Shown: positions 1 through 64,000 of the stretch, one piece after another
How the letters are laid out: every line of letters begins with the position of its first letter
How positions within the stretch are numbered: the first letter of the stretch is position 1
From: Terriglobia bacterium
GTDB lineage: Bacteria; Acidobacteriota; Terriglobia; 20CM-2-55-15
Direction: 5' to 3'
DNA: 64,000 nucleotides
NCBI GenBank assembly: GCA_963664115.2
Contig: CAXWPJ010000009.1
Span: 640,001-704,000 of the forward strand
Notes under the pieces: generated by a model
The model's database searches: none
The model's input: only the letters and a program-made list of their open reading frames with translations
Told to the model about the DNA's origin: nothing
Made by a program: the position numbers and the translations under genes

Positions 1-7
1 CATCGCC

Positions 8-952
8 ATGGGCACATGGCGCAAGCTCAAGGACGAGCTCAAACGTGGGATCGGAGACGATCTCACTATCAACCAATTGGCCGATCTTTACTTCGAATGC
101 TACTGCAAGGTACAGAACAAACGACCCGAATTCAAGAAATACGCGCTGAAGCCGATCCGAGCCAAGCTCGGCAACGTTACGGTACGTTATCTACGTCGGG
201 CAGACGTTTACGACTTTGTGCGGCAACGTTCGAAAGAGGTCGCGCCAGCAACGGTCAATCGAAGCGTGGGAGTGCTTAAGAACATGCTCACGTTCGCTCT
301 GGATAACGAACTGATCGACCAACATCCCCTCATTCGGTTCCGCATGCTTCGCGAGGAGCCGAGGGCTATTCGCGTTCTAACGGTAGCCGAGGAACGTTGT
401 TTGATCGATTCCATCGCTAACCCAACGATCGCCAGTTACGTTGCAATCCTGGGTGAAACCGGACTCCGCAAGGAGGAAGGGCTGAGTCTACGTTGGGCAA
501 ACGTTAATCTGGTCGATCGAATGCTTTCGGTGGAACATACCAAGAGCGGTCGTCCACGTTACGTCCCCTTATCTGAGTTTGCGATCGAGCACCTTGGATC
601 GTTGGTCCGACTGATCGATTGTCCCTATGTGTTCGTTAATCTCAAGACTGGCACCCGATGGAACGATCCGCGGGAGCCGTTTGAGGCCGGTAAGGAGAAA
701 GCCGGCCTCTCCTGGGTCGGATTCCATGATCTGAGGCGCTACCGGGCGACTCAGTGGGTCCGCCAGGGGGTCGATCTCAAGACGGTGCAGGAACTATTGG
801 GTCATGCCGACATTCAAACCACGATGCGGTATGCCCATTTCTCACCGGACCATGCCATTCAGAAAATCCGTTCCGTACAGCGATCTGAACAAGAAAACTG
901 GGAGTTGGAGCGGGCGAAAAGCGGGAGGCGAATCCGAAGTGAGAGTCTTTGA
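8..952 (+). CDS. Tyrosine recombinase / phage-type integrase (frame is open to the window edge, so the true start may lie upstream)
   Basis: Catalytic residues R (GLRKEE), K (TKSG), HxxR (FHDLRR), H (LLGH), Y (MRYAH); the gene ends 27 bp from the 3' end of a tRNA. Confidence 0.92.
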   Translation: MGTWRKLKDELKRGIGDDLTINQLADLYFECYCKVQNKRPEFKKYALKPIRAKLGNVTVRYLRRADVYDFVRQRSKEVAPATVNRSVGVLKNMLTFALDNELIDQHPLIRFRMLREEPRAIRVLTVAEERCLIDSIANPTIASYVAILGETGLRKEEGLSLRWANVNLVDRMLSVEHTKSGRPRYVPLSEFAIEHLGSLVRLIDCPYVFVNLKTGTRWNDPREPFEAGKEKAGLSWVGFHDLRRYRATQWVRQGVDLKTVQELLGHADIQTTMRYAHFSPDHAIQKIRSVQRSEQENWELERAKSGRRIRSESL

Positions 953-979
953 GAGGCGTAAAAGGGCTGTAACTCGTTA

Positions 980-1063
980 TGCCGAAAAGAAGATTCGAAC
1001 TTCCACGGGGTTGCCCCCACTAGATTCTGAGTCTAGCGCGTCTGCCAGTTCCGCCATTTCGGC
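980..1063 (-). tRNA. tRNA-Leu (CAG), no encoded CCA; probable integration site
   Basis: Reverse complement folds as GCCGAAA/TTTCGGC acceptor, CTAGA-CTCAGAA-TCTAG anticodon arm, long variable arm, GGAAG-TTCGAAT-CTTCT T arm, discriminator A. Confidence 0.95.
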
Positions 1064-1151
1064 CTATCTATTCAATTTAAATGGCCGCAACTGCGAAGTC
1101 AACCGAAGGCGGGGTTTGTAAAGCGCTTCCGGATGTGACACAAGTGAGGGC

Positions 1152-3335
1152 GTGGCACGCAGGAAATCGCCGGCCAGAAAAGCGGCGGCTAGGAAATCCC
1201 CAGCAAGGTTGCACAGCAGGGACTTCTCCAGGGAAGTGCTCCTCGACTACATCCGCAACCAAGCGGATCGGTCCGCAGGCTTCCGTCGTATTCTCGATGA
1301 CTTCGGCGCCGACAAGACCGATCGCAAACAGATCAAGGACATCCTCGATCAACTTGTCAAAGAAGATAAGCTCACCCGGCACAAAGGGAACCGATACGAG
1401 GCACCTCCGGCTCTCTCTCTGTACCGAGGGCGTATCTCGCTCCACGCAGACGGTTATGGCTTCGTTATGCCCGAGGAAAAGATTCCAGGCATAAGCGGCG
1501 ACATATTCATTCCCCCGTCAAAAACCGCTTCGTCGATGGACGGCGACCGGGTGGCCGTTGCGATCACGTTCCCAAAGAAAGCCGAAGGCCGCGTCGTACG
1601 GGTCGAAGAACGTGCCCGAACGAAAGTCGTCGGACAACTCCGATACGATGGGCGCGTCTACTTTCTTTCGCCGGCCGACGAAAAGCTTCCGGACAAGATC
1701 TTGATCAAAGGCGAGGTGAGCGAACACAAAGACAAGATTATCGAAATCGAGTTGACACGATTCGGTTCCGAGTCCGTTTGGCCCGCAGGAGAACTGGTTT
1801 CGGTGCTCGGCTTCATCGACGATCCCGATGTCGAAACAAGCATCATCATCAAAAAGTATGGCCTAAGGGTCAAGTTTCCTGAAGCGGTGGAAGAAGAAGT
1901 TTCACAACTACCGCTGACGCTGACCGACACTGATATTGCTGCACGGGACGATTTTCGGGACAGAGAAACGATAACCATCGATCCGGCGACGGCGCGCGAT
2001 TTTGACGATGCCGTCGACGTCGGGCAACTCGCGGACGGTGGATTCCGTCTGGGTGTTCACATCGCCGACGTCGCCCACTTCGTCGCTCCCGGTTCCGCTA
2101 CCGATAATGACGCGCGGGAACGCAGCTGTTCGGTCTATTTCCCCGATCGCGTCGTACCGATGCTGCCGGAGCGGATTTCAAACGATATCTGCTCGCTCAA
2201 TCCTCGTACGGATCGGCTGACGATGAGCGTCGTCCTGGACATTGGGACGGACGGAGCGATTCGCGGTCAGTCGTTTCACGAAAGCGTGATTCGTTCCGAC
2301 GAACGCATGGACTACGAAACCGTCCAGAAGATTCTGGACCGCGATACAGGACTGAGAAAGCGGCACCGACGGGTCGTCGGAACAATAGAGTTGCTCGAAA
2401 CGGTTGCGCGTCTGCTACTCGAACGCCGGACCAGGCAAGGAACCATTGGCTTCGACCTGCCGGAACCCGAACTGACCTATAACAATGAGGGAGGGGTCGA
2501 AAGCATCGTAAAGGCCGAGCACTACTTTTCCCATCGTATGATCGAAGAGTTCATGATCGCGGCGAACGAGGCCGTTGCGCGACTGCTCGAAACCGAAATG
2601 CCGGCGACAATCTTCCGCATTCATGAACGTCCCGATCCGGCCAAGGTCAGCGAGTTGGGCGAAACTCTCGCGTCGTTGGGTTTACGGTTTCGACCCCGCA
2701 AATTGACGCCTCGCGCTTTCCAGCAGTTCTTGAGTTCCATCGAGGGCCGGCCCGACGAGCGGATGATCTCGTTTCTCGTGCTGCGCTCCTTCAAACAAGC
2801 CGTCTATTCCACGAACAACGCGGGCCATTTCGGATTGGCCTCGGCCAGTTATACGCACTTCACCTCACCCATTAGAAGATATCCGGACCTGGTTGTGCAT
2901 CGCCTGCTCAAGACTTACCTGTCCGGGCGGCGGCGTTGGGGTTATTCACTCGTCGAACTCGACGCGATGGCGGCCACGTCCAGCCGAAGAGAACGTATCG
3001 CGGATCAGGCCGAGCGCGACCTCTTCGAATGGAAAAGGATGACATTGCTCGAAGCACACCTTGGCGACACGCTCGATGCAATCATCGTCAGTGTTTGGGG
3101 GAAGGGCGTCCGTGTGGAGCTTGTGGACTACTTTATAGAAGGCCTGGTGTCTGTAGATGACATGGATGACGACTACTACGATTTCGATGCCCGGTCGCAC
3201 ACGCTCATCGGCCGCGGGACCCGGAGAAAGTACCGACTCGGACAAAGGATCCGTGTTCGCGTTGCGCGCGTGGATAAGCTGTTGGGCCGCGCGTATTTCC
3301 TGCCGGTACTGGCCAAGGCTAATCGCTCCGATTAG
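1152..3335 (+). CDS. rnr: Ribonuclease R
   Basis: Cold-shock domain (HADGYGFV), RNB catalytic motifs (TIDPATARDFDDA, HIADV, HFTSPIRRYPDL), C-terminal S1 domain. Confidence 0.95.
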   Translation: MARRKSPARKAAARKSPARLHSRDFSREVLLDYIRNQADRSAGFRRILDDFGADKTDRKQIKDILDQLVKEDKLTRHKGNRYEAPPALSLYRGRISLHADGYGFVMPEEKIPGISGDIFIPPSKTASSMDGDRVAVAITFPKKAEGRVVRVEERARTKVVGQLRYDGRVYFLSPADEKLPDKILIKGEVSEHKDKIIEIELTRFGSESVWPAGELVSVLGFIDDPDVETSIIIKKYGLRVKFPEAVEEEVSQLPLTLTDTDIAARDDFRDRETITIDPATARDFDDAVDVGQLADGGFRLGVHIADVAHFVAPGSATDNDARERSCSVYFPDRVVPMLPERISNDICSLNPRTDRLTMSVVLDIGTDGAIRGQSFHESVIRSDERMDYETVQKILDRDTGLRKRHRRVVGTIELLETVARLLLERRTRQGTIGFDLPEPELTYNNEGGVESIVKAEHYFSHRMIEEFMIAANEAVARLLETEMPATIFRIHERPDPAKVSELGETLASLGLRFRPRKLTPRAFQQFLSSIEGRPDERMISFLVLRSFKQAVYSTNNAGHFGLASASYTHFTSPIRRYPDLVVHRLLKTYLSGRRRWGYSLVELDAMAATSSRRERIADQAERDLFEWKRMTLLEAHLGDTLDAIIVSVWGKGVRVELVDYFIEGLVSVDDMDDDYYDFDARSHTLIGRGTRRKYRLGQRIRVRVARVDKLLGRAYFLPVLAKANRSD

Positions 3336-3356
3336 AATAGGGTGTTTGCTTGCCTA

Positions 3357-3429
3357 GCCGGCGTAGCTCAGAGGTTAGAGCGAAGGTCTCATAATCCTTA
3401 GGTCGGTGGTTCGAGTCCACCCGCCGGCA
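3357..3429 (+). tRNA. tRNA with CAT anticodon (elongator Met most likely; Ile2/lysidine not excluded)
   Basis: GCCGGCG/CGCCGGC acceptor, GCTC/GAGC D stem, AAGGT-CTCATAA-TCCTT anticodon arm with a U31-U39 mismatch, GGTGG-TTCGAGT-CCACC T arm; paired 1:72 and no run of three G:C pairs in the anticodon stem, so not the initiator. Confidence 0.9.
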
Positions 3430-3503
3430 TTAACGCGAGAGTCCCCCGGCCGCATGTCTCGACAGTGGGCTCGCACGGCGAGTGGAAAGCGCTGCACGAA
3501 GAC

Positions 3504-3537
3504 GGGCACGGACTTAACACGGTCTGCGCCCTTTTTT
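3504..3537 (+). terminator. Probable intrinsic terminator after the tRNA
   Basis: GGGCACGGACT...GGTCTGCGCCC hairpin followed by TTTTTT. Confidence 0.6.
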
Positions 3538-3692
3538 GGGCAGACCTTGTTGATGTGTAGAAATGCGGAGTGAGATCTCAAATTGCGACACTCGGCAGGC
3601 GATCGGCCCGTTTCCGCGCTGATCGCCCGCCTCGTGGGAGATCTGAGGTAGCGCTAGTATTAACCGCCTCTCAGACAGAACAGGTCCAACCC

Positions 3693-4358
3693 TCAAGTTT
3701 TCTGCCCAGACACGAACAATCGCTCCATCTCGGAAGGTTCGGCGAACCAATGATCAGGATTATGAGGTTCGAGAGCTTCACGCACGAACGGTCCCCAGAG
3801 CGCCGCTCCGGTTTGTACACCGGCTGCGCGGCCGCAGGCCATGTCGTGCGGTGAATCGCCCACGAACACAGCCCGTTCAGCGGTAACATTCAAATTTTCG
3901 AGTGCTTTCAACACGGGCTCGGCGTGTGGCTTCGGGTTCCGCACGTCATCAGCCCCGATCAGGACCTCGAAGAGCCCGTCATAACCACCCAGCGCCAGCC
4001 CCCGTTCGAGCCCGCCGTGCATCTTGCTGGCGACCACGCCCAAACGATAGCCCGCTCCGTGTAAGGCCTTCACCGCATCGCACACCCCGGGATACTCCCT
4101 GACGAGATCGTCATGATGTTCCAAATTGTGTTCCATGTAGGTAGCTATCAGCGACTGGATCTCGTCCGGATCTTCCGTAAACTGGCGGAACTGGACCCGA
4201 AGCGGAATACCGATGTTCTGGCGCCACGCTTGCTCGGAAACCGGGTCGAGGCCGTGCACCCGAACGGTATGGCGATAACTTTCGAGGATGAGTTCGACGG
4301 TGTCGATGAGAGTGCCGTCGAGATCGAAGAGAACGGTTGTGATTGAAGAATGCCTCAT
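3693..4358 (-). CDS. HAD-superfamily (IA) phosphatase, PpaX/Gph-like
   Basis: Motif I FDLDGTLIDT, KPHAEP, motif IV GDSPHD. Confidence 0.9.
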   Translation of the reverse strand: MRHSSITTVLFDLDGTLIDTVELILESYRHTVRVHGLDPVSEQAWRQNIGIPLRVQFRQFTEDPDEIQSLIATYMEHNLEHHDDLVREYPGVCDAVKALHGAGYRLGVVASKMHGGLERGLALGGYDGLFEVLIGADDVRNPKPHAEPVLKALENLNVTAERAVFVGDSPHDMACGRAAGVQTGAALWGPFVREALEPHNPDHWFAEPSEMERLFVSGQKT

Positions 4359-4387
4359 CCGGTGATCTATCCGGTTATTCTTTCCCT

Positions 4388-4573
4388 ATGCCCTGCAAGT
4401 GCATCCAAGTAAGCAAAGTCCCTCTCCCCGGAAAGTCGGGAGTATACCAGTACACGTTCAAGTGCACGACCAGCGACGGACGCACGAAGAAGGCCGTTCT
4501 CGCCGAATCCGACGACCGGCGCGCCCGGATGGTCGCAGAAATCAAATGCGAACAGGTCACTGCCCGAGAGTGA
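4388..4573 (+). CDS. Small hypothetical protein (61 aa, four Cys)
   Basis: ATG-started ORF filling the HAD-tilS gap, followed directly by a REP-like hairpin; no family recognised, no clear RBS. Confidence 0.4.
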   Translation: MPCKCIQVSKVPLPGKSGVYQYTFKCTTSDGRTKKAVLAESDDRRARMVAEIKCEQVTARE

Positions 4574-4574
4574 G

Positions 4575-4610
4575 GGGAATTCGGGATATAGGGCTCTGAC
4601 CCCAATTCCC
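4575..4610. repeat. REP-like palindromic element (ATAGGGCTCTGACCCC family)
   Basis: Same core as both arms at 8062-8140; bracketed by GGGAATT/AATTCCC. Confidence 0.7.
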
Positions 4611-4659
4611 AACGTATTGATAACACGGCGTACTTGCATCATAATCGTTTCAATCAACC

Positions 4660-6030
4660 ATGAAAAACCCAACGCTGGTCGACAGAGTCGCCACGACGAT
4701 TGATAAGTGGCGGATGCTCTCCGCTGGGGATTCCCTGCTGATCGGAGTATCGGGTGGGGCCGATTCGGTGTGCCTGGTACATGTCCTCAGGGAGCTTGGC
4801 TTCAAACCCGGTCTGGCACACCTTAACCATGGCTGGCGCGGGCAAGAGTCCGACGAGGACGCCAGGTTCGTTGAAGATCTGGCAAAGAAGCTCGATCTGG
4901 ACTTCTTCGAACGCCGGAGCCAGGCGGATCCTGGCCAGGGCAACCGCGAAGCCACAGCCCGGACGAACCGGCAGGAATTCTTCCATGAAATCATGGAAAG
5001 CAACGGCATCGCCCGACTCGCACTGGGACATACGTCGGACGATCGGGTCGAAACCTTCCTGCACCACCTGCTCCGGGGTTCGGGAACCCGGGGTCTCGTA
5101 TCGATGCGCCCTCTCTCGGGCAAGATCGTCCGCCCCCTCATTCAATCGACTCGCCGGGAAGTTGAAGACTACCTCAAGGAAAGAAACCAAGCCTGGCGGG
5201 AAGACCGGACCAACGAAGATACCCGGTTCGTCAGGAACCGGATCCGCCACGTGGTCCTTCCAGAGTTGACTGCGGCGTTCAATCCCCGCCTTCAGGAATC
5301 GCTGTCGCGAACCATAGATATTCTCGAAGCCGAGGACGATTGGCTGGAGGGCAGCGTTCGTGAATGGCTCAAATCAAGAGCCTCCGGCGAGGGCGAGGCG
5401 CTGGTCGTCGATTTCGACGACCTCGGGTCAAAACCAATTGCCTTTGTCCGTAGGGTATTAATGGCCTCTTTGCGGTGGGCGGGCTCGTCTATGCAGGACA
5501 TCGGCTTCGATCATGTTGAAAACATTCGGTCTCTGCTTGAATCTGGTAAGAGTGGCCGCGTCATCGAGTTGCCGGGTCCAATCACGGTCGAGCGAAATTT
5601 CGGGCAACTGTTCTTCCGTCCGTCGGATTGGGTGCCTGCGGACTATGAGTACGAACTGACGATTCCGGGTGAGGTACACATCGCTGAAATCGGCACAATT
5701 TTCCAGGCTCACCTGCGTTCGCCCGACGCCCTAAAACCCAAGCAGGCCGGGGCCTTTGTCGATGGTGAATCTCTCGGACCGTGTGTTAAGATCAGGAATT
5801 GGAAAAACGGCGACTTCTATAATCCGATTGGCAGGCCGGCGTCTAAACTGAAGGAGTTGTTCCAGACGGAACGAATTCCGCAAAGGAAGAGGCGTCAGTG
5901 GCCGGTTTTTGTCGCCGAATCATCTATTGTCTGGGTAGCCTCTTTTCCCGTGTCCCGTGATTTCGTCCCGACGGGAACTTCCCGAAGCATCGTCGAGTTT
6001 GAGGCTGTGCCGTCAGCAAAGGTGATATAG
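4660..6030 (+). CDS. tilS: tRNA(Ile)-lysidine synthetase
   Basis: PP-loop SGGADS, GHTSDDRVET, RNRIRH, C-terminal TilS domain; upstream of ftsH. Confidence 0.95.
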   Translation: MKNPTLVDRVATTIDKWRMLSAGDSLLIGVSGGADSVCLVHVLRELGFKPGLAHLNHGWRGQESDEDARFVEDLAKKLDLDFFERRSQADPGQGNREATARTNRQEFFHEIMESNGIARLALGHTSDDRVETFLHHLLRGSGTRGLVSMRPLSGKIVRPLIQSTRREVEDYLKERNQAWREDRTNEDTRFVRNRIRHVVLPELTAAFNPRLQESLSRTIDILEAEDDWLEGSVREWLKSRASGEGEALVVDFDDLGSKPIAFVRRVLMASLRWAGSSMQDIGFDHVENIRSLLESGKSGRVIELPGPITVERNFGQLFFRPSDWVPADYEYELTIPGEVHIAEIGTIFQAHLRSPDALKPKQAGAFVDGESLGPCVKIRNWKNGDFYNPIGRPASKLKELFQTERIPQRKRRQWPVFVAESSIVWVASFPVSRDFVPTGTSRSIVEFEAVPSAKVI

Positions 6031-6124
6031 CGCTGCCCCGGAAAACGTTTAGCGCTCAGGCTTGTCTAAATCATATGAGCCCGAACGCATCGAGATCGGG
6101 GTTGGCTGCTCTAGGGGGTTACTT

Positions 6125-8047
6125 TTGAATTCGACAACCAAGACCATTCTATTCTGGGTCGCGCTCCTGCTGACCGCTGTCCTTTTGTACCAGGTGGTTC
6201 AGCGAACGACGACCCGCGCGGAAGCCGAGTTCAACTTCAGCCGGTTCATGGAGGAAGTGGAACGCGGAGCGGTAAGAGAGGTCACGATTGCTGATTCCCA
6301 GGTCACGGGAGAACTCACCTCCGGCGAAGCCTTCAGGACATTCATCCCCATGGAGTACCCGGAGTTGCTGAGTCTCCTCAGGGAGAGGGACGTCGTCATC
6401 GAAGGCGTACCCTCCAACCAGAGCCCATGGTTGACGGCGCTACTTTCCTGGGCGCCGTTCTTGTTCATTATCGGATTCTGGATCTTTTTCATGCGGCAGA
6501 TGCAGAGCGGTGGGAACAAAGCCCTCTCGTTCGGCAAGAGCCGAGCCCGTCTCTTGACGGCCCATCAGAAGAAGATCACGTTCAAGGACGTCTCCGGTGT
6601 GGACGAGGCGAAAGAAGAGCTCCACGAAATTATTGATTTCCTGAAAGAACCCCAGAAATATCAGAAGTTGGGTGGCCGCATCCCCAAGGGCGTTCTGTTG
6701 GTCGGCCCTCCAGGAACAGGCAAGACACTTCTGGCGCGCGCCATCGCGGGAGAAGCCAACGTCCCATTCTTTTCGATCAGCGGTTCCGATTTCGTTGAGA
6801 TGTTCGTCGGTGTTGGGGCTTCCCGTGTCCGCGACCTTTTCGAACAGGGTAAGAAGAACGCACCGTGCATCGTATTTATCGACGAGATCGACGCTGTCGG
6901 ACGGCATCGGGGCGCGGGATTGGGCGGCGGCCACGACGAACGCGAGCAGACTCTGAACCAGTTGCTCGTGGAGATGGACGGGTTTGAGTCCAACGAAGGT
7001 GTCATTCTCGTGGCAGCCACGAACCGTCCGGACGTGCTGGACCCGGCATTGCTGAGACCCGGCCGTTTCGACCGGCGCGTTGTCGTACCGCGCCCCGATG
7101 TCAGAGGGCGCGAGGGGATCCTCAACGTTCACATCCGAAAGATCCCTTTGATGGACGATGTGGATCTCGGGGTCATCGCCCGCAGCACACCCGGCTTCAC
7201 AGGCGCAGACCTTGCGAATCTCATCAACGAAGCGGCTTTGAATGCCGCAAGGATGAACCACAAGGCCGTCGGCATGGAAGACTTCGAAACCTCGAAGGAC
7301 AAGGTGATGATGGGTGCGGCACGAAAGTCGATGATCATCAGCGAGCACGAGAAAATGGTCACTGCATATCACGAAGCCGGACATGCCCTCGTCGCGGCGA
7401 TGGTTCCCGGCGCAGACCCCCTACATAAAGTGACGATCATTCCCCGCGGCATGGCTCTGGGCGTGACGCAGCAGCTACCGATAGACGATAGACACACCTA
7501 TCCTCGCACCTACCTGGAAGGGCAGCTTGCGATCATGATGGGAGGGCGTTTGGCCGAAGATCTTTTCCTGGACACGGTGACGACGGGTGCCGGAAACGAC
7601 ATCGAACAGGCCACTGAATTAGCCCGCAAGATGGTTTGCAATTACGGTATGTCCGAGATCGGCCCGCTGACCTTCGGCCGCCAGGAAGAGCAGATTTTCC
7701 TGGGGCGCGAGATCAGTCAGCACCGGGATTACAGTGAGGCTACAGCGCAAGCGATCGACGAACAAGTCCGCAATTTCGTAATGCAGGGCTACGAACGCGC
7801 AAAAGGGATATTAACTGAAAACAAAGACGCGCTCATCCGCATTGCCGAGGCTCTGCTCGAAAGGGAATCGCTGGACGGTGTCGACATTCAGACACTGATC
7901 GATGGACAGCCCTTAAAGGAGAAACCGGCTCCGACACCGCCGCAGAAGGACGAGGACGAAAAGGGCGAGAAGAGCGAAAGCGCAGAGCCCGAAAAGGAAA
8001 ACGTCGTCCCTCCGATTCCGCCGCACGAAAACCCCTCGCCTGCCTGA
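6125..8047 (+). CDS. ftsH: ATP-dependent zinc metalloprotease FtsH (TTG start after AGGGGG)
   Basis: Two TM segments, Walker A GPPGTGKT, Walker B IDEID, SRH, HEAGH zinc motif. Confidence 0.97.
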
Positions 8048-8056
8048 AGCACAGCG

Positions 8057-8145
8057 AAAATGGGGTCAGAGCCCTATATTCCGATTTAACGGATTGGCCA
8101 CCCGTGGAGTCATTAATTAGGTAAATAGGGCTCTGACCCTATTTT
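8057..8145. repeat. REP-like inverted pair
   Basis: AAAATGGGGTCAGAGCCCTAT ... ATAGGGCTCTGACCCTATTTT. Confidence 0.75.
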
Positions 8146-8158
8146 TATGATGAGTTAC

Positions 8159-8189
8159 GAGCCAGAGGCCAGCGCTTCTGGCTTTTTTC
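8159..8189 (+). terminator. Terminator-like hairpin directly before the folP ATG
   Basis: GAGCCAGAGGC-CAGC-GCTTCTGGCTT followed by TTTT. Confidence 0.55.
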
Positions 8190-8191
8190 TT

Positions 8192-9031
8192 ATGCGCAAA
8201 AACTATAACTGGAAGTTGCCTCGCACTTTGATTGAGTTGGGCTCCCGAACTGCGATCATGGGGATCCTCAACCTGACACCGGATTCCTTTTCCGATGGCG
8301 GCCTCTACAACGACCCGGAGCAGGCCGTGGACCGGGCCTTAGAAATTGAGGCAGAAGGCGCCGACCTGTTAGACATCGGAGGGCAATCCACTCGCCCCCT
8401 CAGTTCGCCGCTTGGTGCGAGCGAAGAGGCACGACGGGTGCTTCCCTTGCTGGAACGAATCGTATCGACGATCAAGATCCCCGTTTCCATAGACACCTAC
8501 CACGCGGAAGTGGCGAGGCTGGCTATGTCCGCTGGAGCCCAGATAATCAACGATATCAGTGGCTTCCGGATCGACCCTGAAATGATAAATATTGCACGCA
8601 AAACCGGGGCGGGAGTGGTATTGATGCACAGCCGTGGCGACCGGGACGAAATCCATTTACAAAAGGATGGCGAAGGGCCCGATACGATCCGGGACGAATT
8701 ACTCCAAACCTCGGTGCATGCCGTGAGCAGCGGCATCGCTGCCGAAGCAATCGTTGTGGATCCCGGCATCGGCTTCTCCAAAGGCCGCGAGACCAGTCTA
8801 AAAGTCTTAAAAAGACTCGATATTTTTAGTACACTAGGCTATCCGTTACTGGTGGGCACGTCCCGTAAATCGTTCATTAAGGTAGATATACCTGTCGCCG
8901 AGGCTGCTGATTGGAGCACGGCGGCGGCCGTAGCACTGGCTATAGCTGGGGGCGCACAAATTGTTCGCGTTCACGATGTCGCCCATATGCGGGTGGTCGT
9001 GCAGGTTGCGGATTCCGTTCTCCAAGCCTGA
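8192..9031 (+). CDS. folP: Dihydropteroate synthase
   Basis: MGILNLTPDSFSDGG, DIGGQSTRP, DPGIGF, SRKSF, RVHDV. Confidence 0.95.
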   Translation: MRKNYNWKLPRTLIELGSRTAIMGILNLTPDSFSDGGLYNDPEQAVDRALEIEAEGADLLDIGGQSTRPLSSPLGASEEARRVLPLLERIVSTIKIPVSIDTYHAEVARLAMSAGAQIINDISGFRIDPEMINIARKTGAGVVLMHSRGDRDEIHLQKDGEGPDTIRDELLQTSVHAVSSGIAAEAIVVDPGIGFSKGRETSLKVLKRLDIFSTLGYPLLVGTSRKSFIKVDIPVAEAADWSTAAAVALAIAGGAQIVRVHDVAHMRVVVQVADSVLQA

Positions 9032-9048
9032 GGGGCGGAGAACCCGAT

Positions 9049-9095
9049 CAAGAGTTAAAAGTTACCGGAAAAGCACTCTTAACTTCTAACTTCTT
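9049..9095. repeat. Inverted heptamer-type repeat (AAGAGTT AAAAGTT / TAACTTC TAACTTC)
   Basis: Related to the element at 10841-10898. Confidence 0.5.
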
Positions 9096-9902
9096 ATGCT
9101 CAACGATCTTTCATTGCCGGCACTCGATCTGTACGCGCTTCTCGACATCAGTGTCGTCGCGATCATCATCTATCAGGCCCTCCTCCTGATGAGGGGGACG
9201 CGTGCCGTCCAGATGGCGCTCGGTCTCACACTGGTCATCGCCTTCTTTTACGTGTCGCGGTGGAGCCAACTCGCTACGCTGTCCTGGCTGCTGACCAACA
9301 TCCTTTCCTATTTGTTCATCGCGGTCATCGTAATCTTCCAATCCGAAATTCGCCGCGCGCTGGCGCACTTCGGGAAGACGCCTTTCTTTAGCGGATTTTC
9401 TTCGATCAATCGTAGCGAGTTATACGAGGAAATCGTTTTGGCATCGACCACGCTGGCCGAACGACGCACCGGTGCGCTGATCGTGATCGAGCGGGACATT
9501 GGCCTGAAGAACTACATAGAAAGCGGCATCGCACTGGATTCTCTGATTTCATACGATCTATTGGTGACTGTCTTCGACCCGTCGGTCCCGCTGCACGATG
9601 GAGCAGCAATTATCCGGAACAACCGGATTGCGGCCACGGCTTGCTTCTTGCCTCTGACGGTCAATCCGATTCTGAGTAAGGAACTTGGAACACGACATCG
9701 CGCAGCCATCGGTGTCACCGAGGAAACAGACAGCGTAGCCATCGTCGTCTCCGAAGAAACCGGATCTATTTCGTTTGCCTCCAACGGAAAGATTGAGCGG
9801 TTTCTGGATGCGGACAGCCTCCGGCTGAAGCTGCGCGAGGCCTTCGGAAAGAAGACTCCGGACAAAATATTGAACCCGGTCACTTCACCGGCGGAATCGT
9901 AA
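9096..9902 (+). CDS. cdaA: Diadenylate cyclase CdaA (DacA)
   Basis: Three N-terminal TM helices, DAC motifs DGA (LHDGA) and RHR (GTRHRAA); followed by a YbbR protein and glmM. Confidence 0.95.
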   Translation: MLNDLSLPALDLYALLDISVVAIIIYQALLLMRGTRAVQMALGLTLVIAFFYVSRWSQLATLSWLLTNILSYLFIAVIVIFQSEIRRALAHFGKTPFFSGFSSINRSELYEEIVLASTTLAERRTGALIVIERDIGLKNYIESGIALDSLISYDLLVTVFDPSVPLHDGAAIIRNNRIAATACFLPLTVNPILSKELGTRHRAAIGVTEETDSVAIVVSEETGSISFASNGKIERFLDADSLRLKLREAFGKKTPDKILNPVTSPAES

Positions 9903-9906
9903 GAAG

Positions 9907-10836
9907 ATGTTTCCTTTTCGCCGTTTCCTCACACACAACTGGTTTCTGAAATTGTTTTCAGTGTTGGTCGCGGGTCTGCTCTGGCTGACGATCGCGAGCG
10001 AAACGAACTCGGTCATCAACCGAACGATTGCTCTGGAATTTCAGGGCATCCCGCTGAATATGGAGATCACCGGAGAAACGGCTACGCAAGTTGACCTTCA
10101 ATTAAGGGGGTCGTCCAGCCTGTTGAACGGAATTTCGCCGGCCGATGTTGCTGCTGTCATCTCACTGATCGGGGAAACTCCGGGCCCCAAGACCGTCAAT
10201 CTTTCTTCGGCAGACATCCAGACGCCGTTTGGCGTTGAAGTCCTTCGAATTGATCCGATTCGGATCCAGTTTGCCCTCGAACGCACGCTGACGCGGACGC
10301 TCCCCGTGCGGGTCGTTGTCGAAGGCGAGCCCGCCGAAGACCACGAAGTCATTACGTACTTCGTCACACCCAGCACAGTCAACGTGGTCGGTCCGGAATC
10401 CAATATACGCCCGCTGGAATCATTGCCCACGACATCAGTGCGTATTGACGGCTCGAGGTTAACCGTACGCACATTCGCTGATTTGAACATCGTAGATCCA
10501 CTGGTGAGACTGGAATCCCTGTCGCCTCACGAAGTGCAGGTTGAGATTCGCGAGGTCCGGGTGGATAGTCCTTACAGGGCTACGATGGATCCCTCTCTCG
10601 ACGATCCATCCCTGTGGCTCGTCGAACCGACTTCGATTACCGTAACTGTCCAGGGGCCCAAGAGCCTCATGACCGATTTTGATCCAAGCAATCTCTACTT
10701 CACGATCGACACATCGCTTCTCTCGCCGGGCAGCCACCAGTTGACACCCGAAATTCTTGGCATCAGTGATCCCTTTTCGATTGCGTTGCTAGAACCTGAG
10801 ACCATCGAGATCATGGTCCGCTCGGCGTCTCAGTGA
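9907..10836 (+). CDS. cdaR: CdaR/YbbR-like regulator of the diadenylate cyclase
   Basis: N-terminal anchor (NWFLKLFS...LW), repeated YbbR-like 'P.TV.V.GP.S' segments, position between cdaA and glmM. Confidence 0.85.
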   Translation: MFPFRRFLTHNWFLKLFSVLVAGLLWLTIASETNSVINRTIALEFQGIPLNMEITGETATQVDLQLRGSSSLLNGISPADVAAVISLIGETPGPKTVNLSSADIQTPFGVEVLRIDPIRIQFALERTLTRTLPVRVVVEGEPAEDHEVITYFVTPSTVNVVGPESNIRPLESLPTTSVRIDGSRLTVRTFADLNIVDPLVRLESLSPHEVQVEIREVRVDSPYRATMDPSLDDPSLWLVEPTSITVTVQGPKSLMTDFDPSNLYFTIDTSLLSPGSHQLTPEILGISDPFSIALLEPETIEIMVRSASQ

Positions 10837-10840
10837 TCAA

Positions 10841-10898
10841 GTTAAGAGTTAAAACCAAACGAGATAGAACCTGCGATTTATAGCTGTTAACTCTTAAC
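10841..10898. repeat. Perfect 12-bp inverted repeat GTTAAGAGTTAA/TTAACTCTTAAC
   Basis: Arms at 10841-10852 and 10887-10898; the right arm ends 1 nt before the glmM ATG. Confidence 0.65.
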
Positions 10899-10899
10899 A

Positions 10900-12261
10900 A
10901 TGACCAAACTTTTCGGCACAGACGGCATCCGCTCGCGAGCAGGCGACTTCCCACTCAACCCTCCTTCCATTCTGGCTATAGGTCAGGCCATCGGAGAACG
11001 CCTGGGCGGACCGATTCTTATTGGCCAGGACCCGCGGGCATCGAGCCCATGGATTGCAGCCTTGCTCAAACAGGGACTGGATAGCATCGGAGTCGAACTC
11101 GAAGATGCCGGCATGCTGCCGACTCCGGCAGTCGCGATCCTTACGAAACGGACCCCCGTTCGCGGCGGCATAATGATTTCAGCCTCCCACAATTCATACG
11201 AAGACAACGGCATCAAGGTCTTCGGGGCCGATGGAAGAAAGCTGGCCGAGGGCGACGAAACCGGTATCGAAACACGCGTCGGTGAACTCCTCGGCCTCGG
11301 TCAGGATTTATCAGCAACAAGGCAAGCGGACGTCGACCCGCATGATGTCGAGACGTATCGAAGAACACCGTGTGAGAACCACTACATGGAATTGCTCGCT
11401 GAACGCTTTCCCTCCCGACCTTGGCTGAAGGGATTCCGCATAATCGCAGATTGCGCAAACGGAGCGATGAGCACCCTCGCTCCGGCTCTCTTTGCATCTT
11501 GCGGCGCCGAAGTGTCCACGATTCATGCGAGCCCGTCGGGGGAGAACATCAACGCCGGGTGCGGCGCCCTGCATCCGGAAAGCTTGATCGACCATGTCAG
11601 GAAAAGTCGGGCGGATCTCGGAGTCGCTTTCGACGGTGACGGTGACCGATCCATCTTCGTATCCTCCACGGGTGAACTCGTGGACGGAGATGGGGTCCTG
11701 CTCGTCATGGCCCGCCGGCTCAAGAAAGACGGACGACTGACCCCTCCCGCAGTCGTCGGAACGTCGATGACGAACTACGGTCTCGAGCTGGCGTTCGCGG
11801 AGGAAGGGATAGCGCTCATCCGTGTGGACGTTGGCGACCGCTACGTTTTTCAGGAAATGTTGTCGTCTGGAGCACAACTGGGAGGCGAGCCCTCCGGCCA
11901 CATAATCTTCTCTGACTACGGCCTTTCAGGAGACGGACTGTTGACGGCACTGAAAGTCTCGGAAGCGATTGTGCGAGAAGAACTTACACTGGACGAACTG
12001 GTTCGGGGGTGGCAGTCGGCTCCACAACTACTCCGGAATTTGAGGGTCAGCGAAAAAATTCCCTTGGAATCATTGCCCACGGTCGGCGAAAAAATCAGCG
12101 AAATAGCTAAGCGGCTCGAGGGTCGCGGCCGGATTGTGGTGCGTTATTCAGGGACCGAACCTCTGCTTCGTATCATGATCGAGAGCGACTCCGCAGATAC
12201 GAACAACGCCTATGCGGACGAGCTGCTCGGCGTCGTAGAGAAAAACCTGCGAAACCCGTAG
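10900..12261 (+). CDS. glmM: Phosphoglucosamine mutase
   Basis: FGTDGIR, phosphoserine loop SASHN, metal loop DGDGDR, GGEPSGH, RYSGTEP. Confidence 0.95.
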   Translation: MTKLFGTDGIRSRAGDFPLNPPSILAIGQAIGERLGGPILIGQDPRASSPWIAALLKQGLDSIGVELEDAGMLPTPAVAILTKRTPVRGGIMISASHNSYEDNGIKVFGADGRKLAEGDETGIETRVGELLGLGQDLSATRQADVDPHDVETYRRTPCENHYMELLAERFPSRPWLKGFRIIADCANGAMSTLAPALFASCGAEVSTIHASPSGENINAGCGALHPESLIDHVRKSRADLGVAFDGDGDRSIFVSSTGELVDGDGVLLVMARRLKKDGRLTPPAVVGTSMTNYGLELAFAEEGIALIRVDVGDRYVFQEMLSSGAQLGGEPSGHIIFSDYGLSGDGLLTALKVSEAIVREELTLDELVRGWQSAPQLLRNLRVSEKIPLESLPTVGEKISEIAKRLEGRGRIVVRYSGTEPLLRIMIESDSADTNNAYADELLGVVEKNLRNP

Positions 12262-12279
12262 AAAACAGGAAGTCTACGC

Positions 12280-12308
12280 TTGACTCTGAAAGCAGTGCCC
12301 CCTATCAT
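12280..12308 (+). promoter_or_regulatory. Sigma70-type promoter upstream of the rrn operon
   Basis: TTGACT - 17 bp - TATCAT. Confidence 0.7.
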
Positions 12309-12463
12309 TGTTTGCTGTGCCTGCGTACTTGAGTACCATCGTATGCAGGGTGGTGATAGGAACCGCTAAGTAACATCCGGCGGTCTTTTTTTACCCCTCA
12401 AAACCCTTAAAAGCTTCTGGCTGGACAGGTGTTTTCGAGCGCAGTTTGAGGCCTGAGAGCCTT

Positions 12464-12477
12464 TGCTCTTTGACAAC
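12464..12477 (+). promoter_or_regulatory. rrn leader boxA antitermination site
   Basis: TGCTCTTTGACAAC; related copies in the ITS (~14633 GGTCTTTGACAA) and before 5S (~17889 GTTCTTTGAC). Confidence 0.75.
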
Positions 12478-12551
12478 GGAAAGCGTGCCTAAAGTCGAAT
12501 CTATAGCTGAGTCTTTGGCTAGCGAGCTAATTTGTATCAACTTTCAAGAGT

Positions 12552-14085
<1,534 letters not shown>

Positions 14086-14282
14086 GAGTATTTTCACGCT
14101 TCGCAAGTCAGTTTTAGGATTCAGTTCCGGCTGACAGGTACGCTTTCCGCCTCAGACAGATTGAGGAAAATAACAGTAAAAACTCTGGCACTCGACAACG
14201 TGCCGGCGCCGTAAGTCAATGTTTGCGAACTCTACAGCGAGCAGGCAGGCGGAGCCGGCAACCTCAGTCGCTGAACCAACAG

Positions 14283-14356
<74 letters not shown>

Positions 14357-14425
14357 TTCCAACGGGGCCGGTAAAGGTGCAGTCTCTGACAGCACAACTT
14401 GAGCCCGAATTGTACGGGTGGTCCA

Positions 14426-14498
14426 GGGGATGTAGCTCAATTGGGAGAGCGCCGCCTTTGCAAGGCGGAGGTCGTCGGTTCGATCCCGATCATCTCCA
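14426..14498 (+). tRNA. tRNA-Ala (TGC)
   Basis: Cloverleaf, CCGCC-TTTGCAA-GGCGG arm, G3:U70 identity pair. Confidence 0.97.
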
Positions 14499-14791
14499 TT
14501 TGTCGGCCTAGCGGCCAACAAATGGGTGTTGTCCATTAACTTGGGGCCCACCGTCCGAAGACGGCCGGTACCCCCAAGTCGGGAGCACCCACAACCGTTT
14601 GGTTAGCAGTTGCGCTGCTATTCGGACTCTCTGGTCTTTGACAATTGAATATTGATGGGTAATTACTACGAAATGAATTCGTGGGACGGACCGCGCGTGA
14701 CGGCTGCTTTTTTAGGGTCGAAGCCAGCGGTTTGGTATTTCCTGCGGATTCAACTGAGTAGAACGAGCGTCTTAGGCAAATCTTTGGTAGT

Positions 14792-17786
<2,995 letters not shown>

Positions 17787-17912
17787 ATTACGATCTAATC
17801 ACTACAAAACTTCGCCCTAACGGCGCTCATTACCCATCAATATTGAATTGTCAGGGACTGCCAATCCTGGGCTCGACCCAGGACATTGGTTCTTTGACGC
17901 AATTTATCAGGT

Positions 17913-18031
<119 letters not shown>

Positions 18032-18039
18032 ATTTAATT

Positions 18040-18088
18040 AGAAAGCCCCGTTCAATCGAGTCTTCGGACATGGTTGGCGGGGCTTTCT
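18040..18088 (+). terminator. rrn operon terminator hairpin
   Basis: AGAAAGCCCCG ... CGGGGCTTTCT. Confidence 0.75.
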
Positions 18089-18123
18089 CGGTCACCGGTC
18101 CCAAACATCCCCGTACCTCCCCC

Positions 18124-18152
18124 TTGACCCCTGCAAGACGACGTAATAGCAT
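18124..18152 (+). promoter_or_regulatory. Sigma70-type promoter of the IS-interrupted gene
   Basis: TTGACC - 17 bp - TAGCAT; RBS AGGGAGGA before ATG 18201. Confidence 0.6.
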
Positions 18153-18200
18153 CGCGCCTTCATTACTAAATCGCTGATTTACTACAAGGGAGGAAGTTCA

Positions 18201-18329
18201 ATGTCCATAGCACGCACGAGCGCGGTGTCGATTGCGCTGCTGGTCGTAGGGATAGCACTTGCGCCTGTGGCAAACGGACAAATGTTTCAGGATGGGTCCA
18301 AGGACGCCACTGTGATCAAGCGGAGTAAC
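18201..18329 (+). pseudogene. 5' fragment of a secreted protein interrupted by IS256
   Basis: MSIARTSAVSIALLVVGIALAPVANG-Q signal peptide with strong RBS; the frame stops just inside the IS left end. Confidence 0.7.
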
Positions 18330-18567
18330 GAGTTATAACCGAATCTGGTGTTTGAGGGATTGAATAAGAGCGGCGTATCTGGTTGATTTGTTGTGACAAA
18401 ACTTCAAAGCAACCATAGGAGATACGCCACTGTGAGCAAGAGTAACGTGAATGGACCGGAAGGTCGAGTTATAACCGAATCTGGTGTTTGAGGGATTGAA
18501 TAAGAGCGGCGTATCTGGTTGATTTGTTGTGACAAAACTTCAAAGCAACCATAGGAGATACGCCACT

Positions 18568-19815
18568 GTGAGCAAGAGTAACGTGAATGGACCGGAAGGT
18601 CGAGAAACGATTGAGGATCCAGTAACAGAACTACTACGAGTTGGGGCACAGCAACTGATCCAACGCGCAGTGGAAGCCGAATTGGCAGAGCTGCTATCCC
18701 AGCACGGTGGCCGGCGAACTGAGACAGGAAACGCCGGGGTGGTACGCAACGGTTATCTGCCGGAACGCGAACTGCAGACGGGATTGGGTCCGGTAACAGT
18801 CCAAATCCCGAAGGTCCGTGCCAAGACGGGCGAAGCTGTGACGTTCCGATCGGCCCTGGTACCACCGTACATTCGGAAGACGAAGTCGCTGGAAGCAGCG
18901 GTGCCGTGGTTGTATTTGAAAGGCGTTTCCAGCGGCGAGATGGGTGAGGCCCTAAAAGTTCTTGTCGGTCCCCAGGCGCAGGGTCTGTCGGCGAGCACGG
19001 TATCGCGGTTGAAACAGGTTTGGGGCGAACAGTACCGCCTCGGATGCGAGGAGCGTTTGGATGCAGATCGCTGGGTCTATGTCTGGGCCGACGGCATCTA
19101 CAGCGGACTTCGGGCGGAACAAACCAAGTTGTGTGCATTGGTCGTGATCGGCGTGAATGAACGCGGAGAGAAGCGTTTCCTGGCGATCGAAGACGGTGTA
19201 CGGGAATCGACACAGAGTTGGCGCGAGGTCTTGTTGAAGCTGAAGTCCCGTGGGATGAATGTTCCGAAGTTGGCCATCGGTGACGGTGCGATGGGGTTCT
19301 GGGCCGCACTGGAGGAAATCTATCCCGAGACACGTCAACAACGTTGCTGGATGCACAAAGTCATGAACGTCCTCAACTGCCTGCCCAAGTCGGTCCAGGC
19401 GAAGGCGAAACAGGCCCTGCACTCGATCTGGCAGGCCGAGACGAAGGCAGACGCCGAGAAGGCATTCGACTTGTTCATTGAAACCTATGAACCGAAGTAT
19501 CCGAAAGCCACACTCTGCCTGCAGAAAGACAGAGAGGAACTGCTGGCCTTTTACGACTTTCCGGCCAAGCACTGGCAGAGCATCAGAACGACGAATCCCA
19601 TTGAGTCGACCTTTGCCACCATTCGACACCGAACGAAGCGATCCAGAGGTTGCCTGACACGGGATGGCATGCTGCACATGATGTTCAAACTGGGCCAGTG
19701 CGCTGAGAACAATTGGCGACGATTACGAGGATTCGATGATCTGAGCAAGGTAATCATCGGAGTGAAATTCAACGATGGTGTCGAAGCGACACAAGTCGAT
19801 CAGGCCGCCGCTTGA
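18568..19815 (+). CDS. IS256-family (Mutator-type) DDE transposase
   Basis: RNGY, YLKGVS, ADG, GDG, QRCWMHK, RTTNPIES motifs; GTG start after AGGAG. Confidence 0.95.
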   Translation: MSKSNVNGPEGRETIEDPVTELLRVGAQQLIQRAVEAELAELLSQHGGRRTETGNAGVVRNGYLPERELQTGLGPVTVQIPKVRAKTGEAVTFRSALVPPYIRKTKSLEAAVPWLYLKGVSSGEMGEALKVLVGPQAQGLSASTVSRLKQVWGEQYRLGCEERLDADRWVYVWADGIYSGLRAEQTKLCALVVIGVNERGEKRFLAIEDGVRESTQSWREVLLKLKSRGMNVPKLAIGDGAMGFWAALEEIYPETRQQRCWMHKVMNVLNCLPKSVQAKAKQALHSIWQAETKADAEKAFDLFIETYEPKYPKATLCLQKDREELLAFYDFPAKHWQSIRTTNPIESTFATIRHRTKRSRGCLTRDGMLHMMFKLGQCAENNWRRLRGFDDLSKVIIGVKFNDGVEATQVDQAAA

Positions 19816-20128
19816 ATCAATCTCCTAAACACCACTTTTGACAATAAACGATTGAGGATCCAGTAACAGAACATTACTGAGGCAGTTATACGAGTTGATC
19901 TGGGCCCCAGGCACAGAGCAAGAGTAAACCGGATCCAAGGCGTAACAGAACTACTACGGTTGGGGCCAGCGTGGAAGCCGAATCCCGAAAGAAGTCAGAA
20001 TGGCAGAGCTGCTATCCCAGCACGGTGGCCGGCGAACTGAGACAGGAAACGCCGGGGTGGTTATAACCGAATCTGGTGTTTGAGGGACGCAACGGTTATC
20101 TGCCGGAACGCGAACTGCAGAGTTGGGG

Positions 20129-21165
20129 CGGGATTGGGTCCGGTAACAGTCCAAATCCCGAAGGTCCGTGCCAAGACGGGCGAAGCTGTGACGTTCCGAT
20201 CGGCCCTGGTACCACCGTACATTCGGAAGACGAAGTCGCTGGAAGCAGCGGTGCCGTGGTTGTATTTGAAAGGCGTTTCCAGCGGCGAGATGGGTGAGGC
20301 CCTAAAAGTTCTTGTCGGTCCCCAGGCGCAGGGTCTGTCGGCGAGCACGGTATCGCGGTTGAAACAGGTTTGGGGCGAACAGTACCGCCTCGGATGCGAG
20401 GAGCGTTTGGATGCAGATCGCTGGGTCTATGTCTGGGCCGACGGCATCTACAGCGGACTTCGGGCGGAACAAACCAAGTTGTGTGCATTGGTCGTGATCG
20501 GCGTGAATGAACGCGGAGAGAAGCGTTTCCTGGCGATCGAAGACGGTGTACGGGAATCGACACAGAGTTGGCGCGAGGTCTTGTTGAAGCTGAAGTCCCG
20601 TGGGATGAATGTTCCGAAGTTGGCCATCGGTGACGGTGCGATGGGGTTCTGGGCCGCACTGGAGGAAATCTATCCCGAGACACGTCAACAACGTTGCTGG
20701 ATGCACAAAGTCATGAACGTCCTCAACTGCCTGCCCAAGTCGGTCCAGGCGAAGGCGAAACAGGCCCTGCACTCGATCTGGCAGGCCGAGACGAAGGCAG
20801 ACGCCGAGAAGGCATTCGACTTGTTCATTGAAACCTATGAACCGAAGTATCCGAAAGCCACACTCTGCCTGCAGAAAGACAGAGAGGAACTGCTGGCCTT
20901 TTACGACTTTCCGGCCAAGCACTGGCAGAGCATCAGAACGACGAATCCCATTGAGTCGACCTTTGCCACCATTCGACACCGAACGAAGCGATCCAGAGGT
21001 TGCCTGACACGGGATGGCATGCTGCACATGATGTTCAAACTGGGCCAGTGCGCTGAGAACAATTGGCGACGATTACGAGGATTCGATGATCTGAGCAAGG
21101 TAATCATCGGAGTGAAATTCAACGATGGTGTCGAAGCGACACAAGTCGATCAGGCCGCCGCTTGA
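20129..21165 (+). pseudogene. Second IS256 transposase copy lacking its N-terminus
   Basis: Identical to 18779-19815; upstream part is a mosaic of fragments. Confidence 0.85.
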
Positions 21166-21200
21166 ATCAATCTCCTAAACACCACTTTTGACAATAACTC

Positions 21201-22046
21201 TATGCGACTGCCGAAGAACATTACGCGGCGTTGAAGGCCCAGGCCGAAGCGACGGGCGGCCCCACAGTGCACACACGGGAAACAATGCCGGAGTGGGATG
21301 GATGGTACGCCCGAGGGGCGATAGACGACCAGTGGATTTACGGTCGTGACCTCCAGACGGCCACCATGTTGTCGCTATTGACACCTGAATATCAGGAGCG
21401 CATGGCCCAGTTGACCTACCACGAAGCCGTAACCAATTCGCCCCAGTGGAACGCTTCGTTCTGCTATCCGGAAGGATTGGTCCGGTGGTGGGGGGAGTTC
21501 ACCCTCAGGGACATCGAAGTCATGGTGACGCCCTATCAGGTCCAGTTTTTGAGCGGCGCCAGTCACAACTTTCTCCGCAGGGTCCACGTCGGACGGGAAC
21601 ATGTACAACAGGTTCCGCAGTGGTTTGGCGAGACCATCGGATTCTGGAACGGAGATACGCTCGTCGCCTGGACAGCCAATTCCCTGGGGTGGACCATGTC
21701 GCATTCGATGTTCGAATACAGTAGTGCGATGGAGATCGTCGAAGTGCTCAGACCAAATCCAGATGGGAACGGACTCATCGTCGAGGCCACATTCTACGAT
21801 CCGGAGGCCTTCACTCGCCCGCTGCAAACGATAACTCCTTGGAATTTCAGGACGGGACTCGATGATCCGGACACAAGATACACGTGGCATGAGTGCCAGG
21901 TCGAGGGAACGATTGTCAACGGTCCGGATGGTAAGCCGACGCAGGTCCTGCCCTTTGAGGAACGTTACATTGATTTCTTTGGCCGTCCGTGGGCACTGAC
22001 ATGGGAAAGGTACTTCGAGCAAGGATGGGACAGGCCGAACAATTGA
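21201..22046 (+). pseudogene. 3' part (~281 codons) of the interrupted secreted hypothetical protein
   Basis: Open frame begins at the IS right end (YATAEEHYAALK...) with no RBS/start of its own; Trp/Tyr-rich, FGETIGFWNGDTLV motif. Confidence 0.7.
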
Positions 22047-22133
22047 CGACGGCTGTCAGCGAAAAAATCAAGAAGAGCCGGCCATCCGGCCACACGGAAT
22101 CTTCGATCAAGAGGACAGACTGCTTTTGAATTC

Positions 22134-22363
22134 CTAAATGTTTCTGGAAGGGTCTCACCGGTATGTAAAATAGGGGGCCTTTAAAGCAGCGTCTTGAGAC
22201 CACCGTTGCTCGGCACAGAGCAACACAATCAAAGGGGGAAGAAGTCCATTCACTAAATGTTTCTGGAAGGGTCTCACCGGTATGTAAAATAGGGGGCCTT
22301 TAAAGCAGCGTCTTGAGACCACCGTTGCTCGGCACAGAGCAACACAATCAAAGGGGGAAGAAG
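22134..22363 (+). repeat. Exact 111-bp direct repeat (22134-22244, 22253-22363) with an 8-bp spacer
   Basis: Direct comparison of the two copies; the second ends at the ATG of the amidohydrolase. Confidence 0.9.
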
Positions 22364-23431
22364 ATGGCGAATCGCAGAGACTTTCTCAGAACCATCGGTC
22401 GCGCAACAGCAGGAGCTTTAGTCCTCAGCCGTGTGCCTGGTGCCCTGGCTCAGTCACCTCGTCAAGTGTTGGTCAACGGTCGGGACACAACCGTTGTCGA
22501 CATTCATGCTCACTGCGTATTTCTTCGAGAGCTCGAGGAGAACCTCCCGGCCGCGATGCCGGCGAGGGCGGGCCTTCCCGACCTCTTGCCTATGGGACCC
22601 CATCGTTTGGAAATGATGGATGAACGCGGTATCGATATTCAGGCTCTCAGCGTAAACCAATATTGGTGGTACACGGTGGAGCGCGATCTCGCCCGGCAAA
22701 TTGTGAGAATTCATGACGAGGGTCTTGCGGCATGGTGTGACACCCACCCCGACAGATTCGTCGGCTTGACATCAGTGGCCCTGCAGTACCCGGACCTGGC
22801 GGCCGAGCAGTTGGAACACGCGGTCAATGAACTGGGATTACGCGGCGCATCGATTGGCGGCCACGTTGACGGCGAACAACCCACATCAGCGAAGTACGAT
22901 CCGTTCTGGGCCAAGGCCGAGGAACTTGACGTCCCTGTATTCATGCATCCCAACAACGCGCTCAACGTCGTTCGCGAGGGCGCTCTCGCCGGAAGGGCCG
23001 ATCTCGGCAACATCATCGGAAATCCCTTGGAAACGACGGTATTTCTTTCGCACATGATCTTCGATGGAGTTTTCGACCGCTTTCCAGGCCTGAAAGTCTG
23101 CGCGGCTCACGGCGGCGGATACATTCCGTCATACGTAGGCCGAACCGAGGTCGCCTGCGCCAGGAGGCCCAATGCAGAATGTGCCAACCAGAAAAACCCG
23201 AGCGAGTATCTGAGAGATCAGATTTTTGTCGACTCTATCGTGTTTGCCGAAGAAGGCCTACGTCATCTCGTTGCCGAAGTCGGAGTGAGTCAGGTGGTCT
23301 ACGGATCGGACCAACCCTATAACTGGCCGGACGCGATCGGCGTGATTACCGAGTCACCGTCTTTGAGCAATGCCGATAAGGAAGCCATCCTCGGGGGCAA
23401 CCTGATCCGCTTGCTGCGTATCAATATATAA
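22364..23431 (+). CDS. Tat-exported amidohydrolase-2 family (ACMSD-like) metalloenzyme
   Basis: Twin-arginine NRRDFL signal, DIHAH, FMHP, AHGGG, YGSD motifs. Confidence 0.85.
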   Translation: MANRRDFLRTIGRATAGALVLSRVPGALAQSPRQVLVNGRDTTVVDIHAHCVFLRELEENLPAAMPARAGLPDLLPMGPHRLEMMDERGIDIQALSVNQYWWYTVERDLARQIVRIHDEGLAAWCDTHPDRFVGLTSVALQYPDLAAEQLEHAVNELGLRGASIGGHVDGEQPTSAKYDPFWAKAEELDVPVFMHPNNALNVVREGALAGRADLGNIIGNPLETTVFLSHMIFDGVFDRFPGLKVCAAHGGGYIPSYVGRTEVACARRPNAECANQKNPSEYLRDQIFVDSIVFAEEGLRHLVAEVGVSQVVYGSDQPYNWPDAIGVITESPSLSNADKEAILGGNLIRLLRINI

Positions 23432-23470
23432 GGGCAGACAAGGTCGACATTTCCTGGACCGGAACACTGA

Positions 23471-24136
23471 ATGAAAGACGTTCTCGAAGCGGTTGAAATG
23501 GAGACCGGCCCGAATCCGACGACGAGCGTGATCTGGATGCACGGGCTCGGTGCCGATGGCCATGATTTTCCGCCGATTGTCGAGACGCTGAACCTGGGGC
23601 CCGCGCCCATTCGATTCGTCTTCCCCCATGCGCCCAAACGCCCGGTCACGATCAATGGTGGCTACGTGATGCGGGCGTGGTACGACATCCTAAGCCCGGA
23701 ATTCGGGGGCCGCGAAGACGAGGAAGGCCTGCGCGGGTCTCAGCAGTTGGTTGAAAACCTCATTGCACGCGAAGAGGAAAGGGGCTCGCCCCCTGAGCGC
23801 ATCGTACTTGCCGGCTTCTCGCAAGGCGGGGCGATCTCCCTTCAGACCGGTCTGCGCCACCCGAAACGGCTGGCCGGTCTGCTCGTGCTGTCAGCCTACC
23901 TGCCGATTTCCCGCACCCTTGCCGGAGAAGCGAGCGAAGAGAATCACGGCTTGCCAATCCTGATGGCGCATGGCACGCATGATCCTATCGTTCCGATCGA
24001 TCACGCACGGCGATCAAGCGAGATGTTGAGCAAGTTGGGCTACGCGGTCGAATGGCGTGAATATCCAATGCCCCACTCGGTCTCGCCCGAAGAGGTGGAC
24101 GACATCGGCGCCTGGTTCAGGCAGGTACTGGACTGA
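23471..24136 (+). CDS. Phospholipase/carboxylesterase (acyl-protein thioesterase-like)
   Basis: HGLG oxyanion motif, AWYD, nucleophile GFSQG, HGTHD, PHS. Confidence 0.92.
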   Translation: MKDVLEAVEMETGPNPTTSVIWMHGLGADGHDFPPIVETLNLGPAPIRFVFPHAPKRPVTINGGYVMRAWYDILSPEFGGREDEEGLRGSQQLVENLIAREEERGSPPERIVLAGFSQGGAISLQTGLRHPKRLAGLLVLSAYLPISRTLAGEASEENHGLPILMAHGTHDPIVPIDHARRSSEMLSKLGYAVEWREYPMPHSVSPEEVDDIGAWFRQVLD

Positions 24137-24563
24137 AAAGAGTTGCTTCTTCCATCACGCGGCGCTTACCTGTACTTCAGGGGTGAAGCAGTGTTTGCAC
24201 CCTTGTCCGGAATCCTCCGCCACGGAATTTCGTCCCCCGGAAAACAACAGTCCTCCAACCACGCTCGAGCCCAAGTCTGAGCGAAACAATCTCTTATTCT
24301 GCACGAAGGACGTTCGCAATCGATTTGGACCATCGCAGTACTCACATGCGAACTCTCGGGCCGAGTCAAAGGATGGCAACAGAACGACTGGTGTGCTGTG
24401 ATTCCACATTTGGCTTAGCGGTCGGGGTTCGGCTATACTGCGATTTGATTTCTATCCACACCACGGTATCAACCCCAGCGGGGCTATCCGTTCCCGGTCT
24501 GGATTCCTTTGCGGTAACAACTCCTTTACTGGACTCTTGCGGCCGGTTAGTTTGGAGAAGGTA

Positions 24564-26279
24564 ATGAATTTTCTGCGATTCAAGCGAGAAGCTAACGGAC
24601 ATCAAACTGTAGAAGTCCCCTTGCGCGGACTCGCGCTTTATGGCGAGCCACTACTCAATAAAGGATCTGCCTTCACAGCTGAAGAACGGCAACAGTTCGG
24701 ACTCGACGGTATGTTACCAGCCACGCAAAAGACGATGGCCGAGCAGGTTAAGCGAATCCGCAACATGTTGGATGCGCGTCCGGAGCCGTTGGGCAAGTAT
24801 CTGGAACTGGCCGCCCTTCAGGATAGAAACGAGCATCTGTTCTACCGTGTGTTGAGCGATAACATTGAGGAATTACTGCCGATCGTCTACACCCCGACTG
24901 TCGGTCTGGCCACCCAACGCTACAGTCACAATTTCCGGCGACAGCGAGGAATTTTCATCACCCCTGAGCATCGTGGCCGGGTCTCGACCGTCTTGCGACA
25001 AGGGGCTAGGTTCAGTAACGTAAAATTGATTGTCGCTACTGACAACGAGGCCATCCTCGGCATTGGCGACCAGGGCGCGGGGGGTATTTCCATTTGCATC
25101 GGCAAGCTCTCGATATACTGCGCAGCAGCAGGCATTCATCCTGTCGAAACCCTTCCCGTGAGCCTCGATGTGGGCACCGACAACGAAGAGCTTCTCAGCG
25201 ATGATGCGTATCTGGGATATCGCCATCCACGGCTGCGCGGCGAGGAGTACTTTGAGCTGCTGGACGAGTTCGTCGCAGCGGTCGCCGAGGTTTTTCCCGG
25301 GGCTGTCGTGCAGTGGGAGGACTTCCGGAAGGACAACGCTCTAGCGGTACTGCACCGTTACGACGGCCAGATAGCATCCTTCAACGACGACATCCAGGGC
25401 ACGGGGGCGATCGCTGTAGCGGCCATCATGTCTGCTTCCCGGGCGCTGGGACAGCACGTAAGGGACCAGCGCATCGTGATTTACGGCGCTGGCGCGGCAG
25501 GGCTGGGGATCACCGAACAGCTCCGCGCAGCGATGATTGCCGACGGCGGTACAGCCGAAGCGGCGCGGGGAGCGATTGCAGTTCTCGACAGCCGCGGCCT
25601 TCTCGTCGACGATGTCGCACAGAAGGAGGCCTACAAGGAAGAACTCGCTTGGCCCATGAGCGTTGCCGAGGCAGTTGGTCTGGGCGATCCAGTCCAGAGA
25701 GATCTCGCGGCAGTCATCCGCAACTTCAGACCCACAATTTTAATCGGCACATCTGGCGTCGCCCGATCCTTCTCCGAAGAAATAGTTCGAGAGATGGCTC
25801 GGCACGTGGATCGACCCGTCATCATGCCATTGTCCAACCCGACCGACAAAGCCGAGGCCATACCCGAAGACCTCGTCGCCTGGACTGAGGGCCGCTGCCT
25901 CGTGGCGACTGGAAGCCCGTTCCCCCCCGTTCCTTTGGACCAGGGCGAACTCAAAATCGCTCAGGGCAACAACGCGTTTATCTTTCCCGGCCTCGGCCTC
26001 GGCCTGATGGTGGGCGGAATCAAGAGCGTGACGCCCGCGATTCTGGCGGCGGCGGCTCGGGCACTGGCCGGCAAGGTTACCGAGGAGGAACTTCAGAGCG
26101 GCATGCTCTATCCGCGAACAGCCCGGATTTCGGAGGTGTCCCACGCGGTGGCCGTCGCAGTCGTTGAAGCCGCTGCCAAAGACGGCGGGAGCCGTTCCCT
26201 TTCAAAAAGTGAAGCCGAGAGCGCAGTCACTACTGCGACCTGGACGCCAGATTACCCTGAACTCGTGCCCGTCGACTGA
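24564..26279 (+). CDS. maeA: NAD-dependent malic enzyme
   Basis: NKGSAF, PIVYTPTVG, ILGIGDQG, QWEDF, FNDDIQGTG, GAGAAG, LSNPT, QGNN; ATG after GGAG. Confidence 0.93.
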   Translation: MNFLRFKREANGHQTVEVPLRGLALYGEPLLNKGSAFTAEERQQFGLDGMLPATQKTMAEQVKRIRNMLDARPEPLGKYLELAALQDRNEHLFYRVLSDNIEELLPIVYTPTVGLATQRYSHNFRRQRGIFITPEHRGRVSTVLRQGARFSNVKLIVATDNEAILGIGDQGAGGISICIGKLSIYCAAAGIHPVETLPVSLDVGTDNEELLSDDAYLGYRHPRLRGEEYFELLDEFVAAVAEVFPGAVVQWEDFRKDNALAVLHRYDGQIASFNDDIQGTGAIAVAAIMSASRALGQHVRDQRIVIYGAGAAGLGITEQLRAAMIADGGTAEAARGAIAVLDSRGLLVDDVAQKEAYKEELAWPMSVAEAVGLGDPVQRDLAAVIRNFRPTILIGTSGVARSFSEEIVREMARHVDRPVIMPLSNPTDKAEAIPEDLVAWTEGRCLVATGSPFPPVPLDQGELKIAQGNNAFIFPGLGLGLMVGGIKSVTPAILAAAARALAGKVTEEELQSGMLYPRTARISEVSHAVAVAVVEAAAKDGGSRSLSKSEAESAVTTATWTPDYPELVPVD

Positions 26280-26376
26280 CACGCCCTTGTTTCCGTCAAC
26301 TTACCTTAAGGCCCAACAAAAGCGGTGGCCCCCAGGGCCAGCCTGCCGAACTTCCTGGGTCGCAAGGAATTAATCG

Positions 26377-27339
26377 ATGATTGACCGTATTGCTCTCGCC
26401 CTTTCCGGTGGTGTCGGAGGAGCAAAGCTTGCGCTCGGATTGTCCCGGGTGCTCGACCCTCAGGAGCTGGTGATCGTCGCTAATACGGGCGACGACTTTG
26501 AGCACTTCGGACTGCACATCTCTCCCGATGTCGACACGCTGCTCTATACCCTTGCCGGCATCAACAATCCCGAAACCGGTTGGGGAAGGGCGGAGGAAAC
26601 TTGGTCGTGCATGACTGTCTTGAAGAGATTGCGCGACGAAACCTGGTTCCGGCTGGGTGACAAGGACATCGCGATGCATCTGTATCGGACGGCCCGGCTA
26701 AAGAACGGCGCAAGTTTGAGCGAAGTGATCGATGGACTGCGAATACTGCTGGAAATCGGGCCGGAAGTGCTACCGATGAGCGATCAGCCGGTCCGAACAA
26801 CGCTCGAAACCAATGAGGGACTCATGCCGTTCCAGCAGTACTTCGTTCGCGCAAGTTGCAAACCGGTCGTGAAGGCGCTACGTTTTGCCGGTGTAAGCGA
26901 CGCGCAAATGACACCGCGTTTTTCACATTTGCTTCGCAGCAACGACTTACGTGCCATCATCATATGCCCGTCCAATCCTTACCTGAGCATCGACCCGATA
27001 CTGGCGATACCCGGAGTGCGGGAGGGGATCGCACGCTCCCCTGCCCCGACAATTGCAGTTTCGCCCATCGTAGGCGGTAACGCGATCAAAGGCCCCACCG
27101 CTAAACTCATGTCCGAACTCGGCGTTCCTGTTTCTGCTACGGCCATTGTCGAACATTACAAAGATTCGCTTGACGGATTCGTTCTCGATGAAGTGGATGC
27201 CGGGCTGGCCGGCTCGATCGAGGCGAGTGGGATTGCATGCGCGGTCACAAACACTGTCATGAAAACTCTGGAAGATCGAACCCGGCTGGCGAGAGTCGTT
27301 CTTGAGTTCGCCCGCACTTTGAGCCCGACGGTCCAGTAA
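26377..27339 (+). CDS. cofD: F420-0 phosphotransferase CofD/FbiA
   Basis: LSGGVGGAKL, NTGDD, HISPDVDT, WFRLGDKD, FQQYFVR, PSNPYLSIDP, KGP. Confidence 0.95.
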   Translation: MIDRIALALSGGVGGAKLALGLSRVLDPQELVIVANTGDDFEHFGLHISPDVDTLLYTLAGINNPETGWGRAEETWSCMTVLKRLRDETWFRLGDKDIAMHLYRTARLKNGASLSEVIDGLRILLEIGPEVLPMSDQPVRTTLETNEGLMPFQQYFVRASCKPVVKALRFAGVSDAQMTPRFSHLLRSNDLRAIIICPSNPYLSIDPILAIPGVREGIARSPAPTIAVSPIVGGNAIKGPTAKLMSELGVPVSATAIVEHYKDSLDGFVLDEVDAGLAGSIEASGIACAVTNTVMKTLEDRTRLARVVLEFARTLSPTVQ

Positions 27340-27361
27340 TCGACGTCTGGGACAGTTTAAG

Positions 27362-27781
27362 ATGTTTAACGAGTCCGAGGCCCGTTTCCTTCGCGAAATG
27401 CGGGTAGCCCGGCTGGCGACGGCCGACGCTTCCGGCCAACCTCACGTCATCCCCATTGTGTTCGCTTTTGACGGGCAACATCTCTATACACCCATCGATG
27501 AGAAGCCGAAGCGCGTCGCGCCTTTACGGTTAAAGCGTGTCCGAAACCTTCTCGAAAACAGTCAGGTTGCCATCGTCGTAGACCGCTACGACAGAGATTG
27601 GACCCAGCTCGCATGGGTTCTGGTGAGAGGAACGGGAGAGCTTGTCGAAGAAGGTGAGACGAGCCGCACCGGGATAAGCCTGTTAAAAGAAAAGTATGCT
27701 CAATACGAACAGATGCCCCTGGAAGGCCGCCCGCTGATCGTTGTTACTCCCGGTGAGGTCACGAGTTGGGGAAAGCTGTGA
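27362..27781 (+). CDS. PPOX-class split beta-barrel, putative F420-dependent oxidoreductase (Rv0121-like)
   Basis: RVARLAT..G.PH.IP.VF, DEKPK, LKRVRN, DRYD.DW.QL.WV. Confidence 0.85.
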   Translation: MFNESEARFLREMRVARLATADASGQPHVIPIVFAFDGQHLYTPIDEKPKRVAPLRLKRVRNLLENSQVAIVVDRYDRDWTQLAWVLVRGTGELVEEGETSRTGISLLKEKYAQYEQMPLEGRPLIVVTPGEVTSWGKL

Positions 27782-27791
27782 TTCGCCCCTG

Positions 27792-29363
27792 CTATTCCCG
27801 CAAAGCGGCACGCTCAACCTTACCCGTAGCCGTCTTGGGTAGCTCGTCCATGAACTCGACCCACCGCGGACGCTTGTAGGGCGCCATGTGGGTCTTGCAA
27901 TGCTCGATCAGTTCGGCCGAAAGTTCGTCCGACGCAGCGATTCCCTCGCGAAGCGATATAAACGCCTTCGGTTTGACCAAACCATCTCCATCGGCCCGTC
28001 CCATCACGGCACATTCATAAACCGCTTCATGAGTCCGCAAGGTGTTCTCGATTTCGACCGGTGACACCCAGATGCCGCCCGCTTTGAGCATTTCGTCCCC
28101 GCGGCCGGCATAGTGATAATAGCCGTCCTCATCGAGGTAAAACTTGTCGCCCGTAAACAGCCATTCTCCCCGAAAAGCGTTCTGGGTTTTGTGGTACTGG
28201 TGCAGATAAAACAGAGCGAAGGTCTCTCCCTTGACCATCAGATCGCCAATCTCACCGACAGGCACTTCGCTGCCGTGTTCATCAAAGATCTTAGCCTCAA
28301 ATCCATCGACCACCTTACCGATCGTGCCGGGCCTGATGTCGTCCGGCCGGTTGGACAGGAAGAGTGCGATCGCTTCGGTCGTCCCCATTCCCTCGACAAT
28401 TTCCAATCCGGTCTTTTCTTTCCACGCCTCCCAGAGCGAAGCCGGCAGTGCCTCGCCTGCGGCAGCACACAGGCGCAACGAAGACAGGTCATAATTCTCC
28501 GCAAAGCCCTCAACGGCCAACATGCTGGCGTAACCGGTCGGTACGTTGAAAAGAAATGTGGGCTTGAAGCGATCGATGGTTTCCAGGATGTACACAGATT
28601 TTCGTGGGGGCTGGGAACACAAGACCGTACTCGCACCAACATGCCACGGGGAGAACAGGTTGACACCCAGGCCATAGGTAAAAAACAATCGGGCGATAGA
28701 AAACGTTCGATCAGTTTCGCCCAGACCAAGGGTATTGATCGTGTATAGCTGGGAACTGATCGGCATGTCTTTGTGGGCGTGCTGAATTCCTTTCGGACGA
28801 CCCGTGGTCCCGCTGGTGTAGTTCAAGGTGCAGAAGTCGTCCTGGTGGGTGGGCGCCCCTTCGCGTTCCTTTGATTCGCCAGCGATCCAATCCTCGAAAC
28901 TTATAGAGTCGATCTGCGTAATCGAGCTGGTAGAGCCGATGACAACAACGTGTTTGAGGAACGGCCGCTCGGCAAGCATGTCTGCGATTTTCCCTGCCAG
29001 CGTCTGGTGAACGACCAACACCCTCGCCCGACTGTCGTCCAGCATGTATGCGTATTCAGGTGCGGTCAGGGTGGTGCTCATACCGACAGCCACACCCCCG
29101 ATCTTCATGACGCCAAAGAAAGATGTGACCCACTCCGGAACGTCGAGCGAAAGAATTGCGACGAAAGTACCCATACGAACGCCACATTTCTCCAGCGCAT
29201 TACTGACCTGGTTGACCTCTTCGGAAACTTCCCGGAACGTCATCTCCCTTTCGAGGCAGTAAAGGGCTGTTTTGTCGGCGCGGGTGGCCAGGTTGTGTTC
29301 CAGAACGTCAATGCAGTTGTAGTGCAGGGGGAGGTCAGCAATCTTCATTATGTCGACAGTCAT
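27792..29363 (-). CDS. Benzoate-CoA ligase family AMP-forming ligase
   Basis: YTSGTTGRPKG, RLFFTYGLG, AGEALP, GMGTTE, TGDK, GIWVSP.E.E, PKTATGK. Confidence 0.88.
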   Translation of the reverse strand: MTVDIMKIADLPLHYNCIDVLEHNLATRADKTALYCLEREMTFREVSEEVNQVSNALEKCGVRMGTFVAILSLDVPEWVTSFFGVMKIGGVAVGMSTTLTAPEYAYMLDDSRARVLVVHQTLAGKIADMLAERPFLKHVVVIGSTSSITQIDSISFEDWIAGESKEREGAPTHQDDFCTLNYTSGTTGRPKGIQHAHKDMPISSQLYTINTLGLGETDRTFSIARLFFTYGLGVNLFSPWHVGASTVLCSQPPRKSVYILETIDRFKPTFLFNVPTGYASMLAVEGFAENYDLSSLRLCAAAGEALPASLWEAWKEKTGLEIVEGMGTTEAIALFLSNRPDDIRPGTIGKVVDGFEAKIFDEHGSEVPVGEIGDLMVKGETFALFYLHQYHKTQNAFRGEWLFTGDKFYLDEDGYYHYAGRGDEMLKAGGIWVSPVEIENTLRTHEAVYECAVMGRADGDGLVKPKAFISLREGIAASDELSAELIEHCKTHMAPYKRPRWVEFMDELPKTATGKVERAALRE

Positions 29364-29367
29364 ATTA

Positions 29368-30168
29368 TTACGAGTCGTCTGAATGAAAATTCGGAGGACG
29401 CTTGCCCTGGATCGCGTCCACACCTTCGAGCAGGTCCTTACCAAAAAAGCCCATCATTTCCAGGGCCAGCGAGTGATCAAAAATCGGAGCCGCCTGAAGC
29501 AACCACTGGTTCAGGGCACGCTTGGTAAATCTGTTGGCATCAGTCGGTCCGGTTGCGACCTTTGTCGCCACTTCCATGGCCTTGTCGAGCAACTCGTCAT
29601 CAGGAGTGCAGAGGCTGACCAGACCAATACGTTCAGCTTCGGGTCCCTTGATGAAATCGCAGGTCAGCAAGTAATACTTGGCTTTCGCCATACCGCACAA
29701 CAGCGGCCAGATGATAGCGCCGTGATCACCGGCTGCAACTCCGAGGCGTGTGTGTCCGTCAGCCAGTCGGGCACTTTCGGCCATGATACTGATGTCTGAG
29801 AGAAGGGCCACCACGACTCCGGCACCGACCGCAACACCGTTCACAGCCGAAATGATAGGCTTGGAGCAATGCAGCATGTTGTAGACGATGTTACGGGCTT
29901 CATCGAGAATAGCGACGATCTCCTCGTAGTTTCCGTGGGATTCTTTCACTCGTTTGAGGTCGCCACCAGCTGAAAACGCCCTTCCTGCTCCTGTAATGAC
30001 CGCCACGCGCACTTCGGGGTCGCGGTCTATCATCGGCCAGATATCCACAAAAGCTTGGTGCATGGCCGCGTCGGCCATATTCAATTTGTCGGGTTTGTTT
30101 AGGGTTATCCAGAGAATGCCGTTGTCACGTCGCTCGAACAAGATGTCTTTAAAAACAGAATAGTCCAT
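29368..30168 (-). CDS. Crotonase-superfamily protein lacking the usual catalytic glutamates
   Basis: FSAGGDL, AVNGVAVGAG, DGHTRLGVAAGDH. Confidence 0.88.
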   Translation of the reverse strand: MDYSVFKDILFERRDNGILWITLNKPDKLNMADAAMHQAFVDIWPMIDRDPEVRVAVITGAGRAFSAGGDLKRVKESHGNYEEIVAILDEARNIVYNMLHCSKPIISAVNGVAVGAGVVVALLSDISIMAESARLADGHTRLGVAAGDHGAIIWPLLCGMAKAKYYLLTCDFIKGPEAERIGLVSLCTPDDELLDKAMEVATKVATGPTDANRFTKRALNQWLLQAAPIFDHSLALEMMGFFGKDLLEGVDAIQGKRPPNFHSDDS

Positions 30169-30185
30169 TGAGAATTCCTTCTATT

Positions 30186-31868
30186 TCAAATGACCTGGCT
30201 GGAGTTATAAACGCCGTAAACGCCACGGAGCGACTCGCAGATTTCACCGATCGTTGCGTAAGCTTTGACACTATCGATCAACACAGGAATGAGGTTATCC
30301 CCGGCTCTGGCAGCGTCCCCCAGATCGCTAAGCGATTGTGTGAGCAGAGCGTCGTCGCGTTTTTCCCTGAGCACTGCGAGTTTCGCGATCTGTTTTCGCT
30401 GGGTTTCGGGATTGCCTTTGAAAACTGGGATCTCTTCGGTACCCTCACTCTGGTACTCGTTGAGACCGACCAGAATTCTGTCCTTCGTTTCGATCTGACG
30501 CTGATATCGGTAGGCTGCGTCGGACAACTCGCGGTGGTAGTAACCGTTGTCGATGCACGACACGGCTCCACCCAGGGCCTCGATCTTCTCCAGGTACTGA
30601 TAAACTTCAGCCTCAAGGGAATCGGTCAGGGACTCGATCGCATACGAACCACCCAGGGCATCCGCCGTACCGGTGATGCCGGACTCATTCGCCACGATCT
30701 GTTGGGTCCTCAGAGCGATGGTCGCGGCCTCCTCGGTCGGAATGGCATAGGCTTCGTCATAAGACGAGGTGGCGATTGTCTGTACGCCGCCCAAGGCTGC
30801 AGCCATTGTTTCGATAGCCACGCGAGCAATGTTGTTTAAGGGCTGCTGGGCCACCAGGTTGCCACCCAAGGTGTATGCGAAAATCTTCAGCTTCATTGTG
30901 TCTGGATTTTCAGCACCATAGCGTTCCCTCATCAGTTTCGCCCAAATGCGACGCCCTGCCCTGAACTTCGCCACTTCCTCTAGAACGTCTATACCCGCCG
31001 AAAGGAAGGTCCATATCTGCCCGGCGAAGTCGTCGATTTTTAGACCGCGACCGATTACTTCATCCACATAGGCCAGACCATTGGCGAAGGTAAAAGCCAA
31101 CTCCTGCGCCGCGGTGCTTCCGCTGTCGCGGATGTGATAGCCACTCATTGCCAAGGGCGTCCACGACCCCAAATTCCGGCCGCAATATTCGATAACGTCG
31201 GACGACAACTTCAGGCCTGCTTCCGGCGGAAGAATGTATGTGCCCCGCGCGATGTATTCCTTGAGCACATCGTTCTGCAGAAACATGCGGGTGTTCGCGA
31301 TATTGACGCCCTTCTTTTCGAATGCTGCGATGTACATGGCTGCGATGATCGGGCCAATGGAATTCGCCGTGGTTCGAATCTGGCGGACCTTTTCAAGGGG
31401 AATGCCTTCAAAGAGCCGTTCCATGTCGTCGAGGGAACCGATATGGACTCCCGTTACCCCCACTTCGCCTGCAGCGAGAGGGTGGTCGGCGTCATATCCG
31501 CATTGAGTGGGGAGATCCAGAGCAATAGAGAACCCGGTTTGACCCCGCTCAAGCAAGGCCCGGTAACGCTCGTTCGCCTCTTCGGCTGAGCCAAAGCCGG
31601 AGTACATGCCCATGACCCAGAAGTTGCCCCGATACATCGTCGGGCTGACGCCCCGCGTGAAGGGGTAGGTCCCTGGATAACCCAGCTTCTCTTCAGCGCT
31701 TCCCGCCTCAGCGCCGTTGCCGGAAATGTCCTCGCGGGTATAGGTTCGCTCCAGCGGCTTCCCGGAGATCGTCGTGAATTCGTCTCGCCGCTCAGCTTCA
31801 GCTTCGAGGTGCGGATCGACAACCTTGGCTTGCCACTCGGCTTTGTTCGTCACATTTTCGTTGGACAT
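30186..31868 (-). CDS. AdoCbl-dependent acyl-CoA mutase, large (substrate-binding) subunit, atypical active site
   Basis: PGTYPFTRG, GQTG.S.A.DLPTQ.GYD.DH, QNDVLKEYIARG, SGYH, A.A.GG.Q; no C-terminal B12 domain. Confidence 0.92.
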   Translation of the reverse strand: MSNENVTNKAEWQAKVVDPHLEAEAERRDEFTTISGKPLERTYTREDISGNGAEAGSAEEKLGYPGTYPFTRGVSPTMYRGNFWVMGMYSGFGSAEEANERYRALLERGQTGFSIALDLPTQCGYDADHPLAAGEVGVTGVHIGSLDDMERLFEGIPLEKVRQIRTTANSIGPIIAAMYIAAFEKKGVNIANTRMFLQNDVLKEYIARGTYILPPEAGLKLSSDVIEYCGRNLGSWTPLAMSGYHIRDSGSTAAQELAFTFANGLAYVDEVIGRGLKIDDFAGQIWTFLSAGIDVLEEVAKFRAGRRIWAKLMRERYGAENPDTMKLKIFAYTLGGNLVAQQPLNNIARVAIETMAAALGGVQTIATSSYDEAYAIPTEEAATIALRTQQIVANESGITGTADALGGSYAIESLTDSLEAEVYQYLEKIEALGGAVSCIDNGYYHRELSDAAYRYQRQIETKDRILVGLNEYQSEGTEEIPVFKGNPETQRKQIAKLAVLREKRDDALLTQSLSDLGDAARAGDNLIPVLIDSVKAYATIGEICESLRGVYGVYNSSQVI

Positions 31869-31879
31869 TCGAAGGTTCT

Positions 31880-33100
31880 CTAAGCGTCCACCTTGACGAT
31901 GACTGATTCCGCTTCGCCGATACCACCACAGATGGTCACGAGTCCGTAGAACGGCCGGTTCTCGCCCGAAGCCTTCCGGCGCCGACCCAGTTCGTGAACC
32001 AAGGTGATGATCAGCCGCGCGCCGGTAGCGCCGGTGGGGTGACCCAGGGCAATGGCGCCGCCATTGACGTTGGTCTTTGCCCGGACAGCTTCGACCTTTT
32101 CTGGGTCGCGACCGCCCATGATCAAAGTCGAAACCAGCGGCATCGCCGCAAAGGCCTCGTTGATCTCGATCAAGTCGATATCCTCAACCGTCATACCCGC
32201 TTTTTCCAGCGCAAGCCGAGCCCCCTCGGCCGGAATCGATGCCAGCTTGTCGGGATGGCCGGAAGCCATAGCCCAGGCCATAAGGCTTGCGAGGGGCTTC
32301 GTACCTCTCTTCTTCGCCTCCTCAGCGGACATCAATAGCATCGCGGAGGACCCGGTACTGAGACCCGGAGCGTTACCGGGAGTGACGGTCGGACTGCCAT
32401 AAATAGTCTTTAACTTGGCCAGTTTCTCCAACGAGCTGTCGGCTCGCGGAGACTCATCTTCCTCCACTATGATTGGATCTCCCCGACGTTGCGGCACTTC
32501 AATCGAAACCAGTTCATCTTTGAAATATCCCGCCTCTTTGGCCTTGAAATAATTCTGATGGCTCCTGAGGGCCCAGGCGTCCTGTTCCTCACGCGTCACA
32601 TTGAATTCAACGGCCTCTTCTCCCGCCTGAAGAGCACGGGGTTTGCCCGTCATCGGGCAGGCGATGATCAACTGGTCTTTGAGGGTGACATCCCCCAGGC
32701 GTTTTCCCCATCGAAGGTCGTTCAAGAAGTACGGAACCTTGCTCATGTTCTCAACACCGCCCGCGAGGACGACCTTGGACTCGCCAAGGCGGATGGAGCG
32801 TGACCCTAAGTTGACAGCAGCAATGGACGAACAGCAGGCCCGGTCTACCGTATACGCAACCCGATTGGCAGGGATTCCGGATTCGATCAAGACCTGCCGG
32901 GCAATCGAGCGGTCCGCACCCGGCAAGTTGACGCCTGTCGCCACTTCTTCTACGTCCGCGGGCTCGACACCGGCCCGCCGAATCGCTTCGGCCATGACCC
33001 GGCCACCGAGTTCGGGTAAGCTAAAATCCTTCAGGGCACCGCCGAACTTGCCGAAGGGGCTCCGCACGGCGCTTATGACAACGACTTCTTCCTGACTCAC
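31880..33100 (-). CDS. Thiolase (acetyl-CoA acyltransferase family)
   Basis: RSPFG, nucleophile loop DRACCSS, GG.E.MS, NEAF, GHP.GATG, second Cys in TICGG. Confidence 0.92.
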   Translation of the reverse strand: MSQEEVVVISAVRSPFGKFGGALKDFSLPELGGRVMAEAIRRAGVEPADVEEVATGVNLPGADRSIARQVLIESGIPANRVAYTVDRACCSSIAAVNLGSRSIRLGESKVVLAGGVENMSKVPYFLNDLRWGKRLGDVTLKDQLIIACPMTGKPRALQAGEEAVEFNVTREEQDAWALRSHQNYFKAKEAGYFKDELVSIEVPQRRGDPIIVEEDESPRADSSLEKLAKLKTIYGSPTVTPGNAPGLSTGSSAMLLMSAEEAKKRGTKPLASLMAWAMASGHPDKLASIPAEGARLALEKAGMTVEDIDLIEINEAFAAMPLVSTLIMGGRDPEKVEAVRAKTNVNGGAIALGHPTGATGARLIITLVHELGRRRKASGENRPFYGLVTICGGIGEAESVIVKVDA

Positions 33101-33143
33101 AATATTTCTCCTGCATCCTCTATGAACATTTCCGACACTCTGT

Positions 33144-34364
33144 CTAAATGACTTTTTGCTCTTTCAATTCTGCTATCTGCTCTTGGGTGTAACCCAGTTC
33201 CCCGCTCAGAATTTCAGCGTTGTGCTCCCCTAACAACGGCGCCGGCTCCGTGCGTGGTTCCGGGTTCGCCGACAGTTTGGCCACTGGACCCACAAGCTTC
33301 ACCGAACCCATCACAGGATCGGGCACATCGATCAGCAGCTTTCGGGCGGCAACGTGGGGATCTTCAAAGATGTCCTGAGCGTTTTGCACGGGACCGACGG
33401 GCAGCCCAGCAGCCAATAGTTTCTCGGTTGCTTCGGCGCGGGTGTTTCCGGCAAACCACTCGTTGATAATATCGCCCAACCAACCGGACATATTCCCGGC
33501 GCGCTCGGGACCCGAAGTCGTTCCCTCGTGTCCGGCCAGATCGGGTCGGCCGATCGCCTCGCAGAACTTGCCCCAGTCGCGTTCAGTGGCGACGATCAGG
33601 CCCACATAGCCATCCGTGCACTCGAACGGCCCCCAAGGGGCCATATACGGCTCGCGCCCCCGTGAGAGGGTGGTTCCAGCCAGAGAGTAGGCCGAGACTG
33701 AACGTTCGGCCAATCCAATGATGGTGTCGTACATGGAGACATCAATGTACTGCCCTTTGCCGGTTTCCTTGCGCTGATACAGGGCCAAAGCAATGGCGTT
33801 GGCCGCGTTCATACCCGAGACGATGTCGCCCAGGGCCGAGCCCAGCCACGTTGGAGGGCCGTCAGCCTGACCGCAGGAATGCATCATCCCTCCCATCGCC
33901 TGGGCCACGATGTCGTAGGCCGGCCGCTTACTGTAAGGTCCCAGGAAGCCATCCATGCTGCCAAAGCCCGAAATACAGGTGTAAATGAGGCCGGGATTGA
34001 GTTCTGACAATGCTTTGTAGCCGACACCCATATCATCGAGCAGACCGGGCCGGAAGTTTTCCACAACGACGTCCGATTCCTTCGCCAAATCGCGAAAGAG
34101 CTCACGGCCTTTGTCGCTCTTGAGGTTAAGCGTCAGGCTGCGCTTGTTGCGATTAAACCGGAGGAAGTAACCACTTTGTGTTTCTCCCTTGTCGTTCTTG
34201 AGTTTCGGCGCACCTCCGCGGGCGGTGTCACCACCTTGGGGGCGTTCTACTTTGATGACGTTGGCCCCCTGGTCGGCCAGCATCATGGTGCAATACGGGC
34301 CGGCCACTTGAATTTCGAAGCTCAGCACTTTTATGCCTTCGAGAGGTCTTCTGGGGCGACTCAC
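33144..34364 (-). CDS. Family III (CaiB/BaiF) CoA-transferase
   Basis: AGPYC...LADQGA.VIKVE, NRNKRS, ENFRPG, AYD, catalytic Asp in ALGD, APLLGEH; GGAGG RBS. Confidence 0.93.
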   Translation of the reverse strand: MSRPRRPLEGIKVLSFEIQVAGPYCTMMLADQGANVIKVERPQGGDTARGGAPKLKNDKGETQSGYFLRFNRNKRSLTLNLKSDKGRELFRDLAKESDVVVENFRPGLLDDMGVGYKALSELNPGLIYTCISGFGSMDGFLGPYSKRPAYDIVAQAMGGMMHSCGQADGPPTWLGSALGDIVSGMNAANAIALALYQRKETGKGQYIDVSMYDTIIGLAERSVSAYSLAGTTLSRGREPYMAPWGPFECTDGYVGLIVATERDWGKFCEAIGRPDLAGHEGTTSGPERAGNMSGWLGDIINEWFAGNTRAEATEKLLAAGLPVGPVQNAQDIFEDPHVAARKLLIDVPDPVMGSVKLVGPVAKLSANPEPRTEPAPLLGEHNAEILSGELGYTQEQIAELKEQKVI

Positions 34365-34868
34365 TTATGTCCTCCAAGATTTGGAACGGAGATCAAGAAG
34401 AGGTAAACAGAAGGATTGAACTTTATAATACTTCCCTTCCCAACACAAGTGACCCACCTGACTGGACTTCGGCCACATTGAATCCCTGAAACTCCGGATA
34501 TTTGTTTCCTGATTCTGGTAAATCATTGAGCGGTGCTAATGGAACCGATCTGCCTGTCAGGTTCGTGGAGAACCCGGTTCGGCCGCACTTGCGGCGTTGG
34601 TTCTCCCTCGCTCCATCAATAACTGACCCGTCTGAGATCACGTTCAGCAAATCGAGACCGGCGATCATCTGAAAGGGCTACTGAATTGAGTGTCGACTCC
34701 CTGACTTGGGCACACTCCGACTTTTTTGATTCTGAAGCTCAATACTCCTTTATTATTATAACTCTGGGTACTGCTACTCTTTGAGTGATCGCTCGAGCGA
34801 CCCTCTTACGGGTCGAATTGCAGACCCGGGATCGCAGCTCGGACTCCCTTTCCGGAGACAATCGAACT

Positions 34869-35270
34869 ATGACGAATGAGAAGATCCGCGTAGTCGTTGC
34901 CAAGCCCGGCCTCGACGGTCATGACCGCGGTGCAAAAGTGATTGCTCGAGCCTTTCTTGATGCCGGATTCGAAGTCGTCTACACGGGGCTGCGGCAAACG
35001 CCTGAACAAATCGTCAATGCTGCTCTGCAGGAAGATGCTGACGTTATTGGACTTTCGGTGCTTTCCGGAGCACATATGACGCTGTGCCCGCGAATTACGG
35101 AACTGATGAAGAAGGAAGGCCTCGACGACGTGATGCTCTTAGTCGGCGGCATTATTCCGGATCAGGACATCCAGGAGCTGAAAAAATGCGGTGTTTCTGA
35201 GATTTTTCAACCCGGAGCGTCCACCGTGGACATCGTGGCATACGTCCAGGAAAACGTACGCGGGAAATAA
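34869..35270 (+). CDS. Cobalamin-binding small subunit of an acyl-CoA mutase (IcmB-like)
   Basis: DGHDRG base-off/His-on motif, S.LSGAH, GGIIP. Confidence 0.93.
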
Positions 35271-35375
35271 AAAGATCTCTGAACATATCCATCTTCGATC
35301 GAAGCCCTCCCTGGTTGTGCAGTCTAGCAGTGTTTAACTGGCAGTCCGCGGCAGAGATAACACTCGAATTCCACA

Positions 35376-36029
35376 ATGCGATATGCCCTGGTACCGGTTA
35401 AGGAATTGAGCCAGGCGAAGGAACGGCTGGCCCCGCTGCTCTCGCCCGATGAACGCCAAGCGCTGGCCGTCGCCATGCTTGATGACGTACTCTCGACCCT
35501 GGAGCAATCATCGGGACTGGAACGTATTGCATTGGTCACGCGGGATGCACACGCCACATCGCTGGCCGTGGGGAGAGGATTTGAGGTGGTCGATGAAGGA
35601 TTGGGTCAGGGCTTGACCGACGCAGTCGAAACGGGCGTCCGGGCATGCCGCGACCGCGGCGCCAGTTCCCTGGCAGTCATTCCCGGAGATATCCCCCTGG
35701 TGACGCCGGCTGACATCGATTCCGTGATGGACCACGGTGCCCGGTACGAAGTTGTCATCGTCCCGTCGTGGGACAGCCGCGGCACGAACGCTGTTCTCTT
35801 AGAGCCGCCTGACGTGCTTCCATTGCGATTCAGCTCCTGGAGCTTTTTTCCGCACGTCAAGGCTGCCAAGCAGGCGGGACTCTCCTACAAGGTGCTGCGG
35901 CTGCCGCGTGTGGCTCTGGATGTCGACACACCGGAAGATCTGGTGCGATTGATGCCGCAGGCGATGGGAACACGCAGTTATTCCGTGTTGGAAGACATGG
36001 GATTTCTCGCCAAAATAGAGAGACGATAG
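35376..36029 (+). CDS. cofC: F420 precursor guanylyltransferase CofC/FbiD
   Basis: VPVK....AK.RL, AML.DV, PGDIP, GTNA, DVDTP.DL. Confidence 0.93.
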   Translation: MRYALVPVKELSQAKERLAPLLSPDERQALAVAMLDDVLSTLEQSSGLERIALVTRDAHATSLAVGRGFEVVDEGLGQGLTDAVETGVRACRDRGASSLAVIPGDIPLVTPADIDSVMDHGARYEVVIVPSWDSRGTNAVLLEPPDVLPLRFSSWSFFPHVKAAKQAGLSYKVLRLPRVALDVDTPEDLVRLMPQAMGTRSYSVLEDMGFLAKIERR

Positions 36030-36041
36030 CAAATACCTGAT

Positions 36042-36797
36042 ATGTCTTCTGAAATGCGCATCATCGGATTGAGGGGATTACCCGACATTACACCGGGACT
36101 CGATCTCGCTTCTACAATCGCCGAAGCGTTAAAGGCCGAGAGCCTTACATTGGGCGCAGATGACATTCTCGTGGTCACGCAAAAGGTGATTTCCAAGTCA
36201 GAGGGGCGGTTGGTGGATCTCCAAACGGTTACGCCTTCCCCCTTTGCCGAACAGTTTGCCCTCAGGCACGAAAAGGATCCCCGCGTCGTCGAGGTGGTTT
36301 TGCGGGAAAGCAGGCGCATTGTAAAAATGGATCAGGGCACGATTATTTCAGAAACGCAACATGGGTTCGTGTGCGCCAATGCCGGCGTGGACGAATCGAA
36401 TCTGAAAGATGAAGGAACCGTTGCCTTGTTGCCCGAGGACGCCGATCTCTCGGCAAGAAAACTACGGTCTGCTATCGGTCAACTCACCGGAGTTGAACCC
36501 GCAATCATTATCTCAGATACCTTCGGCCGCCCCTGGCGCGATGGCCTGGTCGACGTTGCGATCGGTGTGGCGGGGATGGAAGCGCTGAAGGACTACCGCG
36601 ACCTGCCGGACACCGAAGGGCGCGTTATGAAAGTAACAGCGGTGGCCGTCGCAGACGAAATTGCTTCTGCAGCGGAGCTGGTGATGGGCAAATTGGACAG
36701 GGTTCCGGTAGCGCTTGTACGGGGCTATGCATACACACCGGGCGACGGAGGCGTTGGAGAGCTTATCCGGCCCCCCGAAAAGGACTTGTTTCGATAG
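36042..36797 (+). CDS. cofE: F420-0:L-glutamate ligase CofE (single domain, no nitroreductase fusion)
   Basis: QKVISKSEGR, CANAGVDESN, SDTFGRPWR.G, ADEIASAA.LVMG, DLFR C-terminus. Confidence 0.95.
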   Translation: MSSEMRIIGLRGLPDITPGLDLASTIAEALKAESLTLGADDILVVTQKVISKSEGRLVDLQTVTPSPFAEQFALRHEKDPRVVEVVLRESRRIVKMDQGTIISETQHGFVCANAGVDESNLKDEGTVALLPEDADLSARKLRSAIGQLTGVEPAIIISDTFGRPWRDGLVDVAIGVAGMEALKDYRDLPDTEGRVMKVTAVAVADEIASAAELVMGKLDRVPVALVRGYAYTPGDGGVGELIRPPEKDLFR

Positions 36798-36816
36798 TAA
36801 GAAGGAGGACCCTACT

Positions 36817-37470
36817 GTGAAGATCGCGATCTTGGGTGGAACTGGGGAACAGGGCCCTGGCCTGGCGTTGCGCTGGGCGAAAGCGGGAGAGGAAATCATC
36901 ATTGGATCGCGCACCAGTGAGAAGGCGGAAAAGGTTGCGGCGGAGTTGAACGTCGAACAACCCGGCGCAGCAATCACCGGCATGGCGAACGCCGCCGCCG
37001 CCGAAGCGGCTGAAATCGTCGTCCTGACCGTACCCTATTCAGCACACCTGAAAACTCTGGAAAGCGTCAAGCAGCAGGTTCAGGGGAAAGTATTTATCGA
37101 TGTTTCGGTCCCGCTGGATCCTGAGAATCCAAGGCATATGAAGATGCCGGCGGCAGGCTCGGCCACAGAGGAAGCGCAGGAATTCCTCGGCCCGGAAACA
37201 AAGGTTGTCGCTGCGTTCCAGAATGTTGCGGCCCACCTGCTCCGCGATCCCGACCACGCCATCGACTGTGACGTAATGATTTGCGGGAACGACAAGGACG
37301 CGCGGAAGACGGTCCGGGAGTTGGTGGCCAAGATGGGCTTTAGAGTTCACGACGTGGGCACAGCCGACAGCGCTCGTGTAATCGAAGGCATGACCTCGAT
37401 TCTGATTCGCCTGAACATTCGAAACAAGGTGAAGGCTGGAGGGATCCGCCTGACTGGTCTGCCGGGATAG
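36817..37470 (+). CDS. npdG: F420H2:NADP+ oxidoreductase (Fno/NpdG)
   Basis: GGTGEQG.GLA.RW, IGSR, LTVPY, VPL, AFQNVAA; GTG start after AAGGAGG. Confidence 0.92.
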   Translation: MKIAILGGTGEQGPGLALRWAKAGEEIIIGSRTSEKAEKVAAELNVEQPGAAITGMANAAAAEAAEIVVLTVPYSAHLKTLESVKQQVQGKVFIDVSVPLDPENPRHMKMPAAGSATEEAQEFLGPETKVVAAFQNVAAHLLRDPDHAIDCDVMICGNDKDARKTVRELVAKMGFRVHDVGTADSARVIEGMTSILIRLNIRNKVKAGGIRLTGLPG

Positions 37471-37502
37471 ATGGTTTTGACAAACGTCAATTCAAAACAT
37501 CT

Positions 37503-38786
37503 TCACTTGGCGATCACCTTAGCTCGACGCGAATAGCGAAACTCTTTCGACGTGGCCAGCTTGGTGTAAGAGCCGAAGCGTTGGTCGGAATCTTCGATGG
37601 AGTCGAGCGGGGTCGGGGTATCGTCGTTCTCGTTTGCGTCGTATACGTGAAGCAATTCGTAATTCGTCTTGCGTTGGGCCGGAACGCGTCCTGCATCGCG
37701 AATCAGACGGCGGAGTTCTTTCGGTGGAATAAGCTGTCCGTATTGGGCGCCGGCTGAGGTGGAAATACTCTCGTTCATCAGTGTCCCGCCGACGTCGTTC
37801 GCCCCCGCCCCCAGCAGCAATTGTGCAAGCCGCGGTCCCTCCTTCACCCATGATGACTGGAGGTTGGGTATGGAAGCGCCCAGCATTAATCGAGCAACAG
37901 CATGCAGTTTAACCACCTCCATACCGCTCGGGCCGGGACGCATGTTCTTGTGCACACGATGCTGATACATCGGAGCTTCCTGGGAAATCATCGAAAGAGG
38001 TACGAACTCTGTGATCCCACCCGTGTCGTGCTGAATGTCCCGCAGCAACTCCATGTGTTTCACCCAATGTAGCGGCGTTTCAATGTGGCCATACATTATC
38101 GTTGAGGTCGTAGGAATGCCGAGGCTGTGGGCCGTTCGAATGACCTCGACCCACTGCTTCACCGTAATGCGTCCCGGGGAAATCACGTCACGCACGTCCT
38201 GGTCGAGAATTTCCGCCGACGTGCCCGGAAGGGAATCCAGTCCGGCCTCTTTGAGGGCCTTAAGATAGTCCTCGATCGACGTACCGGACCGTGTCGCGCC
38301 ATAAAGCACCTCTTCGGGCGAAAACGCGTGTATGTGGACATCCGGAACGACCTTCTTGACCTCTCGCGTGAGATCCACGTAGAGGTTCCCATCCATGTCC
38401 GGTGGCATGCCGGCTTGCATGCACACTTCCGTTGCGCCCATTTCCACGGCTTCAACCGTTCGCCGGATGATTTCGTCAAAGGTTAGAAGGTAGCCCTCTT
38501 CGTTTCGATACGTCCGGCTGAATGCACAGAAACCGCAAGCCTTCACGCAGACGTTGGTGAAGTTAATGTTGCGATTGATGACGTAGGTCACCGTGTCGCC
38601 CACCTGGATCTTTCTCAACTGGTCGGCGGCAAAAACGGTTGCGTGAAAGTCCGCTCCGTTTGTCTCGCACAATCGGACCGCTTCGGTCCCGGAGATCTCT
38701 TCACCTTCCAACGCCCGGGACAGAATTCTGTTTATGTCCGGATCGATGTTACCCGGCAAAGAAGGCAGCGTATCGCGTGTCATCAA
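37503..38786 (-). CDS. cofH: FO synthase subunit CofH (radical SAM)
   Basis: NRNINFTNVC...C.FC, PGTSAEIL, STIMYGH, EFVPL, Q.SWVK.G, GGTLMNE.IS..AG. Confidence 0.93.
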   Translation of the reverse strand: MMTRDTLPSLPGNIDPDINRILSRALEGEEISGTEAVRLCETNGADFHATVFAADQLRKIQVGDTVTYVINRNINFTNVCVKACGFCAFSRTYRNEEGYLLTFDEIIRRTVEAVEMGATEVCMQAGMPPDMDGNLYVDLTREVKKVVPDVHIHAFSPEEVLYGATRSGTSIEDYLKALKEAGLDSLPGTSAEILDQDVRDVISPGRITVKQWVEVIRTAHSLGIPTTSTIMYGHIETPLHWVKHMELLRDIQHDTGGITEFVPLSMISQEAPMYQHRVHKNMRPGPSGMEVVKLHAVARLMLGASIPNLQSSWVKEGPRLAQLLLGAGANDVGGTLMNESISTSAGAQYGQLIPPKELRRLIRDAGRVPAQRKTNYELLHVYDANENDDTPTPLDSIEDSDQRFGSYTKLATSKEFRYSRRAKVIAK

Positions 38787-38861
38787 GTTCCTCGGTTCAG
38801 AATCAATTCGTCAAATGGCCGGTACCTGCCCGCTTACCCTAGAGTCCAGCCCTTTATATTC

Positions 38862-40013
38862 CTATACAATCGCAGCTTGAAGATCCAACACTATCGCTTC
38901 CAGACGGTCGGGAAGAAATCCCTGACGCTCAATGTATTCATCGTAGATTGCCAGCCGCTCGCACAACTCAAACCCCTCTTCCCGACAGGTATCAGCAAGC
39001 GATTGGATGTGTGGCCAGGCCGCTTCAGGATTGACGTAGTCCTCGGTTACCGGTGAAATACCGCCCCAGTCGTTGATACCCGCGCGAAGCAAAAGCCTGT
39101 AATCGTCGGGATTCAGGTTCGGGGGAACCTGAAGGTTCATGTCCGGGCCCAAAATCAGGCGGGCTACGGCAACGGTCTTCGCGATTTCCATTGCATCCGG
39201 CTCGGGAAACTCCGACATGCGCGTGTCAGCCTTGGCACGGAAGTTCTGGACAATAACTTCCTGGATGTGACCGTAGGTTTCGTGAAGATCACGAATAGCG
39301 ATGAGACTGTCGACAATTTCATCGCGGGTTTCTCCAATCCCGATGAGAATTCCTGTCGTGAAGGCAATAGACAACTCTCCCGCCTCACGCAGCATTCGCA
39401 GACGAACTTCAGGGTGCTTGTCCGGTGCTGAAAAGTGCGGCATGCCTTTCAGGGACAGCCGTGGACTGACCGTCTCAAGCATCAAACCGAGGCTGGCGTT
39501 CACCGGTTTCAGTAACTCCATCTCCTCGAAACTGAGCACACCTGCATTCGTGTGCGGCAGGAACCCGTGCTCAGCTGCCATTTCACAGGCACGGAACACG
39601 TATTCAGCAGTCGTCTGGTGCCCAAAACTGGCCAGAGTTTCGCGATAATGTGGATAGGCCACCTCCGGTTTATCGCCCAGGCACATCAGTGCTTCCTTGC
39701 AACCCTGCGCACTTCCCAACTCAAGCGTGTGGCGGATATCGCTCGGCGTCATCGTCCATTCATCCGGGTCGGTCGGATCCTTCCGGAAGGTGCAATAGGA
39801 GCAACGGTCCCGGCATAGATTCGTAACGGGGAGAAATACTTTTCTCGAGTAGGTCACGACCCTGCCCTTCGACCGATCGCGCAGCTGGCCTGCCGTCTCA
39901 ATGACGGACTCGACTTCAGAGGCTTCGCAGTGAATCAGGCGGTATCCCTCTTCAGGCGAAAGGGATTCACCGGCAAGTGCCTTTTCCAGAATCATGTCGA
40001 TTCGCAGGGGCAT
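38862..40013 (-). CDS. cofG: FO synthase subunit CofG (radical SAM)
   Basis: TYSRKVF.P.T.LCRDRC.YC.F, LPH.NAG, HIQEVIVQNF, QVPPNL, D.GGISP.T.D.VNPE..WP. Confidence 0.95.
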   Translation of the reverse strand: MPLRIDMILEKALAGESLSPEEGYRLIHCEASEVESVIETAGQLRDRSKGRVVTYSRKVFLPVTNLCRDRCSYCTFRKDPTDPDEWTMTPSDIRHTLELGSAQGCKEALMCLGDKPEVAYPHYRETLASFGHQTTAEYVFRACEMAAEHGFLPHTNAGVLSFEEMELLKPVNASLGLMLETVSPRLSLKGMPHFSAPDKHPEVRLRMLREAGELSIAFTTGILIGIGETRDEIVDSLIAIRDLHETYGHIQEVIVQNFRAKADTRMSEFPEPDAMEIAKTVAVARLILGPDMNLQVPPNLNPDDYRLLLRAGINDWGGISPVTEDYVNPEAAWPHIQSLADTCREEGFELCERLAIYDEYIERQGFLPDRLEAIVLDLQAAIV

Positions 40014-40033
40014 CTAGTCATTTTACATCAGGT

Positions 40034-40074
40034 GGGACGGACACTTCAGAATCGGATTCTGAAGTGTCCGTCGC
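40034..40074. repeat. Palindromic REP-like element, copy 1
   Basis: GACGGACACTTCAGAATC-G-GATTCTGAAGTGTCCGTC. Confidence 0.85.
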
Positions 40075-41028
40075 CTACAATTTCCCAAACTTCGTATTGG
40101 AGACGATCTTTTCAACAATCGAATACGGATCCTGCTTACGATCCGCAATTTCACCGATAATCCTATCCAGGTCTCCGTCGGCAAAGACATCATCGAGAGC
40201 TGTGCTCACCAGCCGCACCTGCAACTGTGTCATCAGCCGCCCCCGGGCAGCAGCGCGTTTCTTCTGGTTCGAAATATTCGAATCCTCGAAAAACTGCCTA
40301 CACTCGGCGATTCTCTCGACTAATTCGGCGACGCCGTCACCCTTAGTCGCCACCGTCTTGACGATAGTAGGATTCCAACCGTCCGCACGATGTGCCAACG
40401 ACAGCATTGCGGTGATCGCACTCTCCATTTTTTCAGCCCCGGGACGGTCCGATTTGTTGATCACGAAAATATCCGCGATTTCCATGATGCCGGCCTTGAT
40501 TGTCTGAATGTCATCTCCCATTCCCGGAACCAGGACCACCACCGAAACGTCTGCCAGCTTTGCGATCTCAATCTCATCCTGGCCCACGCCCACCGTTTCG
40601 ACGATGATCGGGTCGCGGCCGGCAGCATCCATGACGGTTACCACGTCCGCCGTTGTCGCGGCCAGACCGCCCATGTTGCCTCGCGTTGCCATGCTTCTGA
40701 TATAGATTTCGGGGTCGACACCCAGTGTCTGCATCCGAATGCGATCACCAAGAATCGCGCCGCCGGTGAACGGGCTGCTTGGATCCACGGCGACAATACC
40801 AACTCTTTCGTCTCTCTGCCTGCAGTCCAGCGCCAGTCGATCCACAAGCGTACTCTTACCCGCCCCGGGACTTCCGGTTACGCCAAGAATCCTCGACTGT
40901 CCACTCTTGGAAAACAATTGCTGCAGGATGTCCAGGCTGTCGGGCGAACGATTTTCGACTCGCGTGATCACGCGAGCCAAAGCACGTATCTCACCGTTTA
41001 AGAGACCCGATATAAGGTCTTTATCCAT
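40075..41028 (-). CDS. meaB: MeaB/ArgK GTPase, B12 mutase chaperone (paralogue 1)
   Basis: GSPGAGKST, VDPSSP.TGGA.LGDR.RM, ETVGVGQ, NKSD. Confidence 0.92.
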   Translation of the reverse strand: MDKDLISGLLNGEIRALARVITRVENRSPDSLDILQQLFSKSGQSRILGVTGSPGAGKSTLVDRLALDCRQRDERVGIVAVDPSSPFTGGAILGDRIRMQTLGVDPEIYIRSMATRGNMGGLAATTADVVTVMDAAGRDPIIVETVGVGQDEIEIAKLADVSVVVLVPGMGDDIQTIKAGIMEIADIFVINKSDRPGAEKMESAITAMLSLAHRADGWNPTIVKTVATKGDGVAELVERIAECRQFFEDSNISNQKKRAAARGRLMTQLQVRLVSTALDDVFADGDLDRIIGEIADRKQDPYSIVEKIVSNTKFGKL

Positions 41029-41108
41029 CAGGAACTTAGACGACTAGAGGGAAGTTTTAGGGTGTTGATTCCCATGGATCGCATTGTATCGCATAGAATA
41101 CGGCGCTT

Positions 41109-41510
41109 ATGATGGAAGTCAAACTACAGACCTACTGGCCCGATTGTGATCCGGCCGGCATCGTTTATTTTGCCAATTTTTTCCGCTTCATCGGGTTGGC
41201 CGAAGAAGAGCTGTTTCTCCTCGCCAAACAGCGCCGCCAGAAAATGCTCGACGCACATGACCTCTGGATGCCGCGTGTAGAAACGCACGCAAAATTTCTC
41301 AAACCGATTCAGAACGGCAGTGCGATTCGAGTGCGTATGGACGCGCAGTTTCAGGGTGAAAAGACGGTACGTTACGACTTTGAGGTGCTGGACAACGCGA
41401 CGGATGCTTTGCTCGCTACCGGTTTCCTGACAGCCGTCTGCGTGGACCGGAAAACGTTCAAGGCAAAACCAATACCTGAAGAAATAAGAAACGTGCTCCG
41501 CGGGACTTGA
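41109..41510 (+). CDS. Hotdog-fold acyl-CoA thioesterase (4HBT/YbgC family)
   Basis: DCDPAGIVYF.N motif, 133 aa. Confidence 0.85.
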   Translation: MMEVKLQTYWPDCDPAGIVYFANFFRFIGLAEEELFLLAKQRRQKMLDAHDLWMPRVETHAKFLKPIQNGSAIRVRMDAQFQGEKTVRYDFEVLDNATDALLATGFLTAVCVDRKTFKAKPIPEEIRNVLRGT

Positions 41511-41512
41511 AA

Positions 41513-41553
41513 GGGACGGACACTTCAGAATCGGATTCTGAAGTGTCCGTCCC
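41513..41553. repeat. Palindromic REP-like element, copy 2 (between convergent genes; possible bidirectional terminator)
   Basis: GGGACGGACACTTCAGAATC-G-GATTCTGAAGTGTCCGTCCC, 20-bp arms. Confidence 0.85.
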
Positions 41554-41559
41554 CTGAGA

Positions 41560-42489
41560 CTAATCCTGAATGGACGGCAGAACGTCTTTAGCGAACCATT
41601 CAATTTTCTCTCGACGCTCGGGCCAGCGGCCTTTCATGAACTGAAGCGCCATGTGTTTCACGCCGATGTCCTTGAACTTCTGCAGCGCCGCGATCAACTG
41701 CTCTGGCGTACCCTCGAGTACGTCGTCCTGCTGGTCCACCGGATCCTTCGTGATCTCAATGGGACGACAGCAGCAAAGGTCGACCTGACCTTCCCTTCCG
41801 AGTTCAGCGGCTGCGGTCTGAACCCTGCCGTATTTGGCCGCAAGATCTTCAGCAGAAATTCTCACGTGGTAAGAGAACCATGCGTCGCCATACTTGGCGG
41901 CACGTTTTACTGCCGCTTCACTTTCTCCCCCCGTCCAGATCGGAAAGCGAGGTTTCTGGACCGGCTTCGGGTTGACCGCCAGCTCAGCAAACTGGTAGTG
42001 CTTTCCGTTGTAGCTCGGCTTCTCTGACTTCCAGAGGAGGTTGAAGATCTCAAGCTGCTCATTGCCCATCGCTCCCCTCTTCTTGAAGGGAACACCCAAG
42101 GCGTTGAATTCTTCGATCATCCAGCCAATCCCGGCGCCAAGGATCATCCGTCCGTTTGAAAGCGTGTCGATAGACGTGGCAACCCGGGCCGTGTAAAGCG
42201 GGTGCCGGAAGGGCAGGACGGCAACGCTGATACCGAGTTTGACTTTCTTAGTGACGCCGGCCAGGAAGGACAGGCAAGTCAGCGGCTCCAGGAAAGGAAC
42301 CTCGGGAGAGACGAACCACTGGGAGTTATCCTTGTAGGGATAAGCCGTTTCCATCTTCCAGGGATTAACAAGGCGTTCCGCCGCCCAAACCGAAGAGTAG
42401 CCCAGATTCTCGGCCTGCTGGGCAGCGTCAGTCAATACTTCTGGAACTGCTGCTCGCCCGGAGACGGGGAGAAAGACTCCAAGTTGCAT
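41560..42489 (-). CDS. Luciferase-like (LLM) putative F420-dependent oxidoreductase (Rv2161c-like)
   Basis: AE.LGY.S.W, EPL..L..LA, LP.RHP, D.LS.GR..LG.G.GW..EEF..LGV.F..RG, PKPVQ.P..PIW.GG. Confidence 0.85.
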   Translation of the reverse strand: MQLGVFLPVSGRAAVPEVLTDAAQQAENLGYSSVWAAERLVNPWKMETAYPYKDNSQWFVSPEVPFLEPLTCLSFLAGVTKKVKLGISVAVLPFRHPLYTARVATSIDTLSNGRMILGAGIGWMIEEFNALGVPFKKRGAMGNEQLEIFNLLWKSEKPSYNGKHYQFAELAVNPKPVQKPRFPIWTGGESEAAVKRAAKYGDAWFSYHVRISAEDLAAKYGRVQTAAAELGREGQVDLCCCRPIEITKDPVDQQDDVLEGTPEQLIAALQKFKDIGVKHMALQFMKGRWPERREKIEWFAKDVLPSIQD

Positions 42490-42951
42490 AAGGGATATGC
42501 CTCCTTCTTAAACATTAGCGAATTAGTGCTGTTGGCGAATCTTCGGCGAATCTTCAAATCACTCGCAGGTGTAGGAGGAGATAGGAGCTCTGCCGATCGG
42601 CCAGAATAGCAGATGCGCCGCATTGGGTGCAAGCGAGGGTAGCGGGCCCAAGCAACCGTGGGGCAGCACCTTCGGGCGTGCATTTTCAAGTGCTGGCACG
42701 ATCCGCTCACGCCACATGGTCATTCAATAAGGCGACTGGGGGAAACCATCTCCTCCGTCTCGTTTTCAATCACTTCCAGCCCCGTCCAGGCCCAACATTC
42801 CTGATATATACTGGGCGCGCAGTCAGATCAGCGGATAGCCGTCCTACGGGGCCGTCAGGAGCAAATCTGAATGTCGCCGGGTGGTCCCGAACCTGTTTTA
42901 AATGAGGCTGTTGGAGATGTTCAAGCGGAAGTCTGCGAGAGAATTACACAC

Positions 42952-45105
42952 ATGACCGGGGAGCGTCATCAGAGACCCGAGGACTGGGAAAAACTGGCCT
43001 CAAAGGAGGCCAAGGGCCGTCCTTTGAGTGAGCTTGACTGGCATACACCGGAAGGCATCGTTGTCAAGCCTCTGTACACGGCCCGGGATCTGGACCAGAT
43101 TGCCCACCTCGGCAGTCTACCCGGCTTTGCCCCCTACGTCCGGGGGACGAAGGCCACGATGTATACCGGCCGGCCATGGACGGTTCGACAGTACGCGGGT
43201 TTTTCAACAGCCGAGGAATCCAACGCGTTTTATCGGACTAACCTCGCCGCGGGTCAGACAGGTCTGTCGGTTGCGTTCGACCTTGCAACACACCGCGGTT
43301 ATGACTCGGATCACCCGCGTGTCGTCGGTGACGTTGGGAATGCCGGAGTCGCAATCGACACGGTCGAAGACATGAAGATACTCTTCGACGAGATACCGCT
43401 GGAACAGATGTCGGTATCGATGACGATGAACGGGGCCGTGCTGCCAATTATGGCCATGTACATCGTTGCTGGGGAGGAACAGGGTGTCAGTCCGGATCGA
43501 CTCGCCGGCACGTTGCAGAACGACATCCTGAAAGAATTCATGGTGCGGAACACCTATATTTACCCGCCCGGGCCTTCGATGCGAATCGTCGCCGACATCA
43601 TTTCCTATACCGCCCGGAACATGCCCAAATTCAATTCGGTGTCCATATCCGGCTACCACATGCTGGAAGCCGGAGCGACCAGCGTGCAGGAATTGGGTTT
43701 TACTCTGGCCGATGGCGTGGAATACGTCCGCGCGGCGCTCGACAACGGACTGAAGGTCGATCAATTTGCGCCACGACTCTCTTTTTTCTTCGGCATCGGT
43801 ATGAATTTTTTCATGGAAGTCGCAAAACTTCGGGCCGCAAGACTGCTCTGGTCGTCACTCATACAGGAGCTGTTTTCCCCCGAAGACCCCAAATCGTTGA
43901 TGCTCAGGACGCACTGCCAGACGTCCGGAGTCAGCCTGACGAGCCGTGACCCTTACAACAACATCATTCGCACGACCGTAGAAGCTATGGCCGCGGCTCT
44001 GGGTGGAACGCAGTCGCTCCATACAAATTCGTTCGACGAGGCGCTGGCGCTACCCACGCCGTTTTCGGCTCATATCGCACGCAACACCCAGTTGGTGCTG
44101 CAAGAAGAAACCGGGATTACCAATGTCGTCGATCCACTGGCGGGTTCCTACTACGTCGAGAGCCTGACCCATTCCCTGGTCGCAGAAGCCCGCAAACTCA
44201 TCGACGAAGTCGAGGATCTGGGAGGCATGACCCAGGCGGTCGAATCAGGCATGCCGAAGATGCGAATCGAACAGGCAGCCGCCCTTCGCCAGGCCCGCGT
44301 CGACCGCGGCGAAGAGGTCGTCGTTGGAGTCAACAAGTATCAACGTGCGGACGAACCCGAAGTCGAAATCCGTGACATCAACAATACAACTGTGCGCTCC
44401 GTCCAGATCGGGCGTCTGGAGACCGTTCGCAGAGAAAGAGACCCATCGGAATGCCAGGCTCGACTGGATGCTCTGACCACTGCAGCCGAAGAACGCGCCA
44501 CAAACCTGCTTGAACTGGCCGTCGGTGCTGCGCGGGCGCGCGCCAGCGTCGGCGAAATTTCTGACGCCATGGAAAAAGTATATGGGCGCCATCGGGCAGT
44601 TATACGCTCGATTAGCGGCGTCTACAGTTCGGCCTACGAAGGAGACAGCGGCTTCATGAAGATCCAGCAAGAGATCGAAGCGTTTGCGCGGGAAGAGGGC
44701 CGCCGGCCCCGCATCCTGATAGCCAAACTGGGTCAGGACGGACATGACCGCGGAGCCAAGGTAATCGCGACAGCGTTCGCTGACATCGGGTTTGACGTCG
44801 ACATTGGACCGCTATTTCAAACTCCGGAAGAAGCGGCCCGTCACGCCATCGAAAACGACGTTCACGTGGTCGGCGTGTCATCTCAAGCAGCAGGACATAA
44901 AACCCTGGTTCCCCAATTATTGGATTCGCTCAAGAAAAACGGTGCAGACGAGATCATCGTCGTATGCGGCGGCGTCATCCCACCGAAGGACTACGGCGCA
45001 CTGAAAGCGGCCGGCGTCGCCGCAGTGTACGGACCGGGAACGAATATACCGGCAGCGGCCGTCGAGGTGCTGAACCTGATTCGGGAAAGGCGAAAGGCTG
45101 CCTGA
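42952..45105 (+). CDS. scpA: Methylmalonyl-CoA mutase (fused B12 domain)
   Basis: [40 protein letters not shown]. Confidence 0.96.
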
Positions 45106-45136
45106 CTCTCTAACGACAGGTTAATCGGAGACTTTC

Positions 45137-46669
45137 ATGCAAGACATCATTGATCAACTGGAACAGATGCGCTCCGCCGCAAAGCTGGGCGGCGGCGAGG
45201 ATCGTGTCCGCAAACAACATGCCAAGGGCAAGCTAACCGCGCGCGAGCGAATCGAATTGCTGCTGGACTCAGGCAGCTTCGAAGAGTGGGACATGTTTGT
45301 AGAACATCGCTCGAACGATTTCGGGATGAGCGACAACAAAATACCCGGCGATGGCGTTGTTACCGGGTACGGGACAATCAACGGCCGGCTCGTGTTCGTA
45401 TTCAGCCAGGACTTCACGGTATTCGGTGGATCACTGTCGGAGGCCCACGCCGAAAAGATCTGCAAGATCATGAAGCAAGCCATCAAGGTCGGTGCTCCGC
45501 TGATCGGGCTGAATGATTCAGGCGGCGCGCGCATCCAGGAGGGAGTCGCCTCACTGGGTGGCTACGCAGACGTCTTTCAGCAGAATGTGCTTGCCTCGGG
45601 CGTCGTGCCTCAAATTTCTCTGATCATGGGCCCCTGCGCTGGAGGCGCCGTATATTCCCCTGCAATCACCGACTTCATCTTCATGGTGAGAGACAGTTCT
45701 TACATGTTCGTGACAGGTCCCGATGTTGTTAAGACTGTGACCCATGAAGAAGTCACTGCCGAGGAACTCGGTGGCGCCGTCACGCACAACACAAAGTCCG
45801 GAGTCGCCAACCTGGCATTCGAGAACGACATAGAGGCGCTGTTGATGACGCGCCGCCTGGTCACGTTCCTGCCGCCGAACAACCGCAGCAAGCCACCCGT
45901 CTGGCCTACTTCCGACCCGATGGACCGCGTGGAACGGTCTTTGGACAGTCTGGTGCCGGACGATCCAGCGAAACCTTATGACATGAAGGAACTCATCACG
46001 AAAGTTGGGGACGAGAGCGATTTTTTTGAGATGCAACCCGAATTCGCCCGGAACATTATTATCGGGTTCATCCGCATGAATGGATCGACAATCGGTGTGG
46101 TCGCCAATCAACCGATGGTCCTGGCCGGTTGCCTGGATATCGATTCGTCGGTAAAGGCGGCACGATTCGTACGATTCTGCGACGCCTTCAACATACCGAT
46201 CCTGACGCTCGTGGACGTGCCGGGGTTCATGCCGGGCACAGCCCAGGAGTACGGCGGCATTATCAAGCAGGGCGCGAAATTGCTGTATGCATTCGCTGAA
46301 GCGACTATACCCAAGGTCACCGTGATCACCCGTAAGGCCTATGGAGGCGCCTATGACGTCATGTCCTCCAAGCATCTTCGGGGGGACGTCAATTTCGCAT
46401 GGCCGAGTGCAGAAATAGCCGTCATGGGCCCAAAAGGGGCCGTAGAGATCATTTTTCGCCAGGACATGGGCGACGCGGAAAAGATCGCGGAACGGACTGA
46501 AGAGTACCGGAAAAAGTTTGCGAACCCGTTCATCGCCAGCAGTCGGGGATATATCGACGATGTCATCATGCCGAGAAATACCCGTGCACGCGTCGCGCGA
46601 TCCTTCGCGATGCTGCGAGACAAGCAACTGGAAAATCCCTGGCGCAAACATGGAAACATACCTTTATAG
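45137..46669 (+). CDS. pccB: Propionyl-CoA carboxylase beta (carboxyltransferase) subunit
   Basis: [35 protein letters not shown]-terminus. Confidence 0.94.
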
Positions 46670-46698
46670 AAGCAAGGCGATTTCAAAACAGTAACAAC

Positions 46699-48684
46699 AT
46701 GTTCGACAAGATCTTGATAGCAAACCGAGGCGAAATCGCCTGCCGGGTCATAAAGACTGCACGGCGCATGGGTATCCGCACAGTGGCGATTTACTCCGAC
46801 GCCGACAACGACGCGCTGCACCGACGCATGGCGGATGAAGCTGTTCGCGTCGGCGGCGCGCCCGCAGCCGAGAGCTATCTGGTGCTGGATAACATCCTCG
46901 AAGCCGCAAAGAAAACCGGTGCGCAGGCGGTGCATCCCGGCTACGGATTTCTTTCGGAGAATCCAGCCTTTGCGGAAGCTCTTGCAGGCACCGGAATCAC
47001 CTTCATTGGTCCGGGCATCAAAGCGATCACATGCATGGGCGACAAGATCACGTCCAAAAGACTCGCTACAGAGGCAGGAGTGAACACGATTCCCGGGTTT
47101 ACCGACACAATCGAGAGTCCCAACCATGCCGTTGAGGTCGCGCGTGAGATCGGCTACCCCGTCATGCTCAAAGCCAGCGCCGGAGGCGGCGGGAAAGGCA
47201 TGCGCGTTGTCACCAGCGACGAGGAAGCGCGTGATGGTTTCGAACGGGCGAGGAACGAGGCTCAGGCGAGCTTCGGCGACGGCCGCATCTTTGCCGAAAA
47301 ATTTATAGAAGATCCGCGACATATCGAAATCCAGGTCCTCGCCGATACGCACGGCAACACAATCCACCTGGGCGAACGCGAATGTTCCATTCAGCGGCGC
47401 CACCAGAAAGTCATCGAAGAGGCCCCGTCGCCGTTTCTGAACAAGACGACGCGCGAGGCTATGGGGAAACAGGCGGTGGCCCTGGCTAAAGCGGTCGATT
47501 ACTGTTCCGCGGGGACGGTCGAATTCATCGTCGACGCGAAGCGTAACTTCTACTTCCTCGAGATGAATACTCGCTTGCAAGTCGAACACCCCGTAACCGA
47601 GTTGGTGACCGGCCTGGACCTTGTGGAACAGATGATTCGTATAGCTGCAGGTGAAGAACTGGGGATCAGACAAAAAGACGTGGCGCTTAAGGGCTGGGCG
47701 ATCGAAAGCCGCGTTTATGCGGAAGATCCGTTTCGCAACTTCATGCCGTCCACGGGCCGGCTGGTACGATACCAGGCGCCGGCTGAAACCGAAGGCACAC
47801 GCGTTGACACCGGGATCGAAGAAGGCGGCGAAGTTTCGATCTTCTACGATCCGATGATTGCCAAAGTCATTACTTACGGCATTGATCGGTCACAGGCCTT
47901 ATCACGTATGGGTGACGCTTTGGACGCCTATTACATTCGCGGTGTATCCCACAACATCGGCTTCCTGAACGCACTGATTTCCCATCCGAGGTTTATCAAG
48001 GGAAAGCTGAGTACGAGTTTCATCGCGGACGAATACCCGGATGGGTTTCACGCAAGCGATGTTCCGCATGACGATCCAGGACTTCCTATAGCCGTAGCTG
48101 CTGCAATTCACCAGAAGCATATGATCCGGGGAGCGCAGTTGACAGGCCAGTTGCCCAGTCACGAACGCCAGGTCGATGAGAAATGGACGGTCATCATCGA
48201 TCAGGAACACTGGCCGGTCACGGTAACGTCAGTCGAAACCGGCTTCGAAATCCTCAACGGCACGAGCACTTACCAAGTGACGACCGAATGGAAAATCGGC
48301 GAACCCTTGTTCCGAGCCGAAGTGAACGGGCAAACCGTCTGTGTACAGGTCGACGAAAACGGCGCAGCCTACCGCTTGTCCCACCGGGGTTCACAGGTCG
48401 ATGCCCTGGTAATTACTCAAAAAGCGGCTGAGCTGAACCGTCACATGATTCCAAAGCAACCACCGGATCTGTCCAAATTCCTGTTATCGCCTATGCCGGG
48501 GTTGTTGATCCATCTTCCGGTGAAAGCTGGAGACGAAATCAAGGCTGGTGAGGAACTGGCGGTCGTCGAGGCGATGAAAATGGAGAACAGCCTGAGAGCG
48601 TCTGAAGACGTCGTCATCGCGAAGACGCTCGCTGCCAAAGGCGATAGCCTCGTCGTCGACCAAGCGATCGTGGAATTCGAATAG
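46699..48684 (+). CDS. pccA: Propionyl-CoA carboxylase alpha subunit (biotin carboxylase plus biotinyl domain)
   Basis: ANRGEIA, HPGYGFLSEN, GGGGKGMR, RECSIQRR, EAMKM biotinylation motif. Confidence 0.94.
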   Translation: MFDKILIANRGEIACRVIKTARRMGIRTVAIYSDADNDALHRRMADEAVRVGGAPAAESYLVLDNILEAAKKTGAQAVHPGYGFLSENPAFAEALAGTGITFIGPGIKAITCMGDKITSKRLATEAGVNTIPGFTDTIESPNHAVEVAREIGYPVMLKASAGGGGKGMRVVTSDEEARDGFERARNEAQASFGDGRIFAEKFIEDPRHIEIQVLADTHGNTIHLGERECSIQRRHQKVIEEAPSPFLNKTTREAMGKQAVALAKAVDYCSAGTVEFIVDAKRNFYFLEMNTRLQVEHPVTELVTGLDLVEQMIRIAAGEELGIRQKDVALKGWAIESRVYAEDPFRNFMPSTGRLVRYQAPAETEGTRVDTGIEEGGEVSIFYDPMIAKVITYGIDRSQALSRMGDALDAYYIRGVSHNIGFLNALISHPRFIKGKLSTSFIADEYPDGFHASDVPHDDPGLPIAVAAAIHQKHMIRGAQLTGQLPSHERQVDEKWTVIIDQEHWPVTVTSVETGFEILNGTSTYQVTTEWKIGEPLFRAEVNGQTVCVQVDENGAAYRLSHRGSQVDALVITQKAAELNRHMIPKQPPDLSKFLLSPMPGLLIHLPVKAGDEIKAGEELAVVEAMKMENSLRASEDVVIAKTLAAKGDSLVVDQAIVEFE

Positions 48685-48690
48685 CGCGGC

Positions 48691-49689
48691 ATGTCGTCAC
48701 AGGATGCCAAAGAGCTCGCTTCGACCGTACTCGGGGGAGATCGCCGAGCGCTTGCCCAGGCCATCACGCTGATCGAGTCGACCCGCCTTGATGACCGTCA
48801 AGCGGCTCAGGTGCTCCTTGAAAAACTCGTTCCACGAGCAGGTCAGTCCCTTCGAATCGGAATTTCCGGTGTTCCGGGTGTCGGAAAATCCACGTTCATC
48901 GAAAGCCTCGGAAATTTCCTGATCGACGAGGGTCACAAAGTTGCCGTGCTCGCTGTGGACCCCTCTTCGGCAATAAGCGGCGGTTCGATACTCGGCGACA
49001 AGACGCGTATGGAGCATCTATCCAAGCGTCCGGAGGCGTTTATTCGCCCATCTCCTTCGGGAACAAAACTCGGCGGCGTGACCCGCCGCACCCGTGAAAC
49101 GATGTTGGTGGTTGAAGCCGCCGGGTTCGACGTATTGCTGGTCGAAACTGTCGGGGTCGGGCAATCTGAAACCTCTGTCTCGGAAATGACCGATATGTTC
49201 ATCCTGATGCTGTTGCCTGGTGGAGGTGATGAACTGCAAGGAATCAAGCGGGGCATCGTCGAACTCGCAGACCTGATCCTGGTCAACAAGGCCGATGGAA
49301 ACCTGTTACCTGTGGCCCAACGTTCGGTCGCCGACTATCGGAACGCGTTGCATTTGCTGCACCCGCGCAGCGCGCACTGGGAGGTTCCGGTTGAGGGCTA
49401 CTCGGCCCTCGAAGGCTCCGACACTTCCCGAGTGTGGGACATCGTCGAGCGATACCGGACGACGCTGTCAGACGCGGGCGAAATCGAACAGAAACGTGCG
49501 GACCAGGCAAGGGCATGGATGTGGAGCGAAGTTACAGACGCGCTCGTTGATGAACTTAAAGACGACCCTGATGTTAAGGCGCAGGTCAGCCAACTCGAGG
49601 AAGAAGTGACAAACGGTAAAACGTTGCCGACGGTTGCGGCGCAGGAATTGATCACTGCGTTCCTGAAACGCCAGATTGGAGGATCATGA
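48691..49689 (+). CDS. meaB: MeaB/ArgK GTPase (paralogue 2)
   Basis: GVPGVGKST, GGSILGDKTRM, ETVGVGQSE, NKAD. Confidence 0.94.
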   Translation: MSSQDAKELASTVLGGDRRALAQAITLIESTRLDDRQAAQVLLEKLVPRAGQSLRIGISGVPGVGKSTFIESLGNFLIDEGHKVAVLAVDPSSAISGGSILGDKTRMEHLSKRPEAFIRPSPSGTKLGGVTRRTRETMLVVEAAGFDVLLVETVGVGQSETSVSEMTDMFILMLLPGGGDELQGIKRGIVELADLILVNKADGNLLPVAQRSVADYRNALHLLHPRSAHWEVPVEGYSALEGSDTSRVWDIVERYRTTLSDAGEIEQKRADQARAWMWSEVTDALVDELKDDPDVKAQVSQLEEEVTNGKTLPTVAAQELITAFLKRQIGGS

Positions 49690-50090
49690 TCGGAAGGCTC
49701 AATCATGTCGCAATAGCGGTTCCGGATATCAACCAAGCGGTCGCCGTTTATGAGGGGCTATTGGGGGCCACGGTGTCGCCACCGGTCCGGCTCCCCGAGC
49801 ACGGTGTGACGACGGTCTTCGTTGAACTGCCAAACACCAAAATAGAATTGCTACATCCGCTGGGTGAAGGCTCACCGATAGAACGGTTTCTCGAACGCAA
49901 CCCTGCTGGCGGAATGCATCACGTTTGCTACGAAGTGGGAGACATTACCGTCGCCCGTGACAAGCTGACCGCGGAGGGCGCCAGGGTCCTGGGCAACGGT
50001 GAACCAACTATGGGTGCCCACGGAAAGCCGGTACTGTTTCTCCATCCTAAAGACTTCTGTGGAACCCTGATCGAGCTCGAGCAGGTCTGA
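49686..50090 (+). CDS. mce: Methylmalonyl-CoA epimerase
   Basis: LNHVAIAV, EHGV, GG.HH.C.EV, FLHPK, ELEQ; ATGA overlap with meaB. Confidence 0.95.
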   Translation: MIGRLNHVAIAVPDINQAVAVYEGLLGATVSPPVRLPEHGVTTVFVELPNTKIELLHPLGEGSPIERFLERNPAGGMHHVCYEVGDITVARDKLTAEGARVLGNGEPTMGAHGKPVLFLHPKDFCGTLIELEQV

Positions 50091-50128
50091 CGCAGCGATG
50101 AACGACGCTTGAATTGACCCTCCGGAGA

Positions 50129-51259
50129 CTATCCGAAAACGTAAAGGACGCCGTCCGTCGAGCCGATCACGACTCGGCCGCTGGCGATCGCTGGAGACGC
50201 CGTCAGATCCGCGCCCGTGTTGAACTCCCACAGCTTCGATCCCGTGGCGGCGTCGAGCACATACAGTCGACCATCACTGGAACCGATGTACACGCGACCG
50301 CCCGCGATTGCGGGGGAGGAATCGACTCGCGCACGTGTCTCGAAGGTCCACAAAGATTGGCCCGTAGCCGCGTCGATCGCATGCACGAACTTATCCCGTC
50401 CGCCAAGAATAATGCGGCCCTGGGCCAATGCTGCGGAAGAGTAGTAGGGAAACTCTCTGTTCGGATTCCTGTAACGCCAGACAACTCCGCGACCAGTCAA
50501 ATCGAGCGCGAGCACTTCATGCTCGAAGGTCCCGAAATACGCGCGATCGCCGCCTATCAAGGGTGAAGCCGCCGTATACGCACCGGCGACGATCTGGTAG
50601 GCCTCGGTCCCATCTGCAACACGCACGGCACGAAAGATTCCATCGCACCCCGCTATAAAGGCCAGCCCGTCGGCGACCGCGGGTGTCGCGTGCACCATGT
50701 TGTCGGTCTGAATTTTCCAACGGAGGCTGCCGTCATTTGCGTCGAGGGCATACAAATGGGTGTCGTAGGAGCCGATAAGCACGAGATCGTCCACGACTAC
50801 AGGTGACGATTTGATCTCCCCATCGGTTGTAAAGGCCCACACCCGCTTGCCGTCGCCAAGGTTCACCGCGTGAACAATTCCGTCGAGATCACCGACGTAG
50901 ACGGTGTCTTGACCGACCGCCGGGGAAGACTCCATGATGAAACTCCCAGTGGAGTATGCCCACTTGAGTTCTCCAGAATCCAGGTCGAGAGCAAGAAGGT
51001 CACCGTTGCCGACGCCAACGTAAACAACACCGTCCGCGACCGCGGCTGATGAATCGATCGCGTCACCCGTTTCATAGCTCCACAACAGTTCCAAACTGCT
51101 GGGAGGGTTCGTGGCCGCGACACCTGTAAGGGAGGGGTTGCCCCGGAATTGATTCCAATCGCTACTCCGAGTTCCGGGCTGCGTCTGAGCGGACGCAAAC
51201 GTTGTCACGCTCGCGAGGAGCAGAAGAACGGGCAGCTTCAACATCACGCCGGACATCAT
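50129..51259 (-). CDS. Exported PQQ-like (BamB-type) beta-propeller protein
   Basis: Signal peptide, W.QFRG, repeated SSP.../ALD...G...W blades; start uncertain (51244 or 51259). Confidence 0.85.
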
Positions 51260-51281
51260 GGACTTTATAGCGTTACCTCGA

Positions 51282-52745
51282 TTACTCGACCGACAGCGCA
51301 AACAGCTGGTTGCGGTTGTTCATGAACAACGCGCCGTTCGCCGGGACGACCGTCGAATACACGGCACTCCCCATATTCATTTCAGCAAGCACAGTCTCGT
51401 TCCGTCCGTGGGCGAGGACGACAACGTCGCCATCCTCGTCTCCGATATAGACCTTGTCGTCAACGACGAATGCTGAGCCCCAAACCGATGCAAACGTATC
51501 GTGAACCCAAAAGGGCTCTCCGGTGGTCGCATCGAGACAATGCACAAAGCCGCTGAAGTCCGCGATGTAGACCAAACCATCAGTGACAGCAGCCGTGGAA
51601 ACGGAACGGCGGATGTCCTCGTAATGCCAGATTACACCGCTTTCTGTGATGTCGCCTCGCCCCGTAGCATCGAGAGCGTAAAAATGCCCGACACCTTCCC
51701 CGTGCTCGGGGTCCTGCCCGTTAGCGATGTATACACGGTTCTCATACACCACCGGCGTTGAAATGACTTCATTGCGCGTTCGAGGCCACACCGAGTCCTT
51801 GGGATTCGTGTCAAACTCCCAGAGCTTTTCACCGGTCTGGGCCACGTATCCGCGCACCCACCCGTCACCCTGGGCTGAAACCACCTGGACGACACCATCG
51901 ACCTCACCTACAGCCGGGGTAGACCACTGTCCGTGCAGAATCCGATCCTCGACGGAGTTATCTTCCCAGACCCACTCCCCCGTGTCTTTGTTGATCGCCA
52001 CAATCGACGGTGCAAACGGAGATGGAACGTTGACATGACTCTCATCGTGACCGTTGGATGTGCTGACGAATATCAGATCGCCCCACATGACTGGAGACGA
52101 ATTCGACAAGTTATGGGGGTAGGCACCGACCTCTTCCAACATGTCGAACTCCCAAAGGACATCGGCATCGAATTCTCCAGTGCGTCCCTCATCAGTGATC
52201 GCACCGTCGTTTTCGCCGTCCCGGAAACCCTGGATGTCCAGCGCGGTAACAACTCCACGATTCGTCGTGTAAAAGAGGCGATCATCCACAACGAGAGGTG
52301 AGGAGGCCACGCCTTGAAACGGCCAGTCGTTTACCCGTCCCGCCTCCAGCTTCATGGTCGTCTGCTGCCAGAGGAACTCGCCGTCGGACTCTCGAAACGC
52401 CATCAGTACACCGCGATCCCCTGGTTGCTCCGGATCACGCAGTAATTCGTTGTTGGTACCCACGAACACCATGCCTCCGGAAACAACCGGATTGCCATAG
52501 CTCTGCGAACCCAGATCGGCCACCCATTTAACATTCCTTCCGGTTTCCACGTCCCAGTCGCCCGGCAGTCCAGTCATTTCCGACACCATGTTGCGGTCCG
52601 CAGTTCCACCCCACATAGGCCAGTCACCGTTTCCGGGTTCTCCCGACTGTGTTGGCGCCGACGCGCTCTCAAGGGCGAAACCCAAAGCGATGATGAGAAT
52701 TGCAATAGGCCTTGAGTTCTTCCAAAAGCGCCTGTATCCGTTCAT
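51282..52745 (-). CDS. Exported PQQ-like beta-propeller protein with acidic insertions
   Basis: Signal peptide, DWPMWGG...RNM, repeated Trp-docking blades, [11 protein letters not shown] loop. Confidence 0.85.
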
Positions 52746-52762
52746 GAGCTCTGCCTTTCTTA

Positions 52763-54985
52763 CTAGTTGGCCGTTAACAAGAAGTTATCCAGATACGCCC
52801 CGAATTCGGCATCCAGAAACAGCCCCGGTGCACCCTCGCGATTCCCGATCGGGTCGACGTGGTCGATGAGCCATTCCGCCGGTTCCACATCACCGACCTG
52901 CCACGCTTTGCCCTGCACGCGGACCTGGCCGTCAGGCAGGTTTTCCACGCGCACCTTCATCCGATACCACATGTCCGGTTCCCAGCTGAATGGAATTGTC
53001 ACTGAGCGTTCGATTTCTGGCTCCCAGGGCTCAAGCTTCAGCTTCTGCGTGGTGCCATACAGAACAAGGGAATAAGTTTGGGCCGTGATTCCGACGTCGG
53101 CCATTTGGCGGCGGCGCGTCGGTGCCCTAACGTCGGCCTGAAACGTGTAGTCGGACCAGTCCGTAGGTCCGAAAAACATTCGGGCCCGTCCGAAGATCGT
53201 ATTGTCGGGAGGTTTTTCAAAGACCCGGTTCCCGTCGAGCGTCGAGACCGTAAACCGGCCCGCTTGCGCGTTGATCCATCCAGGTGGCAGCTCACCATCC
53301 ATATAGGCTTCGAACCCTTCCTCATAGGGGAACGGATGAACTACTCTGGCCCTGGATTCTCCTGTGAGTCCACCCACCGTCGCACGGATTACGCCGGCCT
53401 GTAACTGAGGCTCATTCGAAACAGTGAAGCTTCCGTCGTTACCCAGTGTTCCCTCCAGACCATCGAGTGCCCACTGAGCATCGGCCTCGCGGAGGAAACG
53501 CCCCTGGCCGTCAAACAGCCGCGCCCGAAGCTGGACAGTTTCCCCAGGTTCGAGCACCATCTCTGTGGGCACGACCTGGACGTGGGTGGGAGCGCCTTCG
53601 CCCCCGGCGATGACGTCGTCGACAGCCCATCCGTCGAGCGAGGACGCAACGCGCGAGCCAATGGCGTAAACGGCATCACTGGTAACGAAGAAAACACGGC
53701 CCCGTGAAACGGCAGCTCCCGCGACGACCTGCTCCGCGGTACCCTCGGAACTGCAACAACTGTCCGTACTCACCGGCAGCTCGACTCGACTCAGAACCTC
53801 GGCACTCGACTCTCCAGGCCGAACGATATAGAATGCGCCGCCGTTGGTCCCCACATAGATCTTGCCGTCAGCTAACACAGGTGCGGCCCGCTGGGCATTG
53901 CCGAGTGGCAGCGACCACAGCTCTTCGCCGGTTTCGGTGTCATACGCCACCAACGTCGATCCGCTGTCGATCTGATAGAGCCGGTCCCCGTCGATGACCG
54001 GGGACGCGTAACCCAACTCCCGTCCCTTCACGTTCCAGATCGTCTCTGTAATCTCTCCACTACGGCCCCCGGCGATGGCTGCGATCATGCCCAACTCGTT
54101 ACCTTCGAGGTTTTCATCGCCGTGAGAGATAAAGACAACGTCGTCCTTGACGACGACACCCGTGTTCACTGCCCGCCGCGCTGCGGGAAAGCTCCACACC
54201 ACCTCACCGGTCTGGGGCTTGATGGCATGAATACCTCCATTCCCAAGTCCCTGAATCAGCAGTCGCTGGCCGTCAATGGTCGCAATCGTCGCCGGCGCAT
54301 ATGCCGTGTCGAACGGCCGACCGCCGGGAGCAGTGACGTAAACGATCTCCCCAGTCCGTTTGTCGAGCCCCACCAGCCTATGGGCCCGATTCCAGTTCGA
54401 TCCCCAGCTGGATATCGCGGCGGATACGATCACCAGATCGCCATCGATCAGTGGGGAAGATGTCCGGCCACCGTGCGTCGTAAACGCCGCCCACTCCTCG
54501 GCAAACGATCGCTGCCAGAGAAGCTCACCGTCCGGGGTCAAAGCAACCACCATTGCGTTCCCGCTCATCGCGTAGATGTTTCCGGTTTCGGGGTCTGCAG
54601 CAGGGGAGGCCCAGCCTACCCGGTGCGGAGGGACATCGCTCTGGAATATATTGAACCGGTAGTCCCAAATCACCTCTCCGGTATCCGCGTCGAGCGCCAT
54701 CACCCGTTCCTGAAGCTCGGGCCCTCGCTCGGCAGGGTTTTGAACGTAGACGCGATTGCCCATAACGATCGGCGTCGAGCGGCCACCGTAGGGAGCGCGC
54801 CAGAGGAAGTTCGTCCCGTTCAGCTCCCATGTTTCCGGAAGGCCCGTCTCCAGCGACGAGCCGTCCCTGTGGGGACCGCGAATCTCCGGCCAATCACCCA
54901 AGGCAACCCGGCCAGGATCCTGCCCGGCTGCGATCACGACCACATTCAGCAGCAGAGTCAAAAGTAGAGCTGGTTTTCTCAACAT
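52763..54985 (-). CDS. Exported PQQ-like beta-propeller with probable Ig-like and C-terminal beta-sandwich domains
   Basis: Signal peptide, DWP..RGP..DG, repeated blades, 'V.P.E.VL.PGE' Ig-like segment, C-terminal DY...ADV / WY.MK / DNF pattern. Confidence 0.82.
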   Translation of the reverse strand: MLRKPALLLTLLLNVVVIAAGQDPGRVALGDWPEIRGPHRDGSSLETGLPETWELNGTNFLWRAPYGGRSTPIVMGNRVYVQNPAERGPELQERVMALDADTGEVIWDYRFNIFQSDVPPHRVGWASPAADPETGNIYAMSGNAMVVALTPDGELLWQRSFAEEWAAFTTHGGRTSSPLIDGDLVIVSAAISSWGSNWNRAHRLVGLDKRTGEIVYVTAPGGRPFDTAYAPATIATIDGQRLLIQGLGNGGIHAIKPQTGEVVWSFPAARRAVNTGVVVKDDVVFISHGDENLEGNELGMIAAIAGGRSGEITETIWNVKGRELGYASPVIDGDRLYQIDSGSTLVAYDTETGEELWSLPLGNAQRAAPVLADGKIYVGTNGGAFYIVRPGESSAEVLSRVELPVSTDSCCSSEGTAEQVVAGAAVSRGRVFFVTSDAVYAIGSRVASSLDGWAVDDVIAGGEGAPTHVQVVPTEMVLEPGETVQLRARLFDGQGRFLREADAQWALDGLEGTLGNDGSFTVSNEPQLQAGVIRATVGGLTGESRARVVHPFPYEEGFEAYMDGELPPGWINAQAGRFTVSTLDGNRVFEKPPDNTIFGRARMFFGPTDWSDYTFQADVRAPTRRRQMADVGITAQTYSLVLYGTTQKLKLEPWEPEIERSVTIPFSWEPDMWYRMKVRVENLPDGQVRVQGKAWQVGDVEPAEWLIDHVDPIGNREGAPGLFLDAEFGAYLDNFLLTAN

Positions 54986-55109
54986 AAGGAAATGTCCTTC
55001 GATAAATTCCTCTATGAAGAAACTACTGGCCTGGTAAGGTTGATTAAGAAATATATCGTAGGCAATTGGGGACGGGGCGAATTTCTATAAAAAAATCGTC
55101 TTCCTCCCC

Positions 55110-56357
55110 TTAAGGCCCCCCGCGAATATTGTACGCGGTGACCGTTCCCTGGTCCCGGACATAGAGGGTGCCGTCACTTACGACGGGATGGGCCCGGCTC
55201 GGGAAACCCTGGTCGGGCATCTCGAATCGTCCCTTCTCCGTGTAACCGGTCGGCGCCGCTTCAACCAGGCCTACGACATTGTTCTCGCTCAAGATGTAGA
55301 GATGGCCGTCCGCATAAACGAGGGATCCCTTGCCCACGCTGCGGTCTCGCCACATCCTTTCTCCAGTCGCAAAATCGAGACATGTAAGAATGGAGTTGTT
55401 GAACCCGTAGAGATATCCATCAACCACGACGACACCTCCGTGATGGTTCCTCATGTCCCGCGTGAAATAAAGTTCCTCGGCGGCGACCTCTCCCCCTTGG
55501 CTTCTCAGCTCCAACAACCCCCCGCCGGTGCCGTAAGCCGAAGTATAGAAAACCTTATTGTCATAAAAGACCGGAGTGGCGACGTTGGCGGTCCTATTCG
55601 CCGCCCCCGTGTATTTCCACATCAATCCGCCGTCTCGCGCCCGGAGACCCACGCCCGCCTCGTCGGTCAGCGTCATTACCGTCCGGACGCCGTCGATCTC
55701 GGCAACGATGGCTGAAGCGTAGCCAGCCCTGTCACTGAGTCCTTCGCTGGCCCATATGGTTTCCCCGGTCCGTTTGTCCAAAGCCACAACCGCCGCGTCT
55801 CGACCACCCGGCGACACGATCACCATGTTGCCATCAACGAGAGGCGATTCGCTGATCAGCCAATCGATATTTCGTCCGCCGAACTCCTGGAGGATGTTGA
55901 GTTGCCAAACGATTGAACCGTCACCGGCTTCGAGGCAGACCAAGTCCCCGTTCTCGGTCAGAACATAGAGCCGGCCATCGTCAATGGTCGGTGTGCCTCG
56001 AGGCCCGGGGCCTTCTCTATTTCTACGACCCTCACCGAGGGCCCGGGACCAGATCAGGCGCCCATTGCTGCGGTCCAGGCTGGCGACAGCACTCTGCTGC
56101 CCAACCAACATCTGAAGATAGATGCGCTCACCGGCAACAGCCAGCGATCCGTATCCCGCACCGAGACCCAAGGTTTGCCACAAGCGGTTCGGGCCCGACG
56201 CCGGCCACTCGCTCAGCAAGCCAGATTCTTCTGAGACTCCGTCACGGTTTGGACCGCGCCACTGGGGCCAATCTGTAACCGTCTCAGTTTGCCCCCCAAC
56301 GAGGTCAGTCGTTGCGAGAAACAGCGCAACGCTCATGAGGCACAGGCGCACTATCAT
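55110..56357 (-). CDS. Exported PQQ-like beta-propeller protein
   Basis: Signal peptide, DWPQWRGPNRDG, repeated blades, C-terminal HPVV..G.LY.RDQ. Confidence 0.88.
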   Translation of the reverse strand: MIVRLCLMSVALFLATTDLVGGQTETVTDWPQWRGPNRDGVSEESGLLSEWPASGPNRLWQTLGLGAGYGSLAVAGERIYLQMLVGQQSAVASLDRSNGRLIWSRALGEGRRNREGPGPRGTPTIDDGRLYVLTENGDLVCLEAGDGSIVWQLNILQEFGGRNIDWLISESPLVDGNMVIVSPGGRDAAVVALDKRTGETIWASEGLSDRAGYASAIVAEIDGVRTVMTLTDEAGVGLRARDGGLMWKYTGAANRTANVATPVFYDNKVFYTSAYGTGGGLLELRSQGGEVAAEELYFTRDMRNHHGGVVVVDGYLYGFNNSILTCLDFATGERMWRDRSVGKGSLVYADGHLYILSENNVVGLVEAAPTGYTEKGRFEMPDQGFPSRAHPVVSDGTLYVRDQGTVTAYNIRGGP

Positions 56358-56401
56358 CGCCGTACTCCGATATCCGATTGATTTTCCAATTTGCGCACTG
56401 T

Positions 56402-56676
56402 TAGCAGCCCGTAGCAGGAGTCTCGAGGGCCGCGCGCAGGGGTCTTCGGGTTGCGGGCGCGAAGTGAGGAGCGGAGCGATGTCTTTTCATCGTGACCGAC
56501 GAACGACAAAGCCTGCGGCCCGAACCCCCCTGTGCCCACAGGGTTACGGCGAAACGGGCCCGTCTTCGTTGTTGTCGACTCCTCCCAATGGATGAGCATT
56601 ATTTCGTCGTCGCCTCCTAGAATCCGGTCCCGTTTGGCCGTAACGCGGCCCTCGAGACTTCTGCTACGGGCTGCTA
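56402..56676. mobile_element. MITE-like non-autonomous element (~275 bp)
   Basis: 33-bp terminal inverted repeats TAGCAGCCCGTAGCAG(G/A)AGTCTCGAGGGCCGCG with one mismatch; TTAG/CTAG at the ends; nested internal hairpins; no credible ORF. Confidence 0.8.
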
Positions 56677-56743
56677 GCCATCCAGCCGCGAGACAGTTAA
56701 CATATTATGAACCACGATGACACTTTCGGCGGGGGCCTTCAAC

Positions 56744-59700
56744 ATGAATTCAAAGCTTGCCTTCGGACTGGCGTTGACCCTGTGGGTAGCGAGCCCTGCG
56801 CTTGCGCAATCCTACAGAGCCTCGATTCGCGGGATCGTCGTCGATCCGTCCGGGGCCGCCGTTCCCGAGACTAGGTTAGAGATCACGAATGAAGCGACTG
56901 GAGACACACGTATCGCAACTACGGGACCGGATGGGCGCTTTGCCATATCGACGCTGCTTCCGGGCGACATTCTAATCGAAGCGGAACAGGACGGTTACGC
57001 CAGGTACGTATCCCGCACAAGGCTCCGGGTTCGTCAAGAGTTGTGGCTCAACGTGACACTGAGCCTGGGTAACGTGAGTGAAGAAATTATAGTTACGGCA
57101 CCGGCCGTGGTGATCGATCAGGAATCGGCTGCTCTCGGCACTGTGATCGATGATCGGCAGATAACGGGTCTTCCCCTGGACGGGCGCAACTTCCTGGAGC
57201 TATCCTTGCTCGCACCGGGTGTCGCACCCGCTCCGGAGGGCTCGGCCAGCTCTCTTCGCGGCGATTTCGCCTTTACGGTAAACGGCGCACGTGAAGATGC
57301 TCAGAGCTTCCTGCTCGACGGTGTCTATAACATCGATCCCAAACTGAATACACCCGGCGTCCGTCCACCGGTGGACGCAATCCGCGAATTCGAGGTATTG
57401 ACAGGAACTTACAACGCTTCGTTTGGACGCAACGCTGCCGGCCAGATCAACGTCGTCACGCGCTCAGGTGAAAACGAACTCCACGGAACGATTTACGGTT
57501 TCCTCCGGACACGTTCGCTCAATTCGCGCAACTACTTTGCACCCGAGAACGAGGCGGAGCCGGATTACAACAGGAGACAGTACGGCGGATCGATCGGCGG
57601 CCCGATCGTTGCCAACCGTACATTCTTCTTCGCTGACTACGAGCACACCCGACTGAGGGAAGGTGTCACACGGGTTACGAACGTGCCGACGCTGGCTGAA
57701 CGCAACGGTGACTTTTCACAGAGTCTGCTTCCAGCGCCAGTCAACCCTTTTAGCGGTCAGCCGTTTTCGGATAACAGCATTCCGAGCTTTTTCATCCACC
57801 CCGTCGGAAGTGCGATTGCCGCTCTCTATCCCGAGCCCAACCGCGCTGAACCTTTTGCGAACTTCGTGTCTTCGCCGATGCTCTCCGACGACGTCGACCA
57901 TTTTGACCTGAGGATCGATCACAACTTCTCTGGAGGCTCCCGGTTCATGACGCGTTACAGCTTCAACGATCGGCGCTTTTTTGAACCGTTCGCATCGGGC
58001 GTCAGCGTCCCGGGATATGGCACCGATGTTCCGCGACGCGGTCAGAATCTGGCCATCGGCGTCACCCAACCCTTCGGCGGAAGCATGGTCCATGACATTC
58101 GCGTCGGATACACACGAGTCTCAATTGGTGTCTTTCATGAGAACCAGGGACGTAGCGTCAATCAGGAAGTGGGTCTGCCCGATCTGTCGCCGAACCCGCG
58201 CGATTTCGGGCTGAGTCAGATCACGGTAACGGGCTTTTCGCCGCTGGGAGACGAATTCACAAGCCCCCAGCAAAGTACAACGGACATGTGGCAACTGATT
58301 GACACCGTGAACTGGGCGCAGGGCCCGCACTTGGTCACTGCCGGATTCGACATTCGGCATGTCCGACAGGAGGCCTATCGCGACGTCCAGTCGCGCGGTT
58401 TCCTGAACTTCTCGGACCGATATGTCACTGGCAATGGACTGGCCGATCTCTTGCTCGGCTTTCCTCTCGTTACGGGGGGCGCCATTCTGGATAATCCCCA
58501 ACGCCTCCGGTCTTCAGGATGGAGCGCCTTTGCGCAGGACGGTTGGAGATTGCGAGACGATCTGACGCTGACGGCTGGACTTCGCTACGAGTACATAGGG
58601 CCGGGGGTGGATGCCGACGACAGGGCAAATCTATACGATCCTGCAACTGGAGGGTTCGTACAGGTGGGTACTGGCGATATGCCACGCGGCGGTTACGAAC
58701 CGGACCGCAACAACTGGGGCCCGCGGCTCGGACTGGCCTGGACGCCGGACGCTGCCAGAAGGACCGTCATTCGTGGCGGTTACGGAATTTATTACAACCA
58801 GGGTGCTTTGGCCACGGGCGAAGGCCTCTACTTCAATGCTCCTTATTTTGATTTGAAGCTTTTCGTTCCCGCACCTGGCATTCCGCCGGTGACGCTCCAG
58901 GATCCCTTTCCTCAGTCGTACCCGCTCGAACTTCCCGCGTCAGCCACAGCCTATCAGCGAGACCTCCAGACAGGCCGGCTCGAACAATGGAGCATAGGGG
59001 TGCAACGGCAACTGGGTGAGGCCCGAACAATCGAGGTGGCATACGTGGGATCACGAGGCCGTCATCTGATCGCCGCGCGTGACCTCAACCAACCCGATCC
59101 GAGTCCGGTCCCACTGAACCTCAGGCCGAATCCGCTTTTGGCAGACATCACGCTGATCGAGTCTCGCGGTAAATCCAAGTACCACGCCCTCCAAATCAAG
59201 TTCCAGCAGCGTTCCGCCCGAGGTCTCTCCGTGCTCGCAGCTTACACCTATGGTAAATCCCAGGATGACGCCTCCGGATTCTTCGCCAGCACAGGCGACT
59301 CCAATTTCCCGCAGGACAGCCGGAATCCTGAGTTGGAATACGCGCGTTCCAGCTTCGACGTCAGACACCGGTTTTCAACGAGTTTAGCTTGGGAGATGCC
59401 GTTCGGGACCGGTCAACGTTGGCTGACGGACAATGGCGTGCTTTCGACTGTGTTGGCTGACTGGGAACTGCAGGGCATCGTGACACTGCAGAGCGGCCGC
59501 CCGTTTACGGTGGCACTGCTGCCCGAATTCGACAACAGCAATACCGGGTTCTCCACACTGGGTTTCGGTGCGAACGACCGGCCGAACCTTGTCGGCAATC
59601 CCGTCCTGGACAATCCGACACCCGAGCAGTGGTTCAACGTTGGGGCTTTTACGGTGCCGGATTTCGGGAGCTTTGGCGATGCCGGCCGGAACATCCTGGA

Positions 59701-59914
59701 AGGACCCGATTTTCAGAACGTGAACCTGTCGTTATCAAAGACAATATCTGTTGGAGAAGGGGTGGATCTTCAGCTTCGGGCGGAAGCGTTCAACTTATTC
59801 AACCGCTCAAACTTCAATCTGCCTGACGCTTTCGTGGGCTCGCCAACGTTTGGACAAGTCGTTTCTACCGAGAACCCGAGACGATGCCAGTTCGGCGTCA
59901 AGTTGATCTTTTAG
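56744..59914 (+). CDS. TonB-dependent receptor, Oar-like, with N-terminal carboxypeptidase-regulatory-like domain
   Basis: Signal peptide, G.V.DPSGA.VP, LPL.GRNF..L, AI.EF.V.T, F.QD.W, G.RYEY, C-terminal ...KLIF. Confidence 0.92.
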   Translation: MNSKLAFGLALTLWVASPALAQSYRASIRGIVVDPSGAAVPETRLEITNEATGDTRIATTGPDGRFAISTLLPGDILIEAEQDGYARYVSRTRLRVRQELWLNVTLSLGNVSEEIIVTAPAVVIDQESAALGTVIDDRQITGLPLDGRNFLELSLLAPGVAPAPEGSASSLRGDFAFTVNGAREDAQSFLLDGVYNIDPKLNTPGVRPPVDAIREFEVLTGTYNASFGRNAAGQINVVTRSGENELHGTIYGFLRTRSLNSRNYFAPENEAEPDYNRRQYGGSIGGPIVANRTFFFADYEHTRLREGVTRVTNVPTLAERNGDFSQSLLPAPVNPFSGQPFSDNSIPSFFIHPVGSAIAALYPEPNRAEPFANFVSSPMLSDDVDHFDLRIDHNFSGGSRFMTRYSFNDRRFFEPFASGVSVPGYGTDVPRRGQNLAIGVTQPFGGSMVHDIRVGYTRVSIGVFHENQGRSVNQEVGLPDLSPNPRDFGLSQITVTGFSPLGDEFTSPQQSTTDMWQLIDTVNWAQGPHLVTAGFDIRHVRQEAYRDVQSRGFLNFSDRYVTGNGLADLLLGFPLVTGGAILDNPQRLRSSGWSAFAQDGWRLRDDLTLTAGLRYEYIGPGVDADDRANLYDPATGGFVQVGTGDMPRGGYEPDRNNWGPRLGLAWTPDAARRTVIRGGYGIYYNQGALATGEGLYFNAPYFDLKLFVPAPGIPPVTLQDPFPQSYPLELPASATAYQRDLQTGRLEQWSIGVQRQLGEARTIEVAYVGSRGRHLIAARDLNQPDPSPVPLNLRPNPLLADITLIESRGKSKYHALQIKFQQRSARGLSVLAAYTYGKSQDDASGFFASTGDSNFPQDSRNPELEYARSSFDVRHRFSTSLAWEMPFGTGQRWLTDNGVLSTVLADWELQGIVTLQSGRPFTVALLPEFDNSNTGFSTLGFGANDRPNLVGNPVLDNPTPEQWFNVGAFTVPDFGSFGDAGRNILEGPDFQNVNLSLSKTISVGEGVDLQLRAEAFNLFNRSNFNLPDAFVGSPTFGQVVSTENPRRCQFGVKLIF

Positions 59915-60059
59915 GGCACTGTCAACTGGGGGTCCCAACGTCGATCCTGTGCCGGATCGGCTCAAGTTGACAGCAACCACTGTCCGACTATACTGCCTCA
60001 AGGCCTCTAATTTTTTCCTATCCGCCGTAACAGAGAGCGGCACCAGAGAAAGGAAAGAC

Positions 60060-60536
60060 ATGGCATTTGACGCTCAAATGCAACGGCAGATCATGGGACG
60101 GTTCGCGACGGGTGTGACGGTGGTGACCACCCGGTATGGCGATGGAGAAAACACGGGGATGACGGCCAATGCGGTGATGTCGCTTTCTCTGGATCCGCCG
60201 CTGGTTGTGATCTCGGTGGATAAGAAAGCGCTGATTCATGGATGTTTGAGCGATGGGCAATGCTACGCGATCAACATCCTGACCCGCGATCAGGAAGATT
60301 TATCGACACGTTTCGCCACATCGGGACCGAAAGATCTGTCGGGCCTGGAGTGGACTGAATCCCAGACTGGGGCTCCGATTCTTAAGGACACGCTGGGATA
60401 CCTGGACTGCAAGTTGACAGATATCCTGCCGGCAGGGGATCACGATATGTTTGTCGGTGAGGTTGTCGCAGGCGATCTGGGTGAGGGGCTGCCCCTGCTC
60501 TTTTATAGCGGGAAATATCGGAAGCTTGGGGAATAA
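60060..60536 (+). CDS. Flavin reductase (HpaC/RutF-like)
   Basis: FATGVTVVT, GMTAN..SLSLDPPL, GDH, PL.FY.G.Y. Confidence 0.92.
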   Translation: MAFDAQMQRQIMGRFATGVTVVTTRYGDGENTGMTANAVMSLSLDPPLVVISVDKKALIHGCLSDGQCYAINILTRDQEDLSTRFATSGPKDLSGLEWTESQTGAPILKDTLGYLDCKLTDILPAGDHDMFVGEVVAGDLGEGLPLLFYSGKYRKLGE

Positions 60537-60854
60537 GAAGACCTGCTGAGTCTGTTTCGATCAGTCAGGCACAGACCAATATCGGCCCATCAAGGCTTCT
60601 GCGATCACCTTGTTTTGCGACTTGAGAAACGATCATGGCGGGTTGATTGATCGCGCCATCCCCAAGCTTAAGCCCACAATGACATTCCGATTCTGGACCT
60701 TTGCATGGGATCCACGTGCCTAATTGGCAGTAGTGGCGGTATAAACGATCAGAATAGGGCCCGATGACTGGCTGCCAGCAAGGGGTAAGGACGGACTCGA
60801 TGCCCTCGCAACGGGCATTCCGGCCATTAAACAATTCGCTATACTGTTTCAGCC

Positions 60855-61970
60855 ATGCAAGCCGCTGATTCCGGAAATAGAGAAGCATCGCCCTCTCGAG
60901 TGGAAGCAGCCCGCACTGATCTCGATGCCTGGGTACGTGAAGTTGTCGCCTGGCACTTCGATCCAGCGACCGGTTGTCCGTTCTGGCTGGAGCGGGCGGC
61001 GGAACTTGGCTGGGATCCGGTGAGGGAAATCCAGGGTTTCAGCGATCTGCGCCGCTTTGGTCCGTTTGATGACGAATGGTTGCGAGGCGGCCCTGTAAGA
61101 CGTTGGGTACCGCGCGGCCTCTCCGATAAACCCGTATTTGTCTTCGAAACGGGCGGCACGACCGGTATTCCTAAGACACGCATAAACTGCGAGGACTTTC
61201 GGACGGACTACGACATATTCAGCGAAACGCTTCCGGAAGAGTCCTTCCCGAAAGGGGCAAACTGGCTCATGGTCGGCCCCTCAGGTCCCCGTCGGCTGCG
61301 ACTGGCGGTCGAACACCTGGCCCAATATCGCGGCGGCATCTGCTTTCTTGTGGATCTGGATCCTCGATGGGTGATCAAGCTCATCAAGAAAGGGTGGACA
61401 GAGCACTTGAATGAGTACAAGAACCATGTGATCGACCAGGCCGTAACCATCCTCCGTGCGAACCACGACATCCGCTGTCTTTTCACTACACCGAAACTGC
61501 TTGAAGCCCTGGCCCTGCGCCTGGAAACGATGGACACGACGATTCGCAGAGAAGGCATCACGGGTGTTTTCTCGGGAGGCACCGAATTCACACCACAGTG
61601 GAATCGCTTTGCGCACGAGGAACTGCTCGACGGAGCGTATATGACCCCGACCTATGGCAATACGCTGATGGGCCTCGCCCCAAGTGCTCCGAGCGGACCA
61701 CACAACGGCTACAAGATCGCATACTACGCACCACAACCCCGTGCCGTCATTGAGGTCGTGGACCTGGATGATGAAGAACGTGTCGTGGAATATGGCGAAA
61801 CCGGGCGAGTCAGAGTAACGACGCTGACGAAGGAATTCTTCATGCCCGGTTTCCTTGAACGCGACGAAGGTGAGCGCGAGCCCCCCTGCGATCTCTACAC
61901 CTGGGACGGGGTGAGCGGTGTGCGGCCGTTTCGTGAGCTTGCTGCGGCGACCACTGTGGGCGTCTATTGA
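60855..61970 (+). CDS. AMP-binding-like protein, EhpF/GriC/LuxE-like
   Basis: WHF.P.TG.PFW, P-loop ETGGTTG.PK, YGNT, V.YGE.G.V, ERD; short (371 aa), apparently lacking the C-terminal ANL subdomain. Confidence 0.75.
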   Translation: MQAADSGNREASPSRVEAARTDLDAWVREVVAWHFDPATGCPFWLERAAELGWDPVREIQGFSDLRRFGPFDDEWLRGGPVRRWVPRGLSDKPVFVFETGGTTGIPKTRINCEDFRTDYDIFSETLPEESFPKGANWLMVGPSGPRRLRLAVEHLAQYRGGICFLVDLDPRWVIKLIKKGWTEHLNEYKNHVIDQAVTILRANHDIRCLFTTPKLLEALALRLETMDTTIRREGITGVFSGGTEFTPQWNRFAHEELLDGAYMTPTYGNTLMGLAPSAPSGPHNGYKIAYYAPQPRAVIEVVDLDDEERVVEYGETGRVRVTTLTKEFFMPGFLERDEGEREPPCDLYTWDGVSGVRPFRELAAATTVGVY

Positions 61971-61972
61971 GA

Positions 61973-63400
61973 ATGATTACCCTTCCTGTCTTACGCTGGG
62001 GTCAACCCTACGAAAGCCTTGATCTGGACGAAGTCGTTCATTTCTCGACGGGTGAACCGGTCGCCAGGGTCGGTCGTGCCAACAGTGGACTGATCCAGAG
62101 GGACATGCGCAAGGCTCAAAACGCCCGCGACGCTTTACGTGCGATTCCAGTCGACGAGTTACTGAAAAGAGTCCAACGTGCCGGTGAGATTTACATGACC
62201 GCTACAGTTCCGATGGGAGACGGAGCGCAAACCCCCGAAGAATTCGTCCGGGCCCAGTCGGCCAGCACCGGCTTGCCCGAACAGATGTGCCGGACCAACA
62301 TGGAAAAGAACCGATTCGTGCTTTCAGAGATGCCTAACATCCTCGCATCGCTGACGCGCGGCCTGGATCTGGAGGTCCTCAACCAGGGATTCGGCGAGGA
62401 ACATGAGGTGCCGATCAGCTTTCAGGCCCAAAGCCCTGTGCTGGGCGTGGTGCTGCCGTCCAACTCCCCCGGCGTACACACCTTGTGGTTACCCATCATT
62501 GCCTTGCAGATCGGTCTTGTCCTCAAGCCTGGACCTCAGGAACCCTGGACGCCGTATCGAATGGTCAATGCATTCTTCGAAGCCGGAATTCCTCGGGAAG
62601 CCTTTTCAATTTACCCCGGTGAAGCCGACATTGGCGCGGCCGTGCTCGATGCTTCAAGCCGCAGCCTCATATTCGGCGGCGAGGCCACGGTTGAGCGTTA
62701 TCGGGGCAACCCCGGAGTCCAGGCTCACGGACCGGGATTATCGAAGATTATTTTCGGTGACGACCAGGTGGACAATTGGGAGAAACACCTGGACCTGATG
62801 GTGGAGAGTGTCGCGGTCAACAGCGGCCGCAGCTGTATCAACGCCTCAGGGATTTGGGTCAGTCGACATGCCCGAGAGATCGCGGACGCCCTGGCCAGCC
62901 GACTGGCCCGGATACGCCCGCGACCCCCGGAAGATCCGGAATCCACTTTGGCGGCGTTCACCGTCACCGGTGTGGCCGAAGCCATTTCGCAATCGATCGA
63001 CGCCGACATACAGGCTCCTGGCGTCCACGATGTCACTGCAAACTTTCGGAATGGGAGCCGACTGGTAGACGTCGGACTCGCCGACTATCTGCTGCCGACA
63101 GTGATCCATTCCGAGTCACCGGAGAACGGGATCGCGAAAAAGGAGTACATGTTCCCGTTTGTCTGCGTCGTCGAATGCCCGGAAGCGGAGATGATTCGAG
63201 CGATCGGACCCACATTGGTTTGCAGTGCGATCACTTGCGACGAAGACTTCCGGCGTCGCCTGGTCGACGCCGTGAATATCGACCGGCTGAATCTGGGTCC
63301 GGTCCCGACGACGAAACTCAACTGGCTCCAGCCTCACGAAGGGAACATCGTCGAGTTTCTATTTCGCGCACGCGCATTTCAGAACGCGCCGTTCACCTAA
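61973..63400 (+). CDS. Aldehyde-dehydrogenase-fold protein, GriD/LuxC-like acyl reductase
   Basis: PSNSPG, LKPG..EP, FGG, catalytic Cys in NSGRSCIN, EYMFPF; HGPGLSK replaces the ELGGK general-base motif. Confidence 0.78.
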   Translation: MITLPVLRWGQPYESLDLDEVVHFSTGEPVARVGRANSGLIQRDMRKAQNARDALRAIPVDELLKRVQRAGEIYMTATVPMGDGAQTPEEFVRAQSASTGLPEQMCRTNMEKNRFVLSEMPNILASLTRGLDLEVLNQGFGEEHEVPISFQAQSPVLGVVLPSNSPGVHTLWLPIIALQIGLVLKPGPQEPWTPYRMVNAFFEAGIPREAFSIYPGEADIGAAVLDASSRSLIFGGEATVERYRGNPGVQAHGPGLSKIIFGDDQVDNWEKHLDLMVESVAVNSGRSCINASGIWVSRHAREIADALASRLARIRPRPPEDPESTLAAFTVTGVAEAISQSIDADIQAPGVHDVTANFRNGSRLVDVGLADYLLPTVIHSESPENGIAKKEYMFPFVCVVECPEAEMIRAIGPTLVCSAITCDEDFRRRLVDAVNIDRLNLGPVPTTKLNWLQPHEGNIVEFLFRARAFQNAPFT

Positions 63401-63429
63401 TAGCAGTCGTCCGGGGAGGGCCGAAGTGA

Positions 63430-64000
63430 ATGCGGGTCTTGTCAATCACCGCCGGAGCGGCTGGGATGTACTGCGGGAGTTGCGCCCGCGACAATGCGCT
63501 GGCACGGGAACTGTTGTCTCTCGGTCACGACTGCATGCTCGTGCCCGTCTACACACCCACACGAACAGACGAACCTAACGCGAGCCGCCCACACGTCCTG
63601 TTTGGCGGTATCAGCGTGTATCTTCAGCAATATGTCCCGCTTTTTCGCAGGACCCCCCGATTTTTGGATCGGCTGTGGGACTCCCCGTGGGTAATCGATC
63701 GTGTCGCGGGCCGCGCGGTGTCGAACGATCCCCAGTTATTGGGTGACCTCACGATCTCCATGCTCGAGGGCGAAGAGAGCGTCTTAGGAAAGGAATTCGA
63801 AAAACTCGTAGACTGGATCCGCCACCAACCCACACCGGATATCATCAACCTCCCCAACTCCCTGCTGATCGCGCTCGCAAAACCGCTGCGCGAGAGTTTC
63901 GATCGACCGGTTTGCTGCACACTGCAGGGAGAAGAACTCTTCATTGACGGCCTGCTGCCCCCCTATCGCGAACAGGCATTGAATCTCATCCGGCGGCAGA
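63430..64000 (+). CDS. GT-B (family 4-like) glycosyltransferase, truncated by the window end; absent from the ORF track
   Basis: Read manually: MRVLSITAGAAGMYCGSCARDNALARELLSLGHD..., open to 64000. Confidence 0.75.
   Translation, partial: MRVLSITAGAAGMYCGSCARDNALARELLSLGHDCMLVPVYTPTRTDEPNASRPHVLFGGISVYLQQYVPLFRRTPRFLDRLWDSPWVIDRVAGRAVSNDPQLLGDLTISMLEGEESVLGKEFEKLVDWIRHQPTPDIINLPNSLLIALAKPLRESFDRPVCCTLQGEELFIDGLLPPYREQALNLIRRQ

Follow-up and report, generated by a model that had tools for sequence, protein, structure and literature searches.

F420 Genes in the Window

The window analyzed here, a 64-kb stretch of DNA (positions 640001–704000 of contig C9), belongs to G000, the genome under study, a 4.89-Mb assembly that is 96.96% complete with 1.04% contamination. 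Near-identical pieces of the window were found in a sequencing run labelled as a sponge metagenome. At 35376–36029 on the forward strand lies cofC, which encodes a C3-phosphate guanylyltransferase of 217 residues (P0001; TIGR03552, 167 bits, cut-off 105). It is followed on the same strand by cofE (36042–36797; TIGR01916, 273 bits), specifying an F420-0 glutamyl ligase of 251 residues, and by fno/npdG (36817–37470; TIGR01915, 231 bits, cut-off 150), specifying an F420H2:NADP+ oxidoreductase. Both FO synthase subunits are encoded on the reverse strand, by cofH (37503–38786; TIGR03551, 480 bits, cut-off 374) and cofG (38862–40013; TIGR03550, 446 bits, cut-off 213), as is a predicted F420-dependent oxidoreductase of the LLM class (41560–42489; TIGR03619, 223 bits, cut-off 167).

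A cofD of proteobacterial type, referred to here as CofD-a, occupies 26377–27339 on the forward strand (TIGR01819, 287 bits, cut-off 257). Directly 3′ of it, on the same strand, is a gene for a predicted F420-dependent oxidoreductase of the PPOX class (Rv0121-like; 27362–27781; TIGR03668, 156 bits, cut-off 119). These two genes lie 8 kb upstream of cofC, with acyl-CoA genes between. The PPOX-class gene adjoins cofD-a in all five genomes of the genus, compared with none of the 13 other cofD loci checked. All five biosynthetic genes (cofG, cofH, cofC, cofD, and cofE) pass their NCBIfam cut-offs, and a promoter and terminator scan returned signals at chance level.

The initial annotation described CofE as a single-domain protein. 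This is borne out, since it matches TIGR01916 and only positions 10–243 of the 449-position FbiB model, which correspond to the N-terminal half without the reductase domain. Six predicted F420-dependent enzymes in G000 score above their cut-offs: Fno, three TIGR03619 proteins, one TIGR03560 protein, and one TIGR03668 protein. Two more luciferase-like proteins and one PF04075 match have no F420 family assignment.

The product of 35376–36029 is a genuine CofC by every test applied. It combines a MobA-like fold with an F420 gene context, having cofE, fno, cofG, cofH, and cofD nearby. The catalytic and carboxylate-binding residues K9, K15, D105, T137, N138, S156, D182, and D184 are all kept; the three Mg-binding Asp residues (D105, D182, and D184), K9, K15, and the T137/N138/S156 carboxylate site are invariant in all 121 closest sequences. 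An alignment-based model (pLDDT 97) matches the Mycetohabitans enzyme 7P97 with Z 28.9 (rmsd 1.5 Å) and the mycobacterial FbiD structure 6BWH with Z 28.1; the single-sequence model reached a pLDDT of 44. Because the two structures tie within 1 Z unit, the predicted fold is silent on the substrate of CofC and cannot decide it.

Ser153 at the Substrate Switch Position

The substrate loop of CofC reads L-R-F-S153-S-W-S156-F-F-P-H. In its core, F152-S153-S154-W155-S156 (35829–35843, forward strand), Gly is found at neither 153 nor 154, and Ser153 is encoded by AGC at 35832–35834 (forward strand). Pairwise phmmer alignments and a 149-sequence profile both align the loop without gaps to F-F-S-G-P-S-F of the 3-PG enzyme 7P97 and to R-F-G-P-D-S of M. 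tuberculosis FbiD (6BWG), making Ser153 equivalent to S162 of Mycetohabitans and G163 of M. tuberculosis. PDB chain numbering was counted by hand, with a 27-residue offset that recovers the published K20, K26, D116, H145, T147, N148, and S165. The initial annotation had placed a Ser at the specificity position from an alignment made by eye and had proposed a comparison with Mycetohabitans CofC and M. tuberculosis FbiD; that comparison agrees, with Ser rather than Gly at the specificity site.

A misalignment or one-residue slip is excluded, as the pairwise and profile alignments share an ungapped register from a conserved aromatic residue to the invariant S156. An assembly error is likewise excluded because the first two bases of codon 153 are unchanged in contigs from six studies (runs X2, X8, X12, X13, X15, and X16). 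Three of these six runs contain another, more distant contig covering codon 153, with T as the third base, which still specifies Ser.

Ser occupies position 153 in 8 of the 121 closest sequences, the query included, and Gly occupies it in the other 113; among 150 representatives, Gly is found there in 143 and Ser in none. Given this prevalence of Gly, the Ser is, on sequence comparison, beyond chance. It occurs in four of the five genomes of this uncultured Terriglobia genus, the fifth (G003) having Gly. It is absent from 53 other Acidobacteriota CofCs (two sets of 18 and 35), from 14 CofCs of the group around G041, and from 22 metagenome loci covering the loop (23 were retrieved, one of them truncated). 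The CofCs of the four Ser genomes are 70–85% identical, and their Ser codons are all AGY, one transition from the GGC of the congener G003.

In a tree built without 7P97, CofC is nested among Gly sequences. Its identity of 63–77% to Gly-bearing sisters, against 33% to 7P97, indicates that Ser was gained separately from Mycetohabitans, and we read Ser153 as a recent Gly-to-Ser change within one genus, from a Gly ancestor. The history of the site was followed in one quick tree, which included the 14 CofCs of the G041 group, and in careful trees of 25 and 23 rows. With column 153 dropped, the 25-row tree needs at least three changes and rejects a single Ser clade (p = 3e-5); once P0006 and the long-branch P0122 are removed (23 rows), a single Ser origin is not rejected (p = 0.097). 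P0006, from one 921-base contig, is a Gly sequence inside the Ser clade, and the site can therefore revert. One gain of Ser with one possible reversion would fit these trees.

That Ser is retained does not indicate selection, since across the four Ser genomes 18 of 30 two-fold synonymous sites stay equally unchanged (the other 12 vary); selection keeping Ser is thus not supported. No CofC column other than 153 cleanly splits eight Ser members from eight Gly members.

Helper Residues and the Next-Position Glycine

In the assays reported for Mycetohabitans CofC, S162 is required for 3-PG use and acts through main-chain rotation rather than its hydroxyl (PMC8764529), in keeping with the statement in the initial annotation that Ser at this position favors 3-PG. 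In the same enzyme, M91L lowers 3-PG use, C95L lowers it strongly while C95A does not, and H145 is dispensable (PMC8764529). By phmmer alignment, the equivalents here are Leu80 (35613–35615; L92 in M. tuberculosis), Val84 (35625–35627), and Arg135 (35778–35780; T152 in M. smegmatis), all on the forward strand, so that none of the Mycetohabitans-type helper residues Met91, Cys95, and His145 is present. Arg135 is found in all 121 clade members, whether they have Gly or Ser at 153, and also in 14 of 35 Gly enzymes; it might stand in for His145.

The glycine of the loop is shifted one place on in 7P97 (S-G-P-S) and in M. mazei CofC (Y-G-S-S). Among the 150 representatives, Gly at this next position occurs in six of the seven non-Gly enzymes versus 4 of the 143 Gly ones (Fisher p = 1e-7, the kin among them not being independent), from which we infer that it may be linked to 3-PG use. 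All 18 Ser proteins examined lack it, 17 with S-S-W-S and one with S-Y-W-S, several of them being near-identical or duplicate. M. tuberculosis FbiD also lacks it, and, judging from that protein, the glycine-free loop is probably closer to that of the M. smegmatis single mutant described below, which is inactive, than to that of the Mycetohabitans enzyme. Table S1 of PMC8764529 gives the M. mazei residue as T139; in the PDB chain, counted by hand, this position is Tyr. We treat T139 as a typographical error; if right, M. mazei CofC would be a further Thr enzyme for which that source reports no 3-PG use.

Compared with Mycetohabitans MycB3-CofC (FbiD3PG; PDB 7P97), the enzyme studied here has the same fold, Ser at the switch position, and the equivalents of T147, N148, S165, and the three Asp residues. 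Both organisms have a single-domain CofE, and no dehydro-F420 reductase was found in either. The differences are the 33% identity, the three helper residues, the loop (S-S-W-S here, S-G-P-S there), and the FO synthase genes, which are split into cofG and cofH here and correspond to fbiC in Mycetohabitans. In addition, Fno and five further predicted F420-dependent enzymes are encoded here, whereas none is known in Mycetohabitans from the sources consulted. The PEP route, represented by mycobacterial FbiD/FbiA/FbiB and by Thermomicrobium CofC/CofD/FbiE, likewise shares the fold. Mycobacterial FbiD also has Leu at the L92 position and no Gly after the switch position; it differs in having G163 where Ser stands here, and the FbiB C-terminal domain and FbiE of this route are missing from G000.

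Published Activities of Ser, Thr, and Gly Enzymes

All five natural Ser/Thr CofCs assayed in PMC8764529 took some 3-PG in the standard assay, which supports 3-PG tolerance. Among them are three archaeal enzymes (Ca. Hydrothermarchaeota, BMS3Abin16, and BMS3Bbin15) that, paired with M. jannaschii CofD, accepted 3-PG to some extent, with a preference for 2-PL (PMC8764529). As in the present case, these gained Ser or Thr independently outside Mycetohabitans, and they are the closest precedent for tolerance. They differ in their 2-PL background, the cognate pairs being specific for 2-PL (PMC8764529). Of the archaeal enzymes, the two that PMC8764529 reports with their own CofD showed no 3-PG turnover.

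In M. smegmatis FbiD, G169S alone gave no 3-PG turnover in the reported assay, and G169S combined with T152H gave 19.6% (PMC8764529). Because this single mutant and the two archaeal cognate pairs took no 3-PG, Ser alone is insufficient in the published assays. The Gly enzyme of Ca. Entotheonella factor showed 8% 3-PG with M. jannaschii CofD; with its own CofD it shifted to PEP and took no 3-PG (PMC8764529). CofD filters intermediates, and the bacterial CofC/CofD pairs assayed with their own CofD chose PEP or 3-PG (PMC8764529).

The initial annotation called this organism a candidate producer of 3PG-F420. The word candidate is fair, and the word producer goes further than the published assays: for the authors of PMC8764529 the residue is diagnostic of "specificity or tolerance", which does not extend to production.

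Search for a Dehydro-F420 Reductase

The initial annotation saw no FbiE-type nitroreductase in the window and suggested a genome search for fbiE. In both the window and the 97% complete genome, TIGR03553 has no match, and a phmmer search with the T. roseum nitroreductase found none among 41,485 ORFs. The query, WP_012643075.1, is taken as a putative FbiE from its place two genes after cofC on a plasmid and its TIGR03553 score of 163 bits. G000 encodes no single-domain nitroreductase; the nitroreductase fold occurs there only in two SagB-type tandem proteins of ~515 residues. The TIGR00736 protein, an archaeal Dus-like candidate reductase, is absent from all five genomes of the genus.

The same absence extends to Gly-bearing relatives. 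No FbiE was found in 41 Terriglobia genomes (best TIGR03553 score 54 bits) or in 31 genomes around G041 (best score 55 bits), compared with 163 bits for T. roseum, and most CofCs of both sets have Gly at the switch position. In five genomes (G003, G005, G010, G019, and G024), cofD and cofG score over cut-off along with a Gly CofC, and FbiE is missing. The congener G003 shares with G000 the gene cluster, CofD-a, and the PPOX gene.

Because Gly relatives, including G003, also lack FbiE, its absence does not discriminate between substrates, and as a pointer to 3PG-F420 it carries little of the weight that the initial annotation gave it. The absence instead shows what appears to be a wider gap in F420 completion. 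FbiE was found in none of the 71 other genomes searched (Terriglobia and around G041), which implies that many bacteria with a full set of cof genes finish F420 by an undescribed way. The passages of PMC6450877 and PMC10949242 drawn on here likewise leave open the reduction step in organisms with a single-domain CofE.

A Proposed Mixed Origin of the Pathway

Over full-length matches, CofC (65–78%), CofE (63–72%), and Fno (~75–78%) are closely identical to the products of an Entotheonellia-related cofD-cofC-cofE-fno operon. This operon type, represented by G041, by P0047 (labelled Ca. Entotheonellia), and by the 23 metagenome loci, shares with the window the cofC-cofE-fno order, the F-x-S-W-S-F loop, Arg135, and the lack of FbiE. 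It differs in having Gly153 in all 22 loci covering the loop and Glu80 in all 21 covering that position. It also has its own cofD before cofC, 35–45% identical to CofD-a, in place of the distant cofD-a of the window.

CofD-a is ~41% identical to the CofD beside the donor-type cofC in G041; its closest relatives are proteobacterial proteins, of which the named homologues are 58–60% identical, and one Tolypothrix protein (65%). CofD-a is likely the working partner of CofC. A second cofD, at 970369–971370 of contig C2, adjoins a hydrolase gene, as does the cofD-cofC pair in two sister genera (g4 and g10); it has lost its cofC neighbor, and its conserved motifs have diverged. In CofD-a, 19 columns are common to the four Ser genomes and differ from G003 and G041, and G003 has the most distant CofD-a.

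These identities suggest that the genus rebuilt its pathway from parts of different origin, the donors named being leads given by identity. CofD would have been replaced by the proteobacterial type and Glu80 by Leu, with Gly153 changing to Ser later. Given such a mixed origin, adaptation of CofC to a new partner is plausible, which keeps alive the possibility that 3PG-F420 is made.

Interpretation of Ser153

Ser153 is a rare, real change at a known switch, and tolerance of 3-PG is a more likely outcome than a switch to it. Our preferred reading, with a probability of roughly 45%, is partial 3-PG tolerance with a main cofactor derived from PEP, 3PG-F420 being at most a side product. CofC is outside the Mycetohabitans type, though its function may be partly alike. 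CofG and CofH would make FO, and CofC would couple GTP to a C3 phosphate. The Ser153 side chain would nudge the carboxylate so that 3-PG can react, and Leu80, Val84, and the loop lacking a next-position Gly would likely hold the pocket nearer to a PEP-type geometry. CofD-a would then select the intermediate, most likely EPPG, giving dehydro-F420-0, to which CofE would add glutamates.

The enol would be left unreduced or be acted on by some reducing enzyme other than FbiE and FbiB. As G000 has neither a single-domain nitroreductase nor a TIGR00736 protein, a PEP route implies either an unstable cofactor or a novel reductase. The reduction step, or its absence, must apply equally to the Gly-bearing relatives, which probably build their cofactor mostly from PEP. 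Against this reading, the position is exactly the published switch, at which Gly is otherwise almost fixed; H145 is dispensable in Mycetohabitans CofC (PMC8764529), and Arg135 might substitute for it here.

Next in weight, possible but on balance doubtful, is an independent switch of the Ser clade to 3-PG. CofC would make GPPG, CofD-a would pass it to FO, and CofE would add glutamates, so that 3PG-F420 would serve Fno and the LLM and PPOX enzymes as the main cofactor, with no reduction step. The Ser falls exactly on the switch position, is derived within the genus, and occurs in four of five genomes, all of which argues for this; replacement of CofD by the proteobacterial type and of Glu80 by Leu would have preceded the Ser. 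Fno can use 3PG-F420, its KM being similar, and CofE exerts no filtering (10.1101/670455). In the proposal of Hasan et al., the 3-PG switch is explained by a background of this kind, lacking a known dehydro-F420 reductase, although here the lack is common to the Gly relatives. Neither of the two non-Mycetohabitans Ser/Thr pairs reported with their own CofD made 3PG-F420 (PMC8764529). None of Met91, Cys95, His145, and the next-position Gly is present; further, retention of Ser bears no mark of selection, and no second column separates Ser from Gly members.

We consider it improbable that Ser153 is functionally silent, such that the PEP-type backbone is kept, no 3-PG is activated, and CofC acts as the Gly enzyme of G003 does. 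A parallel is offered by G169S of M. smegmatis, which is inactive with 3-PG (PMC8764529); the parallel may extend to the loop because M. tuberculosis FbiD likewise lacks the next-position Gly. The Ser and Gly codons are one transition apart, and one reversion was seen. Against a silent Ser, 3-PG was used to some extent by each of the five natural Ser/Thr enzymes, and even the Gly enzyme of Ca. Entotheonella factor reached 8% with M. jannaschii CofD (PMC8764529). A large residue at the 145 position also rescued G169S in the reported assays, and Arg occupies that position here. Formation of classical F420 directly from 2-phospholactate, with no reductase needed and Ser153 incidental or disfavoring PEP, would account for the lack of FbiE whether a genome has Ser or Gly, but it is very improbable, as this route is described for Euryarchaeota, the sources consulted name no enzyme that makes 2-PL, and bacterial pairs with their own CofD chose PEP or 3-PG (PMC8764529).

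Significance

In the sources consulted, demonstrations of 3PG-F420 are limited to Mycetohabitans and to biogas sludge with no named producer. No F420-dependent enzyme is known in Mycetohabitans from these sources, so that 3PG-F420 is as yet only a candidate natural cofactor. Neither a Ser CofC nor a 3PG-F420 producer was found reported for the Acidobacteria in the literature searched, the scope of which stopped short of bioRxiv supplements and subscription journals.

We regard it as rather unlikely, though worth stating, that a marine acidobacterial genus with a pathway of mixed origin and no reductase reached 3PG-F420 independently, through a single base substitution in a loop without Gly. 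If true, this would be the first identified 3PG-F420 producer outside fungal endosymbionts and the first organism in which native Fno, LLM, and PPOX enzymes run on 3PG-F420, and G003 would represent the pre-switch state. G000 (Ser) and G003 (Gly) form a natural pair, with the cluster in common and one transition between them at the site. Production of 3PG-F420 would mark a second origin of 3-PG preference, with the first native users; production of dehydro-F420 would draw attention to the gap in F420 completion described above and mean that the "diagnostic" residue over-predicts.

A Candidate Maturation Gene

Directly after the window's cofD (cofD-a) lies an Rv0121-like PPOX gene (27362-27781, + strand). 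This gene adjoins cofD-a on its 3' side in all five genomes of the genus, versus none of the 13 other cofD loci checked; its product is a candidate participant in cofactor maturation, for example in dehydro-F420 reduction. The CofD-a protein itself shares 65% identity with CofD of Tolypothrix sp. NIES-4075 (P0286), above the named proteobacterial CofDs.

No match at the level of FbiE, the nitroreductase-type dehydro-F420 reductase, was found in 71 other genomes (G001-G071), comprising Terriglobia and those around G041, a genome with an Entotheonellia-type cofD-cofC-cofE-fno operon. Many of these 71 genomes carry cofD together with a Gly-type CofC. The only nitroreductase-fold proteins in the source genome are two SagB-type tandem proteins of ~515 aa each, encoded at G000:C2:583200-584750 (L003) and G000:C5:28370-29910 (L005). 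At the CofC switch position, which is Ser153 here and usually Gly, seven natural CofCs have Glu, Asp, or Ala (P0150, P0161, P0195, P0219, P0223, P0256, and P0261); six of the seven have a Gly one position on.

A Second cofD

We detected a second cofD (L002) at G000:C2:970369-971370 (- strand), scoring 254 bits, slightly below the cut-off. Its cofC neighbor is lost and its conserved motifs are altered, and it may therefore have a different job. This gene is retained in 5/5 genus genomes and in the three g3 genomes checked, all of which lack cofC and cofG.

FO Supply in Relatives

Nine genomes of family f1 (genera g4, g5, g10, and g11) have kept cofC with cofG never above the cut-off (G007, G008, G013, G014, G017, G018, G021, G023, and G079), a pattern that suggests FO salvage. 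The cofG match of G041 (G041:C8:122949-123851) contains one TGA stop; FO synthesis may thus be broken in this genome, or the genome may be mis-assembled there.

Surrounding Genes

Acyl-CoA genes lie between and beside the cof genes (window positions 27792-35270 and 40075-49689). They include a benzoate-CoA-ligase-like gene, an enoyl-CoA hydratase, a divergent split B12 mutase, a thiolase, and a CoA transferase, together with two MeaB-like GTPases, a full methylmalonyl-CoA mutase, and carboxylase-like genes. Their order is mostly retained in three congeners (G001, G003, and G004). The window also holds a complete rRNA operon whose spacer carries two tRNAs (12552-18031), followed next by transposase-like ORFs (18529-21165).

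Follow-up and report, generated by a model that had tools for sequence, protein, structure and literature searches.

Among the described systems, the closest to part of the locus analysed here are EhpF/EhpG (Pantoea ehp cluster) and GriC/GriD (Streptomyces griseus grixazone cluster), in which a short ANL-type adenylating enzyme is encoded next to an ALDH-fold protein, and for the second of which PMC10179220 describes aryl acid reduction via an acyl-AMP. A PQQ-type propeller fold, found in four genes of the locus, is common to PQQ quinoproteins, BamB (COG1520) and the acido-empty quinoprotein group A (TIGR04528). We analysed a window of 64,000 nucleotides (the whole stretch of DNA under study) from a Terriglobia bacterium, together with a sample of 201 Acidobacteriota and 121 Planctomycetota genomes (322), and observed that the pair is here tied to a GT4 glycosyltransferase, an ABC exporter and propellers, and not to phenazine or aminohydroxybenzoate genes. 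The features are listed below, with window numbering continued for those past the window (contig coordinates in brackets).

P4: 50129-51301, minus strand, 390 aa, predicted exported PQQ-like beta-propeller
P3: 51282-52745, minus strand, 487 aa, predicted exported PQQ-like propeller
P2: 52763-54985, minus strand, 740 aa, predicted exported propeller with a probable Ig-like domain and a ConA-like sandwich
P1: 55110-56357, minus strand, 415 aa, predicted exported propeller of an expanded WPxWRG paralog family
TonB-dependent receptor: 56717-59914, plus strand, OMP_b-brl_4 type (E 5e-237)
HpaC-like flavin reductase: 60060-60536 (with promoter from 59967), plus strand
TATACT -10 element: 60840-60845, plus strand, 9 nt 5' of the EhpF-like ATG, leaderless-type start
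EhpF/GriC-like adenylating protein: 60855-61970, plus strand, matching PDB 3l2k (EhpF) at E 3.6e-45
EhpG/GriD-like ALDH-fold reductase: 61973-63400, plus strand, ATG at 61973, separated from the EhpF-like stop by 2 bp
GT4 glycosyltransferase: 63430-64773 (63430-64000 in the window), plus strand, conserved N-terminal CGxC (C15-x-x-C18)
LolD-like ABC ATPase: 64827-65513 (C9:704827-705513), past the window
Duplicated FtsX/MacB type VII permease: 65564-68938 (C9:705564-708938), 1124 aa
P5: 68940-70310 (C9:708940-710310), fifth propeller, used as family probe

Most of what the original prediction had read from this stretch is sustained, namely four tandem and divergent propellers, a receptor gene on the opposite strand, a GriC/GriD- and EhpF/EhpG-like pair 2 bp apart, a CxxC glycosyltransferase, and a cluster that continues beyond the window: the GT4 gene ends 773 nt past it (G000:C9:704773), and downstream inspection for transporter genes found the type VII ABC ATPase and permease, with P5 behind them. 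The flavin reductase, which had been counted as a cluster member, drops out; it occurs in 1 of 81 EhpF-like loci (the present one), has its own promoter (TTGACA-16-TATACT at 59967-59994, 11/12 sigma-70 match) and is a bystander, its start lying probably at 60060 and not at 59949, since the promoter occupies the intervening positions.

P1-P4 all exceed the PQQ_2 cut-off in profile searches, share 24-30% pairwise identity (best local alignments) and possess a single, N-terminal hydrophobic stretch apiece; inspection of their N-termini by eye found no lipobox Cys. P4 is a conserved ortholog that mostly adjoins an iron alcohol dehydrogenase (Fe-ADH), radical SAM or GT4 gene, and P3 carries invariant polar loop motifs, its AlphaFold model (pLDDT 87.6) having BamB and quinoprotein propellers as nearest solved folds at 11-19% identity. 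In P2, the Ig-like domain is a weak Pfam match (2/22 orthologs) and the top fold match of the sandwich is galactocerebrosidase (TMq 0.73). The usual labels on this family (a first look gave as many as 162 candidates in one genome) are BamB or PQQ-binding; the propellers analysed here are nonetheless far below every curated NCBIfam cut-off, whether as BamB (TIGR03300, best 174 vs 285), as PQQ-dependent dehydrogenases (TIGR03075/TIGR03074, best 112 vs 480), than which they are also shorter, or as TIGR04528 (best 73 vs threshold 650), and by these scores we assign them to none of the three. Conservation across the family is mostly structural (W/G/SP motifs plus subfamily-specific loops), and no catalytic residue common to all subfamilies was found.

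The EhpF-like protein aligns with 3l2k over residues 20-360, is similarly short (371 vs 366 aa) and retains the P-loop ETGGxTGxPK and an ERD motif. Its ALDH-fold partner is adjacent in 77 of the 81 loci (80 fetched plus the present one, many cut by contig ends), keeps the nucleophile motif NxGRxC in 100/104 sequences, and at the site of ELGG in hydrolytic ALDHs has HGPG in 103/104 (ELGG-type 0/104), the catalytic Cys being thus retained and the general-base Glu replaced; Pantoea EhpG has QGPG there, so that a GPG motif instead of ELGG is common to both. To judge from sequence the pair looks reductive. In a comparison with the Pantoea plasmid pair as reference, its identity is 31.9% and 24.8%. 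The EhpF-like proteins constitute their own clade (41 rows, SH-aLRT 100, quick tree), mostly single copy, 53-87% conserved across the two phyla, and represented by at least 8000 clusters at 90% identity, among which those listed bear no functional name past 'PaaK-like'. While phz core or griH/griI-type genes do adjoin plasmid homologs of the pair, none was found among the recurrent neighbour families at these loci, in keeping with the prediction, and the phenazine (ehp) and grixazone pathways were accordingly rejected as identities. The operon likely starts at the EhpF-like gene, since a -10 element of the kind noted above precedes 60/75 of its orthologs, as compared to 6/73, 1/53 and 2/43 for downstream genes. 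Taken by itself, the pair adds a new clade to a known kind of enzyme; the novelty lies in the system as a whole.

Within the 81 loci an ABC ATPase recurs in 62, GT4 in 61 and the permease in 58, a gene linkage far above chance. The exporter displays type VII (MacB/LolCDE-like) traits (two FtsX domains, a MacB periplasmic domain, a LolD-like ATPase) and scores under the LolD and LolCE equivalog cut-offs. Genome-wide, the propeller family was present in 59 of 201 Acidobacteriota genomes; main-clade EhpF-like proteins (55) and GT4 (58) fell entirely within these 59, as did 57 of the 58 permeases, and 142 genomes were missing both main-clade EhpF-like proteins and propellers. In Planctomycetota, GT4 was found in 33 of 121 genomes, i.e. 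in 25/25 main-clade and 8/10 propeller-only genomes and in 0/86 others. As these counts include kin genomes and are hence not independent, Fisher values for co-occurrence are overstated. The system is thus carried by 59/201 Acidobacteriota and about 35/121 Planctomycetota genomes, named cultured carriers being Rubinisphaera margarita, Calycomorphotria hydatis, Stratiformator vulcanicus, Caulifigura coniformis and Polystyrenella longa; two genomes (G094, G215) have propellers, neither GT4 nor either of the modules described below. In the refutation test set beforehand, which the original prediction passed, 55/55 main-clade Acidobacteriota genomes carried propellers. More than local partners of the pair, the propellers form a family that is spread over the genome and goes with the system.

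The pair, often accompanied by Fe-ADH and a small-acid importer, makes up what we term module A. A second gene set (module B) combines NuoEF and GltD-like flavoproteins in the cytoplasm with a NapH-like protein in the membrane, a twin-arginine ferredoxin and propellers that carry a membrane anchor; its members are annotated as NuoE/F, GltD-like, NapH-like and 4Fe-4S proteins and resemble NapGH/MauMN (NapH-like polyferredoxin, RR-signal ferredoxin) and NuoEF-GltD flavoproteins. In contrast to NapGH/MauMN, module B is without a nitrate or methylamine enzyme and shares a gene cluster with GT4, ABC and propellers, and its NapH-like protein scores 48 against a NapH cut-off of 213. The search for it covered 160 of the 322 genomes and found it in 0/66 controls; the present genome lacks it. 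Tallied by hand, the 91 GT4-positive genomes of the two phyla comprised 76 with A only, 11 with B only, 4 with both and 0 with neither; one further genome (G281) has module B and no GT4 match. The pair is therefore a replaceable module, as 11 genomes retain GT4 with an Fe-S chain in place of the main-clade pair, and the fixed core is GT4, type VII ABC and propellers. This replaceability, together with the separate clade, sets the pair apart from EhpF/EhpG and GriC/GriD, and it leaves the originally predicted linear chain (activation, reduction and glycosylation of an aromatic acid) unsupported, although its aromatic substrate remains likely. The heme-copper oxidase gene COX1 was present in 0/10 B-only genomes (all draft assemblies) versus 5/5 A genomes (hand-picked), and module B is predicted to do the pair's job without oxygen.

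The substrate is likely an aromatic acid, given that the fuller copies of the cluster also encode a thioesterase, a PaaK-like ligase, a CndH-like halogenase and a protein resembling chorismate lyase. Radical SAM was found in 46 Acidobacteriota genomes, all within the 55 with EhpF-like proteins, and the halogenase-like protein in 44, all within the 46. The latter aligns with CndH (E 5e-58; QhpG-type monooxygenase is a weaker match), including a Lys that we take to be catalytic, and keeps GxGxxG and WxWxIP, as expected of a flavin-dependent halogenase of the carrier-tethered type. The chorismate-lyase-like protein had no Pfam or NCBIfam match and a weak one to 2nwi (E 0.018); its motifs, in our assessment, resemble UbiC. 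Furthermore, carriers of either module can encode a class II cyclase (DxDD intact), a DUF116-polyprenyl synthase and a prenyltransferase toroid. This terpene-cyclase module and the halogenase/radical-SAM module are present in many carriers, and neither was found in the present genome. The cyanobacterial merosterol pathway likewise unites a chorismate-derived aryl acid, a prenyl chain, class II cyclase, halogenase and carboxylate reduction, and to our knowledge has no GT4, type VII ABC or propeller family. In Planctomycetales strain 10988 (3,5-dibromo-p-anisic acid), baaAB also pairs a chorismate-lyase-like gene with a flavin halogenase, BaaB being reported as about 44% similar to Bmp5 (bioRxiv 10.1101/723874), a description that sets it apart from the CndH/ChlB4/PltA-like enzyme of this system. 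The system of mycofactocin, a glycosylated redox cofactor with dependent dehydrogenases, follows a similar logic (bioRxiv 10.1101/2024.03.26.586840): it too has a radical SAM protein and a glycosyltransferase, regenerates in a step of its own, and strictly co-occurs with the enzymes that depend on it; here, however, the users are exported propellers, and an exporter and importers form part of the system. We rejected it as an identity: the radical SAM is HemN-like, the glycosyltransferase is of family 4, and no precursor peptide or mft genes (mftA-F) were found among the recurrent neighbours.

The TonB receptor had orthologs (4 candidates scored per genome) in 16 of 201 Acidobacteriota genomes, all 16 within the 59 carriers and often adjoining system genes; they occurred in 8/13 carriers without radical SAM versus 8/46 with it. 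The likely role of the receptor is uptake of a precursor, a cofactor or a substrate, and since orthologs are present in module B genomes too (G186, G197), its cargo is not simply the module A acid.

Starting from the observed gene content, linkage, co-occurrence and complementary pattern, we propose a redox system of the periplasm, so far undescribed, whose aerobic and anaerobic sources of reductant can replace one another, a reading to which we give slightly less than an even chance. Both modules would draw on NAD(P)H in the cytoplasm and pass its electrons, at low potential, on to the periplasm, module B by wire and module A by an acid/aldehyde(/alcohol) cycle. In the latter, the acid would enter via SSS, MFS or TRAP carriers, the EhpF-like enzyme and its partner would likely convert it to the aldehyde at the expense of ATP and NAD(P)H (the aldehyde/acid couple has a low potential), and the reduced form would exit and be re-oxidised by the exported propellers, thereby supplying them with reducing power. 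The propellers may themselves be redox proteins that rely on a glycosylated cofactor, with GT4 as its predicted maker and the ABC transporter as its predicted exporter; the halogenase/radical-SAM/lyase and polyprenyl/terpene-cyclase modules would build the cofactor scaffold de novo, and the present genome may salvage it through the TonB receptor.

Several observations weigh against this reading: the propeller subfamilies share no catalytic residue, BamB scaffolds are the nearest solved folds, four genomes carry both modules, and G094, G215 and G281 depart from the pattern. The complementarity is equally compatible with A and B each performing one biosynthetic reduction. A single linear biosynthesis, which extends the originally predicted chain, is less probable than the redox system: 4-hydroxybenzoate from chorismate would be halogenated, methylated, possibly prenylated and cyclised, reduced once to the alcohol (pair plus Fe-ADH), glycosylated by GT4 and released from the membrane with the aid of the type VII ABC, with propellers that carry, bind or process the glycoside or glycolipid and module B as anaerobic stand-in. 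Every required enzyme type recurs in the fuller clusters, the CndH alignment with its retained lysine, the prenyl and cyclase genes of A and B genomes and the galactocerebrosidase-like sandwich of P2 fit this route, and the nested loss is consistent with precursor salvage. In module B, however, no subunit can be recognised that would catalyse carboxylate reduction, and a periplasmic orientation is predicted for its ferredoxin and anchored propellers; moreover, radical SAM and halogenase were not found in B-only G086, G186 and G197, nor radical SAM in G281 (GT4 being kept in three), and the cyclase was not found in 1/5 A and 3/5 B genomes.

A role in envelope biogenesis, with a modified membrane glycolipid as the pathway product and the propellers as non-catalytic BamB-like scaffolds or lipid chaperones, is improbable. 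BamB does head the fold matches of P3, the ATPase is nearest to LolD, and such COG1520 paralogs are listed as bamB for P. limnophila in PMC10632474; the same paper, however, reports only bamA as essential and the other Bam genes as non-essential, missing or multi-copy (locus tags unmatched to the propeller family by sequence). The sub-threshold BamB scores and the absent lipobox also oppose this role, and a scaffold leaves the need for module A or B unexplained. Catabolism of imported aromatic alcohols or glycosides (alcohol to aldehyde, acid and CoA ester) is very unlikely: TonB/SSS/MFS/TRAP importers, Fe-ADH, ALDH, CoA ligase and thioesterase are typical of degradation clusters, yet the ALDH is without the hydrolytic Glu and nearly always beside an EhpF-type adenylase (a pairing anabolic in annotated clusters), and lyase, halogenase, GT4 and exporter are recurrent where ring-cleavage genes are not. 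Shared ancestry and lifestyle as the sole cause of co-occurrence is scarcely credible, for although entire families are positive or negative together and the counts carry no phylogenetic correction, the genes lie in common operons in both phyla, EhpF-like protein, propeller, GT4 and permease covary within families (4/12 in f30, 1/4 in f29), the phyla interleave in the quick tree, and a sister EhpF clade in MMPL context has no P5-type match in 13/13 genomes.

Returning to the periplasmic redox system, its furthest extension is speculative and, taken whole, rather unlikely: in aerobic Acidobacteria and Planctomycetes, an ATP-driven aromatic acid/aldehyde shuttle would be an oxygen-proof substitute for a ferredoxin wire, through which electrons of very low potential would reach the periplasmic propellers; these would constitute a new class of enzymes, dependent on a glycosylated and possibly halogenated meroterpenoid cofactor that awaits discovery and would be exchanged between species. 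The complementary pattern yields a testable claim, i.e. that the propeller family needs a reductant supply plus the GT4/ABC product, and the single-copy system genes of cultured carriers suit clean knock-outs. Moreover, the halogenase module may point to a widespread bacterial source of organohalogens, and the shuttle and cofactor reading, if true, would give a function to one large orphan paralog family of abundant soil and marine bacteria.

All nine genes listed in the original prediction were recovered in the window (G000:C9:640001-704000), whose nearest relatives are Acidobacteriota. The four exported PQQ-like propellers (P1-P4) are as divergent from one another as had been described (24-30% identity in the best pairwise alignments), each having one N-terminal hydrophobic stretch by hydropathy, while the adenylase matches EhpF (E 3.6e-45) and is followed 2 bp past its stop by the start of the ALDH-fold gene. 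The cluster, as anticipated, runs on beyond the window with the remainder of the GT4 glycosyltransferase gene and a fifth propeller (P5), and an inspection of this downstream region for transporter genes revealed a LolD-like ATPase and a 1124-aa duplicated FtsX/MacB permease. The operon likely starts at the adenylase (TATACT element 9 nt 5' of its ATG), since 60 of the 75 orthologs compared (loci L002-L081) have a conserved leaderless-type -10 element directly 5' of the EhpF-like start codon, an element that precedes few of the downstream genes (6/73, 1/53 and 2/43). Terminator and promoter scans as a whole performed no better than chance, and the metatranscriptome runs yielded short, low-depth contig pieces (X1-X3, word share 0.05-0.07) or nothing (X10), so that no expression was inferred. 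The flavin reductase, initially counted as part of the cluster, has to be removed from it: it was seen in 1 of 81 loci and has a promoter of its own, and as the best halogenase-like match in the genome reaches just 27%, it was rejected both as a member of the system and as a halogenase partner.

The linkage between propellers and the GriC/GriD-like pair (adenylase and ALDH-fold reductase) held across 201 Acidobacteriota genomes (this one included). EhpF-like proteins occurred in 57 of them, or in 55 once G025 and G186 were removed (the main-clade counts, i.e. of proteins grouping with the window's adenylase, leave out these two genomes and 12 planctomycete EhpF homologs of 33-42% identity); all 55 fell within the 59 genomes with P5-type propellers, and 142 had neither. 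The same 59 genomes contained every GT4 (58/58) and 57 of the 58 permeases, as well as all 16 orthologs of the TonB receptor (four candidates scored per genome). A HemN-like radical SAM protein was found in 46 genomes, every one within the 55, and a halogenase-like protein in 44, every one within the 46; among propeller genomes, the TonB ortholog was carried by 8 of the 13 that lack radical SAM and by 8 of the 46 that have it (Fisher p 0.003, a significance exaggerated by kinship among the genomes). Among 121 Planctomycetota, the main clade was present in 25, propellers in 31, both in 21 and propellers only in 10, and GT4 (33 genomes) was confined to all 25 main-clade and 8 of the 10 propeller-only ones (others 0/86). 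Four EhpF-positive planctomycetes had no P5 match among 15 candidates scored; three carry propellers in their loci and the fourth is G322. As the propellers are dispersed across the carrier genomes, the link is family-wide and extends beyond synteny. Armatimonadota and a Chloroherpetonaceae bin are likewise given as sources of main-clade EhpF-like proteins (P0156, P0186, P0197), thus the system likely extends past the two profiled phyla. Four records titled Bifidobacteriaceae or Acidimicrobiia (L017, L023, L070, L022) are likely mislabelled, their EhpF-like genes being 72-82% identical and resembling those of Acidobacteriota.

The pair passed the sequence tests for a GriC/GriD-like kind, and its mode of action is predicted to be similar. 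The ALDH-fold protein retains NxGRxC in 100 of 104 cases, and in 103 of 104 bears HGPG at the position of the ELGG of hydrolytic ALDHs (QGPG in the Pantoea EhpG-position protein); ALDHs without this Glu are acylating or reductive enzymes. Identity to the Pantoea pair amounts to 31.9% (adenylase) and 24.8% (ALDH-fold). In a quick tree, 41 main-clade rows lay on one side of a branch (SH-aLRT 100), with Acidobacteriota and Planctomycetota intermixed. GriC/GriD, according to the available text of PMC10179220, form an acyl-AMP that is then reduced to the aldehyde. The absence of a phenazine or grixazone setting was borne out: the ehp (available part of PMC3175449) and grixazone pairs belong to phenazine and grixazone clusters, whereas the pair described here sits in neither. 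A second EhpF-like clade (33-42% identity) has MMPL/U32/aminotransferase surroundings, and 13/13 of its genomes gave no P5-type propeller match. It is conserved at L099 and L117-L121 (G025, G305, G230, G320, G266, G248) with no ALDH partner in those loci, its neighbours, read by eye, being an MMPL protein, an SCP2-like/NAD-binding reductase, a U32 protein, a class III aminotransferase and a CxxCH protein.

In five propeller-positive, EhpF-negative genomes (P3 present in four) the ALDH gave no match, and in genomes of this type loci around GT4 and propellers held another module (module B, the chain) within the same cluster:

Module B: membrane-anchored propellers, NHL protein, RR-signal 4Fe-4S ferredoxin, NapH-like membrane protein, NuoEF and NuoG-N/GltD-like flavoprotein.
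L181:2614-5460 (G197): apparent membrane hairpin-NuoEF fusion.
L144:15041-17977 (G186): apparent membrane hairpin-NuoEF fusion.

By hydropathy, the anchored propeller is preceded by two or three helices and the fused NuoEF by one or two; we infer that the former is periplasmic and the latter cytoplasmic. In other genomes with module B, this hairpin serves as the membrane anchor of a propeller. Searched for in 160 of 322 genomes, the module B ferredoxin was found in 3 of 59 Acidobacteriota carriers (G086, G186 and G197, i.e. three of the four without a main-clade pair; controls 0/21), and, among planctomycetes, in 9 of the 10 propeller-only genomes and 4 of the 25 that carry the pair (controls 0/45). 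A hand tally of the 91 GT4-positive genomes, a grouping defined by neither module, gave 76 with the pair only, 11 with the chain only, 4 with both and none with neither; G094 and G215, without both modules, are also without GT4, and G281 has the chain and no GT4 match. The core (GT4, ABC and propellers) is hence accompanied by pair or chain in every GT4-positive genome examined. Among the genomes tested, which of the two modules is present follows aerobic capacity: COX1 was found in none of 10 chain-only genomes (10 of 12 tested) and in all five pair genomes (hand-picked from 80).

The P3 model is confident (AlphaFold pLDDT 87.6), the folds it matches best, at 11-19% identity, being those of BamB and of quinoprotein propellers; the window propellers matched none of the curated BamB, PQQ-dehydrogenase and acido-empty-quinoprotein models, and the ESM Atlas returned 'PQQ repeat' clusters only. 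The propeller subfamilies are old orthologous groups, each with its own conserved loop motifs, and an alignment of 92 P1/P5-type sequences shows no catalytic residue shared by all of them. The P2 C-terminus, for which no Pfam family was found, is modelled as a ConA-like sandwich closest to galactocerebrosidase (TMq 0.73), the other matches being generic ConA/LamG sandwiches. The P2-P3 complex prediction (score 0.00) was weighed neither for nor against.

Fuller clusters (40 diverse loci and 20 more) repeatedly contained a fixed set of genes, namely P2, P3, P4, further propellers, GT4 and the ABC, together with enzymes (Fe-ADH, the radical SAM and flavin halogenase-like proteins, PaaK-like ligase, 4HBT thioesterase, chorismate-lyase-like protein) and membrane genes (SSS with DUF3311, MFS or TAXI-TRAP importers, a small membrane protein and the TonB receptor). 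The halogenase-like protein is nearest to CndH, ChlB4 and PltA and its lysine aligns, and the chorismate-lyase-like assignment is a weak match (E 0.018). Orthologs of the Fe-ADH, radical SAM, lyase, PaaK-like ligase and halogenase were not found in this genome (97% complete). In several genomes the system genes adjoin a terpene group (GcvH-like, ferredoxin-like, DUF116-polyprenyl synthase, prenyltransferase toroid and a class II cyclase with intact DxDD). The cyclase was found in four of five pair genomes and two of five chain-only ones, in none of five pair genomes lacking radical SAM (a search without positive control), and not in this genome. Given this adjoining terpene module, the GT4 acceptor may be a lipid-like molecule, a cargo that fits a type VII ABC.

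Further features of this genome lie near the cluster:

Window 38862-40013: CofG (above cut-off).
Window 41560-42489: F420-dependent LLM oxidoreductase.
G000:C9:714590-715759 (L194:4593-5759), minus strand: integron integrase (TIGR02249, score 439 against a cut-off of 265).
G000:C9:720554-725517 (L194:10557-15514): sixth propeller, the system's small membrane protein and TAXI-TRAP importer.

The integrase lies ~10.6 kb beyond the window, between P5 and further system genes, and is accompanied by a cassette-like run of unrelated minus-strand ORFs (C9:710575-714391), candidate cassettes by their look; the sixth propeller and its neighbours are probably the remainder of the cluster past the insertion. 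CofG and the LLM oxidoreductase suggest that this genome likely makes F420, and had no link to the propeller system in other loci. Window 42871-50090 holds what we take from sequence to be an operon for methylmalonyl-CoA mutase, propionyl-CoA carboxylase subunits, MeaB and epimerase. Only 38 bp separate its end from the stop of P4, which is on the other strand, and a further MeaB-like gene is presumed at 40075-41028. Two FAD-oxidoreductase matches on different contigs (C2:587177-586149 and C6:365701-366729), with near-identical alignment statistics, reflect either a recent duplication or a repeat in the assembly.

Among known systems, mycofactocin is alike in the logic of the whole only (available text of bioRxiv 10.1101/2024.03.26.586840), and identity with baaAB was set aside because, in the available text, its halogenase is of another type (bioRxiv 10.1101/723874). 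PQQ, propeller, halogenase and chorismate are absent as terms from a 2025 review of planctomycete metabolites (PMC12078418); gene data for P. limnophila are given in PMC10632474 (partial text). No locus tag for the pair turned up for P. limnophila, whose essentiality data may bear on the rival reading of envelope biogenesis. No published description was found in a literature in which subscription journals were poorly covered, and the system, which is real and widespread with a predicted chemistry, is apparently undescribed.

The role common to pair and chain would be to deliver reducing power drawn from cytoplasmic NAD(P)H. The main rival explanation, in which one linear biosynthetic pathway leads to an exported glycoside or glycolipid, we regard as rather unlikely. 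Our own reading, put forward tentatively and at slightly less than even chances, is that of a periplasmic redox system. In such a redox system, aerobes would use the pair to re-form an aryl aldehyde or alcohol at the expense of ATP, with acid importers completing the cycle, and in anaerobes the Fe-S chain would serve as a wire in place of this cycle; GT4 and the ABC would provide a glycosylated cofactor, whose scaffold this genome may salvage.
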